Shown here one piece after another: positions 1 through 64,000 of a DNA stretch of 64,000 bases. A program made the translations under genes and the position numbers. A model generated the notes under the pieces. The model saw only the letters and a program-made list of their open reading frames with translations, was not told the origin of the DNA and searched no databases. Every line of letters begins with the position of its first letter. Positions within the stretch are counted from its first letter, which is position 1. Source of the stretch: Candidatus Bathyarchaeota archaeon (GTDB taxonomy: Archaea > Thermoproteota > Bathyarchaeia > Bathyarchaeales > Bathyarchaeaceae); contig CAVOMX010000017.1 of the NCBI GenBank assembly GCA_963697165.1, positions 1-64,000 of the forward strand. Direction: 5' to 3'.

Positions 1-84
1 CTTTCTGACAGGAAAATCCGTTTGATAGGTGTTAGGCTTTCAACATTGTTTTCGATCGAGAAGCAAACGAGGTTAGCTGATTAA
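1..84 (+). CDS. dinB: 3' end of Y-family DNA polymerase IV (partial)
   Basis: Frame 1 reads LSDRKIRLIGVRLSTLFSIEKQTRLAD*, matching the little-finger C-terminus (IRLIGVRLS) and a Q..L clamp-binding-like tail. Confidence 0.7.
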   Translation, partial: LSDRKIRLIGVRLSTLFSIEKQTRLAD

Positions 85-150
85 TGCTTTGTTCTTAAGT
101 TTTATATCATGAGACAGTCTATAAACTAAGTAGCGGGTTGGGATTTTGTT

Positions 151-501
151 TTGAGTGAAAGTTGGATTCAAATTTCTGATAGAATTCTTGAGCAGTTAAA
201 ACATCTTGAGGATACTAAAGATAAAGACCGTTTAGAACTGGTAAGGTCTTTAAGTTTCGTTTTGAACGTTCTACAGAGAAGCTTAATTGGATGGATGCAG
301 TGGGTGAACAACCCAGACATAATGAGTATTTTTTCGCAAAATGACTTGATAAAGATGACCAAGAATTTGTCCGAGTTTACGAGTTCATTCGTAAAATACG
401 ACATAGAGATGACCAGCCTAGGAGTCAAGAAAGGTTTAAAGTCTCCGAAAAAAGTTGCAAAGAAAAAGAGAGAAGAAAGAACTGAACATTTTTACGTATA
501 A
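151..501 (+). CDS. DUF2153-like conserved archaeal protein
   Basis: Contains DRLELV...SLIGWMQW...F.KYDI, a pattern typical of this family. Confidence 0.7.
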   Translation: MSESWIQISDRILEQLKHLEDTKDKDRLELVRSLSFVLNVLQRSLIGWMQWVNNPDIMSIFSQNDLIKMTKNLSEFTSSFVKYDIEMTSLGVKKGLKSPKKVAKKKREERTEHFYV

Positions 502-605
502 AACAAACCTAACTCCTGTTTTTTGCACCAACGTTATGATTGCTGATAATAACGGGGAAAAACCAGTAACATTAATAGGATGCTACCTCTAGTAACTTTT
601 TCAAA

Positions 606-1013
606 GTGAAAACAATGCCAAAGTTGAATGTCTTAGTTTTAACCGGTCGCACTATCGACCAAGGCAGAGGAAAAGAGATGGGCAAATTATCAGATGTGTA
701 CCAGAAAGATGTTACACAATGCCAAATTGATCCAGAAGACATGAAGGCTCTCGATTTGAGGCGAAACGCCATCGTTAAAGTTAGTACAAATTTTGGTAGT
801 GTCGTTTTGAGAGCTGTCAAATCAATTAGGGGTCCTCATCCTAACATGGTTTTTATTAGTTATGGTCCTTGGGCAAGTATGATTTCTGATCCTGAGACCC
901 ATGGATCAGGTATGCCCTCATTAAAGGGGATGTCTGGGGTACTCGAACCTGCACCTAACGAGAAAGTGTTAACTATGCAGGAGTTAGTTAATCAACTCAA
1001 AATGGAGGCTTAG
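606..1013 (+). CDS. fwdD: Formylmethanofuran dehydrogenase subunit D (molybdopterin dinucleotide-binding)
   Basis: Contains LTGRTIDQG, YGPWA and GMPSLKG, and is the first gene of the fwd cluster. W (fwd) versus Mo (fmd) cannot be resolved from sequence. Confidence 0.93.
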   Translation: MKTMPKLNVLVLTGRTIDQGRGKEMGKLSDVYQKDVTQCQIDPEDMKALDLRRNAIVKVSTNFGSVVLRAVKSIRGPHPNMVFISYGPWASMISDPETHGSGMPSLKGMSGVLEPAPNEKVLTMQELVNQLKMEA

Positions 1014-1016
1014 AAT

Positions 1017-2465
1017 GTGCCAGTTGTAACGAGTGTGACTTGTCCTGTTTGTGGAACTTTTTGTGATGACATTGAAATAATTGTTGATGAGAATAACCGT
1101 ATTATTGAAGCTCGAAATGCGTGCGCCATGGGTGCAGCGAAGTTTCTGAACTTTTCTGATCACCGTATTAAGACGCCTCTTATTCGAAAAAATGGTGAAT
1201 TAGTCGAAGCAACTATGGATGAGGCTATCGAAAAGGCAGCTCAGATTCTTGTTGACGCGCACTATCCTATATTGTATGGTTGGAGCAACACTTGCTGCGA
1301 GGCACAACGAGTAGGTGTTGAATTGGCAGAAGAGGTTGGAGGAGTAATGGATAACACTGCAACTGTCTGTCATGGCCCCTCTATTATGGGTGTTCAAGCT
1401 GCTGGTATACCTTCATCTACTCTTGGGCAGTTACGTCATCGTGCAGACCTGATCATCTATTGGGCTAGTAACCCATGGGATGCTCATCCTCGTCATCCAG
1501 AACGATACACCATGTTCTCGGATGGCAGATTCGAAAAGAGTACATGGACACAATATCTTTCTAAATTAAGAGGCGACATGTCAAAGAAGAAGATTCAAAG
1601 AGCCTCTAATCTAGTCTTGAAAGAGGACTTCTGTTTTGCTCATTGTGAATCAGAAGGCTTGCCTTGTAATATGTACCAGAATAAGCGGAGAACCGTTGTT
1701 GTGGATGTTCGCAAGACTCGCACAGCAGATTCTGCAGACTGCTTCATTCAAGTGGAGCCTGGGAAAGACTATGAGCTTCTGCAAGCCTTACGTGTACTCG
1801 TAAATGACGGAGAACTGGACGTTGATGAGGTTGCGGGAATCCCTGTTGAAACTCTTGAGGCTCTAGCTGATGTCATGGTAGGATGCAAACTAGGCATCAT
1901 CTTCTTCGGATTAGGACTAACCATGACCAAAGGAAAACACAGGAACATAGACGCGGCAATCCATCTCACTCGTGATCTGAACAACCGAACAAAATTCCTC
2001 ATCATGCCCATGCGAGGACACTACAACGTAACTGGAGCAAACATAGTTACAACATGGCAAACAGGATACCCCTTCGCTGTTGATCTGTCTAACGGATACC
2101 CCAGATACAATCCGGGAGAAACCTCTTCAACTGATATTCTTCGTCGTGATGAAGCTGATGCTATGCTCGTAATTGCTTCGGATCCAGTTGCGCACTTTCC
2201 AAAAGCATCCTCCAAAAATATTGCAAAACATCCTCTCATATCTATAGAACCTGAAGTTACCCCAACCACAATGTTGGCGGATGTGATTTTGCCTCCTGCT
2301 TTCGCGGGAATAGAGTCGGAGGGAACAGCTTACCGTATGGATCATGTTCCATTGCCTCTGAAGAAGGTTGTAGAACCTCCAGAAGGATTTTTTTCAGATC
2401 AAGAAATTTTAAGGAAACTGCTTCAAAAAGTTCGAGAAATAAAAAAGAAGAGTGACATGAATTGA
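1017..2465 (+). CDS. fwdB: Formylmethanofuran dehydrogenase subunit B
   Basis: Has the N-terminal CPVCGTFCDD 4Fe-4S motif, TVCHGPS (metal-ligating Cys), HPRH and MRGHYNV. Confidence 0.95.
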   Translation: MPVVTSVTCPVCGTFCDDIEIIVDENNRIIEARNACAMGAAKFLNFSDHRIKTPLIRKNGELVEATMDEAIEKAAQILVDAHYPILYGWSNTCCEAQRVGVELAEEVGGVMDNTATVCHGPSIMGVQAAGIPSSTLGQLRHRADLIIYWASNPWDAHPRHPERYTMFSDGRFEKSTWTQYLSKLRGDMSKKKIQRASNLVLKEDFCFAHCESEGLPCNMYQNKRRTVVVDVRKTRTADSADCFIQVEPGKDYELLQALRVLVNDGELDVDEVAGIPVETLEALADVMVGCKLGIIFFGLGLTMTKGKHRNIDAAIHLTRDLNNRTKFLIMPMRGHYNVTGANIVTTWQTGYPFAVDLSNGYPRYNPGETSSTDILRRDEADAMLVIASDPVAHFPKASSKNIAKHPLISIEPEVTPTTMLADVILPPAFAGIESEGTAYRMDHVPLPLKKVVEPPEGFFSDQEILRKLLQKVREIKKKSDMN

Positions 2466-4153
2466 CTGAACTAATAATTAAAAACGGATTCGTTTACGAT
2501 CCGCTGAACCGCATAGACGGCCAAAAAATGGACATATGTATCAGAGATGGGAAGATCGTAAAAACAGTTAAAGATTCAGCGAAGGTCGTCGACGCTTCAG
2601 GCATGGTTGTTATGCCCGGGGGAGTTGACATTCACAGTCACATAGCCGGTGGTGAAGTGGATACTGGACGTTTGCTAAGACCTGAAGACCACGTTAAGGA
2701 TGTTGAATTTAAAACAGCCCTGACCCGGTCTGGAGTTGGTTATTCGATTCCCTCAACATTCACAACAGGTTATCGTTATTCCAAGATGGGTTACACAACT
2801 GTTATGAATCCCTCAATGGCACCTCTTCAGGCACGTCACACTCACGAGGAACTAGCTGACACTCCAATGATTGATAAAGCAACATATCCTCTACTGGGAG
2901 ACTGGTGGTTCAGCCTAGAACACATAAGAGACGGCTTAATCAAAGAAAACGCTGCCCACATAGCATGGATGCTCCGTTCCACAAAGGGATACGCCATAAA
3001 AATTGTTAATCCTGGAGGCTTAGAAGCTTGGGGTTATGGACGAAACGTTCACGGTCTCGATGATATGGTGCCAAACTTTGGTATAACTCCCCGCGAGATT
3101 GTTAGAGGATTATGCAAAGTTAATACTATGCTGAATCTTCCTCACACTATTCATCTTCATACGAACAATCTTGGACAACCCGGAAACTATGTTACAGCAT
3201 TAGAGACTATGAAATGTGTAGAGGATTTGGCGAGAGACGACAAACCTGTGGTGCATATTACGCATATTCAATTCTGCGCTTTTAAGGGTGAAACTTGGGG
3301 AAGCTTCTCTTCTGGAGCAGAAGAAATCTCGAATTACGTTAACAATCATACTCATGTGACTCTTGATGTTGGTCAAGTGGTTTTCTCGGACACAACTACT
3401 ATGACTGCTGATGGTCCCTTCCAGTATGGTCTCTATCACTTGACCGGAAACAAGTGGGCTAATCACGATGTCGAAACCGAGACAAGTGGAGGCATAGTTC
3501 CTTTCATATACAAGCGATCAAGTGCTGTTCACGCGACACAGTGGTCAATCGGGCTTGAGATTATGCTTCTAATTAAAGACCCATGGAAAATCTTAATGAC
3601 AACAGACCATCCTAACGGTGGGCCATTCTTCTTTTACCCCCAGATTATGACTTGGTACATTAGCAAAGATGCAAGAGAAAAAGTGTTTAATAAAATTAAC
3701 AAACGGGCAAGAAAGAAAAGCTTGCTGCCCAGCATCGACAGGGAACTAAGTCTCTATGAGTTGGCTATTGTTACGCGCGCTGGTCAAGCTAAGGCTCTAG
3801 GCTTGAAAGATAAGGGACATTTGGGAGTAGGCGCTGACGCTGATGTCTCAATTTATAACATAAACCCTGAACTTTCCGATCCTTCAAAGAAATTCAACGA
3901 TGCTACAAAAGCATTTCAACGAGCAGCTTACACGATTAAAGATGGAGAAATTGTGGTGAAGGACGGTGAGATTGTGAAGCAGGTCTTCGGAAAAACCTAC
4001 TGGGTCGACGTGGAAACCGCGATGCCCCACGATATTAATGATGATATAAAAAAGAAATTCAAGGACTACTGGACTGTCGAATATGAGAACTATCCTATTC
4101 GCGACGGTTTCTTGCATTCTCCTGCTCCAATCGCCGTCAAAGCGGAGGTCTAA
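2462..4153 (+). CDS. fwdA: Formylmethanofuran dehydrogenase subunit A (amidohydrolase)
   Basis: Contains GGVDIHSH, KIVNPGG, TTDHPNGGPF and LGVGADAD; overlaps the fwdB stop. Confidence 0.96.
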   Translation: MTELIIKNGFVYDPLNRIDGQKMDICIRDGKIVKTVKDSAKVVDASGMVVMPGGVDIHSHIAGGEVDTGRLLRPEDHVKDVEFKTALTRSGVGYSIPSTFTTGYRYSKMGYTTVMNPSMAPLQARHTHEELADTPMIDKATYPLLGDWWFSLEHIRDGLIKENAAHIAWMLRSTKGYAIKIVNPGGLEAWGYGRNVHGLDDMVPNFGITPREIVRGLCKVNTMLNLPHTIHLHTNNLGQPGNYVTALETMKCVEDLARDDKPVVHITHIQFCAFKGETWGSFSSGAEEISNYVNNHTHVTLDVGQVVFSDTTTMTADGPFQYGLYHLTGNKWANHDVETETSGGIVPFIYKRSSAVHATQWSIGLEIMLLIKDPWKILMTTDHPNGGPFFFYPQIMTWYISKDAREKVFNKINKRARKKSLLPSIDRELSLYELAIVTRAGQAKALGLKDKGHLGVGADADVSIYNINPELSDPSKKFNDATKAFQRAAYTIKDGEIVVKDGEIVKQVFGKTYWVDVETAMPHDINDDIKKKFKDYWTVEYENYPIRDGFLHSPAPIAVKAEV

Positions 4154-4156
4154 AAA

Positions 4157-4972
4157 GTGATAACTCTTATCCCAAAACATATGTCCAAATTTCCAATAGA
4201 AGGAAAAAACATATCGCCTGACGTCTTTGCCAACAAATCGACGAAAGAGATAGCAGCTCTTGAAATGTGGGAAGGTAACCGGAAACTTTCGCTTGGAGAT
4301 TTTTTTGACATAAAAATGGACGATTCCTCTTCAGAAGAATTGACGATAAAGATTGAAGGCAATGTAGGTAAGGTGCGAAACATTGGTTTTCGGATGTCCA
4401 TGGGACAAGTAATTGTTGACGGCGACGTTGGTATGCATCTTGGCGAAGAGATGAGTGGCGGTAGTATAGCTGTATCTGGTAATGCTGGTTCATGGGCTGG
4501 CTCACAAATGAAGGATGGAACAATAGAAATCAAAGGCAACGCAGGTGATTACATAGGGGCAGCGTATCGGGGAAGCACCAAGGGAATGAACGGTGGAAAA
4601 GTCATAATTCATGGGAATGCTGGTCATGAAGTCGGATGCTTCATGAGAGATGGGCTTATCAAAATATTGGGAGATGTGGGTATATTCGCGGGTATCCACA
4701 TGAATAATGGAACAATATTTGTTAAAGGCACTTCACAAGGACGAGCTGGCGCACAGATGACTAACGGGAAAATCATTTTAGCAGGACATTCTGAAGATGT
4801 AATGCCAACCTTTACTATCGAAGAAATAAAAGCAAATGTCAAGGTTGACGGCGAAAAGATCGAAGGACCATTTTACAGATTCACAGGTGATATGGCAGAC
4901 AATGGTAAAGGAAAACTGTTTGTCGCTAAGGAAAAAAATTCGTATTTGAGTTTTTACGAAAAATTTCTGTAA
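4157..4972 (+). CDS. fwdC: Formylmethanofuran dehydrogenase subunit C
   Basis: GXGXG beta-helix repeats and the AYRGSTKGM motif. Confidence 0.95.
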   Translation: MITLIPKHMSKFPIEGKNISPDVFANKSTKEIAALEMWEGNRKLSLGDFFDIKMDDSSSEELTIKIEGNVGKVRNIGFRMSMGQVIVDGDVGMHLGEEMSGGSIAVSGNAGSWAGSQMKDGTIEIKGNAGDYIGAAYRGSTKGMNGGKVIIHGNAGHEVGCFMRDGLIKILGDVGIFAGIHMNNGTIFVKGTSQGRAGAQMTNGKIILAGHSEDVMPTFTIEEIKANVKVDGEKIEGPFYRFTGDMADNGKGKLFVAKEKNSYLSFYEKFL

Positions 4973-5012
4973 AATGTTTTTCATGATTTGTAACGAATGA
5001 AGAATGTAAAGG

Positions 5013-5040
5013 AGTGTCTGTTTAGACACTTTATTTTTTT
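5013..5040 (+). terminator. Hairpin plus T-tract after fwdC
   Basis: AGTGTCT-GTTT-AGACACT followed by TTATTTTTTT. Confidence 0.5.
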
Positions 5041-5097
5041 ATTTGTTCTAATGGAAAAGCTTATTGTTGTATAATTAATATTGTTCAAAAGCAACAG

Positions 5098-6108
5098 TTG
5101 CTTAGGAGAATAAGGTTGTCAGAGCATCAATTTAGCTTAAATCTTTCAGCTCTTTCCTTGATCAATAAGCTTTGTAGCGATCCGCAAAAGTATGGTGTAA
5201 TAATTGAAAAAACACCTTCAGGTGCAACTCTTATCGATGCTGGCATAAATGCTAAAGGTGGTTTTTTAGCTGGACAAATAGTCACGGAAATATGTTTGGG
5301 AGGTTATGGTCAAGTACAAATTCTTCCTATGCAATATGGAGATATTTTTTTGCCATCAATTTATGTTCAAACGGATTTCCCTGCAATCTCTACATTAGCT
5401 TCTCAATTTGCTGGATGGAGAATTAAAGTTGATGATTATTCGGCTATTGGTTCTGGTCCTGCTCGTGCAATAGCTCTAAAACCAAAGAAACTCTATAGAA
5501 AACTAGAGTATCAAGAAACTTCCAAAACTGCTGTGATGGTCCTTGAAACTAATAGTAAACCTCCCGAGGAAGTAATAGAAAAAATTTCTGCACAATGCAA
5601 TATTTCTCCAGATCAATTATTTTTGGTTTTAATTTCAACGTCCTGTTTGGCTGGTTCGACTCAAGTTTCAGGAAGAATTGTGGAAACGGGATTACACAAA
5701 TTGGAGAAGTTAGGCTTAGATCCTAAAGTCGTTGAGTATGCGTGGGGTTATGCTCCAATCATTCCTCTTCACCCAAAATTTGATGAAGCAATGGGCAGAA
5801 CAAATGATGCGATTCTTTACGGTGGAACTTCCTATTATATAGTTGATTACGAAAGTGATGATGAACTTGCTGAAATAGTTAAGTTAGCGCCTTCTTCTGC
5901 ATCAAGGATGATTCAAGAAGCAAAAGAGCTTGCTAAGAAAAGTCCGCGATTCTTAGAAATCTTTAAAGAAGCAGGTTTTGATTTTTATGAAATTGATCCC
6001 AACATTTTTGCTCCTGCCATAGTTGTTATAAATAATTTGAGAACAGGAAACATCTTCAAAGCAGGAAGTCTAGATATCGATGTCTTAAAAAGTTCTTTTG
6101 GTCTTTAA
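5098..6108 (+). CDS. mch: Methenyltetrahydromethanopterin cyclohydrolase
   Basis: Contains SQFAGW, GSGPARA, QVSGRIVETGLHKL, MGRTND, DFYEIDP and FAPA. The start may be slightly downstream. Confidence 0.95.
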   Translation: MLRRIRLSEHQFSLNLSALSLINKLCSDPQKYGVIIEKTPSGATLIDAGINAKGGFLAGQIVTEICLGGYGQVQILPMQYGDIFLPSIYVQTDFPAISTLASQFAGWRIKVDDYSAIGSGPARAIALKPKKLYRKLEYQETSKTAVMVLETNSKPPEEVIEKISAQCNISPDQLFLVLISTSCLAGSTQVSGRIVETGLHKLEKLGLDPKVVEYAWGYAPIIPLHPKFDEAMGRTNDAILYGGTSYYIVDYESDDELAEIVKLAPSSASRMIQEAKELAKKSPRFLEIFKEAGFDFYEIDPNIFAPAIVVINNLRTGNIFKAGSLDIDVLKSSFGL

Positions 6109-6157
6109 ATTAGAAACCATAAGATTTATTAAGAATTTTATTTTAAAATCCCTATTC

Positions 6158-6259
6158 TTAGTATATATATTGTTTATTCTCAAGTCTTGATCTTTGCCAG
6201 TTACAAAATTAGTATATACAATATTTATTCTCAAGTCTTGATTTTTGTTAATTACAAAA
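6158..6259. repeat. 51-bp tandem duplication, each unit containing the palindrome TCAAG-T-CTTGA
   Basis: Units begin at 6158 and 6209; palindromes lie at 6180-6190 and 6231-6241, upstream of the dockerin gene. Confidence 0.85.
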
Positions 6260-6356
6260 CATTATATACTTTAATCATCTATAGAATAAAACCAGATCAG
6301 TTTATATAACTTTGTTATATCTTTGTTCTAAAGATTAAAAGAGGGATGTTATTATA

Positions 6357-7469
6357 ATGAAAACTGGAAAAAAACTTCTAAAGACTTTGACCTTATTAAT
6401 TATTATTGGCGTTTTAGCTACATCATCGACTCTAGTGGTTAATGCTGACCCAATTGGAATAGGAAAATTCGTAAACATTACAGTGACTGAACCTCAAAGC
6501 GGTGAGGTAACTTTAACAAAGTTGAGTTCAGGTGAGACTTGGATTACTAACAATACTGAACTTGTAAAAGTAGGTGCTGGTGCTGTTAGCATATATGCAA
6601 AACCATATGATGGATATGATTTTGATTACTGGCTAGTTGATGGCGAACGAATTAACACAATCACTTATGACTTTAAAACATCAAAAGGCGTAATTGAGGT
6701 AGAAGCCTATTTCACCCGAACAACATATTATATATACGCAACAGCCAATGGTCCAGGAACAATAAATGGTAAAACCTCTCTTATCGTCCCTGTTGAATAC
6801 AATACTTATAGTCCAACGTTTGTATTTACTCCAGACAACGAAATACTTTACCACATTTCAAGCATACAAATAGACTCAACCTATATCGGCTATACTACAA
6901 GCTACGCTTTTCCAGAACCAATAACAAGTAACCATACCATTATAGTGAACTTTAACAATGCTGGAACAGCACAGGTTCCCTCGGCCGCGGATGTTTCTGT
7001 TTTTCTCGATTCAGTAGCAACCTTAATCTTCAACAGCACCGATGGAGGATTAGCTCAAGGAAATGAATTGGCTATTCCAGAAGGCAGTTCTATATTATTC
7101 TGGAACATAACCACAAATGCCACTGATGTTGACACAAACGTTACTATTGCCTTACAATTTGAATCGGGCACGCCAATTGCAGTCTATCGAGCGGAATCTG
7201 CAGATGCACTATACAGTGACGTAAACATGGATGGAGTAGTTGATGGGACTGATGTGTCTTGGGTTGCTCGTGGAATAAAAGATACTGTTTCAAGCGGTGC
7301 AGAATATGATCCACTTCTGGACGTAGACAGAGACAACGATCTTGACGAAGACGATGTACACACAGTTAACGAAAATAGAGGAGCAGAATTAACGTTACTA
7401 ACCTTCAATGTCGTTGGAAATACAGTATATATCGAAACAGATCATTTTTCAATCTTCAGGTGCCGTTAG
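6357..7469 (+). CDS. Secreted protein with InlB-B/bacterial-repeat-like domains and a dockerin type I domain
   Basis: Signal peptide, PYDGYDFDYWLVDG repeat motif, paired Ca-binding loops DVNMDGVVDGTD and DVDRDNDLDEDD, and C-terminal TDHFSIF. Confidence 0.75.
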   Translation: MKTGKKLLKTLTLLIIIGVLATSSTLVVNADPIGIGKFVNITVTEPQSGEVTLTKLSSGETWITNNTELVKVGAGAVSIYAKPYDGYDFDYWLVDGERINTITYDFKTSKGVIEVEAYFTRTTYYIYATANGPGTINGKTSLIVPVEYNTYSPTFVFTPDNEILYHISSIQIDSTYIGYTTSYAFPEPITSNHTIIVNFNNAGTAQVPSAADVSVFLDSVATLIFNSTDGGLAQGNELAIPEGSSILFWNITTNATDVDTNVTIALQFESGTPIAVYRAESADALYSDVNMDGVVDGTDVSWVARGIKDTVSSGAEYDPLLDVDRDNDLDEDDVHTVNENRGAELTLLTFNVVGNTVYIETDHFSIFRCR

Positions 7470-7475
7470 TAATCT

Positions 7476-7506
7476 GGAGATATCTATATCTCCTCTTCTT
7501 TTTTTC
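7476..7506 (+). terminator. Hairpin plus T-tract
   Basis: GGAGATA-TCTA-TATCTCC followed by a long pyrimidine/T run. Confidence 0.55.
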
Positions 7507-7613
7507 TCGAAGTTCTTATTAATGAACTCATATTAGTAATCTTAATTTGCAGGTTTAGGGTGTAGATATTCGAAACAACTCTTTCTAAAAACAAATGATA
7601 ACGGGGAACGATA

Positions 7614-10600
7614 ATGGCCAGTTGGGACTTTGATTCTATACTTAAGAAAGCAAAAGAACAGGAAGAAAAATATGGCTGGCTATATGCTGCATGGTCCTAT
7701 GAACATGCTCTTCGTTCAAATCCCGAAGATAAATTCTTTATTGCCGAAACCATGCAACAGATAGGTTTTTGCTACAACTTAGCAGCAAGACAATCAGAGA
7801 ATCAAGAAGAATTCAAAAAGTTACAATCATTAGCCGCTGAAACCTACGAGGAAGCAGGCAAAAATTTCGAAAAAATACAAAACAAAAAAAATAAAGGAAA
7901 ACGCGAATATTGCATTGCATTCGCAAATTATCTTAAATATAGACTAGATTCCACTTACGATAACAAAACAAAATCACTTGAAGATTGCTATTCATTAGCA
8001 AAGACAGCTTTGGATCACTTTCAAAATAACGGATATAAAGTGTACATTGGAATGACACTTAATTTAATCCTAGAATGTATTTGGGAACAATTACGGATTG
8101 CTCCAACTGAGGAAGATAAACATGCTTTAACTCAAGAAGCATTGCAGTATTGTAGTGAAGCAATCTCAGTTCTAATAAAGGTTGGAGACCCACATGAATT
8201 ACTTGATGCATATTATTTATCGAGCCTTCACCATTGGTACGCAGCCAACATTAGTGACAGAGAAGAGGCCTGCAACACCTTAGCGCAAATAAGCTTAGAG
8301 TATGCAGAAAAGGCATTAACAATTTCCAAAGAACTTGAAAACCCCTATTCAAAAGCAAACTCACTATTCGCAGCAACATTAACCAATCTATTCTTCACAG
8401 ATAAAACAAAAAATACACTAAATTATGCCCAAAAAATGTTTGAACAAGGAACAATTGTTCATGACAATTACCTAAAGGGAGTATCCTCTTATCTTTTGGC
8501 CTTGGCAACAGATGACCTGGTTCCCATTGAATCTAATCCAGATGAAAAGAAAAAACATTGTGAAGCGATAATTCAATACGCTGAAGAAGGAATCAAATAT
8601 CTTCAAATCATTAATCAAAACGCCTACTTATCAGATACTTATATGGTCTATACTCAAAGTTACTCAACCCTCGCTAGGGAGTTTGCAACAAATCCAATCG
8701 AAAAACTCGAATTCTCAAAAAAAGCAATTGAAATTGGACGAAAAGGACTGGAACATGCTATAAACTCAAGCTCTCCAGATGCTATGGGAGAAAGTTATCA
8801 TGCACTTAGCAAAGCATTACAATATCATTCGATGCTCGTTTATACTAATTCAGAAAAAACAAGAATTCTTCAAGAATCTTTAGAAAATAGAAATCAATAT
8901 ATCAAAATTATTGAAACCGCTCTTCCTTCGAATTATTGGATTCTTGGACTTGGCAAAATATATGCTGCCCAGATCAAAACTGAACTCGCAGATTTAGTAA
9001 ATGACGCTGCTGAAAAAATCTTACTTCTAAAAGAAGCGGCATCTTATTTAGAAGAAGGATTAATTTTTTGTGAAAAATGGATTACCCATCGATCTGAAAC
9101 CACATTAATAGCTACAACTGCAATATTCAAAAACTTGTTTGGTAAACTTTTAGAAAATCTTCATCACTTAGTCCAAGATGAGACTTACCTTCGTAAAGCA
9201 AATGTAGTTTTTGAAGATGCTGCAAAGAAATTCGAAAGAATTAATTCCCCCAACAGAGTTGCTGAAACATATTGGAGAATTGCAAGAAATCAAGATCTTC
9301 TAAGAGAAAGACAATCGTCTGCAAGCAATTTCGCAAAAGCATCTAAAAAATATGAAGAAACTGCTCAACAAATGCCAGCGTTTTCTGATTTTTTCTTTGA
9401 TTACTCATTATACATGAAAGCTTGGAGTGAAATAGAAAAAGCAAAAGACGCACATGATTTAAGACAAAACGCACTTGCGATGAAACATTATAAAAAAGCT
9501 GCAGAAATACTCGAGCAATCAAAAGGATGGGAATTCCTATCTTCTAACTTTCTAGCATGGGCCTATCTAGAACGTGCAGAATTTCAAAGTAGAAAAGAGA
9601 AAAGTGAAAAAGCACTTGAATCCTTCGAAAAAGCAAACAAACTTTTCCGAGAATCTAAAAATTCTCTTCAAGTATTCATGGGGCATATGGAAAATCGTGA
9701 AGAAAGTTATGTAATCAATAAACTAATTGAAGTTTCTGATTTAAGAGGTGCATACTGTTTTGGGCGAATAGCCATTGAAGAAGCCAGAGTCTTTGAAAAA
9801 CAGGGTAACAGTATTGCAGGAGCAGAAAAATATGGCTTTGCCGCAGAGACTTTCCAAAGCATTATTAGCGGTGGATCAGAACAGATCCAAAAAGAGTTAC
9901 AACCAATAATTTATCTATGTAAAGCCTGGCAAAAAATGCGAATTGCCGAAACAAAAAGCTCATCAAAAATTTACGGTGAAGCAGCAGAACTCTTCAAACA
10001 AGCATGTGAACATGCAATTGATCAATCTATGGGCATACTTGCCCTTGCACACAGTAACTTTTGTAAAGCTTTAGAAGCTGGAACCGATTTTGAAATTTCC
10101 AGAGATATAAAGAAATATGCAGAAGCAAAAAAATACTTAGAAATTGCAGCTAGCAATTACTTGAAAACAGGATTTAAGCAAGCAGCTGAATATGCAAACG
10201 GAACACAGCGTCTTTTCGACGCATATGTGTATATTGAAAATGCTAAGATGGAACTAGATCCTGAGAAAAAAACAAAATATTATAGCATAGCTGAAAAAGT
10301 ATTACAGTATTCTGCATTATCTTATTCGAATGCTCAACATCCAGAAAAAACTATACAAGTTTCTCAACTTCTAGAAAACGTAAAAGAAGAAAAAGAACTT
10401 GCCGTGGTCTTAACAGAAATATTACAAGCGCCATCAATTATTTCTTCAACAGAAAACTTTGTAACACCAACACCCTATGAAGAAAATGCAGTAGGTTTAG
10501 AAAATTTTGAAGGCGCAAATATACAAGCAACTATCTCTCAAACTCAGCAAGCTAAATCTGACGAAGACTTCATCCTTGAAATTAACATTGTGAATATTGG

Positions 10601-12248
10601 AAAACAACCAGTTCAAATCTCAAAGATTATTGAAGTAATTCCACAAGGATTTGAATTGATTAAAAAACCCGAGTATAGTCAGTTTGAGGATTCTTCAATA
10701 AATATGAAGAATAAACGACTTGATCCAATGATGACCGAAGAGATACACCTAGTGTTAAGATCACCAAATAAAGGATCCTTTGAGATAAAACCGGAAATAA
10801 CTTACATAAACGAAAATGGAAATCAACTATTATATCAAACAGAACCAACTATAATCGAAATTTCAGAAGTTTCTGTTTTAAATCGTGTTCCTACAGGATA
10901 TGACGAATTAGATAAACTTCTCTTTGGCGGAATACCTGAAACGTATCCTGTTGTTTTGACTGCACCATTTTGTGAAGAGAGAGATCTTTTAATAAAACGA
11001 TTTCTAAAAGCAGGAATTGATAAAGATGAAACCATATTTTATTTTACAGTTAAACAAAACGAATTATTAAAACTTGCACAAGACCCTCAATCAAATGTGA
11101 ACATATTTTTATTCAATCCTTTCCACGATAAAACACTAAAAGAATCTCCCAACATTTTCAGACTAAAGGGCATTGAAAAGTTAACCGATATAAGTATTGC
11201 TTTAACAAAGGCACTTCGTCAAAAAGAAAACCCCAATCACAAAGGTAAACGAGCCTGCATCGAAATTATATCAGATGTTTTGTTGCAGCATAATGCTGTC
11301 ACAACTCGAAGGTGGTTAACCGGTCTGATAAACGAATTAAAGAATCAGAGTTTTACGACTTTGGCTGTTATGAATCCATTAATGCATTCTCCTCAGGACG
11401 TACATGCAATACTTGGTCTTTTTGATGGAGAAATTGCCTTAGAGGAACGAAAAACTTCTAGAGGGTCACAAAAAATTTTAAAAATAAACCGAATGGTTAG
11501 TCAAAAATATCTTCTAACTGAGCTACCAATTAAAAAAGAAAAACTAGCCTTTACATCCACAACAACCGAAAGCACTACAAATTATGTCTCAACAGGATCT
11601 GAAGAGCTAGATAAATTATTGATAGGAGGAATACCTCAAACTTATCCTGTTATACTGACAGCTCCATTTTGTGATGAAAGAGATCTACTAATTAAACAAT
11701 TTATTGAAGGGGGGCTAAAAGAGGGAGACACAGTCTTCTATATGTGTACAGAAATAAGTGGTTTAGAAACTCAAATTAACGAATTTAAATCAGAGTTTTA
11801 TCTGTTTATTTGCAACCCCCAAGCTGACATGTTTATCAAAGATTCGACCAATGTTTTCAAATTAAAGAATGGCGTAATGAGTTTAACTGACATTAATATT
11901 GCATTATCACGGATTATTCAGAAAATAGTGGAATCGACAAGTGGTCCACGAAGAATATGTATTAATTTAGTTTCAGATGTCTTACTCCAGCATCATGCGA
12001 TAATTACAAAAAACTGGTTAACTGGACTAATTGCTGAATTGAGGAGTCAGAATTTTACGACTTTGGTTGTTATGAATCCATTAATGCATTCACCCCAAGA
12101 AGTACAGGCGATACTTGGTCTTTTTGATGGAGAAATTGCCTTGGAGGAACGAAAAACTTCTAGAGGGTCACAAAAAACTCTAAAAATAAATCGAATGTAT
12201 AATCAAAAATATCTTATCAATGAACTACCAATAAAAAAGGAAAAATGA
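7614..12248 (+). CDS. Large TPR-like helical protein with Ig-like domain and two C-terminal degenerate KaiC/RecA-like domains
   Basis: ~950 aa of A/E/K/Y-rich helical repeats, then a beta-rich segment (LEINIVNIGK...IKPEITY). Two (V)PTG..ELDKLL.GGIP domains follow, with Walker A replaced by APFC(E/D)ERD. Confidence 0.8.
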   Translation: MASWDFDSILKKAKEQEEKYGWLYAAWSYEHALRSNPEDKFFIAETMQQIGFCYNLAARQSENQEEFKKLQSLAAETYEEAGKNFEKIQNKKNKGKREYCIAFANYLKYRLDSTYDNKTKSLEDCYSLAKTALDHFQNNGYKVYIGMTLNLILECIWEQLRIAPTEEDKHALTQEALQYCSEAISVLIKVGDPHELLDAYYLSSLHHWYAANISDREEACNTLAQISLEYAEKALTISKELENPYSKANSLFAATLTNLFFTDKTKNTLNYAQKMFEQGTIVHDNYLKGVSSYLLALATDDLVPIESNPDEKKKHCEAIIQYAEEGIKYLQIINQNAYLSDTYMVYTQSYSTLAREFATNPIEKLEFSKKAIEIGRKGLEHAINSSSPDAMGESYHALSKALQYHSMLVYTNSEKTRILQESLENRNQYIKIIETALPSNYWILGLGKIYAAQIKTELADLVNDAAEKILLLKEAASYLEEGLIFCEKWITHRSETTLIATTAIFKNLFGKLLENLHHLVQDETYLRKANVVFEDAAKKFERINSPNRVAETYWRIARNQDLLRERQSSASNFAKASKKYEETAQQMPAFSDFFFDYSLYMKAWSEIEKAKDAHDLRQNALAMKHYKKAAEILEQSKGWEFLSSNFLAWAYLERAEFQSRKEKSEKALESFEKANKLFRESKNSLQVFMGHMENREESYVINKLIEVSDLRGAYCFGRIAIEEARVFEKQGNSIAGAEKYGFAAETFQSIISGGSEQIQKELQPIIYLCKAWQKMRIAETKSSSKIYGEAAELFKQACEHAIDQSMGILALAHSNFCKALEAGTDFEISRDIKKYAEAKKYLEIAASNYLKTGFKQAAEYANGTQRLFDAYVYIENAKMELDPEKKTKYYSIAEKVLQYSALSYSNAQHPEKTIQVSQLLENVKEEKELAVVLTEILQAPSIISSTENFVTPTPYEENAVGLENFEGANIQATISQTQQAKSDEDFILEINIVNIGKQPVQISKIIEVIPQGFELIKKPEYSQFEDSSINMKNKRLDPMMTEEIHLVLRSPNKGSFEIKPEITYINENGNQLLYQTEPTIIEISEVSVLNRVPTGYDELDKLLFGGIPETYPVVLTAPFCEERDLLIKRFLKAGIDKDETIFYFTVKQNELLKLAQDPQSNVNIFLFNPFHDKTLKESPNIFRLKGIEKLTDISIALTKALRQKENPNHKGKRACIEIISDVLLQHNAVTTRRWLTGLINELKNQSFTTLAVMNPLMHSPQDVHAILGLFDGEIALEERKTSRGSQKILKINRMVSQKYLLTELPIKKEKLAFTSTTTESTTNYVSTGSEELDKLLIGGIPQTYPVILTAPFCDERDLLIKQFIEGGLKEGDTVFYMCTEISGLETQINEFKSEFYLFICNPQADMFIKDSTNVFKLKNGVMSLTDINIALSRIIQKIVESTSGPRRICINLVSDVLLQHHAIITKNWLTGLIAELRSQNFTTLVVMNPLMHSPQEVQAILGLFDGEIALEERKTSRGSQKTLKINRMYNQKYLINELPIKKEK

Positions 12249-12319
12249 AAAAAACTTACCCAGTAATTAAAAAGTAAAGATGGTAAGATTATTTATTTTT
12301 CAAGTTTACTCATTAGATT

Positions 12320-13072
12320 TTATGGTCCAAACAATGTAACATCTGGGAAAATTTCTATTCCAGTTCTATCAATTGTATAGGGTACCAAGTTTGAATTAGT
12401 TTTAGTTCCTCTCATTTTTACTACCTGTAATGCCCTTGAAGTTGCTCCTGAAGAAAATAGTGTCTGCATCAAAATTACTCCATGTGCTTGGTATTCTTCG
12501 ACTGATACTTCACGATCTAAAGTAAGTCGCTGCAATTCAGTTGTTATCAGTGTAGTAACTTTTAATTCTGCTAAAGATTCAATTAAATCTACAATTGCCA
12601 CTCTTCGTTCGATAGGATCAGGAAATCTGTGGAAAAGTGTTGCAAGTGTATCAATTACAACTCTTTTCGCATCTATTTCATCTATTATATTTTCGATTTT
12701 TTCAACTAGTTTATCGATCTGAAGTTGTTTACCCCTTAAGCTTTGGGCTTCTAAATTCATTCTCTCCCTAAGCATAGCTGCCCTTGACATTTTGGTTGCA
12801 TCCAAAAAGGCAAACTTTCCATCTTTTTCTGCTTGTGAAAAATCCCACCCAAAATTCTCCATTTCAGCATAATAATGTTCTTTTTCTTCATCTATACTGA
12901 CAAAGATTCCATTTTCGTTGTAATCGGAAATTCCCTTATATAAAAATTGAGAAGCAAGAGTAGTCTTTCCAGAGCCGGGTCCTCCAACAACTAAAACAAC
13001 TCTTCGCTCTGGGATTCCTCCATTTAGTAATTCATCTAAACCCTGAACTCCTGTTAGCACTAGTTTAGTCAA
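12320..13072 (-). CDS. KaiC/RAD55-like single-domain ATPase
   Basis: Contains TGVQGLDELLNGGIP, intact Walker A GGPGSGKT, Walker B VVIDT and VKMRG. The TTG start at 13072 has an AGGTG SD; the ORF track extends to 13135. Confidence 0.9.
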   Translation of the reverse strand: MTKLVLTGVQGLDELLNGGIPERRVVLVVGGPGSGKTTLASQFLYKGISDYNENGIFVSIDEEKEHYYAEMENFGWDFSQAEKDGKFAFLDATKMSRAAMLRERMNLEAQSLRGKQLQIDKLVEKIENIIDEIDAKRVVIDTLATLFHRFPDPIERRVAIVDLIESLAELKVTTLITTELQRLTLDREVSVEEYQAHGVILMQTLFSSGATSRALQVVKMRGTKTNSNLVPYTIDRTGIEIFPDVTLFGP

Positions 13073-13308
13073 AGTAAAGCACCTTGTCAATGTAAGGAAA
13101 ATTGTATGGCTATTTAAAAATTGTGTGTCTTCCAAATTCCAATTAATTAAAATAATAAAGAAACAAAAAAATCCGATTAACTGTTTGTTTTTGATTTCAT
13201 AAAAATATAGAAATCCTTGTAAATGGAATTAGCAAACCTTGTATTAATAGACCAGAGTTAAGGGCTCGAACCAAAACTTGTTGATACTTACATTTTTGAA
13301 AAAAGTAT

Positions 13309-14304
13309 TTAATTCACTCTTCCACACGCCACTAAGTGTCCATTACCTTTATCAATTAATTTTTGAGGCTTTTCCATGCATTTATGTTCTTTTGCGTAGA
13401 TGCATCTTGGTTCAAATCTGCAACCTTTGGGAGGATTTATTGGACTCGGAACTTCTCCAGTTAATTCGATTCTATCTTTTTTGGCCACTTTTGGGTCTGG
13501 AATCGGAATTGCAGAAATTAATGCTTTTGTGTATGGGTGAAGCGGAGAATCAAAGAGCTCGTCTGTATCCGCGATTTCAACAAACTTTCCCAAATACATA
13601 ACAGCAACTCGACTGCAAATATGTCGGACCGTGCTCAAGTCATGGGAAATATACAAGTAAGTAATTCCCAATTTACGTTGTAAATCTCGTAGCAGGTTTA
13701 GGATTTGAGCTCGAACAGAGACGTCTAGGGACGCTACAGGTTCATCTGCAATAAGCAATCGGGGTTCCACCGCTAGTGCTCGAGCTATGCAAATCCTCTG
13801 TCTCTGTCCACCACTAAATTCGTGCGGATATCTCTCTGCATGATAGTCTTCTAAACCCACTAATCTTAATAATTCGTAGAGTCTTTCATGCCATTTATTT
13901 TTGGGAACATGTTTATGAATCATAAGTGGTTCCATGATTATGTCAGCTACGGTCATTCTTGGATCGAGCGAAGCGTAAGGATTCTGAAAGACGTACTGCA
14001 TTTTACGCCTTAATTTCAAAATTTCATTCTTATTCTTTGATTTGAAGACATTACCGATCTCTTCGTTATCAATATGGATGTGACCCGAGGTTGGAGGATC
14101 TAAATACAATATTGCTCTAGCGGTAGAGGTTTTTCCGCATCCGCTTTCTCCGACTAAACCAAAAGTTGTTCCCTTATCTACTGAAAAACTTAATTCGTCA
14201 ACCGCATGAATAACTCCAACTTGTTTTTTGAAAAGAATTCCTCTGGAATATATTGGAAAGTGTTTTACCAGGTTTTTAACTTCTAAAAATGGGTGGTCAC
14301 TCAT
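13309..14304 (-). CDS. oppF: Oligopeptide/dipeptide ABC transporter ATPase
   Basis: Contains GESGCGKT, FSGGQRQR, DEPV, HPYT and a C-terminal Cys-containing oligo_HPY domain. Confidence 0.92.
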   Translation of the reverse strand: MSDHPFLEVKNLVKHFPIYSRGILFKKQVGVIHAVDELSFSVDKGTTFGLVGESGCGKTSTARAILYLDPPTSGHIHIDNEEIGNVFKSKNKNEILKLRRKMQYVFQNPYASLDPRMTVADIIMEPLMIHKHVPKNKWHERLYELLRLVGLEDYHAERYPHEFSGGQRQRICIARALAVEPRLLIADEPVASLDVSVRAQILNLLRDLQRKLGITYLYISHDLSTVRHICSRVAVMYLGKFVEIADTDELFDSPLHPYTKALISAIPIPDPKVAKKDRIELTGEVPSPINPPKGCRFEPRCIYAKEHKCMEKPQKLIDKGNGHLVACGRVN

Positions 14305-15309
14305 TTGTTTCAGCTCCCAAAGGAGATTCTAAATCAATTTCCAATTTACGATGACAAGCTACATAATGTTCAGATTCAACTTCTTCCAACAATGGAATTT
14401 CTTGTGAACATATCGCTTTAGCATATTCACAACGAGGATGAAATCTGCATCCTGAAGGTGGCTCTACAAGGTTTGGAATATTTCCTTGTATTACTGCAAG
14501 TTTTTCTTTTCTTAAAGCTAAACTTGGGACCGCTGTTAGAAGAGCATTCGTATATGGATGACAAGGTCGATAGAAAATTGTCTTGGTGTCTGCAGTTTCG
14601 CATACTCTTCCAGCATATAGAACAGTTATTCTATCAGCTACTCCAGCTACGATACCCATATCATGGGTAATTAAGATCATTGACATGCCTAACTTTTGCT
14701 TTCAAGTTCTTCATTAATTGAAGAATTTGAGCTTGAATTGTAACATCAAGATTAGTCGTAGGCTCATCAGCCAAAAGGAGGTTTGGCTTACATGCTAATG
14801 CTCTCGCAACTGCTATACGTTGTTTCATTCCTCCGCTCAACTGGTGTGGAAAATTCCATATTTTTATTTCTGGATCTGGTATCTCAACTAATTTAAATAA
14901 TTCAATTGCTTTTTCCAAAGCCTCTTTTTTAGTGACATTTTGATGACGTTTTATTACTTCAGTCAACTGGTCAGCAATGCTAAGGACTGGATTCAGAGAA
15001 GTTGCCGGATCCTGAAATATATAACCAATTTCTTTCCCTCGAATCTTCTGGAGGTCATTTTCAGTTTTATCAGCTAAGATTTTCTCCTTTGTAAATAATT
15101 TTTCCAGAGATTATTTTACCCGGTTTAGGGACTATTCCTAGGATTGACAATGCAGTCACAGATTTTCCAGAACCTGATTCGCCTACTAGACCAAGTGTCT
15201 CTCCCTCTCTAACCTCTAGACTGACTCCATCCACAGCTTTCACTAGACCTGCAAAAGTGTCAAAATATGTTTTTAGATTTTCAATTTTCAATATTTCTTT
15301 TGATGCCAT
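14297..15309 (-). CDS. oppD: Oligopeptide/dipeptide ABC transporter ATPase, split by two +1 frameshifts (~15075, ~14695)
   Basis: Three consecutive frames give [21 protein letters not shown] and ITHDMG/HPYT; removing one base at each junction restores one ORF. Confidence 0.85.
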
Positions 15310-15328
15310 TAACTTCTGTTCCACCAGT

Positions 15329-16262
15329 TTACTCTCTAAGACGTGGATCAAGAGCGTCTCTCAAGTCCATTTCCGAGCAGATTAAATCCAAGAACCAATA
15401 ACGTGATGAACAATCCTGGGAAAACTCCCTCCCACCAGGCTTCTTTCACAGCTTCATTTGCTTTCTGAAGTAGTTGCCCCCATGTTATGGAATTTGCATC
15501 GCCAAAACCTAGAAAGCTTACAGCAGCCTCTATTAATATTGCATTTGCAATCATTAGTGTTGTTAGAACAATTATTATATGTAGGACATTTGGAAAAATG
15601 TGTCTGAATATAATTCTTCTTTTAGTTGCTCCTAATGATTTGGAAGCTTCGATGAATTCACTTTCTTTTACGCGCAATACTTCTCCTCGAATGATTCTTG
15701 CATTTCCTGCCCAGGAAAAGATCCCTATCATAAAAGTAACTATCGATAAACCTCCAACACCCGAAGGAGCTATAGCAGTAATTACTTTTAAGAAAACAAG
15801 CAAAATTAGAAGAAAAGGAATTACTAGAAAGATTTCTGTTATTCTCATCAAAACATTATCCAAAATTCCACCGTAATAACCAGAGACAAGTCCTACCAAT
15901 ACTGCTAATGACATCGCAATGACAGCTGCTCCAATTCCAACATAAAGTGCCGATCGAGCACCATAAACTACTTGACTGAAAACATCATGACCCACATAAT
16001 CAGTTCCAAATAAATATTTTAGAGACGGAGGAACTCTAGCTTCTCCAACATAAAATCCTGGTGTAGCGTTTGGAGGAAATGGAGCAATCAATGCATCAAA
16101 AACGGCAAAGAACAGCACAAAACCTATTATAAATGTACCCGCTAGGGCAGTTTTGTTTTTCGAAAATCTTCTCCAAGCTATATTCCATTGACTTACCCCT
16201 TTAGAGATTTTTTTTTCATTCACCTTCTTATGTCCCCGTTTAGTAAACCTTTTTTCGGTCAT
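15329..16262 (-). CDS. oppC: Peptide ABC transporter permease (frameshift near 3' end)
   Basis: Contains LFGTD, the EAA loop and SFLGFG. Removing one base at ~15362 restores the canonical [12 protein letters not shown] ending. Confidence 0.9.
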
Positions 16263-16284
16263 TTACCAAGTCCTCAAGGTTTTT

Positions 16285-17265
16285 TTATTCAAGTCTAATT
16301 CTAGGATCTATGTAACCATAAGTTAAATCAGTAACCAAATTAGCTATAAGAGTCATTATTGTGATAAACACAGTAATACCCATTATTACTGGAAAATCTA
16401 ATTTTGTTGTGGCCTCAACGAAAAGACGACCTACTCCAGGCCAATTAAAGACTTTCTCAGTTATTGGAGCACCGGCGAGCATCGCACCAAAATATAATCC
16501 CACATAAGTTACTACTGGTATTAGTGCGTTTCTTAATGCGTGTTTATAGATTACACTCCTTTCACTAAGTCCACTAGCTCTTGCAGCCAATATGTAGTCC
16601 TGTCGCAAAACTTCAAGCATACTTGATCGAACTAGCAGAACTACAGGAGCAATAATTGCAAAAGTTAGTACCGCTGTAGGCAAAACCATATGCCACAAGT
16701 TATCTAGTATAGCGCTTCCAAAGGGATAACGTTCTATTAGAATTGAGTACGCACCTCCTGGCGGAAACCATCCTAGAAAAAATGAAAAAATGATGATTGC
16801 AATGATTCCCATATAGAAAACCGGTATGCATGTACCAACTAATGAGGTGGTAGTTACGGTTACATCCAATTTTGAGTATTGTTTTTTGGCTGATATTATT
16901 CCCACAGGAATTGCGATCAGGAGTGATAATACAAGAGCGGCAAGTTGGAGTTGGAACGTTAACCAAGCATAATCTCCGAGCAATGATGTTACTGCAATTC
17001 CTCCTCTAATTGCATAAGAATTCCCAAGGTTACCTTGAAATAATTGGCCAAGAAATAGGAAAAATTGATAATACAACGGTTTATCAAGACCATAATATTC
17101 TCTTAAATTTTCTTTAGCCTCAGCTGTGATACGGGGATTTTGAGTAGTCATAAGTTGAACTGGGTCTCCAGCAATACGTGATGCAACAAAAACTATAATT
17201 AGGATACCAAAAAAAAGCGGTACGAGATAGATCAATCTTCGGATTACATATCGAATCATAGACAA
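16285..17265 (-). CDS. oppB: Peptide ABC transporter permease
   Basis: Contains GLDKPL, DYILAARASG, HALRNA, E.VFNWPGVG and DPRIR. Confidence 0.92.
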   Translation of the reverse strand: MSMIRYVIRRLIYLVPLFFGILIIVFVASRIAGDPVQLMTTQNPRITAEAKENLREYYGLDKPLYYQFFLFLGQLFQGNLGNSYAIRGGIAVTSLLGDYAWLTFQLQLAALVLSLLIAIPVGIISAKKQYSKLDVTVTTTSLVGTCIPVFYMGIIAIIIFSFFLGWFPPGGAYSILIERYPFGSAILDNLWHMVLPTAVLTFAIIAPVVLLVRSSMLEVLRQDYILAARASGLSERSVIYKHALRNALIPVVTYVGLYFGAMLAGAPITEKVFNWPGVGRLFVEATTKLDFPVIMGITVFITIMTLIANLVTDLTYGYIDPRIRLE

Positions 17266-17400
17266 ATTGTGTCACAAATCCAAACTTACTTTCTGAACTC
17301 AATTAATATATAAATATTCTTGAAAGATTCAATAAATCATCATTCAAGAATAAATTGCTTTAGAATTCCGAAAAACGTTTTTTATAGCACTTAATTTTTG

Positions 17401-17424
17401 TAATATTGAACATAATATTGAACA
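17401..17424. promoter_or_regulatory. 12-bp perfect tandem repeat (TAATATTGAACA x2) in the divergent opp promoter
   Basis: Seen directly, just upstream of TATA-like TTATAAA (~17436) preceding the binding-protein gene. Confidence 0.55.
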
Positions 17425-17480
17425 ATAGGCAAAAGTTATAAATCAAATATACTCAAATTAAGATCTAGGGAGATTAAATT

Positions 17481-19361
17481 TTGACAAAACAAAAATTCAA
17501 AATAACTACACTATGCGCAATATTAATACTTAGTACTTTCATAGTTGCTGCAAATTCTTTAGTACAAGGTCAACAGAATTTATTTCAAGTTACATTAACC
17601 GTTCCATCAACGAATCCATCAAGACAAGCTTGGGCCGAAATTGTACAATCCAATATGCTTGCAGCTGGAATCGACACAAGCAGAGTAATACAAGATTGGG
17701 GAACAATCTATGACAGAGCACTTGATCCGCCTCCAGAAGTAGCCGGTAAGATATTTGATGACGGTGGTTTTGACATGCTGTTTGTGGGCTATGCTATGGA
17801 CATAGATCCTGATCCATTTTCGTTGTATCATAGTAGCCAACTCCCACCTGGACAAAACTACTACAATTGGGTAAATGAAGAAAATGATAGACTATGCAAA
17901 TTAATCAAGGAAACCGTCGACGAAGACTTACTGCTCCAATACATTAAGGAGTGGCAAAAGTTGGGATACGAGGAACAACCCTCAATTACTATTAAATACG
18001 ATCAGGAGGCAGTTTGCTTTGATCCAACGGCTCTTGTGGGAGACATATTCGAGATTGTGCATTATCCTGCTTGGCCTAGAGTTCATGAATGGAAATTAAA
18101 TCCTTCAACAACCCAAAACACAATTGTCTACGCTCAAACGGGGCCAGCACCCGAAGAAGGTTTGAATCCCTACTGTTCCACTTCGTACTATGACTTTACT
18201 GTATTCGGTGCAGTTTTCGAATGTTTGACTAAAAGACAAAATCTTGAGACTTTAGAATTAATTCCTGCATTAGCTACAAGTTGGAATGTTGCAGACGATG
18301 ACAAGACTTGGACTGTTAACTTGAGACAAGGTGTTAAGTGGCATGATGGTGTCGAATTTACCGCTGAAGACGTGAAGTTTACATTCACTGCCGCTATGGC
18401 AGATGATTTAGCCTCCCAACAGGGCGGTTTTGTAAAAGACATCATTGGTTCACCGGAAAACATCGAGATAGTAGATGATTATACTTTGAAATTCCATCTT
18501 CCTGCACCTTATGGTTTCTTTGCTTCAAGTTTACTCTCGGAAGGAACAACTGGCTGGATACTGCCCAAACATGTTCTGGAAAATGTACCATACGATGACT
18601 GGAGAAGTCACTCATTCAACACAGGCGAAGGTTCTTACACCTCTAATGGACAGACCTTCAGTGGTCCAATAGGCACTGGACCTTATAAATACGACAGTTA
18701 TAATCCAACCACTTTCACAAACACTATGAATAGAAATGACGAATACTGGGACGCTCAGAGACTAATGGATGCAGGAACGTTCGGAATCGAGAAGTATGTT
18801 GTTGTCTTTATAGAAGGTTCTGACACCGCTATCACCGCTCTAAAGACAGGCGAAGTAGACTTTCTTGATGCCCAATATAGTCTTCAAGCAAAGTTGGGGA
18901 GCATTGAAGAACCTTGGGGAGATTGGGTAGCTTATGACGCATTCGGCTTACAAGAATTGGGCTTTAACATGAATCACCCAGTTTTCGGTACTGGTGTTGA
19001 CACACCCCTAGGCAAGGAACATCCCTCAAGAGCAGCAGAAGCAGCGCGCTACGTGCGACAAGCCATTAGCCATCTGGTTCCTAGACAAAACATTATAGAC
19101 ACAATCCTTGCTGGATACGGTACCCCAGGTGTAACAACTCCTGTCACAACATTAACCTTTGGATACGACTCAAGTCTGAAGCCCTACTCTTACGATGTTA
19201 ACTTAGCCAAGTCTTTGCTGGCAGCAGCTGGCTATGATACTGGAGTTCCGCCGCCATCAAAAGGTTTCCTTGAAGAATATGGTCTTTACGTGGGAGTAGC
19301 CGTTGTAGCTGTTGTAGTCGCAGTGGGAGCCGTGTACTTCATTAGAAGACGCCAAAGCTAA
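17481..19361 (+). CDS. oppA: Family 5 extracellular solute-binding protein with C-terminal TM anchor
   Basis: Signal peptide, LRQGVKWHDG.EFTAEDVKFT, IGTGPYK, and a hydrophobic C-terminal helix followed by RRR. Confidence 0.9.
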   Translation: MTKQKFKITTLCAILILSTFIVAANSLVQGQQNLFQVTLTVPSTNPSRQAWAEIVQSNMLAAGIDTSRVIQDWGTIYDRALDPPPEVAGKIFDDGGFDMLFVGYAMDIDPDPFSLYHSSQLPPGQNYYNWVNEENDRLCKLIKETVDEDLLLQYIKEWQKLGYEEQPSITIKYDQEAVCFDPTALVGDIFEIVHYPAWPRVHEWKLNPSTTQNTIVYAQTGPAPEEGLNPYCSTSYYDFTVFGAVFECLTKRQNLETLELIPALATSWNVADDDKTWTVNLRQGVKWHDGVEFTAEDVKFTFTAAMADDLASQQGGFVKDIIGSPENIEIVDDYTLKFHLPAPYGFFASSLLSEGTTGWILPKHVLENVPYDDWRSHSFNTGEGSYTSNGQTFSGPIGTGPYKYDSYNPTTFTNTMNRNDEYWDAQRLMDAGTFGIEKYVVVFIEGSDTAITALKTGEVDFLDAQYSLQAKLGSIEEPWGDWVAYDAFGLQELGFNMNHPVFGTGVDTPLGKEHPSRAAEAARYVRQAISHLVPRQNIIDTILAGYGTPGVTTPVTTLTFGYDSSLKPYSYDVNLAKSLLAAAGYDTGVPPPSKGFLEEYGLYVGVAVVAVVVAVGAVYFIRRRQS

Positions 19362-19529
19362 AATGCTCCATTTCCCTTTTCTTTTTTTATGTTCAAAGAT
19401 AATTACTAAATAATTCTTTATAGAAAAAAGAAAATTTTGATTTGTAATTCTTGTCTATTTTCACAGATAAGGCCTTTCTGAAATTAAGCTATCAAAAAAT
19501 ACATGCGCTTAAAAACTGACAAATGTTTA

Positions 19530-20396
19530 CTACAAAAGTGACAAAGTTATCAAAGGAATCAAACCAAGTACCACCGTAATAGGAAGCCCAGGAAATATGC
19601 CTCGCCGTAAAGTCATTACATATGATAACAAAGTACCAATTAAAATCATAAGTAATGAAAAAACACCTGTTAGAATCCCAAAATTTGCTGAAGTGTTTGA
19701 CACAATTATTGAATAGCACGTCAAATCGCCTATTCCTATACCCCAATTCTTGTCTGAGAAAGCTATTTCGACAATCAACTTGTCATATGCGGCTACTCCC
19801 AAGATTTTTTCCACACTTTTTTTCTTAATCAAAATGAGATCTGCAAACGAAAAAAACAAAGAAATTCCAATAATTGGAATGGTTGGGACCAAAATGCCTA
19901 CGAAAGAACCGAGAGCGCCGCTACAAATCACAAATAGTAGATTTTTCATCCTTTCAGACAGTGCTTCAACTAGAACCAGATATGCAAAATATGCACCAAT
20001 ATATGTCACGAATCCCACAATTATCAGAATTATAGGGGATTCCAGAGATAGAGAATTAAAAATCAGTTTTGCAAAGAGTAATGTCGAAAGAATTCCACTC
20101 AATATAAATGTTGCAACCAAGATTTTTATTGCAAATTCTTGCCTCTTTCTGAATAAACGAAAAAATAGAAATAAACTCGTTATTGAGATCAAAATAATAA
20201 CAAAAATATTTAGTGTCGCAAAAAATTCGTCTACTCCAAGAAACAATGATGTTGAATTGCCTCCCTCAAATTGTAAGACTAACACAAAATATGAAAGAAT
20301 TATTGAAATTGTTATTGTAAATAAAATCGGCAGCATGAAATGTAGTTTATTTGTCTTGGTTGCCAAACGGGATTCAAAAAAATTAATTCTTGTCAT
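19530..20396 (-). CDS. Presenilin/signal-peptide-peptidase-like intramembrane aspartyl protease
   Basis: Multi-TM protein with a first Asp in FADL, GxGD as GIGIGD, and a PAL-like PGLP near the C-terminus. Confidence 0.75.
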   Translation of the reverse strand: MTRINFFESRLATKTNKLHFMLPILFTITISIILSYFVLVLQFEGGNSTSLFLGVDEFFATLNIFVIILISITSLFLFFRLFRKRQEFAIKILVATFILSGILSTLLFAKLIFNSLSLESPIILIIVGFVTYIGAYFAYLVLVEALSERMKNLLFVICSGALGSFVGILVPTIPIIGISLFFSFADLILIKKKSVEKILGVAAYDKLIVEIAFSDKNWGIGIGDLTCYSIIVSNTSANFGILTGVFSLLMILIGTLLSYVMTLRRGIFPGLPITVVLGLIPLITLSLL

Positions 20397-20575
20397 GATG
20401 ATGAATCCTAAACTTGTGTTTCCGGAATAACATCATTAAGTTTTCTCCGAATATAAGATGAGCAATAAATTAGATAAAAAAGATAGCCTTAACAATTCTT
20501 AAAATTCTATAAATTATTAGATCCAAATTGGTTGATAAATAAACTACATTTTATTTAATATGTGTTATGAGATAT

Positions 20576-20935
20576 TCAAATAGCCGATAAAAGAAGAGCT
20601 TCAATTATCAAGACAATCCCAGTTACAATAAACACTTCCATCTGTTTCTCAATTTCCTTTTGGCGTTTGGCATTCCAAGGTTTAGAATGGAATAAGACTT
20701 CGTCTATCTTGGCAACCGGGGGGGAATATAGGGTTACTGCACCACCTACAATGAGGCCAATTCCCCCTTCAATCAACATAACAAATGAAAGAGTGTATGT
20801 AATCTGATTTGTTCCCCCAATGAGGAAGACAATTAAAATAGCATCTATTGTTATGATGATTAACGAATAAATTGAAGACCTAACAAGAGACTCCAACGCA
20901 GTTTTCCAAACAATCATAGAATATTCTGTCTTCAC
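20576..20935 (-). CDS. Hypothetical membrane protein
   Basis: Three hydrophobic segments. Confidence 0.6.
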   Translation of the reverse strand: MKTEYSMIVWKTALESLVRSSIYSLIIITIDAILIVFLIGGTNQITYTLSFVMLIEGGIGLIVGGAVTLYSPPVAKIDEVLFHSKPWNAKRQKEIEKQMEVFIVTGIVLIIEALLLSAI

Positions 20936-21037
20936 AATTCTATTTAAGATTGGTCAAATCAAATATGAGAGCAGGGGATTGGCTGAAAAAGTTTTTCCTG
21001 TTCTGGGTGAATTCATTAAATTAATGAAAAAGTAGTT

Positions 21038-22300
21038 ATGCAGATTAATCAAACAATTCTGCTATCTATGTCAATTAAAAAAGTCTACGGCTGCTACACC
21101 GGAATACCGAAAGAGGCAAAATATCTAATCTATGCCTCCATAATGCCATCTGTTGCGTACGGCATGTTATTTACTGATCTATCCTTTTTCCTGACTGCTG
21201 TGCAAGGAGTCTCGACTAATTTCATGGGAATAGTCATAACTTCAATGGGTGTCTCTACGTTTGTTGCCAGTATTCTTCTCGGAATTATTGCAGATGTTTA
21301 TGGGCGAAAGAGACTGCTTATTGGCGGTAATGTGCTTGCTAGTGTAATATTAATTGCTTTTGCATTAACAACTGACCCATTGCTATTAATTGCCGCTGCA
21401 ATTGTGGAAGGAATATCTGAAGGTGCCATCTTAGCATCCAGCAACGCTTTGCTTGCAGAAAAAGTGAAGGATGAACAAAGAACCAGTGTTTTTTCATTAT
21501 ATGGTTTTGCACAAAGTATTGCATTCGGTCTAGGAAGTTTTGCAGTATCCGCCGTTTTAGTTTTTGAATTATTTGGATTCACGAACAGAGAAAGTCACAT
21601 CCTTGTTTACATAATAATTGGTATTTTAAGTCTATTTTCAACTCTTATCATGATCAAAGTAAAAGAATCCACGAACCTCAAAAAAATCAAAAAAGGTATA
21701 TCAGATTTGATGCCTGGAAAATCAAAAAAACTTTTGTTTAAGTACGTTTTGACTGGCGCCATAATAGCTTTTGGAGCAGGATTAGTGGTTCCTCTTATGA
21801 CTCTCTGGTTTAATTTGCAGTATGGAATTTCAGACGCAATAAGTGCACCCATCTTGGCAATATCAAGTATACTGATTGGATTGGCAACACTTTATTCGCC
21901 TTTGTTGACAAAAAGACTCGGTCTAATTAAAGCGATAGTCATTACACAGATAGCTTCAACCGTTTTCATGTTCGCTACACCCTTTTCTCCTAACTTTGCA
22001 GTTGCCGGATTTGTATATAGTATGCGTGCGTTGCTCATGAACATGGGAAGCCCGTTGTCTCAGTCAATGATTATGGGTTTAGTTCCGGAAGATGAGCGTG
22101 GAACTGCTTCTGGGATAAGTGGCGCTTTATGGAGACTTCCTAATGCTTTGAGCACATGGATTGGAGCATGGCTTATGGGTATTGGATTATTGTTTGAGCC
22201 CTTCTTTATTGCAGGTTTATTCTACATTATTTCGATAATGTTATTCTGGTTTTTCTTTAGAAGATTGAAAATTCCTGAAGAACAGATTCCGCCCAAATAA
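21038..22300 (+). CDS. MFS transporter
   Basis: ~12 TM segments and motif A GIIADVYGRKR. Confidence 0.9.
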   Translation: MQINQTILLSMSIKKVYGCYTGIPKEAKYLIYASIMPSVAYGMLFTDLSFFLTAVQGVSTNFMGIVITSMGVSTFVASILLGIIADVYGRKRLLIGGNVLASVILIAFALTTDPLLLIAAAIVEGISEGAILASSNALLAEKVKDEQRTSVFSLYGFAQSIAFGLGSFAVSAVLVFELFGFTNRESHILVYIIIGILSLFSTLIMIKVKESTNLKKIKKGISDLMPGKSKKLLFKYVLTGAIIAFGAGLVVPLMTLWFNLQYGISDAISAPILAISSILIGLATLYSPLLTKRLGLIKAIVITQIASTVFMFATPFSPNFAVAGFVYSMRALLMNMGSPLSQSMIMGLVPEDERGTASGISGALWRLPNALSTWIGAWLMGIGLLFEPFFIAGLFYIISIMLFWFFFRRLKIPEEQIPPK

Positions 22301-22410
22301 TTTCATCTTCGTTTAACCCAGTTTGTAACTAGACAAATAATCAAAGATTCTTGTTTTTCAGAAAAACCTTATAACATCAGATCCCACTCTCGAAAATTAA
22401 GGAATAGTTC

Positions 22411-23298
22411 TTGCGAAAACCAAACCTCGCAGCAGGTGATAAAAAAGAAGCAGTGCTGTTCACGATTATAGCCAGCTCTCTGTGGGGCACCTCTTTTCCA
22501 GCAATAAAGATTGGCTTACAGTATATGGATCCTTATACTTTTGTATTCTTGAGATTCTTTATTGCCTCGCTGATGATGTTAGCCATGATTATATTTACAA
22601 AAAATTTCAGCTTTAACTTCAACAAGAAACGATTAATCCTATTCTTGGGTTTAACGAACGGGGTAGCATATCTTTTGCAATATATTGGCATGTTTTACAC
22701 CTTCGCCTCAAAATCATCGTTATTGGTAAACCTCACGGTAGTCTGGGTTGCCTTGCTAAGTCCAATAATATTAAAGGAACAAATAGGCAGAAAAAAATTG
22801 GCAGGCGTGATTCTAAGTCTTCTAGGAATTGTACTTGTAACAACGAACTTAGATTTCCAGTCATTTGGCATGGGAGAGATTATGGGGGATTTACTCATGA
22901 TTGCAGCTGGAATGATCTGGGCGCTATTTATTATATACAATAAGCCGTTGGTTAACGAAAGCAAAAACATGATTCAGTCCTTGACTTGGCTCTTGCTCTT
23001 CACTATGCTACCTTTAATTCCAGTGGTGCCTTTTTCTGCAAAGAATTTCCTAACGTTACCCTGGGAGGCTTGGATTGCAATCATCTATACTGCAATCTTT
23101 TGCTGGATCATACCTTATTATCTTTGGTCTAAAGGATTGAAAAATATTTCACCTGTAACTTCGGCAGTAATTCTCTTGAATGAAATACTAGTTGCCGTAA
23201 CAATTTCAACAATAGTTCTTGGAGAATCCTTGACAGCAATCTCTGGTATCGGAGCCGTTTTTATTATTATAGCAATCATGCTAGTTTCGTATGGATGA
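22411..23298 (+). CDS. DMT/EamA family transporter
   Basis: LWGTSFPAIK, two EamA repeats, ~10 TM segments. Confidence 0.9.
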   Translation: MRKPNLAAGDKKEAVLFTIIASSLWGTSFPAIKIGLQYMDPYTFVFLRFFIASLMMLAMIIFTKNFSFNFNKKRLILFLGLTNGVAYLLQYIGMFYTFASKSSLLVNLTVVWVALLSPIILKEQIGRKKLAGVILSLLGIVLVTTNLDFQSFGMGEIMGDLLMIAAGMIWALFIIYNKPLVNESKNMIQSLTWLLLFTMLPLIPVVPFSAKNFLTLPWEAWIAIIYTAIFCWIIPYYLWSKGLKNISPVTSAVILLNEILVAVTISTIVLGESLTAISGIGAVFIIIAIMLVSYG

Positions 23299-23409
23299 TT
23301 TTCCTTTTTGATTTGATGAATGAATTCATTTTCACAAAATTTTTTTCCTGGGACTCCACTTAGATATCACGGGAACCGCTATATTGCGGATAAAAAAGAT
23401 TAGGTCAGG

Positions 23410-24309
23410 TTGAGACTTGAAATGGAAAAACCAACTTTTAATATTGTAGATGTGTTTGCCGAAGAAAAATTTACAGGAAACCAGCTTGCGGTTTTTAGAT
23501 TTGTAAAAAAATTATCAGATGATCAAATGCAGCGAATAGCCAAAGAAATGAATTACTCAGAAACAACATTCATATTATCAGATGAAAAACAAGACGAGGG
23601 ATACGATGTACGCATTTTTACGCCAGAAATAGAGGTGCCTTTTGCAGGTCATCCAACATTAGGGACAGCTTTTGTGATACAGCACGAAATCATAAAAGAA
23701 CCTATAAACGAGATAGTTTTGAATCTGAAAGCCGGTAAAATTCCCGTTTCCTTCAGTTATGACGGAGAGAAATCATGTAATTTATGGATGAAGCAGCTTC
23801 ACCCGTTATTTGGAGAAAAGTTTGATGCCGAGTTGATCTCTAAGATTTTAAGTCTTGATATAAGCGATATAAATGCAGTCTTCCCAATTCAAGAGGTTTC
23901 AACCGGTCTCCCTGCTGTAATAGTTCCACTAAAAACATTGGATGCAGTGAAAAAAGCCAGAATAAATAGGGACCGGTATTTCGAGTTTATCAAGGACATT
24001 GAAGCTAAAACAATGCTAATTTTTTGTCCAGAAACTTACAATCTCGCACATGACTTAAATGTGAGGTTTTTTGCAGATCATTACGGTATCCCAGAAGACC
24101 CTGCTACGGGAAGTGCAAATGGGTGTCTGGCAGCCTACCTCGTTAAACATCGCTACTTTGGAACCCATCGAATAAATCTTCAAGTAGAACAGGGCTATGA
24201 AATAGGTAGACCATCATTACTTTTTCTAAAAGCGGAGGAGAAAAAACAAGAGCTTGCTGTGTATGTAGGTGGCAAAGTAGAGATGATAGCCAAGGGAGAA
24301 CTTGTATAA
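23410..24309 (+). CDS. PhzF family isomerase
   Basis: Contains VDVFA...GNQLAV, SETTF, EVPFAGHPTLG and EDPATGSANG. Confidence 0.93.
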   Translation: MRLEMEKPTFNIVDVFAEEKFTGNQLAVFRFVKKLSDDQMQRIAKEMNYSETTFILSDEKQDEGYDVRIFTPEIEVPFAGHPTLGTAFVIQHEIIKEPINEIVLNLKAGKIPVSFSYDGEKSCNLWMKQLHPLFGEKFDAELISKILSLDISDINAVFPIQEVSTGLPAVIVPLKTLDAVKKARINRDRYFEFIKDIEAKTMLIFCPETYNLAHDLNVRFFADHYGIPEDPATGSANGCLAAYLVKHRYFGTHRINLQVEQGYEIGRPSLLFLKAEEKKQELAVYVGGKVEMIAKGELV

Positions 24310-24651
24310 AACAACCCGTTTATTTGGTTTGAATAAAAGAGATTAAAAATGATCTATCTCAAAAAGAAAAGAACAAGTTTGCTTATTTTCGTGATAATAA
24401 TATAGTTTTACGGAAGTTGCGTTTTTTCTTTAATAAATCTTTCTTAGCTAACTTTTTTGTCCTATAGATCAATTGTCTTTGCAGCTATAGGCCGGACTCA
24501 GATTCTATTTCCTGTGAAATGAAACAACATGTAACCGATAATAAAGAAGCCTAATTTGAGGTGTGTATAAACCAAAATAATTAATCTAAGGTTGCATATA
24601 AACGAGGTTTCGAATACCTTTTCTTAGCGTATTCCTTTAGAGTGTGAGAAT

Positions 24652-25635
24652 ATGAAGGAAATTCAATTCCGAAATTATCTCCAAGAACGTAAGTTGACCC
24701 CAGAGGAAGCTAATTTGTCTGTGAACTCAATCAAAGAGTTCGAGGACTATCTTGAAAAGAAGAAAATGTCGTTCGAGACTGCAGGATTAGATACGCTTGT
24801 AGAGTATATCTCACTGATGATTGAAGAAGACAAGAACTCGATGAACAGACTCATCGCGATTGCTCGCTACTGCAACATTACTAAGAAAGATGACTACTAC
24901 GTTTATCTAGTATCAATTTTAGGTGCTAGAAATGTGTTGCCTGACATAGGCGAAAGGGTAGCACTTATTTCTGGAGAGGTAGTTCAACATAAAGTCTTTC
25001 AAGGGTTCGAGTTGCCTCCGCTAGGGGCGCCTCCTGAGAACTACCCACAAATCACCAAGATTATTATGGATAGGCTGAAGGCTGAACTTCCCAACGAAAC
25101 CTGCAGGAAGATCCTCACGTGGAACTACCATAGAGTGCCAACTGAGAGCTTCAAGGAGAAGAAAGACCGATTTGAGAAATCCGATAGTATCGACGGATAC
25201 TTGAAAAACGAACATAAGATGTTTGTAGATGAGCTTAAGAAGTTCATGAACGAGGGGAGAATATGGTACGAGCAAGAGATATCCCCTGAAGTTCTAGAGT
25301 TCGTACGGGGTAATCAAGAGATTTGTACAGGTGTCAGACGCGGTAATAGGATCTACCTGACCAAAATACCTTATGCTCCGAAGCAATACCTGGAGGAGAA
25401 GGATTCCGCCTTGAAGAGGTACTACGCCTGTCATTGCCCTCTCGTAAGATCAGCCTTATGTAATGGAAAAATCGAGATATCACATATGTTCTGCTACTGT
25501 AGTGCCGGATATGAAAAAATAGGATTCGACGTAATATTCGAAGAATCAGTTGAAGTAGAGTTGCTAGAGAGTGCACTCAAAGGAGACTCTCAATGTCGCT
25601 TTGCTATTAGAATTCCAAGAGGTAAAATGAAATAA
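24652..25635 (+). CDS. Cys-rich hypothetical protein (DUF6144-like C-terminus)
   Basis: Contains ACHCP...FCYCSAG...ELLES.LKGD..CRF. Confidence 0.6.
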   Translation: MKEIQFRNYLQERKLTPEEANLSVNSIKEFEDYLEKKKMSFETAGLDTLVEYISLMIEEDKNSMNRLIAIARYCNITKKDDYYVYLVSILGARNVLPDIGERVALISGEVVQHKVFQGFELPPLGAPPENYPQITKIIMDRLKAELPNETCRKILTWNYHRVPTESFKEKKDRFEKSDSIDGYLKNEHKMFVDELKKFMNEGRIWYEQEISPEVLEFVRGNQEICTGVRRGNRIYLTKIPYAPKQYLEEKDSALKRYYACHCPLVRSALCNGKIEISHMFCYCSAGYEKIGFDVIFEESVEVELLESALKGDSQCRFAIRIPRGKMK

Positions 25636-25637
25636 CG

Positions 25638-25859
25638 TCAGAAGAAATGATTATTTTTTTGTTTTCCCCATTCAAGCATATTCCAGAATCTTTCATGGAA
25701 GTAATATAGTATCATTGTAATAGCATTGTATATCGTTCCAATTGCTACGGAAACATCAATGTTTCCTGTCAAAAAGTATGCCGTAATAATGCTAACTGTT
25801 ATACAGATAATTCTCCAAAGGATTGATTTTACTAATGACCTTTTTCTTGTTTCTATCAT
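25638..25859 (-). CDS. DUF2061 small membrane protein
   Basis: Contains ETRKRSLVKSILWR and YYFHERFW..WG. Confidence 0.85.
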   Translation of the reverse strand: MIETRKRSLVKSILWRIICITVSIITAYFLTGNIDVSVAIGTIYNAITMILYYFHERFWNMLEWGKQKNNHFF

Positions 25860-25999
25860 GAAATTTATTTTTCGAATACACTCATAATAAGTTTTATCAC
25901 ACCTAATGGCTTTGCTGAGAATCCAAACAAAAATAATTGAGGATTGAAGCTATATTTTATAGCTTAGAACGAGTCATATTTTGAAAGGGATATTGAGAA

Positions 26000-26725
26000 A
26001 TGAGTTTCATTAATTCTTATCAGGATTTTTTTCGTGCAAAAGCTTATGCTAAACTTGAGTTTCCTGGAACATATTATTTGGCATATAGAGATTTGCCAGA
26101 AATCTTAAGTAAATATGTAAGTGGATTTAAAGCATTAGATTTTGGTTGTGGAACAGGTCGTTCCACACGATTTCTCCAAAAACTAGGTTTTGAAGCTATC
26201 GGTGTTGATATTGCAGAGAAAATGATCAATCAAGCAAAAGAAATTGACCCAAATGGGAATTATCGCCTTGTTGAAGAAGATCTTAGTCAGTTTAAAAATA
26301 ATACATATAATCTGGTCTTATCTGTTTTCACATTTGATAACATTCCTACAAAAGAAAAAAAGGTCAATACTTTACAGGAAATTACACGTATTTTAAAAAA
26401 AGGAGGCATATTTATAAATTTGGTTTCATCTCCTGAGATTTATACTCATGAATGGGCATCGTTTTCAACCAAAGACTTTCCAGAAAACAAACATGCAAAA
26501 AGTGGAGATGTTGTCCGAATAATAATTACTGAAATTGATGATAAAAGACCCGTTGAAGATGTCCTTTGGTTAGACGAAGACTATAAAGACGTATTTGAGG
26601 AATCTAAACTTGAATTGATTGCAACTCATAAACCATTAGCAAAAGAAACTGAGATATACAATTGGGTTAACGAAAAAATGATTGCTCCTTGGATAATTTA
26701 TGTACTAAAAGATGGAAATAAATAA
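26000..26725 (+). CDS. Class I SAM-dependent methyltransferase
   Basis: Contains ALDFGCGTG, GVDIA and LKKGG. Confidence 0.9.
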   Translation: MSFINSYQDFFRAKAYAKLEFPGTYYLAYRDLPEILSKYVSGFKALDFGCGTGRSTRFLQKLGFEAIGVDIAEKMINQAKEIDPNGNYRLVEEDLSQFKNNTYNLVLSVFTFDNIPTKEKKVNTLQEITRILKKGGIFINLVSSPEIYTHEWASFSTKDFPENKHAKSGDVVRIIITEIDDKRPVEDVLWLDEDYKDVFEESKLELIATHKPLAKETEIYNWVNEKMIAPWIIYVLKDGNK

Positions 26726-26773
26726 TTCATGAATTTGAAACCTGATTTTGGTATACGAAAGGTGATTTGAAGT

Positions 26774-26911
26774 TTGAATAAGATAGAAGAAATAATAAAA
26801 AGACGAAAAATGGCTTATGCGAAATTTTTATCTTAAAAATCAAAGGTGTATGAAAATTTTCCCCAGTTTGAAGAAGATGAAGTTGTCGAAAAAGGAATAC
26901 TGACAATTTAG
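26774..26911 (+). pseudogene. Possible remnant of a small gene (N-terminus resembles some carboxymuconolactone-decarboxylase-like proteins)
   Basis: AGGTGA SD, then TTG-NKIEEIIKRRKMAYAKFLS*KSKVYENF..., with an internal stop. Confidence 0.25.
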
Positions 26912-26991
26912 ACATAAATCAATGAGGAAGCAATGCGCACGCAACTGAAAAAAATCCAAAAAAATGCAAAGATCCACATATAATGCGGCTT

Positions 26992-27446
26992 TTAGGGAAG
27001 TAGTGCGTAAATCTTTGGAGTAATCAAGGTGTAAACAGTCATTAATAGTGTTCCATAGAATGGATCAATCTAGGATAACGCGTCCTTAAATGGAGCCCCT
27101 AGAATAAACGCCCAAATACCAAATGCTATTGTTGATAGTATGGCTTTCATTATTTGTCCGTCGGTGTTGACTTCACTCGCTTTTAATTCTCTTTTATTGG
27201 TAGCCAGACTGAATACCAAGGTAGCTACTAATCCCATTGCAAACATAACCCAATTGATGTTTTGGTATGGAATTTCCCCCATAACCGATTGTGATGAAAT
27301 AAATATTGCATTATAAAACGTTACTACTTCAGAAGGAACAAATTTCACCAATTGCGAAAGATAGTCGTCCGTTTTTTCTTCGTCCTCTCCCTCTTTCGTT
27401 GGATCGATTATTTTTTCTACATCTTTTCAGTTATAATATTTTTCAT
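26992..27446 (-). pseudogene. Small membrane protein gene with a frameshift and an internal TAG
   Basis: Reconstructs as MKNIITEKDVE...DDYLSQLVKFVPSEVVTFY...ALS*IDPFYGTLL...LLP. One A is missing near 27425 and TAG lies at 27070-27072. Confidence 0.6.
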
Positions 27447-27472
27447 GACCCCTTTGGGATCGAATTCCAAAT

Positions 27473-27501
27473 TGTTTGGGTTTGGGCTTAAAATTTAAGG
27501 C
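27473..27501 (+). repeat. Dispersed motif copy 1: TTGGGTTT-N3-CTTAAAATTTAAG
   Basis: Palindromic core at 27487-27499; 25/28 identical to copy 4. Confidence 0.8.
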
Positions 27502-27702
27502 TTTCAAAAAAGAGGGTTTGGTGGATTATTTTCTGGAGATGTCTTCAGCGGTGACCAGGTCCAGACTAATCTAGAGGACTTTTGGTGACCTGGTCATCCA
27601 TATCACAGATAGCGATTTCAAAGATACTTTAGATCAGTATTCTCAGTTGTGTAGTTATTTCAAAAAATATTGATATTCGGGTCAATTATTGCTCGTTATT
27701 TT

Positions 27703-28434
27703 TTATGTGTTCCCATACTTTTCAAACGATATTATTCCCATAATAACAATCATGACGCTTACTGTGGAAATAATTACCAAATCAAAGAAAAAGTTTGTAT
27801 TCATCCAATTCCCTTCAAAAATCAACTTTAATGCATCGAACAAATAATGACTTGGTACAAACTTGGCGATCTCCTGAGTTGAACTGCTAAGTGGCATAAA
27901 AGTACCAAAAAACATCTGAGGAAGAATAAACAAGAATGAAAGTCCTACACCCATTTCAGGATTTTTTGATAATGTTGCAGTGATAAGCCCCAGACCAACT
28001 GAACTCAAAGCAAATATCCCAGTTACAGGTAACGCCAAAAATATTCCTTCAAAACTACTTTCTGGCCTGAATCCCAATAAATAAGCCAAAACAAGTACTA
28101 CAATCACTTGCACTATTGCTATGATCATGTTAGATATAATCTGACTTCCAATAAATTCTGTTGAAGTCATTGGCGTAGTATTAAGCCTTCTCAATAATTT
28201 CTTTTCCGAAGAAAAGGATTGAGCAACAGTCATAATCAAAAAAATTACTGCGTAAACAACCAAACCGGGAACCACAGAATTTATAGTCATTCCCAATTCT
28301 GGGTCCGAAAAAGTAAACATAAACACGACCGTTAAAAGAGCTGGAAATAGAAGATTCATAAATAGATTGACTGGATGACGAACTAACTTCTTTAATTCCA
28401 CATTGACAAGAGCAGCTAAAGCCTGCAATTTCAT
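27703..28434 (-). CDS. ABC-2 type transporter permease
   Basis: Six TM segments, LRRLNTTP, and PQMFFG..F.P. Confidence 0.88.
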   Translation of the reverse strand: MKLQALAALVNVELKKLVRHPVNLFMNLLFPALLTVVFMFTFSDPELGMTINSVVPGLVVYAVIFLIMTVAQSFSSEKKLLRRLNTTPMTSTEFIGSQIISNMIIAIVQVIVVLVLAYLLGFRPESSFEGIFLALPVTGIFALSSVGLGLITATLSKNPEMGVGLSFLFILPQMFFGTFMPLSSSTQEIAKFVPSHYLFDALKLIFEGNWMNTNFFFDLVIISTVSVMIVIMGIISFEKYGNT

Positions 28435-29373
28435 TCATATTCCCTCCAAGATTCTTCGCCCCGTAATATTCAAAAAGACCTGCTCCAAATTTTTTGCTTT
28501 ATATCTTTCCATAAGTTCCCTAGGAGTTCCTACTTCAACCAGTTTTCCATAATCCATGATTCCAACTCGATCACTCAATGCTTCTGCTTCTTCGATATAA
28601 TGAGTGGTTAAGATAATCGTCTTGTTTTCGCCCTTTAGAGAGCCAATAAATTCCCATGTATTACGACGAGCTCTTGCATCCATTCCAACTGTGGGTTCAT
28701 CAAGAAAAGCAATCTTAGGATCGTTAATTAATGCCATCATCAAATTTAGTTTTCTTAGCATTCCTCCACTATAGCCTCCAGCTTTTCTTTTACTGGCGTC
28801 AGTTAATCCTAATAATTTTAGAAATCTATCTGTACGTTCTTCTATTTCCTTCTTGGATAATGAATGAAGATTCCCAAAAAGTTCAATGTTTTCTCGTGCA
28901 TTAAGGAATGAAAATACTGCGGCTTCTTGGGGACATACACCAATTATTTTTTTCACTTCATCTGGATTCTTTGTCACATCAAAACCAGCAATAAGAGCAT
29001 TTCCACTTGTAGGTTTAATTATCCCGTTAAGAATATTCACTGTTGTAGTTTTGCCTGCACCATTGGGTCCTAGAAGACTGAAAAGTTCACCCTCACCAAT
29101 TACAAGGTTTAAATTATCAACTGCAGTAACATTCTCAAATTTCTTAACAAGATCCTTTATGACTATTATCGGAGCACCTTTAGATATTTTCTTGGACTTG
29201 ACTGGTTTTATTTTATTTAACTGAATGTCATCAACTGTAATATTTAGAGAAAGGAGCTCCACTATGAGTTCCTTAGACCAGTTGTTGGGAATATTAATCT
29301 TCTTCAGAACCGCTATTTGCAAAAGTTCTTCTCGATTCAATCCTTTGAGTAGATTCTTAATATCTGAAGTCAA
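28435..29373 (-). CDS. ABC-2/multidrug-type ABC ATPase with N-terminal extension
   Basis: Contains GPNGAGKTT, YSGGM, FLDEPT and TTHY; ~65 extra aa precede the ATPase domain. Confidence 0.9.
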   Translation of the reverse strand: MTSDIKNLLKGLNREELLQIAVLKKINIPNNWSKELIVELLSLNITVDDIQLNKIKPVKSKKISKGAPIIVIKDLVKKFENVTAVDNLNLVIGEGELFSLLGPNGAGKTTTVNILNGIIKPTSGNALIAGFDVTKNPDEVKKIIGVCPQEAAVFSFLNARENIELFGNLHSLSKKEIEERTDRFLKLLGLTDASKRKAGGYSGGMLRKLNLMMALINDPKIAFLDEPTVGMDARARRNTWEFIGSLKGENKTIILTTHYIEEAEALSDRVGIMDYGKLVEVGTPRELMERYKAKNLEQVFLNITGRRILEGI

Positions 29374-29430
29374 AAAAATCCCACATATTGGTATGTTTTA
29401 ACTTCTATTTACATTTAAGACATTTAACGC

Positions 29431-29458
29431 TTGGGTTTGCAGGTTAAATTTTAACTTG
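29431..29458 (+). repeat. Dispersed motif copy 2: TTGGGTTT-GCAG-GTTAAATTTTAAC
   Basis: Palindromic core at 29443-29455. Confidence 0.75.
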
Positions 29459-29550
29459 AAACTTCTTTTGTCGTTTGATTGATATATAATCTGATGTTAC
29501 TGTTTTCTAGAAAAAAAGAAAAAGGGGAAATTATGGTTTTTGAAAAACCA

Positions 29551-30141
29551 TCATGGTGCAGGTGGTGTGTATATCGCTTCTGGACACTTTAGCCAGTATC
29601 CATACCATGAATTTACTTCGGAAATGTAATTAATCCAACCGTGTCCAATGTTAAGTGTTTGTCCCTCAAAGTCTCCAGTGCCATGGAAAATTCCGTATGC
29701 TTTTGACAGTTGGTCCACGTTATTCAACATAACCAAGCCGTTGCCTTCAAAGCCTGCATCTGCAACTTCATCGTCATCCAAATCAAACGTAAACACATAG
29801 TTGTCTGTAAGAACCACTCTAGCTCCCACCTTTATATTCACGACCTTCCTGTAAACAACGGCATATCCTTCAAGAGTTGAATCATCGTCAAATGTAATGG
29901 TAATGAAAAAATGTTGTTCCAAAACAACATGGATTATCTGACCAGTAACTACAGGTCCTTCGAGTAGAATTCCGTTGCCGCCCCCATCCCCACCATCTGC
30001 AGGGTCTGCCCTATCACGAGTCATGTCTACTGTAACTGCCACTTTGTTTGGTCCGTTTGTTGGTTTTGCATATGCTGGAATAGCAGAGACAATTAGCAAC
30101 GCCAACAACATAATGCTGATAAGCATAATTTTCTTTTTCAT
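29551..30141 (-). CDS. Secreted hypothetical protein
   Basis: ATG at 30141 with a GGTGA SD gives a signal peptide MKKKIMLISIMLLALL..AYA. A hairpin and T-tract follow the stop. Confidence 0.7.
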   Translation of the reverse strand: MKKKIMLISIMLLALLIVSAIPAYAKPTNGPNKVAVTVDMTRDRADPADGGDGGGNGILLEGPVVTGQIIHVVLEQHFFITITFDDDSTLEGYAVVYRKVVNIKVGARVVLTDNYVFTFDLDDDEVADAGFEGNGLVMLNNVDQLSKAYGIFHGTGDFEGQTLNIGHGWINYISEVNSWYGYWLKCPEAIYTPPAP

Positions 30142-30448
30142 TTTTTCACCGCCCCTATGTTCTGTTCCTGAGAAAGATTGACAAAATTGGAGTTTCTGTC
30201 CTCTCCCCCAGTGTGCTAATTTAGAAAATAAACTCATCTTATGTGACATTTAAAGTTAACTAGATGATAGTTCTAGAAAACTCAATATAAATAACAACTT
30301 ATGTTACAGGAGAATACGTCCTTTCCTTTTTACTTGTGTGTTTGGAGTTATGGAGAGGTGTTTTAGTTTCAGTTAACTCTCCACTTTTCCTGAATCCCAA
30401 TGAACTCAACTAGTATATTCAGATTTTGTGATTGTAGTTTGGTGTTAA

Positions 30449-30644
30449 GTGTTGGGTTTCAGTGTTGTCTGTCATGGATGCGATGCTTTACTGTTTGAAG
30501 GAAGGGACATTGATTCCTCTTTACAAGCTTAGGAATAAGACTGACGGAAAATGTCCAAACTGCGGAAGGCGTTTGAGTCTCCGTCCCCTAAGCATAAACT
30601 TTCATAACAAGGAATTAACCACTTCACCATCAACTGAACCCTAA
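30449..30644 (+). CDS. Small zinc-ribbon protein (one +1 frameshift at ~30510)
   Basis: Joining frames gives MLGFSVVCHGCDALLFEGRD.IPLYKLRNKTDGKCPNCGRRLS, with two CxxC pairs. Confidence 0.65.
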
Positions 30645-30760
30645 CACTGCACTCTTTTTTTGCAAAGTTTCCTATGAGCTCTAATATCGTGAGTCGGTAC
30701 GACTGAAGTACCAACATTCTTTGCAGTAGGTTACAAGGAAACAGCAAATATTCGGTATTT

Positions 30761-31207
30761 TTAGCTGAAGAATTCTTTGACTGGAAGGAGTAACCCAACT
30801 ATCCAGAGTATTACTAATATTATGGAACTGGGAAGGTAGAATGCAGTTAAAACATTAGCATTAGTATAGACAAGAATCAATTGTCCCAAAAGAGCAACAC
30901 CGAAAATGACTAATACCGCATACCAAGCCCATTTTTTTCCCCGTCTAAAAGGTAACAATGACATAAAGATTAAACTTAAACTAAGACCCAACATATTCAC
31001 CGCATCAAAATGATATACAAGCGTAATTTTATCCATCAAATTAGAGTTGAAAGCACGAACTTCTGAAATTGTTAATCCAAACAACTCTTGGAATTCTGAG
31101 TCTGATGGAGCTAGGAATAAACTCTGTAAAGCGTATACGATACCACCAATAGCAACAATGACCAGCAAAACAGATGCAACATTCAAAACTCTACTAAATT
31201 CAATCAC
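30761..31207 (-). CDS. Hypothetical 4-TM membrane protein
   Basis: Hydrophobic helices, PFRRGKKWAWY, and a GGGGG SD upstream. Confidence 0.7.
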   Translation of the reverse strand: MIEFSRVLNVASVLLVIVAIGGIVYALQSLFLAPSDSEFQELFGLTISEVRAFNSNLMDKITLVYHFDAVNMLGLSLSLIFMSLLPFRRGKKWAWYAVLVIFGVALLGQLILVYTNANVLTAFYLPSSIILVILWIVGLLLPVKEFFS

Positions 31208-31328
31208 CCCCTTTTAATTGAATATGAGCAGTAGTTCATTTCTTTTGTTTCTGCCTTTAAGACTTGTGTACCAACTTTGCCTGTGTAATAATTTACAGAA
31301 AGAATCTCTCAACTGCTTGAATCTATGA

Positions 31329-31400
31329 GTATATCCTTTTTGTGTGATGGATATACGAATTTTATTGGTATATCCTTTTAGTCGAAAGGGTATACGAATT
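31329..31400. promoter_or_regulatory. Two tandem dyads GTATATCC-N12-GG(A/G)TATAC, 39-bp period
   Basis: Dyads at 31329-31356 and 31368-31395, each followed by GAATT. Confidence 0.7.
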
Positions 31401-31590
31401 CCCTAATTCCTTATTGTATTCTTATTATATTGATTTGATACTGTTTTTACAGACCAAATTCTTACTGAATCATGCCTGATTCCTATCCATTTTCATTTTT
31501 CTGGTGCAAATGCCCTTGTCTCGTCAAATCAAATAATGTGACAAGGGCATTCAACCCATTTCTTGGATGATAAAACAGGCGTGATTTTTT

Positions 31591-31619
31591 TTGCTTAAAA
31601 TTTAACCCCCACACAAAAT
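31591..31619 (-). repeat. Dispersed motif copy 3 (reverse orientation, degenerate flank)
   Basis: Core CTTAAAATTTAAC at 31594-31606; the minus strand reads TTTTGTGTGGGG-GTTAAATTTTAAG. Confidence 0.6.
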
Positions 31620-31692
31620 GCATAAACAAAGAAAAGAGGTAGAATATGTGATGTGGAAAAAAGAGAGAAAGGTTTTGGTATGAATTTTTTTG

Positions 31693-32649
31693 TTATGTCT
31701 TTTTTGTTCGATAACGTTTGAATCCTACATATCCTATTAGGGTAACAAACATGCTAAGGGTAGCCATTATTGTGCCTAGTGGAAGCTCTGGAACAACGAA
31801 AATGGGACATGGCATTGTACACTCGTTATTTGCTTCGTCGATTTCAACTATTTCAGCTGACGAGTCTGCCCAAGCCTTTATGTTGTATACGTTCAATGCA
31901 ATTCCTGTGGTGTTCCAGGTAAAGGTTACGATTCTAGATTCTCCTGGAGCCAAGGATTCTACATTTATGGTGCCAATTTCTATGCTGTCGTAGTAGCAGC
32001 TAAGGTCAAAAGACTCGGTGTAATTGCCATTATTTCGAACAGTGACATCAATATCAACCAAGTCCCCTGGCAGCGCCTCATTATCACAAACAGTTTGGGA
32101 AACTGCTTCAACATCATGCACCCATTCTGGATCTTCGGTGAATGTGGCGGTTACAGTCTTGTTGCTATCCATAAGGAGGAACTCAGGATTAGCAGAGCCA
32201 CTGAGATCACCGCTCCAACCACTGAACGTCCAACCAGCAGCTGGAGTAGCCGTTAACTGTACAATTGATCCAGCAGCATAAGGTGAACTGCCATTGACGG
32301 CAACAGATCCGCTTCCAACAATATTCACCGTCAAACAATACTCTGGAATCTCTGTGAAGGTGGCGGTTACAGTCTTGTTGCTATCCATAAGGAGGAACTC
32401 AGGATTAGCAGAGCCACTGAGATCACCGCTCCAACCACTGAACGTCCAACCAGCAGCTGGAGTAGCCGTTAACTGTACAACTGATCCAGCAGCATAAGGT
32501 GAACTGCCATTGACGGCAACAGATCCGCTTCCAACAATATTCACCGACAAACTATACTCAGGACTCTGAGCAAACACAAAGTTTGATATTCCTAAAGGTA
32601 CTGTTGTAACTAACAGAAAAGCAATTAAAAAGAAAGCAGATTTCTTCAA
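31693..32649 (-). CDS. Cell-surface protein: two InlB-B-like repeats, CARDB domain, PEF-CTERM-like anchor
   Basis: Signal peptide, two 72-aa repeats (ATPAAGWTFSGWSGD), CARDB-like V.NNG...EIDEANN, then VPELP, a TM helix and a basic tail. Confidence 0.82.
   Translation of the reverse strand: MKKSAFFLIAFLLVTTVPLGISNFVFAQSPEYSLSVNIVGSGSVAVNGSSPYAAGSVVQLTATPAAGWTFSGWSGDLSGSANPEFLLMDSNKTVTATFTEIPEYCLTVNIVGSGSVAVNGSSPYAAGSIVQLTATPAAGWTFSGWSGDLSGSANPEFLLMDSNKTVTATFTEDPEWVHDVEAVSQTVCDNEALPGDLVDIDVTVRNNGNYTESFDLSCYYDSIEIGTINVESLAPGESRIVTFTWNTTGIALNVYNIKAWADSSAEIVEIDEANNECTMPCPIFVVPELPLGTIMATLSMFVTLIGYVGFKRYRTKKT
32137..32561. repeat. Near-identical 216-bp intragenic tandem duplication
   Basis: GTGGCGGTTACAG at 32144 and 32360; ATATTCACCG at 32321 and 32537; few substitutions. 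Confidence 0.92.
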
Positions 32650-32772
32650 GGAGTCTCCCCTTACAAGTTATAGGTGTGTGTATAAATAAAAGCTTAATTG
32701 GTATAATTCTCTAGAAAAACTAGACTGATTTTCTATATATCAATTTATGATTGAAAACCATAAAAGCAAAAA

Positions 32773-32801
32773 TGTTTGGGTTTAGGCTTAAATTTTAAGC
32801 C
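32773..32801 (+). repeat. Dispersed motif copy 4: TGTTTGGGTTTA-GGCTTAAATTTTAAGCC
   Basis: Perfect 17-bp dyad at 32785-32801. Confidence 0.85.
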
Positions 32802-32888
32802 CATCCTTAAGCAACAATATGGGCTACAGCAGTTTATGTCATGGTACAACATTAGTTTCTTAAAGGACTAAAATACAATACAATTGAT

Positions 32889-33356
32889 ATGGCAACTTTA
32901 GTTAGAGAACAGATTCTTTCCCAAATCATGAAGTGGGTGGTTAATTCGGGATTAGACGTTGAATCAATTTCTAACGAGAAACATGATTTTGCGATAACTA
33001 TGTACGAGAATAGGAACCTGCCACAACTGCAAATAATTCACCCAAAAGCAGATACCGCATACGTTCTGGTTGTAGGTCTAGTTAGCATCCCTGAAAGTGA
33101 CCGCAAAAAACTGAAGGAATTAAAACGTGAACAGTTTGATGAATTAATTTGGGATAACAAAATGAGATTACTAACAATGGATGTTGATTTTACAGTATGG
33201 GGTTCTGAGCAGGATCCGGATTCTTGGGAAGTTCAAAAGCGTGTCTTCTTAGACGAAACTAACACAAACCACTTTCATGAAGCATGTCATAAAGTCAAGA
33301 ACGCAATTATAAGCATTATCTGGTCATACAAACGAGAATTAGCAACAACCGCATAG
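32889..33356 (+). CDS. DUF2299-like protein
   Basis: Size and pattern (I.KW..., F..LIWD.K..LL, VKNA) resemble this archaeal family. Confidence 0.55.
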   Translation: MATLVREQILSQIMKWVVNSGLDVESISNEKHDFAITMYENRNLPQLQIIHPKADTAYVLVVGLVSIPESDRKKLKELKREQFDELIWDNKMRLLTMDVDFTVWGSEQDPDSWEVQKRVFLDETNTNHFHEACHKVKNAIISIIWSYKRELATTA

Positions 33357-33377
33357 TCTACCTAAAAACCAGACATA

Positions 33378-34439
33378 TCATCCAAGTTGCTCTGTCCAAT
33401 CGTTATCTTGGTTTAGCAAATCAACAATTATTGTTAGAAGAAGTTTCCATATTTCAGAATGGTGTGCCAAGGTTGGGGATTGATGCTTAACTTGAGCCCA
33501 GTTGGAAAGAAATCGTTTGCGTTCTTCATCAAAATGCGCTTTCCGGGTTTTGTAGACTTCTTTCGCAGGTTGAGGTATCAGAACATGGTATTGAGGCAGA
33601 AGATTAATGATACCTATTTTTTTGCCTACTAATTTCCCTCTCTGTGTCCAATTGTCAACAAATTGGAATCGTTCAGGCTTCAATAAGGTAAGTCGGGCTA
33701 GTTCCAAGCTGAGTCTGAAAGCAATATTCAGATTCACCAATGCATCGCTACATTTGGCTGGAGGCTTTGTAAGCGCTAACAAGTATACTGCGGCGGGGTA
33801 ACCCGATAGTTTTGGTTTTAAAAAATTGTTTTTTACCGAAAAAATCAGTCCATCTTTGATGGATGTTTTGAAGGCTTCCGATTGGATATGTGCCTTAACG
33901 CTTTCCGTGTCATCAGTAGATATTTCTGGTTTCATACTTGGCAACATCAGTTCTAGAATGTCAGCAAAGAGGTAGATACAACTGGAAAAGTCTCTGTGGA
34001 AAAACCCCCACGAATGATTAAACCAAGATTCGATACCACTTTTTTTGATTTTGAGAAGCATGTTAACTGTTTCTAAGTAATTTTTTTGGGTATCATTCAT
34101 TGTTTCTGATTGGTTTATGTGTTTCAAGAGAGCTTCGTCGCTTACGAGGGCAACTGTTTTTTCGGCTTCGTTGTTATTGCTCCATTTATCTTGTATGTAA
34201 TGAAGAGCATTTCCAAGTTCACCGTAGCAATAATCATCATTTTCAAGAAACAGAGCTCTCGCGTTGTCAAGGTTATACAGGATTTTTCCATCTTTCCCAG
34301 TTGCGTGAGGAAAATCCGCATGAGAATCTGGACCCAAAGAGCCGGAAACCAGTGACTGGGTGTCTGCTGGGGATAGGTCTAGTTCGGCTGCAATTTTTTC
34401 TGCCATAATTCTGTGATTAATCGGAAGCAAATAAACCAT
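33378..34439 (-). CDS. Hypothetical protein with N-terminal Zn-dependent phospholipase C/S1-P1-like domain
   Basis: N-terminal H, GSLGPD, PH and LGNALHYIQD are the metal-ligand pattern of this fold. Confidence 0.55.
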   Translation of the reverse strand: MVYLLPINHRIMAEKIAAELDLSPADTQSLVSGSLGPDSHADFPHATGKDGKILYNLDNARALFLENDDYCYGELGNALHYIQDKWSNNNEAEKTVALVSDEALLKHINQSETMNDTQKNYLETVNMLLKIKKSGIESWFNHSWGFFHRDFSSCIYLFADILELMLPSMKPEISTDDTESVKAHIQSEAFKTSIKDGLIFSVKNNFLKPKLSGYPAAVYLLALTKPPAKCSDALVNLNIAFRLSLELARLTLLKPERFQFVDNWTQRGKLVGKKIGIINLLPQYHVLIPQPAKEVYKTRKAHFDEERKRFLSNWAQVKHQSPTLAHHSEIWKLLLTIIVDLLNQDNDWTEQLG

Positions 34440-34454
34440 CCTGAATTGGCGATT

Positions 34455-35021
34455 CTATTGTTCTTCTTTTTTTTCTGGAAATTTTGGCATTCGGTTCATC
34501 CAACGGGTTAACTCGTTGAACATTTCCGTAAACAAAGGCTCCTCACTTACAAGCAACAATGTATATTGTGCCAGTGTCTTGTCATCTAGTTCGTCAGTTA
34601 GTTTTGGCAAGTTAAAATTATATTTTTCAACTATTTTAGGACCGACATCAAATTCTGTGTCAGAAAAGAACGGCAAAATCTCTTTTTCTTTTTTCTTAAA
34701 TTGACCATAAATATCGTTTCGAATATCACAAACCATGGTCTTCATTGTTTCGTTGACTTTTGGTATTTGCTGCTCAAATTCCTTTTTTATTTCTTCTCCG
34801 GATTCTTCTCCTACTAGTGCATTTGCTATTCCTGTAGCCATTGTGCTTGTTGATTGTACCATTATTTCTCCAAAAGCATCCATCATTGCGCTCATAATTA
34901 TCACGCTTGTATTTACGACAGTGTTCATGATTTTTGTTTCCCTAGTTGGCACACTTTGGGAATTACCATTTTCATTTTCACTAGAATGTTTCGCTGTGTT
35001 AGAACGCTTTTCACCTGTCAT
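34455..35021 (-). CDS. Hypothetical protein
   Basis: Open frame; ATG at 35021 has an upstream GAAGTGA SD-like sequence. Confidence 0.6.
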   Translation of the reverse strand: MTGEKRSNTAKHSSENENGNSQSVPTRETKIMNTVVNTSVIIMSAMMDAFGEIMVQSTSTMATGIANALVGEESGEEIKKEFEQQIPKVNETMKTMVCDIRNDIYGQFKKKEKEILPFFSDTEFDVGPKIVEKYNFNLPKLTDELDDKTLAQYTLLLVSEEPLFTEMFNELTRWMNRMPKFPEKKEEQ

Positions 35022-35089
35022 AAAAATCACTTCAAAAAGATTGCTCTGATATTCTAATAACACTTGTGCGAACAACGGTTTGGGCTGGG

Positions 35090-35114
35090 TTGGGTTTTTG
35101 GTTAAAATTTAACC
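35090..35114 (+). repeat. Dispersed motif copy 5: TTGGGTTT-TT-GGTTAAAATTTAACC
   Basis: Perfect 15-bp dyad at 35100-35114. Confidence 0.8.
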
Positions 35115-35294
35115 TCTAACTCTGTTCTTTAGTTGATGCTATCTTTGTCACGAATTGGATTCTTGTTTCTCTGCAGATTTGTTAGTTTGTTTCTTCCTAT
35201 TTTTTTGATGCACATTATATTTCTAAATTAGCTTAATGTCTATATTGTGGAATATTATCTCCAGAACGGGCATCCAAAATAATTAGTTGATGTA

Positions 35295-35846
35295 TCATGT
35301 TTGTTTCCCATAGAATAATCTCATTATTTGTGCTCTAAAAACCCAATACCCAATGTCATAGCGTTTAACTCTACTAAAGATAGCTAAAAAGTAACCCAGA
35401 ATAGAGAATATGTTTCTAAAATCGTGAATCACTCTTTCAAAAACGTGAATGGGTTCATAACCAAGTTTGTATATTTCTTTTCCACGATTGTAATAATATC
35501 TATAAGAATTATGTTGACCGCTTTTCCTTATTAATTTTGGTGGACAAACCCATCCTTTCACAGAACAGTCTTGGTGTAGGAATTTTAACCAAACGTAGCT
35601 ATCTTCAGAACCGACTTCAGCGAATTTACCGTTAAACACCTTTAGAAATGGAGAAACCTTAAGAAGCATCGCATATCCTGATCCACCTAAATAGTCCGTG
35701 TTTGCTTTTTGGTTTTTTTCTATAAACCGAGGCGGAAGTATTGTGTCCGCATCAACTCTTAAGATGTAATCATATTCATGCAAATTGACTTGATTTAATG
35801 CGATATTGAGGGCTGTTGCTATTCTTTTTCCTAAGTAATCATTCAT
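35295..35846 (-). pseudogene. GT2-family glycosyltransferase fragment, apparently 5'-truncated
   Basis: Has the RVDADTILP DxD motif and SED, but lacks the N-terminal nucleotide-binding strand; an in-frame stop lies shortly upstream. Confidence 0.55.
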
Positions 35847-35948
35847 GTTTGGTCTAACGTAAATAATTTCAATTGTGTTTGAACTTTGAGGGAATTATTG
35901 GTTACAAATCTAGCTACTGCTTTTTTTATAAAAAATTTGTGTGTATAA

Positions 35949-37319
35949 TCATAATGTAGTAATTTCATAACCAGCGTTCTTCCAAGCAATCATACCCCCA
36001 AGCATATTATTGATGTCTTGAAAACCTGCTCGAAGTAGAATACTCGCTGCCAAGCTAGCACGATTTCCCACATTGCACACAACTATGATAGAACGATCTT
36101 TTGGTAATTCTGAAACCCGATTTTGTAGATATCCTGAAAAGATATTAACTGATCCAGGAATGTGACCCTGCTCCCATTTTTCATCTTCTCTAACGTCGAG
36201 TATGAACAAGTCATCTTTTTCGTTTAACCACTTCTTTAATTCTTGCACAGAAATTAAACCAAAATGATCCACAGGTAGGGACTGTTTATACCAGCCTTCT
36301 ATCCCTCCCACAAGATACCCTGTTATGTTATCATAGCCTAGTCTGTAAAGATATCGAGTAGCTTTGTTTATGTAATTTTTGTCCTCCAAAATTAACAGGA
36401 TTGATTTATCGTAAGGCAAAGTCCAACCTGCATATGAGGGAATTCTTTCCAACCAGATATTATACGAGTCTTTCAAGTGAGCACCCCCAAATGATGGAGG
36501 TTGACGAGTGTCAACTACAATAGCGCCTAATTTCATCTGGTTTAAGAATGCTATTGGCATAAGAGGTGAAGGATTTGGTAATTTCGTCAATACTGGTGGT
36601 CCTTCCAGATTGTATTTTTCCATTTTCAAAAAGTAAGGGGGCTGATTATGCCGTTCAGTAATTTTATGTTCTATGAATTCTTCTCTTGTTTTCTGTAAAA
36701 GTGGATTAAAGACCCTTTCTATACCTAACGTGCTTTCCTCTCGTTGACTAATATCGCCTCCACAAACTGATCCGGCACCATGGGCAGGAAAAATAAGCAT
36801 TTCATCTCCTAAAGGTAAAAGTTTGTTGAAAATGCTATTATGAAGTGCTTCAGCTAATCTTGGTGCTTCACTTGGTCCATATAGGTCTGTACGTCCAACG
36901 TCTCCAACAAATAATGTATCTCCAGTAAAAACCATTATTGGTCTTTCGCTTAGGTCTAGATCAGCTAAAGCATAAGACATGCTTTCATCTGTGTGACCAG
37001 GTGTCTCTAATGCAATTAGTTTGATTTTTCCAAAGAAAAATTCTTGTCCATCCTGTAACGATTGGCCATATTTGAAGTCTAGTTTGGATCCATGAAAGAT
37101 CTCCGCCCCTGTGTGTTGCGCCAGTTCAATTGAACCAATTACGTAATCTTCATTGCGGTGTGTTTCAAAAATTCCTTTGATTGTCATCTCTTCTTGCTGA
37201 GCCATATCAATAAAAATTTGGCAGTCTCGTCGGGGATCAATAACCATTGCTTCATTTCCCGAGCCTATGAAATATGAATTGTGAGATAATCCTTCAGACT
37301 TAACTTTTTTAATCAACAT
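35949..37319 (-). CDS. MBL-fold hydrolase fused to two rhodanese domains (persulfide dioxygenase/sulfurtransferase-like)
   Basis: Contains ETHRNEDY, TPGHT, FTGDTLF..DVGR and PAHGAGS.CG. Rhodanese domains follow, with GHIPGS and active loop CNVGNRA. Confidence 0.88.
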   Translation of the reverse strand: MLIKKVKSEGLSHNSYFIGSGNEAMVIDPRRDCQIFIDMAQQEEMTIKGIFETHRNEDYVIGSIELAQHTGAEIFHGSKLDFKYGQSLQDGQEFFFGKIKLIALETPGHTDESMSYALADLDLSERPIMVFTGDTLFVGDVGRTDLYGPSEAPRLAEALHNSIFNKLLPLGDEMLIFPAHGAGSVCGGDISQREESTLGIERVFNPLLQKTREEFIEHKITERHNQPPYFLKMEKYNLEGPPVLTKLPNPSPLMPIAFLNQMKLGAIVVDTRQPPSFGGAHLKDSYNIWLERIPSYAGWTLPYDKSILLILEDKNYINKATRYLYRLGYDNITGYLVGGIEGWYKQSLPVDHFGLISVQELKKWLNEKDDLFILDVREDEKWEQGHIPGSVNIFSGYLQNRVSELPKDRSIIVVCNVGNRASLAASILLRAGFQDINNMLGGMIAWKNAGYEITTL

Positions 37320-37490
37320 AAATAATACCTGTTAATAAATTTACTAAATTAGTATATTAATTATTACATTGACTGGGGAAATCGAAAACAATCATGATAA
37401 TTACCAACTGGAATTTGCTATTATCCCTTGTTATTAGTAGTTTTTTTATATGAAAAAGCTTATTTGAAGAGTCAATTTATAAATTATTCC

Positions 37491-37952
37491 ATGTTTCCAT
37501 TAGGTTTTTTTCCATACATTATAGGTGGAATAATAATAGGAATCGGTGTAAGTCTTATTTACATTGCAACAGGACTTCACGCAACACAAAGCAGTTTCTT
37601 TGATACTACAATATCCTTTTTTTCGAAAAGACCATACTTTCTTCAAAAACAGTATCTCGATTCTAGAGGATGGCGCATCACTTTTGCTCTAGGAGTCATT
37701 GTAGGAGCATTCATTTACACAATAACATTAGCTGCGGAAGGTTTCTTCACAACATCAGTAGAATGGTGGAGACTTGCAATTGGGGGTTTTCTTGTAGGAT
37801 TTGGAACAAGACTTTCAAAAGGTTGCACGTCTGGACATGGTATAAGCGGTTTAGCGTCACTATCTACAACTTCACTTGTTGCTGTAATCACATTCATAAC
37901 AGTTGGAATATTAACTGCCCTTGTTATCCAAAGTCTGGGGGTATTGCCTTGA
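37491..37952 (+). CDS. YeeE/YedE family sulfur-compound transporter subunit
   Basis: Contains GGFLVGFGTRLSKGCTSGHGISG. Confidence 0.88.
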   Translation: MFPLGFFPYIIGGIIIGIGVSLIYIATGLHATQSSFFDTTISFFSKRPYFLQKQYLDSRGWRITFALGVIVGAFIYTITLAAEGFFTTSVEWWRLAIGGFLVGFGTRLSKGCTSGHGISGLASLSTTSLVAVITFITVGILTALVIQSLGVLP

Positions 37953-38353
37953 AATCAAAACATGTTTTTGTGTTTATAGGCGGAATATTCTTTGGTTTTG
38001 GCTTAGCAATAGGTGGAATGTCAAAACAAGAAATCGTTCTAAGCTTTCTGCAATTAAAAGATCTGGGACTATTGTTACTACTTGGCGGATCAGCTCTAGT
38101 AACAGCACTAGCAATAAATCTTGTACCCAAAATTTTAAAAAAACCAATATTAGGTGGCGAATTTAAGAAAAGAACCCGAACATTAACCAAAAGAACAATT
38201 ATCGGCGCAATAATTTTTGGCGTAGGTTGGGGACTCTCAGGTTTATGTCCTGGATCAGCAATGGCAAGTCTCGGAATAGGAAATCTTCCAGCCTTAATCG
38301 GTATTGCCGGTATGTTTCTTGGAGCCTACATAATGGGAAGATACTTTACATGA
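37949..38353 (+). CDS. YeeE/YedE family sulfur-compound transporter subunit
   Basis: TTG start overlaps the previous stop; contains FGFGLAIGGM and IFGVGWGLSGLCPG. Confidence 0.88.
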   Translation: MKSKHVFVFIGGIFFGFGLAIGGMSKQEIVLSFLQLKDLGLLLLLGGSALVTALAINLVPKILKKPILGGEFKKRTRTLTKRTIIGAIIFGVGWGLSGLCPGSAMASLGIGNLPALIGIAGMFLGAYIMGRYFT

Positions 38354-38398
38354 GGTTTGAATAAAATAGTCAATATCTGAATTATTGGCTTTATCAAG

Positions 38399-38752
38399 AT
38401 GAAAAAGGTTGTAGATATTCAAGCTCGGGACTTTGATTATGAAATTAAGTCCAATAATCCGGTAGTAGTCGAATTCTGGATAAAATCGTGTGGTAACTGT
38501 AAAAAATTCAAACCCGTTTATTATGAGCTTTCTGAAATTTTTGCTGACAGATTAAAATTCACCAGAATTAACATGTTTGAAAGTATTGAGAATCTTAGAT
38601 TGGCAGAGGGGCTTGGAGTAGAAGAAACACCAACAACTAAACTATTTCACAAAAGTGAAGAAATTGGAGAGATTATTGGATTTACTACACTAGAAACTGC
38701 AACTGAAGAGATTAAAGCAATTATGAAAAAATCAAGTTGTTGCAAAGAATAG
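38399..38752 (+). CDS. Thioredoxin family protein
   Basis: Contains VVEFW..SCGNC and cis-Pro TPT. Confidence 0.88.
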   Translation: MKKVVDIQARDFDYEIKSNNPVVVEFWIKSCGNCKKFKPVYYELSEIFADRLKFTRINMFESIENLRLAEGLGVEETPTTKLFHKSEEIGEIIGFTTLETATEEIKAIMKKSSCCKE

Positions 38753-38842
38753 TAAATACCTCCGTGATAAAAAAGTAAAAAAAGCTTGCAGCACAATTAG
38801 CTTTTAATCTTTTGAATTCAATAGTTAATTTGGGATAATTTT

Positions 38843-40291
38843 ATGTCCAAGAGTATGAATTTAACAATTTTACAAATAAATGACACCCATAGCTACTTTG
38901 AATTGCACAATGAACTATACTGGGTTGGACATAGAGCAAGCCATAAAAAATCCGGAGGATACGCAAGAATTTCCACTCTTTTTAAAGAAATAAGAAACGA
39001 AAAAAATGGAAAAGTGATTACGTTAGATAACGGAGATACAATTCATGGTACATTTCCTGCAGTGAATAGTAAAGGTGAAGCATTAATTCCCATATTGAAT
39101 GAATTAGCTATAGATGCAATGACGGCGCATTGGGAATTTGCATACGGTCCAGATAACTTTAGAAACATAGTCAATAAGCTCAATTTTCCAATGATAGCAA
39201 TTAATTGTTATGAAAAAGAAACGAACAAACTTGTTTTTTCCCCTTTTCACATAATAGATATTGAGGATCTGAGGATAGGAATTATTGGGATTTCGGCTAC
39301 AATTGTGGATAAAACAATGCCTAAACACTTCAGTAAAGGTATTTACTTTACTTTGGGAAACGAAGAATTACCTATATACATTAAGAAACTCCGGGAAAGT
39401 GAAAAAGTAGATCTGATTATTGTTTTGTCTCATTTGGGATACCCACAAGAACTCAAGCTAGCTAAAGAAGTTGGTGGAATAGACGTTTTGTTAAGTGGAC
39501 ATACTCATAACCGTCTTTATGAAGCAGTAGTTGTAAATGGTAGCATAATAATGCAATCGGGTTGTCATGGTTCTTTTGTTGGCAGATTGGATCTTGAAGT
39601 GAGGAACGGTAAGATTCATAAATTTCAGCATAAATTAATCAATGTTGATGAAACAATAAAACCTGACCCAAATGTTGATTGTTTTGTCAACAAAGCTTTA
39701 GATAAACATCGAGATATGTTAAATCTTGTTGTAGGAAAAACCAAAACTATCCTTAATCGATACCACGTAATGGAATCTACAATGGATAATTTTTTACTCC
39801 AAACTCTGATTAAAGTTAGTGGAAAAAAAATTGCATTTTCTAATGGATGGCGTTACGGAGCGCCTGTTCTGACTGGATACATAGTAATGAATGATCTTTG
39901 GAACATCATTCCCACTAATCCAAAAGTTTCAATTTGTAATATTAGTGGAGCAGAGCTTTGGGATATGATGGAAGAGAATCTGGAACATACATTTTCTTGT
40001 GACCCATACAAACAAATGGGGGGTTATGTGAAAAGATGTTTAGGTCTAAACATTTATTTCAAAGTAGAAAATCCTGAGGGAAAGAGAATTCAAGAGTTTT
40101 TTGTAAATGGAAAAAGGGTGAATAAGTCAAAAATGTATAGCACATGTTTTGTGACAACCCAAGGTGTTCCAGAGAGATATGGCAAAGATCGGGAAAGCCT
40201 GGAGATTAATGCAATAGATGCTCTTGAAGAATATTTAGAAAAAAATAAGTTAGTTTCTGCAGAATTAAGAAGAACAATAGTACCAATTTAG
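38843..40291 (+). CDS. 5'-nucleotidase-family metallohydrolase, SoxB-like
   Basis: Contains NDTH, DNGD, TAHWEFAYG, SHLG, LSGHTH, SNGWRYG and FSCDPYKQMGG; no signal peptide. Confidence 0.8.
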   Translation: MSKSMNLTILQINDTHSYFELHNELYWVGHRASHKKSGGYARISTLFKEIRNEKNGKVITLDNGDTIHGTFPAVNSKGEALIPILNELAIDAMTAHWEFAYGPDNFRNIVNKLNFPMIAINCYEKETNKLVFSPFHIIDIEDLRIGIIGISATIVDKTMPKHFSKGIYFTLGNEELPIYIKKLRESEKVDLIIVLSHLGYPQELKLAKEVGGIDVLLSGHTHNRLYEAVVVNGSIIMQSGCHGSFVGRLDLEVRNGKIHKFQHKLINVDETIKPDPNVDCFVNKALDKHRDMLNLVVGKTKTILNRYHVMESTMDNFLLQTLIKVSGKKIAFSNGWRYGAPVLTGYIVMNDLWNIIPTNPKVSICNISGAELWDMMEENLEHTFSCDPYKQMGGYVKRCLGLNIYFKVENPEGKRIQEFFVNGKRVNKSKMYSTCFVTTQGVPERYGKDRESLEINAIDALEEYLEKNKLVSAELRRTIVPI

Positions 40292-40405
40292 AAACACTAA
40301 ACTATAGTTGAAGCTGATTGAATATCACTTTCCAATTTGCTACTTAGCTTAAGATTCCATTTGAATTACAAGCCAAAACTCAAATAATCAAAGGAGGAGC
40401 TGAAA

Positions 40406-40810
40406 ATGAACGAAATTAATGAACAAGAAGTTCTAGCAAAAATCCGTACCTTATTAGCTTTAGAAAGAAATTATCTTGCAGAAGAAAGGACTGCAATGGC
40501 TGAATTTAGAAACGGTTTGGCACTTATAGTTATTGGTCCTACAGTGATTACAATAATAGCATATACATTGTCAGTTTTTACTGTAGAAAAATCAATTTTT
40601 TTGGATGTATTAAATTTTGCATTTTTTGGTATATTATCGATTGTTGGAATATGGATAAGTTTTCGTTCACAATCCAAATTAAGGATAATTAGGAAAAAGA
40701 AGGCAAATATTAAAAATCGAACAATTGAAATTAGTAAATCCTCTAAAGAAATCTACAATCTTCTATGTGATTGTTTAGACGATAATGATGAGGACGGCAA
40801 TCTTCTCTAA
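40406..40810 (+). CDS. DUF202 (YidH-like) membrane protein
   Basis: Contains RNYLAEERT.MA.FR.GLA and two TM segments. Confidence 0.8.
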   Translation: MNEINEQEVLAKIRTLLALERNYLAEERTAMAEFRNGLALIVIGPTVITIIAYTLSVFTVEKSIFLDVLNFAFFGILSIVGIWISFRSQSKLRIIRKKKANIKNRTIEISKSSKEIYNLLCDCLDDNDEDGNLL

Positions 40811-40913
40811 TTTTTTCACAGGACAAGATTGTGAATAGCCAAAGCATTAAGCTTGCATTTGGAAACTCGATTTAACTAATAATTAGGTATTAATGCAATA
40901 TCAATCACTAAAG

Positions 40914-42197
40914 TTACCAAGAACCAAATAATATCCATGCAAAGATTAATGTAAGAATTAGATTTAGTGATTGGCCTACAATATATAATTGGACTGGTTT
41001 ACCCCCGGAAATCTGGGTTTTAAGGGTTTTAAAGTCTGTTTCTAATCCTATACTCAAAAAGGCAATTGCAAAAAGAAACGTTCGAATGCTTCCTGTTAAT
41101 TTAAGGATGTTAGTTGACATCACTTCGCCCATTATGGGTAGGACTACAAATGAAGAGAGTATTGAAAGAAAGGCGAATCCAATTATAAATTTTGGAAATC
41201 TATACCAGATCTGAATTAGACCTGGTTTATCGTTTGAGGTTTTATCAATCTTTGTGACCCATAGAAATGCAATAACAAATGCTATTAGTGCAATCATAAC
41301 GTTTTGAATGAGTTTGATTACTGTGGCTACTTCCATTGCTTCTTCTCCCAGCAATTCTCCTGCAGCTACAACCGCACCGGTTGAATCAACGGTCCCCCCG
41401 ATCCAAGCTCCACCAACTATAAAGTCCATTCCCGTAAGTCTAATAAGAGTAGGTAGACCAACCAGCAGTATTACTGTGGATATTAAGGAAATTGAAATTG
41501 TTAATGTCAGAAATTCCTTTCTAGCTTTAGTTGCTGCTGCAACCGCTATAGCCGCAGATACTCCACAAACAGAGGTTGCAGCTGACATTAAGACTGTTAG
41601 TGTTTTATCCATTTTAAGAACAGATGTGCCATATTTGTACATAAGAAATAAGACGATGGGTGTTACTCCCCAGGCAAGCAATAGACCTTGTATTCCCAAA
41701 TTTAATATTTGGGAAAATAAAATTTCAGCGCCTAATAACACTAATCCTATTTTTATGTACAATTCTGTTTTTATTGCAGGTATTAAAAAATCGGGTACAC
41801 CGATTGTGTTGCTGATTATTAATCCAATAATTAATGCCCAAAGAACGTATTCCAAACCATAAGTTCCAATGAATGATTGTTTAGATATTACTTGGGCAAC
41901 TAATCCTAAAACCGAAAATATGAGAAAGGCAGGAATAAAAGTCGACAATTTACCTTGAATCGATTTGATAGCTATTGAAAGAATGATAAGTAGAATAAAT
42001 GTCAAAAAAAGATAGGAAATAAACCCATCTGTAGAAAATGAGTTAAAAGGATTTGTAACCCATAGATTTGGCTTAGGCACGGTAGTAATTATTCCTAATA
42101 AAGTGACCCCAAAAAGAATTAATCCCAACCAAACTGTCCACCAATCTTCTGACTTTCTTAAAGCTAAAAAAAGGGTTTTTAAAGATATGCTAATCAC
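40914..42197 (-). CDS. YeiH / putative sulfate exporter family transporter
   Basis: Contains SVCGVSAAIA, GAWIGGTVDSTGAVVAAG, KLIQN and RFPKF. Confidence 0.88.
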   Translation of the reverse strand: MISISLKTLFLALRKSEDWWTVWLGLILFGVTLLGIITTVPKPNLWVTNPFNSFSTDGFISYLFLTFILLIILSIAIKSIQGKLSTFIPAFLIFSVLGLVAQVISKQSFIGTYGLEYVLWALIIGLIISNTIGVPDFLIPAIKTELYIKIGLVLLGAEILFSQILNLGIQGLLLAWGVTPIVLFLMYKYGTSVLKMDKTLTVLMSAATSVCGVSAAIAVAAATKARKEFLTLTISISLISTVILLVGLPTLIRLTGMDFIVGGAWIGGTVDSTGAVVAAGELLGEEAMEVATVIKLIQNVMIALIAFVIAFLWVTKIDKTSNDKPGLIQIWYRFPKFIIGFAFLSILSSFVVLPIMGEVMSTNILKLTGSIRTFLFAIAFLSIGLETDFKTLKTQISGGKPVQLYIVGQSLNLILTLIFAWILFGSW

Positions 42198-42586
42198 CTT
42201 TATTTAATATTTTATCTAATTTCAATTTAACACTTTTCCGTAATTATTAACATCGAGTCAAAAGTAGCAATCTTTCACAGTGATGAGAAAAAGGCTGTTT
42301 TTATTCGGCTTCAAACTACTGGGATTCATAACGATATGGGTCCGTCGCTTGCAAGAAGGATTTCTGAGGAAATAAAATAGAAACTGGGTTTTCAAATAGC
42401 ATAAAAGTGATGATTATTCCTATTTTTACATATAGTTTATAGAAAAAATGGTCTGATCATCTAATCCAGCTGCCACAAATGCGCGCACATGTGTGGTTTC
42501 TATATTACTGAGTAAGATAAATTGGTTGGGGAATTAAAAGTTAATTAAGAAAATCAACTTAAAAGACGATTGAAGAGGGAAACAGC

Positions 42587-43645
42587 ATGTTCGCGTCTGA
42601 AAATATTGATTATAGAAGCGATACAGTCACCCTGCCTACTGAAGAAATGTTGGAGGCTATTAGACATGCAGATCTAGGTGATGACGTTTTTAGGGAAGAT
42701 CCAACAGTTAATAGGCTCGAGCAACTTGCCGCCGAAATGATGGGTAAGGAAGCAGCTCTTCTTGTTACAAGTGGAACCCAAGCCAATTTAATTTCTTTGA
42801 TGAGTAACTCTAATCGTGGAAATCTTGTGATACTTGAGGCTGAATCACATATTTACTGGTATGAGGTAGGCGGCATCTCTATGATAGCTGGATTATTTCC
42901 GTGGCCAGTGAAAAGTGCATTGGGGGTACTTGATCCTGAAGATGTTGAAGCTGCAATAAGACCAAGAAACATCCATTTTCCAGAACCTTCTCTAATCTGC
43001 ATCGAGAACACGCATAATAGGCATGGTGGAACAATCATAACTCCCAGTCAAATAGAAGCAATAAGTGAAGTTACCCATAAACATGGTCTGAAACTTTACA
43101 TGGATGGTGCACGGATTTTTAACGCTGCAGTTGCGTTAAAAGTTGATGTTAAAGAATTTACCAAGCATGTTGACAATTTAATGTTTTGTCTATCTAAAAG
43201 TTTGTGCTGTCCAGTCGGTTCGTTGCTTGTTGGTACCAGCGATTTCATTGAAAAAGCTAGAAAATTAAGAAAAGTGTTGGGTGGTGGAATGCGTCAAGCA
43301 GGAATAATCGCAGCTCCGGGTATTGTTGCTTTAGAAAGAATGATTGATAGGTTGGAAGAGGATCACAGAAATGCTAGACGTTTAGCAGAGGGAATTGCTA
43401 AAATGGAAGGAATCCAGATTGACTTGAACCGTGTGCAGACGAACATGGTGTGTTTTGACATTACTGGTTTGGGAATATCCAACGAATTATTCGTATCGAA
43501 GCTTAAAGAGAATGGAATACTTGCTTTACCATTGACTGAGAACAAAGTGCGGATGGTAACCCATAGAGGAATTGAAGAAGAACATATAAAAAAGTCCGTT
43601 GAAGTAATTGAAAATATAACAAACGAATTCCGGCGGTCTTTGTAA
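42587..43645 (+). CDS. ltaE: Low-specificity L-threonine aldolase
   Basis: Contains RSDTVT, GDDV..EDPTV, DGARIFNA, CLSK (PLP Lys) and GGGMRQAG. Confidence 0.93.
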   Translation: MFASENIDYRSDTVTLPTEEMLEAIRHADLGDDVFREDPTVNRLEQLAAEMMGKEAALLVTSGTQANLISLMSNSNRGNLVILEAESHIYWYEVGGISMIAGLFPWPVKSALGVLDPEDVEAAIRPRNIHFPEPSLICIENTHNRHGGTIITPSQIEAISEVTHKHGLKLYMDGARIFNAAVALKVDVKEFTKHVDNLMFCLSKSLCCPVGSLLVGTSDFIEKARKLRKVLGGGMRQAGIIAAPGIVALERMIDRLEEDHRNARRLAEGIAKMEGIQIDLNRVQTNMVCFDITGLGISNELFVSKLKENGILALPLTENKVRMVTHRGIEEEHIKKSVEVIENITNEFRRSL

Positions 43646-43728
43646 CTAACAACTCCAAAACAGGTAAAAACCTTTAGAGCCGGAAAAATTGGCGTGGAAG
43701 TCTTCAAGAAGTCAATAAAGTTCCAATC

Positions 43729-44298
43729 TTAACCTGTCTTCTGGATATCCGCCCATCTCTGGTATAGGTCATGTTCGATTCCTAGAACATCCAAAATCCT
43801 TCCAACAACAAAATCTACCAAATCATCAATGTTTTTTGGTTTATGGTAATACGCTGGCATTGACGGAACGATTATGGCACCTTGTTTTGCGAGGTCAAGC
43901 ATGTTCCGAAGATGAATGATATTTAACGGGGTTTCTCTAGGCACAAGGATTAGCTTTCTCTGTTCCTTAAGTGCTACATCTGCTGCTCTTAGGATAACGT
44001 TCTCTGCGAATCCGCTAGCGATACCTGCTAGTGTTTTCATACTGCAAGGAACAATCACCATACCATCCATTATGAATGATCCACTCACTATGGGGGAACT
44101 CCAGTCATCAATTTCATAGACGTGATTTGCCAATTTTTCAAGGGTTTTTTCGGATGTTTCAAGTTCAAGTTTGATTATCCTTTTTGCGGCTTGACTGATG
44201 ACAAGATGGGTTTCAACTTTTTTGTTGTGTAACTCTTCTAGTAGGCGTTTACCGTAGATGACCCCACTGGCTCCGGTTATTGCTATGGTAAGTTTCAA
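43729..44298 (-). CDS. ubiX: Flavin prenyltransferase
   Basis: Contains ITGASG, SGS, PCSMKTL, RAADV.LKE and RETP. Confidence 0.95.
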   Translation of the reverse strand: MKLTIAITGASGVIYGKRLLEELHNKKVETHLVISQAAKRIIKLELETSEKTLEKLANHVYEIDDWSSPIVSGSFIMDGMVIVPCSMKTLAGIASGFAENVILRAADVALKEQRKLILVPRETPLNIIHLRNMLDLAKQGAIIVPSMPAYYHKPKNIDDLVDFVVGRILDVLGIEHDLYQRWADIQKTG

Positions 44299-44378
44299 TT
44301 AAGCACCTAACTCTTATTATCTGTTTGTTGCTCACTAAAGCCTTTTGGAAACATAAGAAAACCGCTGACTAAACGCCT

Positions 44379-45026
44379 TTATTCGTTCTTTTGTTCGGGT
44401 GTTAACGCTGGGATTCTTCGGAAGATTATGAGTCCCAGTAGTAGTGAGGCAGTTAGGTCGATTATTCCTTGTATGGTATTCCAGATTGCTACTTCAGCAA
44501 CATATGCTCCTAATCCAATTAGACCTAATGAGTTTCCGATGAAGCTTAACGAATTTGCACTCGAGAACATGACAATTATTGAGTCTGGTGTCATGTAATA
44601 GAATAAGGGTAATGCAAAGTAGAAATTGAAAACTACAGTAACTATGGCTCGTACAATGAGTGCAAAAACACTGGCTAGCACAAAAAGGCGCTTGTTTTCT
44701 AGGAGTCCTTTTGTCCCGCCTGCTTTCCATGCGAAGATTGCTGGGATAAGGAACATCCAGATGGTTGCTACAGATTTCATGGTTGCTCCAACCCAGCCTC
44801 CGGCGAAGGGACCTAGAAATCCTACGAGTGGCGCGCTGATTAGTAGGCTTAAAAGGGCGGGTTTTAATCCAAATATTATCCAGCATATCATCCAAGGGAT
44901 GGCTACGAGGTCTATTCGCATGCCCCATGGTGTTACGAATAGGGGTACAAAAATCTGTAGGATTACTGCTAGTGGGGCTAGTATTGTTGCGCCTGCGAGT
45001 TTTATTGTTGGTCTGTTGAGGTTCAT
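44379..45026 (-). CDS. ECF transporter S-component-like membrane protein
   Basis: Contains M.ID...IP, about six TM segments, and N.IQG near the C-terminus. Confidence 0.7.
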   Translation of the reverse strand: MNLNRPTIKLAGATILAPLAVILQIFVPLFVTPWGMRIDLVAIPWMICWIIFGLKPALLSLLISAPLVGFLGPFAGGWVGATMKSVATIWMFLIPAIFAWKAGGTKGLLENKRLFVLASVFALIVRAIVTVVFNFYFALPLFYYMTPDSIIVMFSSANSLSFIGNSLGLIGLGAYVAEVAIWNTIQGIIDLTASLLLGLIIFRRIPALTPEQKNE

Positions 45027-45168
45027 TTCTATTCTCCTAATGGTTGGTTTCTATTATTTTAACTTATTTAAGAGTAACTACCCATAAAAGAGTATAATTT
45101 TTGGTGTTTTCAAAGAAAGGTTTTAAAGAATTCACTCCATTCTTAAAGTAAAGTGTGGAACATGAGTT

Positions 45169-46420
45169 ATGTCTGAAACTCTTGAGATGCCGCTCAATGC
45201 CCTCAACGAATGGCTAAACAAAGAAACAACCGCCATAATTGAACCCCTAAAGGATGACGCAAAAAAGATACTTGAAGACACCAAAACTAAGCTTGAAGAA
45301 CTCTCAGACGCCAGTGACAAATTGTTAGATGATGCAGAAAAAGAGATGGCAAAATCTAGCCGCAAAACATATAATCGCGCAAAATATCTCTACAAACTCG
45401 CTGGAACATTCTCTGATTTAATTGAGAAAGTCACCATTCCCGAAGAAATCAACGGAAAAACCCTTAATGAAACTTCTGAACAAATCGGAAAAACCATAAA
45501 AACAATCGGTCAAGAGAAAACAAAATGGTTCCGCGCGATTTCACCATACTTCATAATTTCTCGTCGAAGATTCGAGGCTTCATTTAAGAGGGCAGATGAT
45601 TCAATCCGAAACTTTACTGACTTCATGACGAAAGAGTACGTTAAGGCTGAAAGCGCTGAAAACGTTTTTTCCAAGATAGATGAGTTACGCCAATCCTTAG
45701 CCGAGTTAAACGAGTACGAAAAAGGTAAAGAAACAAGAGAACAGAAAAAACAGCTTCTTGAAACGAACATAGCCAAGAGTCAACAGAATATTCAGGCAAT
45801 CCAGTGTAAAGACGAGGTAGTTGAACTCGTTCAAATAAACTCGAGAATCAAAGAATTGACTGAAACTGTTAAACATGAATTGCGACACATCCAAAAACCG
45901 CTTCTAAAATTTCAAACATTAGTTAACAGCCCTGGATACAGTCTCTTTCCTGAGGCAACCAGTAAACTTGATGAATACTTGTCTAATCCATTTGATGCCT
46001 TGGCGACAGAAAAAGAAGGTTATCCTCTGCTAAGAAGCATTCTTCAAAAGATAGACACAGTTTTAGATAACAAACAAATGAAACTTAAACCGAGTCGCCT
46101 GAAGAAGGCGAAAGACCAGATAGAAAGTATTGTAAATAAAGAGGCTTTAGTGTCGCTTCAGAAGAACTGCAGCAAAGTTTTAAACAAAAAATATGAGTTG
46201 TCGGCTTCAGGGACAATAAGCGAGTGCAGAGACGAAAGAGCAAGATTACATGATCGCTTGGAAGACTTGCAGACGACAGAAGAGTATCGTTGAAATCAGA
46301 GACAGTAGGTTAGAGAAAGAGCATAATGAAGCACGCAAAAAAATTGACGACCAGAAAAGGGCTCTGGAAAAGATTGTGTCAGATATATCCTCCAAGAATG
46401 TACAGATCGTGATAAATTAA
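45169..46420 (+). CDS. Coiled-coil hypothetical protein (frameshift at ~46275)
   Basis: Heptad-rich; removing one base extends the ORF to TAA at 46418-46420. Confidence 0.65.
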
Positions 46421-46543
46421 CTGTATTTCAAAACATTTTATCCATAAATTTCATGATCTAGGAAACTGGTAAAAGTCTGTAAACCTTTATTTAATGGAAT
46501 TATTAAATTTAGGTCTATACAAAAAGCGGGGGTAAGGCTAAAC

Positions 46544-46996
46544 ATGTTCGAAGATCAAATAGACAAAATTATCGATAAGTATGAGAACGAAAAAGGTATT
46601 TTGATTCAATTATTACTCGATATTCAACACGAGTTTCGTTGGATACCAAAGGATGCAATAACAAGAATAAGTGAGAGGCTCAAGATTCCCTACAGTCAAA
46701 TATTTAGGGTTGCAAGTTTTTACACTGGACTGAGTCTCAAACCTATAGGTCGTCATCTTATTAGAGTATGCGTTGGTACTGCTTGTTATGTTCGAGGAGG
46801 ACCGAGAATTCTGGATGCCGTAGAGAATAAATTAGGGATAAAATCTGGCGAGACAACAAGTGACAATAAGTTCAGTTTAGAGACAGTAAATTGCTTAGGT
46901 TGCTGCGCCTTGGGGCCAGTTATGGAAATTGATGGTCAATATTTTGGAAAGCTCAATTCCGCAAATCTTGAGAAAACACTCTCTAACTATAATTAA
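46544..46996 (+). CDS. NuoE/HydC-like 2Fe-2S subunit
   Basis: Contains VASFY, CVGTAC and CLGCCALGP. Confidence 0.93.
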   Translation: MFEDQIDKIIDKYENEKGILIQLLLDIQHEFRWIPKDAITRISERLKIPYSQIFRVASFYTGLSLKPIGRHLIRVCVGTACYVRGGPRILDAVENKLGIKSGETTSDNKFSLETVNCLGCCALGPVMEIDGQYFGKLNSANLEKTLSNYN

Positions 46997-47014
46997 CAGG
47001 AGAAATGAAAAGTA

Positions 47015-48949
47015 ATGAAACCGTTAAAATCTTCTTCTGATCTGGAAAAACTCCGAAAAAAGATACTTGACAAAAAAGATCCTAAGAGGATAACTATCTC
47101 AGCATGCGTAAGTACTGGTTGTAAAGCTCTTGGCGCCCAAAAAGTCCTTGAAGCTTTCAATGTAGAACTCAAAAAACAGGGCCTAGACAGAAAAGTAGAT
47201 ATTAAAGAAACAGGTTGCCTAGGTTTCTGCGAAAAAGGTCCTAGAATAGTTATCTATCCTGAAGAAATTTACTATTTCCAAGTAGACGCAAAAGATGTAC
47301 CAGAAATCGTATCGAAGACTTTGATCAACAATGAAATTGTTGAAAGGTTACTTTACACTGATCTGATTACTGGCGAAAAAGCACGCTATCTGTCTGAAGT
47401 TCCATTCTATAAGTATCAGAACAGGCTTCTTTTGGAGAGCAATAGTAAAATCGACCCTAAAAAGATAGAGGATTACTTATCGATAGGTGGTTATGCAGCA
47501 TTAGCAAAAGCTCTTTTTCAAATGACACCTGAGGACGTAATGAATGAAGTTAAGGAATCCAAACTTCGCGGTCGGGGTGGAGGCGGTTTCCCAACTTACA
47601 TAAAGTGGGAATCTACCCGTAAGGCACCAGGAGAGCCCAAATATGTTATTGTAAACTGCGACGAAGGCGATCCGGGAGCCTTCATGAACAGGGCGTTGAT
47701 GGAAGGAAATCCACATTCAATTCTTGAGGGCCTTATCATAGGAGCTTATGCAATAGGTTCGGATGAGGGATTCCTTTATGTGCGTCAAGAGTATCCACTC
47801 GCAGTTGAGAACATGGAAATAGCCATTAAAGAAGCAGAAAAGATGGGACTTTTAGGTGAAGACATACTAGGTTCAGGATTTAACTTTAAGGTTAAGATCC
47901 ATAAAGGGGCAGGCGCTTTTGTGTCTGGCGAGTCAAGCGCTCTGATGACTGCAATAGAAGGAAAGGTCGGTGAACCAAGACCTAAATATGTCCACACATC
48001 TGAAAAAGGAGTCTGGGATAAGCCAAGCACACTGAATAATGTCGAAACATGGGCTAACATACCCCCTATAATCAATAATGGTGCTAAATGGTTTGCATCA
48101 ATTGGTACCGAAGCCAGCAAAGGCACCAAAATATTTGCTTTAGCCGGCAAAGTAAACAACACTGGTTTAGTTGAAGTTCCTTTCGGCATTTCATTAAGAG
48201 ATATCATATTCAAAATTGGTGAAGGAATCCGGGATGGAAAGCGATTCAAGGGTGTTCAAACTGGGGGTCCCTCTGGAGGCGTCATCCCTGAGCAGCACTT
48301 AGATTCTCCCGTTGATTTTGATGAACTCACCAAGCTAGGTTCAATGATGGGTTCTGGCGGGATGATCGTAATGGACGAAGATACCTGCATGGTAGAACTA
48401 GCCCGTTACTTTGTAAACTTCTTATGCGATGAATCTTGCGGAAAATGCACACCTTGTCGGGAAGGATTGAGGCAAGCTAGTATAATCTTAAACAGGATCG
48501 TTAGCGGTAAAGGAACAGAGGATGACATAGATAAGCTTGGAAAAATTGCAGAGGTAACCCGCGTTGCTTCCCTATGCGCTTTAGGACAAACATCTGCAAA
48601 TCCCTTGTTAACCACTCTTCGATACTTCAAAAACGAATACGAAGTACACATAAATGAAAAAAGATGTCCATCATTAGTCTGTAAAGACCTGATATCCTAT
48701 TATATTGACCCTGAAAAGTGTCAGGCCTGCATGATTTGTTATAGGAACTGTCCAACGAATGCGATAATCGGGGAAAAGATGAAAATTCACATCGTTGATC
48801 AATCAAAATGCATCAAATGTGGAAGCTGCTATGACTTATGTCCACCCAGATTTAAGGCAGTAAAAAAAATATCTGGTGAAGCGGTTCCACTACCCATTCC
48901 AGAAGAAGAGAGATTGGTCACGAGATTAAGGAAGGAGAAGCGGGACTAG
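47015..48949 (+). CDS. NuoF/HydB-like NAD(H)/FMN subunit with extra Fe-S domains
   Basis: N-terminal C-x4-C...CLGFC, GRGGGGFP, DEGDPGAFM, GGPSGG, CGKCTPC, H..EKRCP..VC and two C-terminal 4Fe-4S motifs. Confidence 0.93.
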   Translation: MKPLKSSSDLEKLRKKILDKKDPKRITISACVSTGCKALGAQKVLEAFNVELKKQGLDRKVDIKETGCLGFCEKGPRIVIYPEEIYYFQVDAKDVPEIVSKTLINNEIVERLLYTDLITGEKARYLSEVPFYKYQNRLLLESNSKIDPKKIEDYLSIGGYAALAKALFQMTPEDVMNEVKESKLRGRGGGGFPTYIKWESTRKAPGEPKYVIVNCDEGDPGAFMNRALMEGNPHSILEGLIIGAYAIGSDEGFLYVRQEYPLAVENMEIAIKEAEKMGLLGEDILGSGFNFKVKIHKGAGAFVSGESSALMTAIEGKVGEPRPKYVHTSEKGVWDKPSTLNNVETWANIPPIINNGAKWFASIGTEASKGTKIFALAGKVNNTGLVEVPFGISLRDIIFKIGEGIRDGKRFKGVQTGGPSGGVIPEQHLDSPVDFDELTKLGSMMGSGGMIVMDEDTCMVELARYFVNFLCDESCGKCTPCREGLRQASIILNRIVSGKGTEDDIDKLGKIAEVTRVASLCALGQTSANPLLTTLRYFKNEYEVHINEKRCPSLVCKDLISYYIDPEKCQACMICYRNCPTNAIIGEKMKIHIVDQSKCIKCGSCYDLCPPRFKAVKKISGEAVPLPIPEEERLVTRLRKEKRD

Positions 48950-48959
48950 AGGAGCGTGA

Positions 48960-50393
48960 ATGAAGATGGAAAGAAGCGAAAAAGAAATCACGTTGAAGAT
49001 AGACGGGAATGAAGTCAATGCCAAAGAAGGAACATCCATTTTTGATGTAGCAAAAACAGTTGGTATTACGATTCCTACGCTCTGTCATAATACTGTTCTT
49101 GAGCCTTTTGGTGCTTGCCGTGTATGTTCGGTGGAAATAACGGACAAGCGAGGAAGGAAAAAGATTGTGACTTCATGCAATTACCCTGTATTTGAAGGAC
49201 TCATTGTTGACACAAAATCTGAGAAAGTATTCAGAACGCGTCAATTGCTCCTTGAGTTGTTACTTGCTCGCTGTCCAAATGCTAAAAAGATACAGGATTT
49301 AGCGCGGGAATATGGCGTTGAGACGCCGAGCTTTTGTGTAGTAGACCCAGAAGAGGATTGTATCCTCTGTGGCTTGTGTGCTCGTGTTTGTGAAGAAAAA
49401 GTTGGCGTATCTGCAATCAATTTTGCGAATCGAGGCGTAGAACGAGAAGTCACATCTCCATATCACACGATATCTGATGATTGCGTGGGATGTGGCGCAT
49501 GCGCTATCGTCTGCCCTACAGACTCAAAAAAAGTTAGAATAAACACCTATCCCATGCTGGAAGAGGACATTAAGGAAGCAGAAAAGAAGTTTCTGAACGG
49601 AACAAAAGACGAATTTTTGGGCGTTTACACCGAGCTTTTTGCAGCAAAAAGTTCTATTGATGGCCAAGATGGAGGAATGGCTACTGCTTTGCTCCTTTCG
49701 GGATTTGAGAAGGGATTGTTTGATGCTGCTATTGTCGTTAAGCGAACAGTTGGATATAAAGCGGAGGCAATTATTGCTGAAACTGCTGATGACATACTGA
49801 ATGCACGAGGAACTAAATATTCAAGAGTTAAAATGATGTCAAAAGTAGGGGAGCTAGTGGAAAAAGGGAAAAAGAGAATAGCTATTGTTGGTACGCCATG
49901 CGAGGTTCGAACAGGAAGAAAAATTCAGCAACAACTACTAAGTAAATACCCCGACCTAGAGATTACCATCGTAGGATTGTTCTGCTTTGAAGCCTTCGAT
50001 TACGACAAACTGAAAGAAGAAATAAAGAGGTTCTTGGGTGTTGATTTGGACAAGGCTGAAAAAACTCAGATACAGAAAGGAAAATTTATAGTTCGAATTG
50101 GTGAAAACGAATACTCTGCAAAGGTGAAAGAATTTCACGATGCTATTCAGGGCGGATGCGCTTACTGTAATGATTTTGTTGCCCGACTTGCCGATGTTTC
50201 AGTTGGTTCAGTAGGAAGCAAGGATGGATATTCAACAGTGATAGTTAGGTCGGATAAAGGAAAGAAGCTTCTGGAAAATGTTGACTTCGTTAAAGGAGAT
50301 TGTAACAAAGAAGACGTGATAAAACTAGCGGATTTCAAAAAGAAAAGAGCGGACAAAAACTTTTCTCCAATTATTAAAGGGACACAGAAGTAG
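48960..50393 (+). CDS. Fusion of HydA/NuoG N-terminal Fe-S module with F420-binding FrhB-like domain
   Basis: Fe-S part: IPTLC...GACRVC...SC, CILCGLC and CVGCGAC. FrhB part: GQDGG..TALL, VGTPC, GLFCFE, GCAYCNDF and DVSVGSVGS. Confidence 0.88.
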   Translation: MKMERSEKEITLKIDGNEVNAKEGTSIFDVAKTVGITIPTLCHNTVLEPFGACRVCSVEITDKRGRKKIVTSCNYPVFEGLIVDTKSEKVFRTRQLLLELLLARCPNAKKIQDLAREYGVETPSFCVVDPEEDCILCGLCARVCEEKVGVSAINFANRGVEREVTSPYHTISDDCVGCGACAIVCPTDSKKVRINTYPMLEEDIKEAEKKFLNGTKDEFLGVYTELFAAKSSIDGQDGGMATALLLSGFEKGLFDAAIVVKRTVGYKAEAIIAETADDILNARGTKYSRVKMMSKVGELVEKGKKRIAIVGTPCEVRTGRKIQQQLLSKYPDLEITIVGLFCFEAFDYDKLKEEIKRFLGVDLDKAEKTQIQKGKFIVRIGENEYSAKVKEFHDAIQGGCAYCNDFVARLADVSVGSVGSKDGYSTVIVRSDKGKKLLENVDFVKGDCNKEDVIKLADFKKKRADKNFSPIIKGTQK

Positions 50394-50413
50394 AAATTGA
50401 GAACCACAAAATT

Positions 50414-50446
50414 AAATCCTGTTTAGACAGGATTTCTCCTTTTTTT
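50414..50446 (+). terminator. Hairpin plus T-tract after the redox operon
   Basis: AAATCCTGT-TTAG-ACAGGATTT followed by CTCCTTTTTTT. Confidence 0.6.
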
Positions 50447-50449
50447 ATG

Positions 50450-50962
50450 TTACTTTATTGTTCTGAATAGTTTGTATCTTTGTAATCGTGGCCAACCCGT
50501 TTTTGCATATTTCATCATGTCAGGGTTTTTCTTTAGCCAATCCATCATGTGGAAAAAGTTTTTTGCCCGTTTGCTTTCTCGTTCTTCTAGAGGTTCGTAA
50601 CCTAGATTTCTTAGTTCATCGAGGTAAGCGGTTTCCGTGAAGTCCTGTGGATCTCCTGTAACTTTGATTCTGTGGATTCGGTCTTCACCATATTTTCGTT
50701 TTAGTCTCTCGATAACATCGTCAAAGATGTATCCTCTGCAGATGTGAATTTCTTCCTCTGGTTTTGGTTTCATTTCAGCCAGTAGCTTGGTTACAATCTT
50801 TGAGGATTGGGTCATGTATGCTTTTCGTGAAAAAAGTCTGGCTTGAAAATTTTTCACGTCAATAATGTCGTATTTGAATTCGCGGGTTGAATCTTGATAT
50901 GCTGCGATAACAACACCAAAGAGTAGGTCGCCCATTCCCGCATCATCTATAATAATTGTCAT
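50450..50962 (-). CDS. Hypothetical protein, RNase HII-like fold
   Basis: N-terminal IIIDDAG.G.L.FGVVIA resembles the RNase HII DEAG motif. Confidence 0.55.
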   Translation of the reverse strand: MTIIIDDAGMGDLLFGVVIAAYQDSTREFKYDIIDVKNFQARLFSRKAYMTQSSKIVTKLLAEMKPKPEEEIHICRGYIFDDVIERLKRKYGEDRIHRIKVTGDPQDFTETAYLDELRNLGYEPLEERESKRAKNFFHMMDWLKKNPDMMKYAKTGWPRLQRYKLFRTIK

Positions 50963-51234
50963 TAGGGTTCCCTTTTTTACTCAATGGAGTAACTGACGCT
51001 GAAATAAAAATGGTCCGTTTCTTTTATAACAATAGTGATTTGGAGCGTCTGCAGAGAATGCGTTAAGTGTTTAATTTTTAATAAAATACCCGCACGCTAT
51101 ATATGCAACCGTGCATTATATGTACTCAATGGAATTCTCTTAGTGAATATCGACAAAAATGGTCTCGTTTTTGTCGTTATTTTGAGTATTCTGTTAGGAA
51201 AAATCTGGCAAAAGCAAGAGAGGTATGTTAAAAG

Positions 51235-51435
51235 TTGTCTATGTCTGGTATTCAATTTAAAATGCATCAGCGGCTTATTCGGAAATTTGAGAAAGTAGGA
51301 GCTGTTTCGGAGGAGACCGCTAAAACGTTTGTAGAAGCTGACCTAGATTTGACGGAACAGTGTTGGTTGGACTATTTTGCTGGTTCTTTTCTTGGCAGCA
51401 TAAAGAAGACTAGGGACCATCGGTATTATCTGTAA
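51235..51435 (+). CDS. Small hypothetical protein
   Basis: 66-aa ORF with plausible composition (GAVSEETAKT...RYYL). Confidence 0.5.
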   Translation: MSMSGIQFKMHQRLIRKFEKVGAVSEETAKTFVEADLDLTEQCWLDYFAGSFLGSIKKTRDHRYYL

Positions 51436-51725
51436 AATTCCAAATGTATTATGGAATACTTTGCGTTATGATTTTTGTTGTTTCATACAGGTAATGTAAT
51501 TATATAAAATTTTAAAATGTTATTTATTCACAGGTTTCTTTGAGTAGGAATATCTAAGGTTTCTGCAAATGATGTTTTGAAGTAGCTGGAGTTTAAGGCT
51601 AAGCCTGATCAGTTAGCGGGATGGACAATGTATGGAATATCAACCGAACTTGTGTGAAGTAACCGAAATTACAGATAATTTATAGGTGAATTTTACATTA
51701 AAGGGCTGAATGTTTGGTGGGTTAG

Positions 51726-52957
51726 TTGGCTGACAATGATGTTGAAGCGGAAGAAACAAAACAGGGTAGAATAGAGTTCAGTTTTCCTATTGTTGACTGT
51801 GCGTACACGGATGTTTAGTAGAATTTTTGATCGACTTGGTTCTCTTCGAGCATCACGTTTGCTTTCGTGGGTTGCGCTTGTCATTGTGCCTGTTGTGGCT
51901 GGAATTGGGTTTTATCTTGTTAGCACTAGCTTATTTACGCTGTTGTGGACTCCTCTTGCTCGTGATGTTAACACGCGAACTGGGTCCATTGGCTTATCTT
52001 TTGTTGCCTGGCATTAATCCAATTTTCCCCCTATTTTATGGGTGGCTGGCAATAGTCTGTGCGATTGTAGTTCATGAAGGCGCACATGGAATTATAGCAA
52101 GAAACCGTGGATTTAACGTTAAGTCAAGCGGTCTCCTTTTCTTTCTCATAATTCCTATTGGCGCCTTTGTAGATGTTGATGAAGATCAGATAGCGAAAGC
52201 AAAACCTAAAGATTCTTTGAGGGTTATGGCTGCGGGGGTTGCAGGAAATGTTGTTGTAGCCATAGTATGCATTCTCGCTGTTCTACTCATTGTTAATGGG
52301 TTAACTCCCGTGATTGATGGTGTATATATTTCGGATGTTACAGAAGGCATGCCTGCTGAAGCGTCAGGATTGTTGCCTGAGGATATTTTTGTTTCAGTAG
52401 ATAACGTGACGATTGACAGTTATAATACTTTGAATGCATCCTTTGCGATTAAGAGTCCGGGAGATATTGTTCAGGTAACTGTGGCTAGGGGAGAAAATTG
52501 GAGGGAACTGTTTTCCACATATGTGAATTTAACTGAATCTGAAGGACGGGCAGTCATGGGAGTCACTTTAGGCGATTTAATGACTGAAGAGCGGTTAACC
52601 TTCTATAAGACTTTGAGTCTCGAAACGGTTACCATATACATGGTTCCTCCATCTTTAGCTCCCGGTATAGTACCTTTCTCCGATTCCTTGATTCCATTCT
52701 ACACACATTCCTTAGGGTCACAATGGCACGTATATGCAAACATTTTCTTTTGGCTCTGGTTCGTGAACGTTAATGTTGCAGTGTTCAATGCTTTGCCTAT
52801 TATTCCAATGGATGGAGGACGAATGTTCAACATTTCCTTGAAGAGCATTCTGGGTCGAAGAGCAAGCGAAAAGACAATCTCTCGAATAACCTACGCTGTA
52901 ACAGCTGCTTTAGTTTGTGTATTACTGATGATGTACGTGATTCCATTCATCATGTAA
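51726..52957 (+). CDS. M50 site-2 protease with PDZ domain (two +1 frameshifts, ~51789 and ~51970)
   Basis: Contains HEGAH, GAFV, AAGVAGN, a PDZ segment and NALPIIPMDGG; the N-terminus is rebuilt across three frames. Confidence 0.85.
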
Positions 52958-53020
52958 AATGATAGAGTAAACTTAACCAACCTGCTAATTAGGTCGATTA
53001 GCCCTCATCTTCTAGCGTAG

Positions 53021-53977
53021 TTGAAGCTGGTGAACAACATGGCTTCTCATGTAGAAAGCGGCTCTCTTTTGGCTGAATCAGCAACTAACTCAAGTGCTGA
53101 AGAGTTTCTCAGGCTTACCATGCAGATTAGCAAGAGATTGGCTAATGAAGACGGGCTGGTTAGAACGCTAAAGATAACAGGTAGGCTTGTTGAAGCGCCA
53201 CCAGTTGGAGAAGCAATCATAGTGGGTGACTTGCATGGAGACCTAAAAAGCCTCGTGTACATACTGGAACAGAGCAAATTTCTGGCTAAAATAAAGAAGG
53301 GCAAGGATGTTTTGCTAATTTTTCTTGGAGACTACGGAGATCGAGGAGTCCAATCTCCTGAGGTCTATTATGTCGTATTGAAGCTAAAGAAAATTTTTTC
53401 TGAGCACGTTATCTTGATGCGAGGTAACCACGAAGGACCCCCAGACCTCACCGCTTTGCCTCACGACCTACCAAATCACCTAGAAAACAGATTCGGCAAC
53501 AAAGGCACAGAAGCTTACTTGAAACTCCGAGAACTCTTCAATTATCTCTACACGGGAGTTATCATACCCGACAGGTACGTTTTACTTCACGGCGGAGCTC
53601 CAAGCAAAGCCACCAGCATCAACGACATAGCATACGCCCACAAAAAGCATCCACGAGAAACACATCTTGAAGAAATCCTTTGGAATGACCCATGTACGGG
53701 AATAAAAGGAACAATCGCTTCACCCAGAGGCGCTGGCAAACTATTCGGTGAAAACATCACAAACAAGCTGCTAGCAATGCTTAACGTCAAAGCATTGATT
53801 CGGGGACACCAATCCTCCCCAGATGGATACCAAAGCAACCACGGTGGACGAGTATTAACCCTGTTCTCGAGAAAAGGCACCCCATACAACAATAGATTCG
53901 CAGCCTACCTGCAACTTGACATCTCCCAAAAAGTGAAAACCCCAAAACAGCTTCTGCAGAGCATCCACAAATTCTAG
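53021..53977 (+). CDS. PPP-family Ser/Thr protein phosphatase (metallophosphoesterase)
   Basis: Contains GDLHG, GDYGDRG, RGNHE, HGG, LWND and RGHQ. Confidence 0.9.
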   Translation: MKLVNNMASHVESGSLLAESATNSSAEEFLRLTMQISKRLANEDGLVRTLKITGRLVEAPPVGEAIIVGDLHGDLKSLVYILEQSKFLAKIKKGKDVLLIFLGDYGDRGVQSPEVYYVVLKLKKIFSEHVILMRGNHEGPPDLTALPHDLPNHLENRFGNKGTEAYLKLRELFNYLYTGVIIPDRYVLLHGGAPSKATSINDIAYAHKKHPRETHLEEILWNDPCTGIKGTIASPRGAGKLFGENITNKLLAMLNVKALIRGHQSSPDGYQSNHGGRVLTLFSRKGTPYNNRFAAYLQLDISQKVKTPKQLLQSIHKF

Positions 53978-54145
53978 ACCCAACCCAATCATATTATGAG
54001 ACTAATAGCAGTTGATTGTTGAAAACAGCCTTTTTTCAGGAAAACCACTCACAGCAACAAAAAAGCTGTCTTTAGTAAAGAAAACATTTTGTACAGCATT
54101 ACTATAATCTGTCAGAGTAAGGTTTGATGCATGAAGGGATAAAAC

Positions 54146-55026
54146 TTGAAAATGGGAATCATGACCAGAGACCAAAAAGGCTGGTGTTCCACACAGCTAC
54201 GGAAAGCAATGGAAAAACAAAACATAACCCCAATCTGTTTCGGTTACCGCCCAATAATAGGACGCGTAAACTACACCCCTGAAGCTTCAGTAAACAAAAT
54301 TAATCTTTCCAAAGACATAGATGCAATGATTACCCGTCCCATTGGACGGGGCTCCCTTGAAGAAATCATCTTCAGAATGAACCTTCTCCATAGACTAGAA
54401 CGACTAGGACTACTAATCATCAATCCACCACATAGCCATCGAACGATCAGTAGACAAATACTGCTCACTAACAATCTTACACGAAAACGGCTTACCTGTC
54501 CCACGCACAGCCGTAACAGAAAGCCACGACGAAGCACTAGAATGCTTCCACGAACTAGGTGGAGACGTCGTAGTAAAACCCCTCTTCGGATCAAGAGGAA
54601 TAGGCGCTACCAGAATCAACGACCCCGACATCGCAGCAAGAGTCTTCAGAACAATATCATTCTACCACGGCGTCCTCTACCTGCAAGAATTCATTCCTCA
54701 CGGAGGCTCAGACATCCGCGCTTTCGTAATAGGTAGACCGAGTCATAGCCTCCATGCGCCGAGTATCAGAAAACTGGAAAACCAACGTGAGCCTCGGAGC
54801 AAAACCTGTACCCTTAAATCTGCCCAAAGAACTGGAAAACCTTGCAGTTAAAGCAGCCAAACTCATAGGCTGCAAAATTACGGGCGTAGACATCATCGAA
54901 GGACCAAACGGACCCGTAATTATAGAATTAAACAGCCAACCAGGATGGAGAGGACTTCAGTCGGTTACAAAAATAAACATTGCCGACGAAATCATCAACT
55001 ACATCCTCTCTGAACTCAAATCATAG
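54146..55026 (+). CDS. RimK-family ATP-grasp alpha-L-glutamate ligase (MptN/CofF-like), two +1 frameshifts
   Basis: Rebuilt motifs: AIERSVDKY, VVVKPLFGSRG, YLQEF, DIRAFVIG, WKTNVSLG and ELNSQPGW. Junctions are at ~54432 and ~54745. Confidence 0.85.
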
Positions 55027-55041
55027 GAGAAAAAAGATGGT

Positions 55042-55848
55042 ATGCGGGAGATACAAGTTTCCCGAGTAAACGTTTCAGACCAGACTGTCGAACAACGGAC
55101 AGACTACGTAGCAGAAGAGACAGCCCTACATATATTCCTCAACAAACACCACTACGGAACAATCCTCTGTTCCCCTAACCAACTAAAAGAAATGGTGATT
55201 GGACATCTTCTCTCGGAAGGACTCCTGCAATCAACAAGCGAAATAGAAGATTTACAACTAAAAAAAGACGGAAAATGCCTACTAACACTCAAACCAAACA
55301 TAGACGTAGAGACACGAATCTCAACATCACAACGCTTCTCACGCCTAATAGTTTCCGCCTGTGGCTCCCCAGACTATCGACCTCTCTCCGAAGTCATCGA
55401 CAACCTCCCAAAACTGAAATGACTCCAACAGTAGACGCAGAAGTCATTTCACAGTCAGTAAAAAGCCTAAACACTATTGCTGAGAACTTCAGAAAAACAG
55501 GCGGAGTTCATGTTGCAGCACTCTATACCAAAGATGGAAAACTGGAGGCTCTGGCTGAAGATGTGGGACGCCACAACGCCGTCGACAAAGTCATCGGCTC
55601 AGGAGCAATAAAAAACATTGACTTCAAAAACATTTTTCTCGCCTTAAGCGGGCGTCTCACCGGAGACATAGTTTTGAAAGCTGCACGAATGAAAATTCCA
55701 ATTATCGCTTCATTGTCAGCCGCAATCAGTTCTGGCTTAGAAGCAGCACAACTAACAAGATGTTACCCTAATCGGTTTCGTCAGAGGCAAACGAATGAAC
55801 GTTTACACAAGTCCAGAACGAATAATCTTTGGCTCCCGTAAAGTTTAA
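55042..55848 (+). CDS. fdhD: Formate dehydrogenase accessory sulfurtransferase, two frameshifts
   Basis: Contains SACG, TGGVH.AA, EDVGRHNAVDK, SGR and TLIGFVRG. Confidence 0.88.
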
Positions 55849-55879
55849 CAACAAACAACTTTGACAAACGTGATCAACG

Positions 55880-56514
55880 ATGACTGAAACAGACAAAAAC
55901 AAGTTCGATTTTCTAAAAGATCAAGCTCTGGAGCTTGGCGCAACCGAAGCAAAAGTAATTCCAGCAAATGAAATAGTTGTCGAGAACCGAGTTGTACTCA
56001 AATGCAAAATAGGATGCAACAATTTCGGAAAAACGTTAATGTGCCCACCTTACGCGCCCAGCGTTGACAGATTTTCGGAAAACCCTAAGTGAATACAGTT
56101 ATGCTCTTGTTCTAAAATTCAAGAGTCAAGCAGAAGCAACACCAGAAGTTGCTACGTTGTTGTCCATGGATGAAAATGATTCATCATTAACCGAGAAAAT
56201 GAAAGAGAAAATACGGGCATTCTGGGACGTCTTGGAACAATGACCGAAAAGAAGTACTCAAGAAACTTTGTGTACTCGAAAAGGCAGCCATGAATAAAGG
56301 GTACACCTTTGCATTAGCTTTCACTACAGGCTCTTGCGTAATATGCGACAAATGCAATGTTGAACAAAAAGTTTGTATTCGTCCTACAAAAGCGCGCTGC
56401 TCAGCTCAAGCTGTGGGAATCAATATCCTGCAAACTCTAGAAAACGCTGGTATGCCAATGCCTTATCCATTCAAGAAGTCTCCCGAGTCCTTCGGTTTAA
56501 TGTTAATCGCCTAA
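55880..56514 (+). CDS. DUF2284 metal-binding protein, two +1 frameshifts
   Basis: Contains KCKIGC...CPP and GSCVICDKC...R.S..A.GI. Confidence 0.8.
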
Positions 56515-57299
56515 ACCCACAATCTCTATTCTCTACTTTGCTACTTTTCAGAAGAAAACCAAATCTAACTACTAACACAACATAATTCGTAATACATTAT
56601 TTTCAGAACTCCAATTTTGTCGTTTCCACTCTGAAACATCTGTTTAGGTTTGATTCTTGCGATTATTTTCGAACCTTATATATGAGTCTAAATTATTAAC
56701 TTGCAACCCACTGCTCTAAACTGAGTACTCTTTTCTTCGCCATTTTAGCTTTTAATATTGCACCTAGCATTAGATTTGCGCTTCTGTAATATGTCCTAAA
56801 ACCGCTAAAAACTACTACATACGAACTAATTTCGTTTAAGAACAAACTCTGCATCCAAAACAGATTAGATGTCACCTCGAATTAGCATCAAACGAGATCA
56901 GAAATCAGCTTCTTCTTCGCCGTCTCATCTTCAAATTCGTGTTTGAATCCTCTTTTCATAACGCTTCTTGACTGTTTTGTCTCTTTGGGTGCCAGAGTTT
57001 TGAACAGGCTCTCTTTTGCAACTATTTTTTCTTTGTTTTTGGTGCGAAATTATGCGAAAGCGAACAATATTTACTTTTAAAAAGCAATTCCCATCTATAA
57101 TAATCGTCTATTTTACAGTTTTTATGATGTAAACCATGTTTATCTTGGTTTTCCTCGTTTAGTTAGACTCGAAAAAGCCGATGATGGAAACGAAATCAGA
57201 CGAAACATGTGAACCGAAAGTAGCCACGCCTAGTATAGTTATGTACCCGAAAAATGAGATTTGAATGGATAGGAAAAGAATAATAAGTTAAAAATTTAT

Positions 57300-57929
57300 T
57301 TGTTGGACGCGATTGTCTTGCAAAGATCGGCGATTATTCTCGCGGGTGGCTTCTCTAGAAGGTTTGGCAGCGATAAAGGACTAGTTGTATTGGCTAATAA
57401 GCCCCTTGTTGTTCATGTGATTGACCGCATATCCCCTGTAGTTGACGAAGTTCTCTTGGTAGTCAGCTCTGAAGCTCAGAAACAGAGTTTTGAGCCTATC
57501 TTGGAAAACAAAGCAAAACTGATCATTGACAAAGACGATTCCCAGAGCCCCCTTATTGGAGCCATAACAGGATTCGAAACCGCAAAGGGGGAATACTCAG
57601 TGCTTCTACCATGTGACACCCCCTTAATTTCAACCAAAATAGTTCAGTTTTTTCTAGATTTGTGCACCAACAGAAGCGCTGTTATTCCCAGATGGCCAAG
57701 CGGATATATTGAACCTCTGCAAGCAGTTTATCACACAAAATCAGCCTTAACTGCAGCGAAAAACGCGCTAGCCGAGGGAAACATGAACATGCAGTCAATG
57801 ATTGATGATCTAATGGGAGTACGCTATGTTTCCACAATGGTTTTGGAGCAAATGGAACCTGAGCTTGTGACCTTTTTTAACGTCAATACTCCTCAGGATC
57901 TACAGAAAGCTGCCGCAATTCTGAACTAA
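57300..57929 (+). CDS. mobA: Molybdenum cofactor guanylyltransferase
   Basis: Contains ILAGG.SRRFG.DK, PCDTP, EPL.AVY and FNVNTP.DL. Confidence 0.92.
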   Translation: MLDAIVLQRSAIILAGGFSRRFGSDKGLVVLANKPLVVHVIDRISPVVDEVLLVVSSEAQKQSFEPILENKAKLIIDKDDSQSPLIGAITGFETAKGEYSVLLPCDTPLISTKIVQFFLDLCTNRSAVIPRWPSGYIEPLQAVYHTKSALTAAKNALAEGNMNMQSMIDDLMGVRYVSTMVLEQMEPELVTFFNVNTPQDLQKAAAILN

Positions 57930-58193
57930 ATCATTATATTGGATGTTAGTTCTAATGTTGTGTCTTGACATAAAAATTGCTTTTTGAGAAAAACTCACCT
58001 GTTGATTTTTAACTTTTTTGTTTATATACGATCAACGGCTTCAACTAATTAATTTTCTTTTAAAAAAATTTTGACTCCAAAAGAGTGAAAAACAATGTTA
58101 TGACACTACATAATTGGCACTTACTTGCAGCGGAAGCGTGTGTGAATAGACGAAGAATATTAAACCTTCGATATTGAATTCAGTAAAGAGGCA

Positions 58194-58958
58194 TTGTTAT
58201 TGAATAAAGTCGATGTATTCGCAGTAACTGGTTTGCCTATTGTAAAAGAAGGAGATGATCTTGCCCTACTGATTTGTCAAGCCGCTGAAAAGCAGGGAAC
58301 TCCGATCCAAAATGGTGACGTAATAGTAGTCACTCACGTTGTAGTTTCTAGAGTTGAAGGAAATGTTGTAGACCTCGAAACAGTAACCCCCTCCGAATTT
58401 GCAAAAACAGTAGCTAAAACAACACACAAAGACCCCAAACTCGTTGAAGTTATTCTCAGAGAATCTAAAAGCATCGTACGTATGAGTAACGGAAAACTCA
58501 TCACAGAAAGCAAACAAGGGTTGGTTTGCGCTAACTCAGGGATTGATCAGTCTAACGTTCCCGGAAAAACAGTTGTAGCGCCTTTGCCTAAAGATTCTGA
58601 TAATTCAGCACGAACGATACGAAAAAATGTGCTGAATATTTCTGGAAAAGACGTGGCCGTCATTGTATCGGACACGCATGGACGTCCACTTCGTCAGGGT
58701 GAAATCAACATAGCTTTAGGCACTTCCGGATTCGAGCCACTACGAGATCGAAGAGGCGAAAAAGACCTTTTCGGGTACACAATTAGAATCAAAAGAACCG
58801 CTATCGCTGACGAGTTAGCTTCAGCCGCTGAATTGGTTATAGGACAAACAAATGAAGGCATTCCAGTAGCCATAATTCGTGGATATCTATACCCGAAATC
58901 TGAAACCGCAAACGCAAAGAAAATGATACGTCCTCCGGAAGAAGATTTGTTTATCTAA
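58194..58958 (+). CDS. cofE: Coenzyme F420-0:L-glutamate ligase
   Basis: Contains P.VKEGDDL, VCANSGIDQSN, DTHGRPLR.G, DLFG and ADELASAA. Confidence 0.93.
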   Translation: MLLNKVDVFAVTGLPIVKEGDDLALLICQAAEKQGTPIQNGDVIVVTHVVVSRVEGNVVDLETVTPSEFAKTVAKTTHKDPKLVEVILRESKSIVRMSNGKLITESKQGLVCANSGIDQSNVPGKTVVAPLPKDSDNSARTIRKNVLNISGKDVAVIVSDTHGRPLRQGEINIALGTSGFEPLRDRRGEKDLFGYTIRIKRTAIADELASAAELVIGQTNEGIPVAIIRGYLYPKSETANAKKMIRPPEEDLFI

Positions 58959-58983
58959 AACATTTTTTGGAACAAACAAGCAA

Positions 58984-59706
58984 ATGACCACCAAAACAGA
59001 CGTCCTGATATCCATACTAAAAAATACAAACAGTGGTCCCGCTGTAAAAGAAATTATTGCCCAAGAAGCCAACATTCCGGTTCACATTACAAATGGCATT
59101 CTGAATGAGCTTCGTGAAATTGGACTTATCGAATGTGAAAACGAACTAATCGAAGTATCTTCGAACCAACGAGTCAAACTTGCCATTCACGCAATCAACC
59201 AAGGAACTGATATTGAAAGAGTCTGCGAAGTTCTTGAATGGATAGAGTTTGAAAATTTTGCAGCCACAGCCTTTGAAAAAAACAACTTCAATGTTAAACG
59301 ACGATTCCGATTCAAAGCAGCACAAAGAAGATGGGAAATCGATGTCCTCGCGTATAGTGAACCAATTGTTGTTTGCGTAGATTGCAAACGTTGGCGGCGT
59401 GGTTGGGGAAATTCAGCAATAACAAGAGTTGCTGCAGCACAGGCACAAAGAACTGAAGTGTTAGCAAAGAATCTTCAGGATATTCAACGAAAAATAGGTT
59501 TGGCTGATTGGAAACAAGCAACTCTTTTTCCCGCAATCTTGTCGCTGTTTCCGGGTCCAGTAAAAGTCTACAACAAAGTGCCTGTTGTTCCTATTTTGCA
59601 GCTTCAAAACTTCGTGGATGAGTTCCAAGGACACATTACGGAATTAGCCCACTTTAGGGCGACTTTAGGAGCCAAACTATCTTATTACCTCGACAGGGAT
59701 CAATGA
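58984..59706 (+). CDS. wHTH plus PD-(D/E)XK nuclease-like protein
   Basis: Contains W.EFE...EIDVLA...VDCKRW. Confidence 0.7.
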   Translation: MTTKTDVLISILKNTNSGPAVKEIIAQEANIPVHITNGILNELREIGLIECENELIEVSSNQRVKLAIHAINQGTDIERVCEVLEWIEFENFAATAFEKNNFNVKRRFRFKAAQRRWEIDVLAYSEPIVVCVDCKRWRRGWGNSAITRVAAAQAQRTEVLAKNLQDIQRKIGLADWKQATLFPAILSLFPGPVKVYNKVPVVPILQLQNFVDEFQGHITELAHFRATLGAKLSYYLDRDQ

Positions 59707-59944
59707 TGCAAGAGTATTTATTCTCTGAATGGCTCGTTGTCATATATTTTTATCTATGTCGGTACGATTTTTTTGATAAAATAATGATGTCTTAATTATT
59801 TTTAGGCAATATTTTGTATCTCTGATGGCACAGTTAATAATTGTGTTTTTTTGTCTAAACGGTTGTGTATTAGTTTTACTGGACGGTCAACAATGATTCA
59901 AAAACAGTTTTCTTTAATGCCCTAATTTTCTCAAAGATACTTAC

Positions 59945-60415
59945 TAGACCTGTTTCTGTGCAAGTTTCCGATAGGGTTCGTTTGCGAGAAGAAGGAGATC
60001 ATTAGCTAAAGCTCGAGCAAATGTAACTCTGGCGTTACCCTCCACTTAGTTGAACAGATAAGTATTGATTCAATGCTCCAAACAAATCAGCTTGAGCAGC
60101 TTTTCTGAGCGGTCTTTTTGTTTTTTCTCTTTTCCAACCAAGCTAACTCTATAACAAAGACGATGTTTTTGACTGCTGTTAATGTCGAAATTGGGTTGTA
60201 GGATTGAAAAACAAATCCGATGTACGTTAAGCGGAACGTTCCCAAAAAGTTTTCGTTATATGTTCAAAGGTCAAAGTAAAAAACAACAATCTGTACACTT
60301 GTTGGTTTATCCAAGGCCCCCATCAGATTAAGAAGAGTTGTCTTTCCTAGGCCAGAACGACCATTTACAAAAATGAATTCGCTGATTCAACCGTAAGGTC
60401 TAAGTTCTTTACGGG
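59945..60415 (-). pseudogene. Decayed LolD/MacB-type ABC ATPase
   Basis: Minus-strand fragments read VKNLDLTVES/EFIFVNGRSGLGKTTLLNLMGALDKPTS, IGFVFQSYN..STLTA..NI and RV.FARALAND..LLANEP, with several stops and frameshifts. Confidence 0.8.
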
Positions 60416-60963
60416 TTCAATAACCACTGCATCAATTCGAATTGCATTAACAAAGCAAAAACTACAACAACTTTCTATCTCATCATCTGTCGGCGTGTTT
60501 GGATCTGAAATGGTGAATGTCCAATGAGGTTACACTTCCGTTTACCTTCACATAACAAGTGATTGTTTAGGCTTTGAAAGCATTGTAAACCCTCATTTAA
60601 TGAGGGGCTATGTTTGCTGATCGCTTCGACTGATAAAATGATATTTAAGTGAAAAATGTGAAGAATCGCTGGAAATTGTTGATGCTTTTGTATCCACACG
60701 TTGCTAAGGAATATTTCTTAAGTATCCCAAAGATGCTTTGAAGTGATATGTCCTGATTTTTGCTTTAAATTATGGGTGAACACTCACATGTTTTAGGTTA
60801 CAAGGCCTACCCTTTTTGTGTAAAAAACATGAGTGTTTATTGTTGGCTCTGGAACATTTCAACGTTTTTGGAAGTGATACATATGGCGTGATCTGTCGCT
60901 AATCACGCTAGTATTTGGGTTGACTCTATTGTTGTCTTTGACTTTTTTTCCTACAGCTTTGCT

Positions 60964-60991
60964 ATCTAACAGTTTGACGAAACTGTTACAT
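60964..60991. repeat. 11-6-11 inverted repeat ATCTAACAGTT-TGACGA-AACTGTTACAT
   Basis: Arms match at 10/11 positions; lies downstream of the recombinase. Confidence 0.75.
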
Positions 60992-61124
60992 CAACTTTGT
61001 TTTAACACTAAAATGTTTATTTAAGTTTTTTCCACTATGGATATTGACAATTTCGGATTCCAGAAAACTGATGCAAAAAAAGACCCAGTAAATTGATACC
61101 AAAAAGGGGCTTTCTTTGAATAAC

Positions 61125-61821
61125 TTAGAACCTTTTCTTCAGTAATTTGGGGAAGTATCTTCGCCAGTCCAAATGTGCATACCTGGACAAGGAAGACCCA
61201 ACACCAACCATGCTGCGTAGGGTCCAGCCGCCATAAACAGACAGATCAAAACCCGTGAAGCCGAAAGTCTCAATTAATTCTGTTGCTCGCAAGTGACGCA
61301 GAGCGTGAGTTCTAAACGGTTTATTGTGTGCCTTAACGGGTTTGGGTTTGGGGTCCTCCGGGTCGTACTGGCTATATTTTTCTATTGGATAACTCAGTCC
61401 AGAGAAAGTCTCCTTTGCGTAGTCCCAAGCCTTTTGTCTAGTGAACGGAAAGACTTTGTCGTTTCCCTGCTCCAGATAATAATTGTAAAGCTGTTCCGTC
61501 CATGGTTCAAACTTTTTTTCAAGGGGCAATGCAATCTTTCTTATTTTTCCGTCACGTTTCGCGGTTCTAACTGTGAAGATTGCGGCTTCGCTTTTGATGT
61601 CTCCAAGTTCAAAGGTCTCGAGTTTAACGTCTTGTCCAGTTGGACCGCGAGCCACTGTTTGATTGTGTGACTATATCGTAGCGGTTTGTTGTTCCAATTA
61701 TTTCTGAAGCCCTTGCACAAAAGAGGTAGGCGGCCATTAAGCAGAACTTTGCTTCTTTTTTTGTTGCTGTTTCTATTCTTTTTCGTACTGTTTCCACTTC
61801 AGGTAACGTCAGGTCATCCAT
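61125..61821 (-). CDS. Tyrosine recombinase, catalytic-domain-only (~230 aa; one +1 frameshift at ~61670)
   Basis: Catalytic set present: ARASE (R), TAK (K), HALRH (HxxR), GW and RY (Y). Confidence 0.85.
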
Positions 61822-61865
61822 CTTTGTTCGTCGCTCAAGGTGTTTATTGATGTTAGTCTATTTAA

Positions 61866-61893
61866 GATTGACAGTTGGCGAGAACTGTTAATC
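61866..61893. repeat. 11-6-11 inverted repeat GATTGACAGTT-GGCGAG-AACTGTTAATC
   Basis: Arms match at 10/11 positions; abuts the TATA-like TTAAATA upstream of the recombinase. Confidence 0.75.
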
Positions 61894-62088
61894 GAGTTAT
61901 TGGATAAATGAGGCTCCCGCGTCGATCCTTAGGGCACATAGTTAGCACTGGTGATGCAGATTTTAGTCCATAATACATGATTCACCAACATCACCAAATG
62001 GTCTAAAATTATTGTTCACAGGGGGCAAAAGTGGTTAGTTTTGTCTACGTTCTTCACTACATATAGCACCACTCTCAAAATCAAAGGC

Positions 62089-62821
62089 TCAAAAATCCGT
62101 TCTTTTGTGACACCAAGTCGAAGAAGCAGTAAAGCAAAAACGTTGGTGACACACAAAAGCGAGCAGATCAACAGGGTTACGGTAGTTATATGCTTTAATT
62201 TCTCTCAGTAACGTGGATACAAAAGCATCAACAAAACTCCCGCTAGGCACTGATGATTTCCGAAAAACCATAAGATAGTGATACTTGAGCTCATGTGCCT
62301 TCAAAACTGTTAAACCCTGCTTTTCAAAGAGACGACTCGTTTGTTCTTTAGAAACCCTGACGGATACAGGGGGTCCAAAGCCAGTTTTCTCTTTCTTGAA
62401 ATCAATTATAGCTACTTGTCCGTCTGGTTTGAGTACCCTTCGTATCTCGTTGATTATCTTCTCTGCGTCGTGGAATTCGTGAAGCGTGTTTACTGACAGC
62501 AGCAAGTCTACACTTTCGTTTTGGAGCGGAATCTCATTTTCTTTTGAGCGCAAGGTTTCAATGTTCAATATTTTTTGTGTTTGAATCTTCTCTTCAAGAA
62601 ACTCTAACATTTCCTTTTGAACATCAATGCCGTATACTTTCTTGACCTTACGAGAAATTGGAACCGTAAAGTATCCGCTTCCACAACCTAAGTCAGCCAC
62701 AACATAGGATGGCTTAAGCTCCAGCAATTCCCATTATTTCTTCGGGATTCTGCCAAGTCTTCCTATCTTCAGACTCTAAAGTATCGATGTGTTTCGGGTT
62801 AAAAACCTGCGATTCCTTCAT
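62089..62821 (-). CDS. Class I SAM-dependent methyltransferase (frameshift at ~62731; 3' end uncertain)
   Basis: ATG at 62821 gives MKESQVFNPKH...WQNPEEI, then ADLGCGSG, LHE, LKPDG and FGPP..R. Confidence 0.82.
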
Positions 62822-62997
62822 TTCTGGTTCCTCCTTTTCTTGACAAACGTTGAACACCCATCAACAATGATGTAAGTGGTTACATTTTAATTAACTGATT
62901 CTGGGCATAGGACACCCAATCCAACACGTGCTTTCTCTTCTCGTTTTCGAAAAGATAATATCTTTTTCTACTACGATTACTATTAGATGACTTCGAT

Positions 62998-64000
62998 ATG
63001 CCGACTAATCTTCCTCCAGAGGCTAAAAAGAAGTATCAAGAAGCGACTCTTGCTAGGCGACCTGAGGAAAAAATCAAGAAACTGCAAGAGTTCATGAGCA
63101 TGTTTCCTAAGCATAAAGGTACAGAAACTCTTCGTGCACAAGTTAAAACAAAGATTTCGCGGCTAAAACAGGAGATCGAAGATAAAAAGCAAAAGAGAAC
63201 GGGCGTAGCAACTGGACCCAAAGTTTTTGTAGAAAAAGAGGGGGATGCTCAAATCGTTATTTTGGGACCAACCAATGTTGGACGTAGTAGTTTATTGTCT
63301 ACTCTAACTAACTCAAAAGTGGCGATTTGGAATTATCCATATACCACAACGGAGCTGACGCCAGGAATGTTTAATTATAAAGATTTACAGTTGCAGATGG
63401 TTGAAGCACCAGCACTTATGAATGGTTCTTCAGAGGGGGGTTCTTGGGGTTTGCAAACTTTGACTTCTGCCAGAAACGCTGATGGTCTTGTTTTAATGGT
63501 GGATTTGTCGCAGGATCCCGTTGAACAGTTCTCGCTTATCATTAAAGAGTTAGAAAAAGCAAAACTTCTTACGAAAAAGCCCAAAGCGCGTATAGAAATT
63601 GAGAAGAAGCATATGGGCGCCAAATTAAAGTTCATTGTTTTGGGGAAATTGATTGATTGTTCAGTTAAGGATTTGACGCAGCTTCTTAAAAGCTACGGAA
63701 TACGTGATGCCACGGTTAAGATTCGGGGCGAAGCTACACTAGATGATGTTGAAGAAGCAATTTTTGAGGGCAAAGTGTATAGACCTGCCATAATTTTAGC
63801 CAACAAGGCAGACCATCCGAAGGCTGCTGAAAAATTAGAACAACTCAAAAAGGTTGTAGGCAATAAAATGAAGATTATTGCCGTGTCATGTAAAACAAAG
63901 GTGGGGATGGAGAATCTTGGGGCTGAACTGTTTGGTATGCTTGATGTAATGCGTGTCTACACTAAGGAACCAAATAAGAAAGATTCTTCAAGGCGACCTT
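62998..64000 (+). CDS. DRG/OBG-family GTPase (partial, runs off window)
   Basis: Not in the ORF track. Reads MPTNLPPEA...PKHKGTE...GPTNVGRSS...YPYTT...NKAD...VYTK. Confidence 0.9.
   Translation, partial: MPTNLPPEAKKKYQEATLARRPEEKIKKLQEFMSMFPKHKGTETLRAQVKTKISRLKQEIEDKKQKRTGVATGPKVFVEKEGDAQIVILGPTNVGRSSLLSTLTNSKVAIWNYPYTTTELTPGMFNYKDLQLQMVEAPALMNGSSEGGSWGLQTLTSARNADGLVLMVDLSQDPVEQFSLIIKELEKAKLLTKKPKARIEIEKKHMGAKLKFIVLGKLIDCSVKDLTQLLKSYGIRDATVKIRGEATLDDVEEAIFEGKVYRPAIILANKADHPKAAEKLEQLKKVVGNKMKIIAVSCKTKVGMENLGAELFGMLDVMRVYTKEPNKKDSSRRP

Follow-up and report, generated by a model that had tools for sequence, protein, structure and literature searches.

Within the window, the whole 64,000-nucleotide stretch of archaeal DNA analyzed here, we found a seven-gene sulfur island whose hydrolase, judged by its sequence, is SoxB-like and not a standard nucleotidase. 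This cytoplasmic enzyme most likely frees sulfate from polythionates or S-thiosulfonated thiols, an activity that would serve detoxification or sulfur scavenging. We put about even weight on the island as a whole being a mobile, accessory locus for sulfane-sulfur defence and scavenging. The genes of the original prediction were all present, spanning 35949..42197:

35949..37319, minus strand: putative CstB-type MBL-pseudorhodanese-rhodanese fusion (456 aa; PF00753 and PF00581)
37491..37952, plus strand: PmpA-type half of a split YeeE/YedE transporter, yeeE-a (153 aa; PF04143 C-terminal half, E 4.5e-16)
37949..38353, plus strand: PmpB-type half, DUF6691, yeeE-b (134 aa; PF20398, E 1.5e-18, and the N-terminal part of PF04143)
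38399..38752, plus strand: thioredoxin with a CGNC active site (117 aa; PF00085, E 4.2e-17)
38843..40291, plus strand: cytoplasmic SoxB-related dimetal hydrolase (482 aa; assigned by sequence, profile, fold, and tree)
40406..40810, plus strand: DUF202-like two-helix membrane protein (134 aa; PF02656, borderline)
40914..42197, minus strand: YeiH/PSE-family putative sulfate or sulfite exporter (427 aa; PF03601, E 6.4e-50)

As had been proposed, the MBL-rhodanese gene is divergent from the yeeE run, with 171 bp between it and yeeE-a. The main plus-strand run comprises yeeE-a, yeeE-b, and the thioredoxin, hydrolase, and DUF202-like genes; yeiH is convergent with it on the opposite strand and so falls outside the main-run transcript. 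The gene roles first put forward stood as to set and order and needed amendment as to this strand, the yeeE pair, and the borderline DUF202 call. A sigma-70 promoter scan, a model unsuited to archaea, returned 17 sites against 27 in shuffled sequence. In a metatranscriptome holding 5% of the words, we recovered four short contigs, three of which matched the MBL and yeiH genes at ≥99% and none the hydrolase gene. The window also carries fwd-like genes and mch, which fit the anaerobic archaeon originally suggested as host. Those close homologues that bear names are labeled Bathyarchaeota/Thermoproteota.

The hydrolase retains the metal ligands D14, H16, D65, H96, H197, H220, and H222, and this set aligns, together with W97 and R337, with SoxB of Allomeiothermus, Paracoccus, and T. 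thermophilus; R337 is the equivalent of a SoxB active-site Arg that we take to be functional. The predicted HWEF and DPY.Q.GG features were seen as AHWEF (residues 95–99) and DPYKQMGG (387–394), and a clade-specific QSGCHG motif occupies residues 238–243. Relative to UshA, H117 is replaced by W and D120 by A, so that the nucleotidase His-Asp pair, presumably catalytic, is gone. R375, R379, R410, F429, and D504 are likewise all replaced and F498 is kept, aligned to F436; we assume that these positions bind the nucleotide. The 120 closest proteins show HW[ED]F in 116, S[NH]GWR in 120, and DPxxQxGG in 115, with GNH[ED] in none. The cytoplasmic location that had been claimed for the enzyme also held: it has no signal peptide, its first metal motif starts at residue 13, its N-terminal hydropathy peak is −0.16, and a Tat motif was found in 0 of these 120 homologues.

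The best solved relative by sequence is T. thermophilus SoxB (E 3.8e-42 versus 7.4e-32 for the next nucleotidase), and the SoxB profile TIGR04486 scores 344.8 bits, below its family cut-off of 550 bits, against 118.7 bits for UshA. The fold matches T. thermophilus SoxB at Z 43.6 and rmsd 1.9 Å over 476 residues and the nucleotidases at 41.1 and 2.4–2.7 Å, a margin over the closed nucleotidases of only 2.5 Z units. The tree, in which canonical SoxB is represented by only four rows, likewise bore out the expected placement: SoxB, the hydrolase clade, and three sister groups split from the nucleotidases at 99/97, and the non-exported hydrolase clade (100/99) stands apart from canonical SoxB (100/100). 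Compared with SoxB (TIGR04486; T. thermophilus 2WDC-2WDF, 4UWQ), the hydrolase shares the two-domain fold, the His-type ligand set, the HWE Trp, the conserved Arg, the DPxxQxGG motif, and a side of the tree. It differs in lacking a Tat signal, an insertion of roughly 40 residues that in SoxB follows the first metal motif, and adjacent soxXAYZ, and in its separate clade and extra QSGCHG motif. With UshA/CD73 5'-nucleotidases it has in common the superfamily fold and the Pfam domains (Metallophos and 5_nucleotid_C), whereas it has no GNHEFD, its Asn ligand is replaced by His, most substrate residues are replaced, and it is not exported.

The family is large and tight, with at least 563 relatives in species genomes, the best 80 being 52–84% identical and drawn from archaea and bacteria, and it is common among methanogens and other anaerobes. 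Database labels for its members read either "SoxB" or "5'-nucleotidase." Our search of the openly accessible literature found no paper on the clade or its activity; the "SoxB" of PMC3512248 is an unrelated oxidase subunit, and PMC7887784 contains no soxB. Independence from the Sox system, as predicted, was upheld: a profile search of the whole genome (81% complete) found no SoxY, SoxZ, or SoxA/TsdA domain, SoxZ was found in just 3 of 39 carrier genomes, and neither SoxY/SoxZ nor an adjacent soxXAYZ set occurred in any of 80 related loci.

We then considered the neighbourhoods of these 80 loci. Within 7 kb, and counting with seeds from outside the test loci, 35 of the 80, many of them close kin, have sulfur-handling neighbours, in 12 phyla, against 0/52 and 5/118 control loci (37/80 with seeds partly from the test loci). 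Clustering of the hydrolase with sulfur genes is therefore beyond chance, and the cluster conservation anticipated in the original prediction is real, though its specific yeeE/rhodanese linkage is not general: yeeE occurs in 8 of the 80 and MBL-rhodanese in 10, with thioredoxin at 2–3, YeiH at 1, DsrE at 19, and TsdA at 7–9. The hydrolase is linked to a shifting set of sulfur genes, not one fixed set. The remaining 45 loci, including 19/28 from Methanobacteriota and 10/12 from Bacillota, lack such neighbours over the same 7 kb. Genes for the transporter, the rhodanese, the thioredoxin, and the hydrolase adjoin here and in loci L004, L005, L145, and L168; MBL and hydrolase genes adjoin in several orders (L001, L012, L043, L079, L168, L169), and gene order is shuffled within the island class. 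The linkage also occurs on plasmid records, and cst-like operons on Sporosarcina and Cohnella plasmids adjoin a sister hydrolase. The sulfur gene set of this oxygen-avoiding sediment archaeon is probably borrowed.

Turning to the other genes, yeeE-a and yeeE-b overlap by 4 bp, the TTG start of yeeE-b overlapping the upstream stop, and by sequence the pair is two halves of one split transporter of the PmpA/PmpB type, as defined in PMC11582611. As in the Serratia type, two short genes encode C- and N-terminal YeeE halves with one conserved Cys each (GCTSGHG in the PmpA-type half, GLCPG in the PmpB-type half); unlike it, the pair is coupled here to thioredoxin and the hydrolase, and its substrate and direction are putative. 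The thioredoxin gene is kept in L004, L005, L145, L165, and L168, its terminal CC is missing in L004 and L145, and no conserved C-terminal swinging-arm Cys or carrier was found in the island. The DUF202 match falls just short (23.2 bits versus a cut-off of 23.4) in a protein with two hydrophobic segments; this gene is missing from the same island in genome G019 and is therefore dispensable or accessory. YeiH, with about 12 hydrophobic segments, scores 99 bits against TIGR00698, under its 232.6 cut-off.

The MBL fusion had been cast as a thiosulfate-loaded rhodanese carrier; it looks instead like a putative CstB-type persulfide enzyme. It matches PDB entries 3tp9 (E 2e-71) and 3r2u (E 5e-51) and, aligned on the CstB catalytic residues of PMC12934615, shares with Staphylococcus aureus CstB a three-domain architecture (persulfide dioxygenase fold, pseudorhodanese, rhodanese), the Fe triad H54/H109/D134, the loop C186-G187, and the rhodanese C415 with R377/R420. 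It differs at Asn56 (HRNEDY), the position of CstB H58, which holds an axial water (PMC12934615), and HRNE[D] is found in 120/120 of its closest homologues. The host of this HRNED subgroup member is an anaerobic archaeon, and, unlike in cst-type operons, CstR and SQR are not in the island.

The nearest genetically tested case of a SoxYZ-free enzyme is D0Y83_01365, called "SoxB," in Erythrobacter flavus 21-3, where strains deleted for it no longer convert tetrathionate to sulfur; it belongs to a TsdA-SoxB-Sdo pathway that needs TsdA and aerobic respiration, and deletion of two further SoxB-like paralogues has no effect on sulfur formation (PMC7608252). A first primer scan of metagenomes gave no match, and a near-identical copy was then identified in locus L127 by nine primer matches. 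Its island (MBL dioxygenase, split yeeE, DsrE, SulP) is similar to ours. We rejected the enzyme as a member of the hydrolase clade: the L127 copy is 28–29% identical, has a signal-like N-terminus and GNW in place of HW, and falls in an exported sister clade separated at 100/99. TsdA is missing from the archaeal genome. L127 stops short of paralogues 01405/01435, and the single hit from a search of plasmids, at 78%, was unrelated. Among 400 sampled Alphaproteobacteria there was no match at 1e-60 except in the centre genome itself, at 32%.

We infer the following route. Tetrathionate, trithionate, thiosulfate, and polysulfide would enter the cell, or cross via PmpAB, as its family suggests; tetrathionate must come from outside, because the genome lacks TsdA. 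Addition of -S-SO3 to thiols by tetrathionate is known chemistry for DsrE3A/TusA, and tetrathionate would here load -S-SO3 onto protein and small-molecule thiols. The hydrolase would then cut the terminal S-SO3 bond of S-thiosulfonates or free polythionates to give sulfate and persulfide, a reaction that its active site and tree position suggest; free trithionate is hydrolysed by SoxB (PMC5336275). Thioredoxin may reduce the persulfides to usable sulfide, or a CstB-type enzyme may clear them, and YeiH would export sulfate or sulfite. The genome appears unable to reduce either of these, and a search of it turned up no sulfite reductase domain.

The sequence originally envisaged, in which imported thiosulfate forms an S-thiosulfonate on rhodanese, hydrolysis yields sulfate and persulfide, and reduction by thioredoxin leads to assimilation, now seems rather unlikely. 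The YeeE-family TsuA does take up thiosulfate for assimilation, according to PMC11582611, and the four adjoining genes here and in L004, L005, L145, and L168 would suit such a route. However, thiosulfate loading on cysteine is an oxidation by SoxAX, and with no SoxAX/TsdA-type oxidant in this genome that step is unsupported. PMC11582611 also describes rhodanese or TusA-type proteins, such as TsuB, splitting thiosulfate into persulfide and sulfite, which leaves the hydrolase unneeded, and a Hyphomicrobium PmpAB unresponsive to thiosulfate; the rhodanese fusion, too, is present at only 10/80 loci. A role as CstB partner is also unlikely. Here the loop Cys would become S-sulfonated under oxygen and sulfide, and the hydrolase would clear the trapped sulfonate or thiosulfonate by releasing sulfate, making the island an oxygen-consuming persulfide detoxifier for an anaerobe. 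Every CstB catalytic position but H58 is kept, the flexible loop of CstB does carry -SO3 and -SSO3 adducts (PMC12934615), and the two genes adjoin in several loci. Against this, the MBL neighbour is missing in 70/80 loci, CstB turns its own adduct into thiosulfate, and SoxB admits conjugates to its metals only above a minimum length, refusing the short S-sulfonate of SoxY (PMC5336275).

Instead, the sulfur-gene link could be secondary and the enzyme a nucleotidase, a phosphoesterase, or a hydrolase of another sort, with substrates such as APS/PAP or thio-nucleotides. Its Pfam calls, its score under the SoxB cut-off, the retained Phe at F436, and the 45 loci where it stands alone would allow this, but the lost His-Asp pair, the replaced nucleotide-binding residues, and the 99/97 split make it rather improbable. 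Least likely is a thiosulfate hydrolase performing one-enzyme thiosulfate disproportionation (S2O3 + H2O to sulfate + HS-) with no reductant. That reaction is mildly exergonic, at about −22 kJ/mol, SoxB crystals hold thiosulfate in the site, by the title of 2wde, the family is often alone in methanogens and anaerobes, and a predicted importer and sulfate exporter flank the hydrolase here. Yet we found no thiosulfate turnover by a SoxB-type enzyme in the literature examined, and the frequent TsdA pairing (7–9/80) indicates tetrathionate rather than thiosulfate.

Hydrolysis of S-SO3 bonds by the SoxB-like enzyme, if it occurs, would mean that many anaerobes, including cultured Methanoculleus species, process polythionates by an unrecognized route. 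Since members are labeled "SoxB" or "5'-nucleotidase," surveys of anoxic sediments that count sulfur oxidisers by soxB may overestimate them. A second oddity is the CstB-like dioxygenase, whose His-to-Asn change is fixed in lineages of anaerobes. More speculatively, and on balance doubtfully, the clade could serve anaerobes as a cytoplasmic S-SO3 hydrolase that needs no carrier, the HRNED CstB variant being its anaerobic partner; given an importer and a sulfate exporter, methanogens, Bathyarchaeia, and fermenters would turn polythionates or thiosulfate into sulfide and sulfate with neither reductant nor Sox system. If true, the sulfur cycle of sediments would have a branch that has so far stayed hidden.

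All seven genes claimed for the island were found in the window. The first of them sets the layout:

35949-37319, minus strand, MBL-rhodanese-rhodanese gene, divergent from the plus-strand run

The plus-strand run comprises yeeE-a, yeeE-b, thioredoxin, hydrolase, and DUF202-like genes, with successive gaps of -4, 45, 90, and 114 bp, and yeiH lies convergent with it on the minus strand. The divergence noted for the MBL-rhodanese gene stood. Because yeeE-a and yeeE-b match the C- and N-terminal YeeE halves, respectively, as in the split-YeeE arrangement PmpA/PmpB (PMC11582611), they most likely encode one transporter.

GC content was 34.7% for the island against 41.4% for the genome, placing the island in the lowest 2% of 318 windows. 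Of 24 same-genus genomes, one carried a hydrolase orthologue, and across the class 8 of 300 did; none turned up in 36 genomes from the rest of the family or order. The same-genus carrier (G019) has an intact island apart from DUF202, with an integrase gene ~3 kb away. The island is therefore accessory and probably mobile. The whole island was also seen on a contig labelled Promethearchaeati (L004:2444-8696) at 81-95% protein identity, nearer than G019, which would reflect either recent transfer or mis-binning of the contig.

The genome is probably that of an anaerobic member of the Bathyarchaeia, to judge from formylmethanofuran dehydrogenase-like genes and mch, also encoded in the window, and from the names of close homologues. 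The reported absence of sox genes from the window extended genome-wide: no SoxY, SoxZ, SoxA/TsdA, or sulfite reductase domains were found in this 81% complete genome. Elsewhere in the window, KaiC-type ATPase domains occur in a 1544-aa protein (7614-12248) whose gene faces a distinct KaiC-like one (12320-13135), and a run of NuoE-like, NuoF-like, and 2Fe-2S/4Fe-4S-FrhB fusion genes (46544-50393) is a possible F420- and NAD-linked oxidoreductase. Near-identical blocks on separate contigs of the same genome (G000 C12:192947-198036 and C14:111490-116110) each contain a single-domain rhodanese.

Among solved structures, Thermus thermophilus SoxB was the top match to the hydrolase (E 3.8e-42, against 7.4e-32 for the best nucleotidase). 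Profile scores were 344.8 bits for TIGR04486 (SoxB), below its cut-off of 550 bits, and 118.7 bits for UshA. The predicted structure (pLDDT 94.7) was closest to SoxB (TM 0.93; others ≤0.87), with Z 43.6 and rmsd 1.9 Å against 41.1 and 2.4-2.7 Å for the next folds, a small margin. Fold likeness by itself is no proof of function, and residue mapping is more telling. D14, H16, D65, H96, H197, H220, H222, W97, and R337 match SoxB; UshA H117, D120, R375, R379, R410, F429, and D504 are replaced, with F498 retained. The comparison presumes the functional roles usually assigned to these residues. A review places SoxB Trp175 at the substrate channel (PMC9774590).

The 120 closest proteins carry HW[ED]F (116/120), S[NH]GWR (120/120), and DPxxQxGG (115/120), and none has GNH[ED] or a Tat motif. 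Together with the matching metal ligands, W97, and R337, the lack of GNH[ED] bears out the claim of SoxB-type rather than nucleotidase features. A clade-specific QSGCHG motif (window 39554-39571, past the last metal ligands) is present in 116 of the 120, with Cys241 in 92% of 85 rows and His242 invariant. Canonical SoxB has a long N-terminal insertion, which the hydrolase lacks. The hydrolase is outside the SoxB family and would most plausibly act like SoxB.

Phylogeny placed it on the SoxB side. A quick tree (59 rows, taken from 102 full-length rows after dropping 9 fragments) and a careful tree (26 rows) were concordant. The window's clade, meaning the non-exported relatives, formed a single group (support 100/99), and canonical SoxB, represented by 4 rows, a separate one (100/100). 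These two were split from nucleotidases at 99/97, in company with an exported GNW group, a Bacilli group, and a single haloarchaeal row. The trees give no internal order for this branch, and the root is midpoint only.

In Erythrobacter flavus 21-3, strains deleted for "soxB" (D0Y83_01365) no longer turn tetrathionate into sulfur; the same thiosulfate-induced cluster holds two more SoxB-like paralogues, whose deletion left no phenotype (PMC7608252). Using the published primers (PMC7608252; also PMC9426585), we located metagenome locus L127, which matches nine of them with ≤1 mismatch. The enzyme encoded there carries GNW and a signal-like N-terminus, shares 28-29% identity with the window's hydrolase, and falls in the sister clade. 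On these placements, the window's clade is flanked by two lineages for which there is evidence of S-SO3 hydrolysis. Free trithionate, too, is cleaved by SoxB, with a minimum adduct length required (PMC5336275). Islands at L083:16165-23094 and L058:7001-10775 hold two or three distinct SoxB/nucleotidase-fold paralogues (exported GNW, the window's cytoplasmic type, and a GNHD type grouping with nucleotidases), echoing the three of E. flavus.

The MBL-rhodanese fusion aligned at full length with 3tp9 and 3r2u, the latter of which we take to be staphylococcal CstB. Of the catalytic positions given for CstB in PMC12934615, the Fe triad, the loop Cys-Gly, the rhodanese Cys, and both Arg are all retained, whereas the axial-water His is Asn. 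The corresponding HRNED form occurs in 120/120 closest homologues and in 8/18 rows of a further alignment, those eight all from archaea, Chloroflexota, or WOR-3. Because CstB needs O2, the fusion in this host would act either as a detoxifier during exposure to oxygen or as a modified sulfur transferase.

At least 563 hydrolase relatives were found in species genomes, and neighbourhoods were taken from the best 80 loci, using neighbour seeds drawn from outside them. At least one sulfur-handling neighbour was present at 35/80 loci and at least two at 14/80, against 0/52 unrelated metagenome loci and 5/118 windows of the window's genome; close kin among the 80, such as Methanoculleus, are not independent. 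Restricting to loci of ≥10 kb gave 27/57 against 0/23 controls. Loci with sulfur neighbours span 12 named phyla, and the other 45 of the 80 had none. The linkage is to a varying partner set: DsrE (19), rhodanese (10), MBL (10), PmpA/PmpB (8), TsdA (7), and, more rarely, TauE (2; 6 in another count), SulP (2), and YeiH (1). SoxY and SoxZ were absent from all 80 loci; SoxZ was present in 3/39 carrier genomes, many incomplete. Five of eight other class members had sulfur neighbours, in shuffled order. Near-complete islands occur on plasmids of Novosphingobium (pSA3), Pontibacter (Paks1, with three hydrolase paralogues), and Hymenobacter; a Bradyrhizobium plasmid copy adjoins rhodanese and TauE, members of the Bacilli group lie beside cst-like operons, and sulfur neighbours are not evident around the copy on a Bosea plasmid.

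A small DsrE gene lies directly downstream of the hydrolase in Methanoculleus (L027, L034, L049, and others) and directly upstream in Thermoplasmata (L008, L017, L026); this adjacent DsrE is the best carrier candidate in cultured strains. A TsdA-like cytochrome and two more cytochrome c genes precede the hydrolase at L066, L067, L073, L074, and L077 (Nitrospirota, Bacteroidota, and Desulfobacterium). In Ignavibacteriales, an adjoining YeeE/DUF6691-rhodanese fusion (L065:3553-4827, minus strand) ends in a Gly-Gly-Cys tail, presumably resembling the SoxY carrier arm, and is a possible built-in carrier. At L169:2958-7992, in another class member, hydrolase and MBL-rhodanese genes sit beside TauE, FdhD, a ThiF/MoeB protein, and MobA, a context that hints at sulfur delivery to molybdenum cofactors.

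The original prediction had thiosulfate loaded onto a carrier before hydrolysis. Loading it as a thiosulfonate requires an oxidant such as SoxAX, for which the 81% complete genome yielded no SoxA/TsdA domain, and TusA-like TsuB cleaves thiosulfate to persulfide and sulfite (PMC11582611); we regard this route as unlikely. Tetrathionate, by contrast, reacts directly with DsrE3A and TusA to give Cys-S-thiosulfonates, and its presence in the cytoplasm is toxic (PMC8551704); the most frequent neighbours at the 80 loci include DsrE and TsdA. A role coupled to CstB is likewise unlikely. A phosphoesterase is similarly improbable, and direct hydrolysis of thiosulfate by the enzyme even more so.

The simplest reading, to which we give about an even chance, is that the cytoplasmic hydrolase would remove sulfate from polythionates or S-thiosulfonated thiols, the resulting persulfide would pass to thioredoxin or the CstB-type protein, and YeiH would export the oxyanion. 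A YeiH homologue in Hyphomicrobium is induced 526-fold by thiosulfate (PMC11582611). The feature is real, and the island is a variant form of known sulfur-handling islands.

What the first reader, a model, noticed from the sequence alone, without database searches (positions are those of the whole stretch)
46544..50393. HydABC-type complex in which the catalytic domain is replaced by an F420-binding FrhB domain
Seen: a self-contained three-gene operon with a terminator. Subunit B has the full architecture of bifurcating HydB: N-terminal 2Fe-2S, the GAFM motif, the Cys/His site and a C-terminal 2x4Fe-4S. Subunit A keeps the Fe-S relay but lacks the His-ligated cluster motif and any H-cluster or molybdopterin domain, ending instead in FrhB. 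cofE and H4MPT genes in the window indicate F420 use. Inference: an electron-bifurcating or confurcating F420:NAD:ferredoxin oxidoreductase linking NADH, ferredoxin and F420 pools for the archaeal Wood-Ljungdahl pathway. F420-linked members of this family have been predicted bioinformatically; I know of no biochemical characterisation.
Basis: partly seen in the sequence, partly recalled or inferred. Interest (0 to 1): 0.78.

Follow-up and report, generated by a model that had tools for sequence, protein, structure and literature searches.

The report
Predicted F420-linked bifurcating enzyme in Bathyarchaeia
Three intact genes in a sediment archaeon (Bathyarchaeia) encode an iron-sulfur flavoenzyme predicted to couple NAD(P)H, ferredoxin and coenzyme F420; this type was predicted from methanogens in 2022, we found no bench test of it, and no gene for the F420 ring synthase was found in the genomes that carry it.

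Summary
Genes bfuC (150 aa), bfuB (644 aa) and bfuA (477 aa) are intact, co-oriented and conserved. B has every published sequence mark of a bifurcating Bfu core. A has clusters A1, A2 and A4, lacks A3, and ends in an FrhB FAD/[4Fe-4S] domain.

The design is not new. Schut et al. 2022 predicted it as 'F420-Bfu' (clade 45, Methanosaetaceae only); I found no biochemical test. Our A is 49% identical over its whole length to a Methanothrix protein and 57% to an ANME-1 protein.

- A new host class: 20 of 301 sampled genomes, in two families.
- Linkage to F420 genes (mtd, mer, cofC, cofE, fno) in 17 of 33 loci.
- No F420 hydrogenase over cut-off in 20 carriers.

Two caveats:
- B has Ser where NAD-specific enzymes have Glu, so NADP is possible.
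- None of the 20 carriers has cofG, and this genus mostly keeps only cofE, so F420 is probably salvaged or replaced.

Most likely reaction: NADH + reduced ferredoxin + 2 F420 → 2 F420H2, untested.

The parts
46544..46996 (+). bfuC (HydC/NuoE-like), 150 aa, C1 [2Fe-2S] ligands C76, C81, C117, C121
   Evidence: Pfam PF01257 E 1.5e-50; ligands kept in 28 of 28 aligned sequences
47015..48949 (+). bfuB (HydB/NuoF-like), 644 aa. B5 site C31/36/68/72; FMN/NAD(P) site (D216, A222, M224, F302, S307, K324); GGPSG 417-421; B1 C475/478/481/521; B2 site C458/H545/C551/C556; B3 and B4 [4Fe-4S] at 569-579 and 599-609
   Evidence: criteria from PMC7311640, PMC12018979 and PMC9304861 supplement
48960..50393 (+). 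bfuA::frhB fusion, 477 aa. A1 [2Fe-2S] C42/53/56/73; A2 and A4 [4Fe-4S] C134-144 and C175-185; no A3; FrhB domain about 220-445 with [4Fe-4S] Cys 314/342/400/403 and QDGG, TKY and DxSxGSxGS motifs
   Evidence: the model's best fold matches are F420-reducing subunits; 49% identity over 471 aa to Methanothrix sp. P0201
50414..50435 (.). 9-bp hairpin with T-rich tails on both strands, between bfuA and the convergent gene 50450-50962; possible terminator
   Evidence: z -2.0; not more than chance for the region as a whole
58194..58958 (+). cofE, F420-0:glutamate ligase (context; the only cof gene found in this genome)
   Evidence: TIGR01916 289 bits vs cut-off 181; cofC/D/G/H not found
606..6108 (+). 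fwdDBAC-type genes and mch (context, H4MPT C1 pathway)
   Evidence: Pfam domains; mch over cut-off

Best explanation
The three genes encode a Bfu-family iron-sulfur flavoprotein with an FrhB head that is predicted to couple NADH and reduced ferredoxin to reduction of two F420, likely supplying F420H2 to H4MPT one-carbon enzymes in an archaeon that probably salvages its F420. Shown from sequence: the operon, all cluster ligands, the bifurcation marks, full-length homology to the Methanothrix F420-Bfu A subunit, the F420 gene neighbourhood, and the lack of detectable cofG/cofH and FrhA. Inferred by analogy with WorABC (9MQX): NADH gives a hydride to FMN in B; ferredoxin docks at B3/B4 and feeds C1; the FMN-B1-C1 site merges the two inputs; electrons run B1-A1-A2-A4 to the FrhB [4Fe-4S] and FAD, which passes hydride to F420. 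The reaction would be reversible, and the reverse direction (F420H2 to NAD+ and ferredoxin) would serve oxidation of methyl groups.
For: All published Bfu marks are present and conserved in 27-29 of 29 aligned B sequences (criteria); B5 ligands are kept in 25-28 of 29. B's two motif rows match the Methanosaeta harundinacea F420-Bfu rows at 15/16 and 14/16 positions (compared by eye). The best PDB match for A's N-terminal part is WorA of clade 45, whose route is A4-A2-A1-B1. A's C-terminal domain best matches Fsr, the F420-reducing CODH zeta subunit and FrhB; the zeta subunit was shown to reduce F420. Its four Cys are invariant in 29/29 and 110/110 sequences. 17 of 33 loci carry mtd, mer, cofC, cofE or fno in the flanks; mtd is the gene directly upstream in several, and mer-cofC-bfuCBA, with cdhA downstream in some, is a second arrangement. 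A distant locus (L069) has mer directly upstream and cofD nearby. All 9 genus genomes with Mtd carry the A gene. No FrhA over cut-off in 20 of 20 carriers and no Fno over cut-off in this genome. With published potentials, confurcation is -12 to -19 kJ while NADH alone is +12 to +15 kJ.
Against: No biochemistry was found for any F420-Bfu. S307 (29/29) replaces the NAD-selecting Glu. cofG: 0 of 61 relatives and no overlap between 20 carriers and 18 cofG genomes among 301; cofH 0 of 20 carriers; cofC 4 of 20; cofD 1 of 25 in the genus. Mer was not found in this genome, and it occurs in 8 of 10 genus members without the operon, so another F420H2 source must exist. 6 of 15 genus carriers lack Mtd. 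The FrhB fold also occurs in plant HCAR, which does not use F420 (recalled). The predicted model is unreliable over the ferredoxin part (pLDDT < 50 at 135-169), so no cluster distances were obtained.
Confidence: 0.55

Rival explanations
1. Same three-way coupling, but with NADP(H): F420H2, NADP+ and ferredoxin are linked, so the enzyme stands in for Fno and Nfn rather than recycling NADH.
For: S307 replaces Glu in 29 of 29 B sequences. T. kivui HydB has Ser at this position and uses NADP only. The C. autoethanogenum FdhH2 row also has Ser (its NADP use is recalled). No Fno over cut-off in this genome.
Against: A. mobile WorB has the same GESS and KY-H motifs, is NAD-linked and was solved with NAD(H) bound. 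Ser is shared by all six clade-45 rows, so it may be a lineage mark. With NADPH at -380 mV, F420 reduction needs no ferredoxin. One carrier locus has fno next door.
Confidence: 0.2
2. Bifurcating core as above, but the third substrate in this genus is not mature F420: it is FO, another deazaflavin or flavin, or a partner protein served by the FrhB-type FAD.
For: No cofG/cofH in carriers and no cofC/cofD in most of the genus. The FrhB fold also occurs in HCAR. The same head is fused to a membrane RnfD-like domain in relatives.
Against: cofE is kept in 20 of 25 genus genomes, 14 of 15 carriers, together with F420-type Mtd or Mer in 14 of 15 carriers. The head is 47-60% identical to Methanothrix, ANME-1 and Methanolliviera orthologues, organisms that use F420.
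Confidence: 0.15
3. A ferredoxin-independent F420H2:NAD(P)+ transhydrogenase whose extra clusters are idle.
For: F420 (-340 to -360 mV) and NAD (-320/-280 mV) are close enough that F420H2 to NAD+ is downhill by 4-15 kJ. A few homologues have lost N-terminal B5 cysteines (4 of 29, some through truncated starts).
Against: None of the non-bifurcating marks (Thr/Ser232, Lys/Ser/Ala234, Tyr367, no GGPSG, no B2-B5) is present. B2, B3 and B4 ligands are invariant in 29 of 29. B5 can be a zinc site in active enzymes.
Confidence: 0.07

Closest known systems
F420-Bfu, predicted Type 1 BfuABC, BfuB clade 45 (Schut et al. 2022, PMC9304861)
   Same: Three subunits; A with A1, A2, A4 and a fused F420/FAD domain; matching B motif rows; 49% full-length identity of A to a Methanothrix sp. 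protein.
   Different: Host is Bathyarchaeia, whereas the paper names only Methanosaetaceae (2-3 sequences). It sits beside mtd, mer or cdh genes, suggesting a central C1 role rather than the biosynthetic role proposed there. Carriers lack detectable FO synthase.
A. mobile WorABCSL (PDB 9MQX, PMC12318220), characterised clade-45 Bfu
   Same: B with GESS and KY-H motifs (734 bits); A is the best PDB match to residues 10-188 and also lacks A3.
   Different: Type 2: electrons come from separate tungsten WorSL subunits; here an FrhB domain is fused to A.
FrhB family F420 reductase modules (Frh beta, Fsr-N, FpoF, ethanotroph CODH zeta 8RIU and FwdI)
   Same: Fold, FAD motifs and four Cys; top sequence and structure matches.
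   Different: About 30-37% identity, below the FrhB/FpoF equivalog cut-offs; wired to a Bfu core.
FrhB8 'NuoF-Trx' group of ANME (Chadwick et al. 2022, PMC9012536)
   Same: FrhB paralogue clustered with NuoF and thioredoxin-like genes; an ANME-1 protein is 57% identical to A.
   Different: Described as almost ANME-exclusive, with no mechanism proposed; identity with our group was not tested (their alignment files were not read).
Nfn-Bfu (Stn/NfnABC) transhydrogenases
   Same: Same BC core and the same logic: a two-electron carrier as third substrate through an FAD in A.
   Different: A is about 1,000 aa or more with an NfnL-like NADP domain and uses A3; B has GEET.

Membership tests
Bfu (bifurcating BfuBC core) | BfuB with FMN domain, SLBB region, B1 cluster and C-terminal 2x[4Fe-4S]; BfuC with C1 [2Fe-2S] | tested here: met
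   Pfam (the SLBB model itself did not score, but GGPSG is present); ligands invariant
Bfu (bifurcating BfuBC core) | B2 site: three Cys and one His, conserved in all 1,558 Bfu sequences | tested here: met
   C458, H545, C551, C556 in 29 of 29 (definition)
Bfu (bifurcating BfuBC core) | Ala/Glu232, Met234, Phe367 and GGPSG (T. maritima numbering) | tested here: met
   A222, M224, F302, GGPSG 417-421, each 29 of 29
Bfu (bifurcating BfuBC core) | N-terminal thioredoxin-like domain with B5 site | tested here: met
   C31, C36, C68, C72 in the query; 25-28 of 29 sequences; [2Fe-2S] or Zn not determinable
Bfu (bifurcating BfuBC core) | Tightly coupled turnover of NAD(P), ferredoxin and a third substrate | not testable with these tools
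   needs purified enzyme
F420-Bfu (Type 1, clade 45) | F420/FAD catalytic domain fused to BfuA | tested here: met
F420-Bfu (Type 1, clade 45) | BfuA holds only A1, A2 and A4 | tested here: met
   12 Cys ligands invariant; A3 motif in 0 of 120 and 0 of 110
F420-Bfu (Type 1, clade 45) | BfuB falls in clade 45 | tested here: inconclusive
   Shares GES[S/T] with all six clade-45 rows and none of the ten others; groups with GES-type B proteins at SH-aLRT 99 in a quick tree, but no named reference was in the tree, and by raw score NiFe-HydB (791 bits) beats WorB (734)
F420-Bfu (Type 1, clade 45) | NAD(H) as the pyridine nucleotide | tested here: inconclusive
   S307 instead of Glu; found in both an NAD enzyme (WorB) and an NADP enzyme (T. 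kivui HydB)
F420-Bfu (Type 1, clade 45) | F420 binding and turnover; host contains F420 | not testable with these tools
   motifs and context fit, but cofC/D/G/H were not found
Non-bifurcating NADH diaphorase (NuoEFG/HoxFU/Hyd1) | Loss of B2-B5, Tyr at 367, no GGPSG | tested here: not met
[FeFe]-hydrogenase HydABC / Fdh-Bfu | H-cluster or pterin domain in A or in adjacent genes | tested here: not met
   none in A or in flanking genes

The most novel reading that the evidence does not exclude
These Bathyarchaeia cannot build the F420 ring and scavenge FO or F420 from neighbours (or use an unknown substitute). They took an F420-Bfu from the ANME-1/Methanothrix side of the archaea and use it as their main F420H2 hub in place of F420 hydrogenase, possibly with NADP. 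This would be the missing F420H2 source of bathyarchaeial C1 metabolism and a case of F420 cross-feeding.
Probability: 0.3. Interest if true: 0.7.

Novelty: new member of a known kind. Interest (0 to 1): 0.42.

Why it matters
F420-Bfu is a predicted Bfu class for which I found no biochemical test. Loh et al. 2021 state that the source of F420H2 in Bathyarchaeia is unclear. A compact, soluble three-gene version that needs no special metal maturation is an easy target to test both questions. The wider range (two Bathyarchaeia families, ANME-1, Methanolliviera, Methanothrix) means archaeal redox models may be missing a link between the NAD(P), ferredoxin and F420 pools. The absence of cofG/cofH in carriers raises a separate, testable question of cofactor salvage. 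The enzyme design itself is already in print, which caps the surprise.

Tried and rejected
1) 'Ser307 means NADP': not accepted as a marker, because NAD-linked WorB has it too.
2) 'The Bathyarchaeia swapped in a new FrhB head', suggested by 33-34% identity to locus L069's head: rejected. The head is 47-60% identical to Methanothrix, ANME-1 and Methanolliviera orthologues, and the L069 group is the divergent one.
3) Expression: one RNA run with a 0.07 share of words; one 266-nt contig matched bfuB exactly, which is not evidence of transcription.
4) The promoter scan is bacterial and gave fewer sites than chance (5 vs 9.5); no archaeal promoter test was made.
5) AlphaFold model: good for the A1 and FrhB domains, poor for the ferredoxin part, so no cluster distances.
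6) The careful BfuB tree did not finish; only the quick tree was used, without named references, leaving out L066, L068, L091, L128, one gut-metagenome locus and B matches of 350 aa or fewer.
7) The search of 50%-identity representatives and the cluster-member look-up could not be run, so the full range outside Bathyarchaeia rests on a few source names.
8) Literature searches for a characterised F420-Bfu returned only the 2022 prediction and the ANME FrhB8 note; the library lacks most subscription papers.
9) No complex prediction was run: A-B-C binding would pass by likeness to solved structures.
Full report
Observation. The window is contig C17 of a 1.99 Mb genome, 81% complete. Its closest named relatives are Ca. 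Bathyarchaeum records (92% identity in A). Three co-oriented ORFs lie at 46544-46996, 47015-48949 and 48960-50393, 18 and 10 bp apart. The genes have the same lengths as in a close relative and changes fall mostly at third codon positions, although other genes of this assembly are frameshifted. The downstream hairpin at 50414-50435 is real but weak.

The BC core. Published marks of bifurcating B subunits were taken from Losey 2020 (PMC7311640, passages), the T. sibiricus NfnABC paper (PMC12018979, passages and section 7), the C. saccharolyticus paper (PMC11829005, passages) and Schut 2022 (PMC9304861, parts 1-3 of 9, passages and its one supplement). All are met: A222, M224, F302, GGPSG, D216, the B2 set C458/H545/C551/C556, B1, B3, B4 and C1. 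Each of these is invariant among 29 B or 28 C sequences (query plus homologues above 55% identity and 85% coverage from the 33 GTDB loci). B5 cysteines are kept in 25-28 of 29. The nine best PDB matches are all Bfu B subunits.

Subunit A. Residues 10-188 best match WorA of A. mobile (9MQX), which lacks A3 and passes electrons A4-A2-A1-B1 (PMC12318220, passages). The A3 motif is absent in 120 of 120 and 110 of 110 sequences. Residues 220-445 best match Fsr, the ethanotroph CODH zeta subunit and FrhB by sequence and by fold. The zeta-containing CODH reduces F420 in vitro (PMC11493965, passages). The four cluster Cys and the QDGG motif are invariant in 110 of 110 distant homologues.

What is known. 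Schut 2022 names F420-Bfu: Type 1, clade 45, two or three sequences, Methanosaetaceae only, A1/A2/A4, proposed to oxidise NADH and ferredoxin to make F420H2, not characterised. Our A is 49% identical over 471 aa to a Methanothrix sp. protein, 57% to an ANME-1 protein and 58% to a Methanolliviera protein. B's motif rows agree with the M. harundinacea F420-Bfu rows at 29 of 32 positions, and with the Dehalococcoides Mbh rows at 28 of 32 (by eye), so motifs place it in clade 45 without singling out the F420 sub-clade. In a quick tree of 43 B sequences, the 13 from FrhB-fused operons form one group (SH-aLRT 100) inside the GES-type group (99); no named reference was included. Chadwick 2022 (PMC9012536, section 31) noted an FrhB8 group clustered with NuoF and thioredoxin genes in ANME; it may be the same family, which I did not test. 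Searches found no biochemical study and no report from Bathyarchaeia. Passages of two Bathyarchaeia papers and one alkane-oxidiser paper did not mention it. Supplements other than Schut's were not read and could list such genes.

Range. The A gene is in 15 of 25 genomes of the genus (two of them only in pieces, one lacking the first 50 residues) and in 1 of 36 other relatives. It is in 20 of 301 class genomes, in two families only. In quick trees of the FrhB head the bathyarchaeial sequences nest among halobacteriotal ones; with midpoint rooting and no test, transfer from that side is only a suggestion. Single records labelled Acidoferrum, Lokiarchaeota and 'Ca. Gl...' nest inside the bathyarchaeial group and may be mis-binned.

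Context. Of 33 loci, 17 have mtd (7), mer (6), cofC (8), cofE (4) or fno (1) in the flanks, and 22 have these or cdhA, mch or fwdC. The 11 without include seven contigs under 10 kb. No chance control was run and kin share gene order, but three different arrangements occur: mtd-bfuCBA; mer-cofC-bfuCBA, with cdhA downstream in some; and mer-bfuCBA with cofD nearby in the distant locus L069. All 9 genus genomes with Mtd carry the operon. None of 20 carriers has FrhA over cut-off. This genome has Mtd (cut at a contig end), CdhC, POR-family genes, two NiFe loci that are not Frh, and a second FrhB-family gene beside the membrane hydrogenase-like operon. Against a simple story: Mer was not found here, 8 of 10 non-carriers have Mer, and 6 of 15 carriers lack Mtd.

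The cofactor gap. cofC, cofD, cofG and cofH were not found in this genome. cofG was found in 0 of 61 relatives and in 18 of 301 class genomes, none among the 20 carriers. cofH was found in 0 of 20 carriers, cofC in 4 of 20, all in the other family, and cofD in 1 of 25 in the genus. cofE is kept in 20 of 25. Controls rang in known F420 producers each time. A review lists Bathyarchaeota as predicted F420 producers (PMC8498797, passages), and Loh 2021 reports biosynthesis enzymes in its phylotypes; for these two families my searches do not show the ring synthase. Salvage of F420 (this genus) or FO (the other family) is the simplest reading; it is inferred.

Nucleotide. The Glu said to exclude NADP (Tsi E286) aligns with S307, invariant in 29 of 29. 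T. kivui HydB has Ser and uses NADP only (PMC8578170, passages). WorB has Ser and is NAD-linked; I did not see whether NADP was tested on it. The question is open, with NAD favoured because WorB shares the whole motif region and because only with NAD is F420 the middle potential.

Energetics. With NAD at -280, ferredoxin at -500 and F420 at -340 to -360 mV (values from Schut 2022), making 2 F420H2 is -19 to -12 kJ, and NADH alone is uphill by 12-15 kJ. With ferredoxin at -420 to -450 mV the reaction lies between -10 and +4 kJ, so it could run either way.

Verdict. A real, conserved operon and a member by sequence of the predicted F420-Bfu class, in a new host class, with good contextual support for F420-linked C1 metabolism. 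Activity, direction, nucleotide and cofactor supply are untested. Earlier scan notes on Methanothrix copies reached the same family name; they are not independent support.

Noticed in passing
L013:6914-9070, L014:6669-8837, L015:6784-8940, L021:6137-8263, L022:6257-8410: About 720-aa RnfD-2x[4Fe-4S]-FrhB fusion among radical SAM genes in relatives. Its FrhB head is 60-67% identical to that of BfuA and groups with bathyarchaeial BfuA heads, so the two share a recent origin. Earlier scan notes describe this fusion.
   Followed up: partly
G000:C11:54408-55706 (- strand): This genome has the RnfD-ferredoxin part, frameshifted in the assembly, ending without the FrhB head; BfuA or another FrhB protein might serve it in trans.
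   Followed up: partly
G000:C6:12126-16216: Second Bfu-like locus: C, a B with GEET and GGPSG (split by a frameshift near 14230), a 159-aa Cys-rich ORF, and a 399-aa A whose N-terminal half resembles that ORF and which has no recognised catalytic domain; a GcvH-like gene is upstream (by eye).
   Followed up: no
L069:2977-4428 and P0121-P0146: A second F420-Bfu lineage (Methanomicrobia/Halobacteriota names) with B 69% identical to ours but an FrhB head only about 33% identical, suggesting a replaced or fast-evolving head.
   Followed up: partly
L072:4989-6755, L073:4977-6666: Clade-45-type BfuA fused to what looks by eye like the C-terminal part of HdrA, behind a GEST-type BfuB.
   Followed up: no
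window 45169-46417: The upstream gene with no Pfam match is frameshifted near 46270; its homologue runs on to 46417, so the true gap before bfuC is about 125 bp. It precedes the operon in 8 of 33 loci.
   Followed up: partly
class sample of 301 genomes: cofG is confined to 18 genomes, mainly three families, though F420-type Mtd, Mer and cofE are common in the relatives sampled.
   Followed up: partly
window 7614-13135: A 1544-aa protein ending in a KaiC-like ATPase domain, convergent with a 271-aa KaiC-like gene.
   Followed up: no
window 50450-50962 (- strand): 170-aa ORF with no Pfam or NCBIfam match, convergent with bfuA.
   Followed up: no
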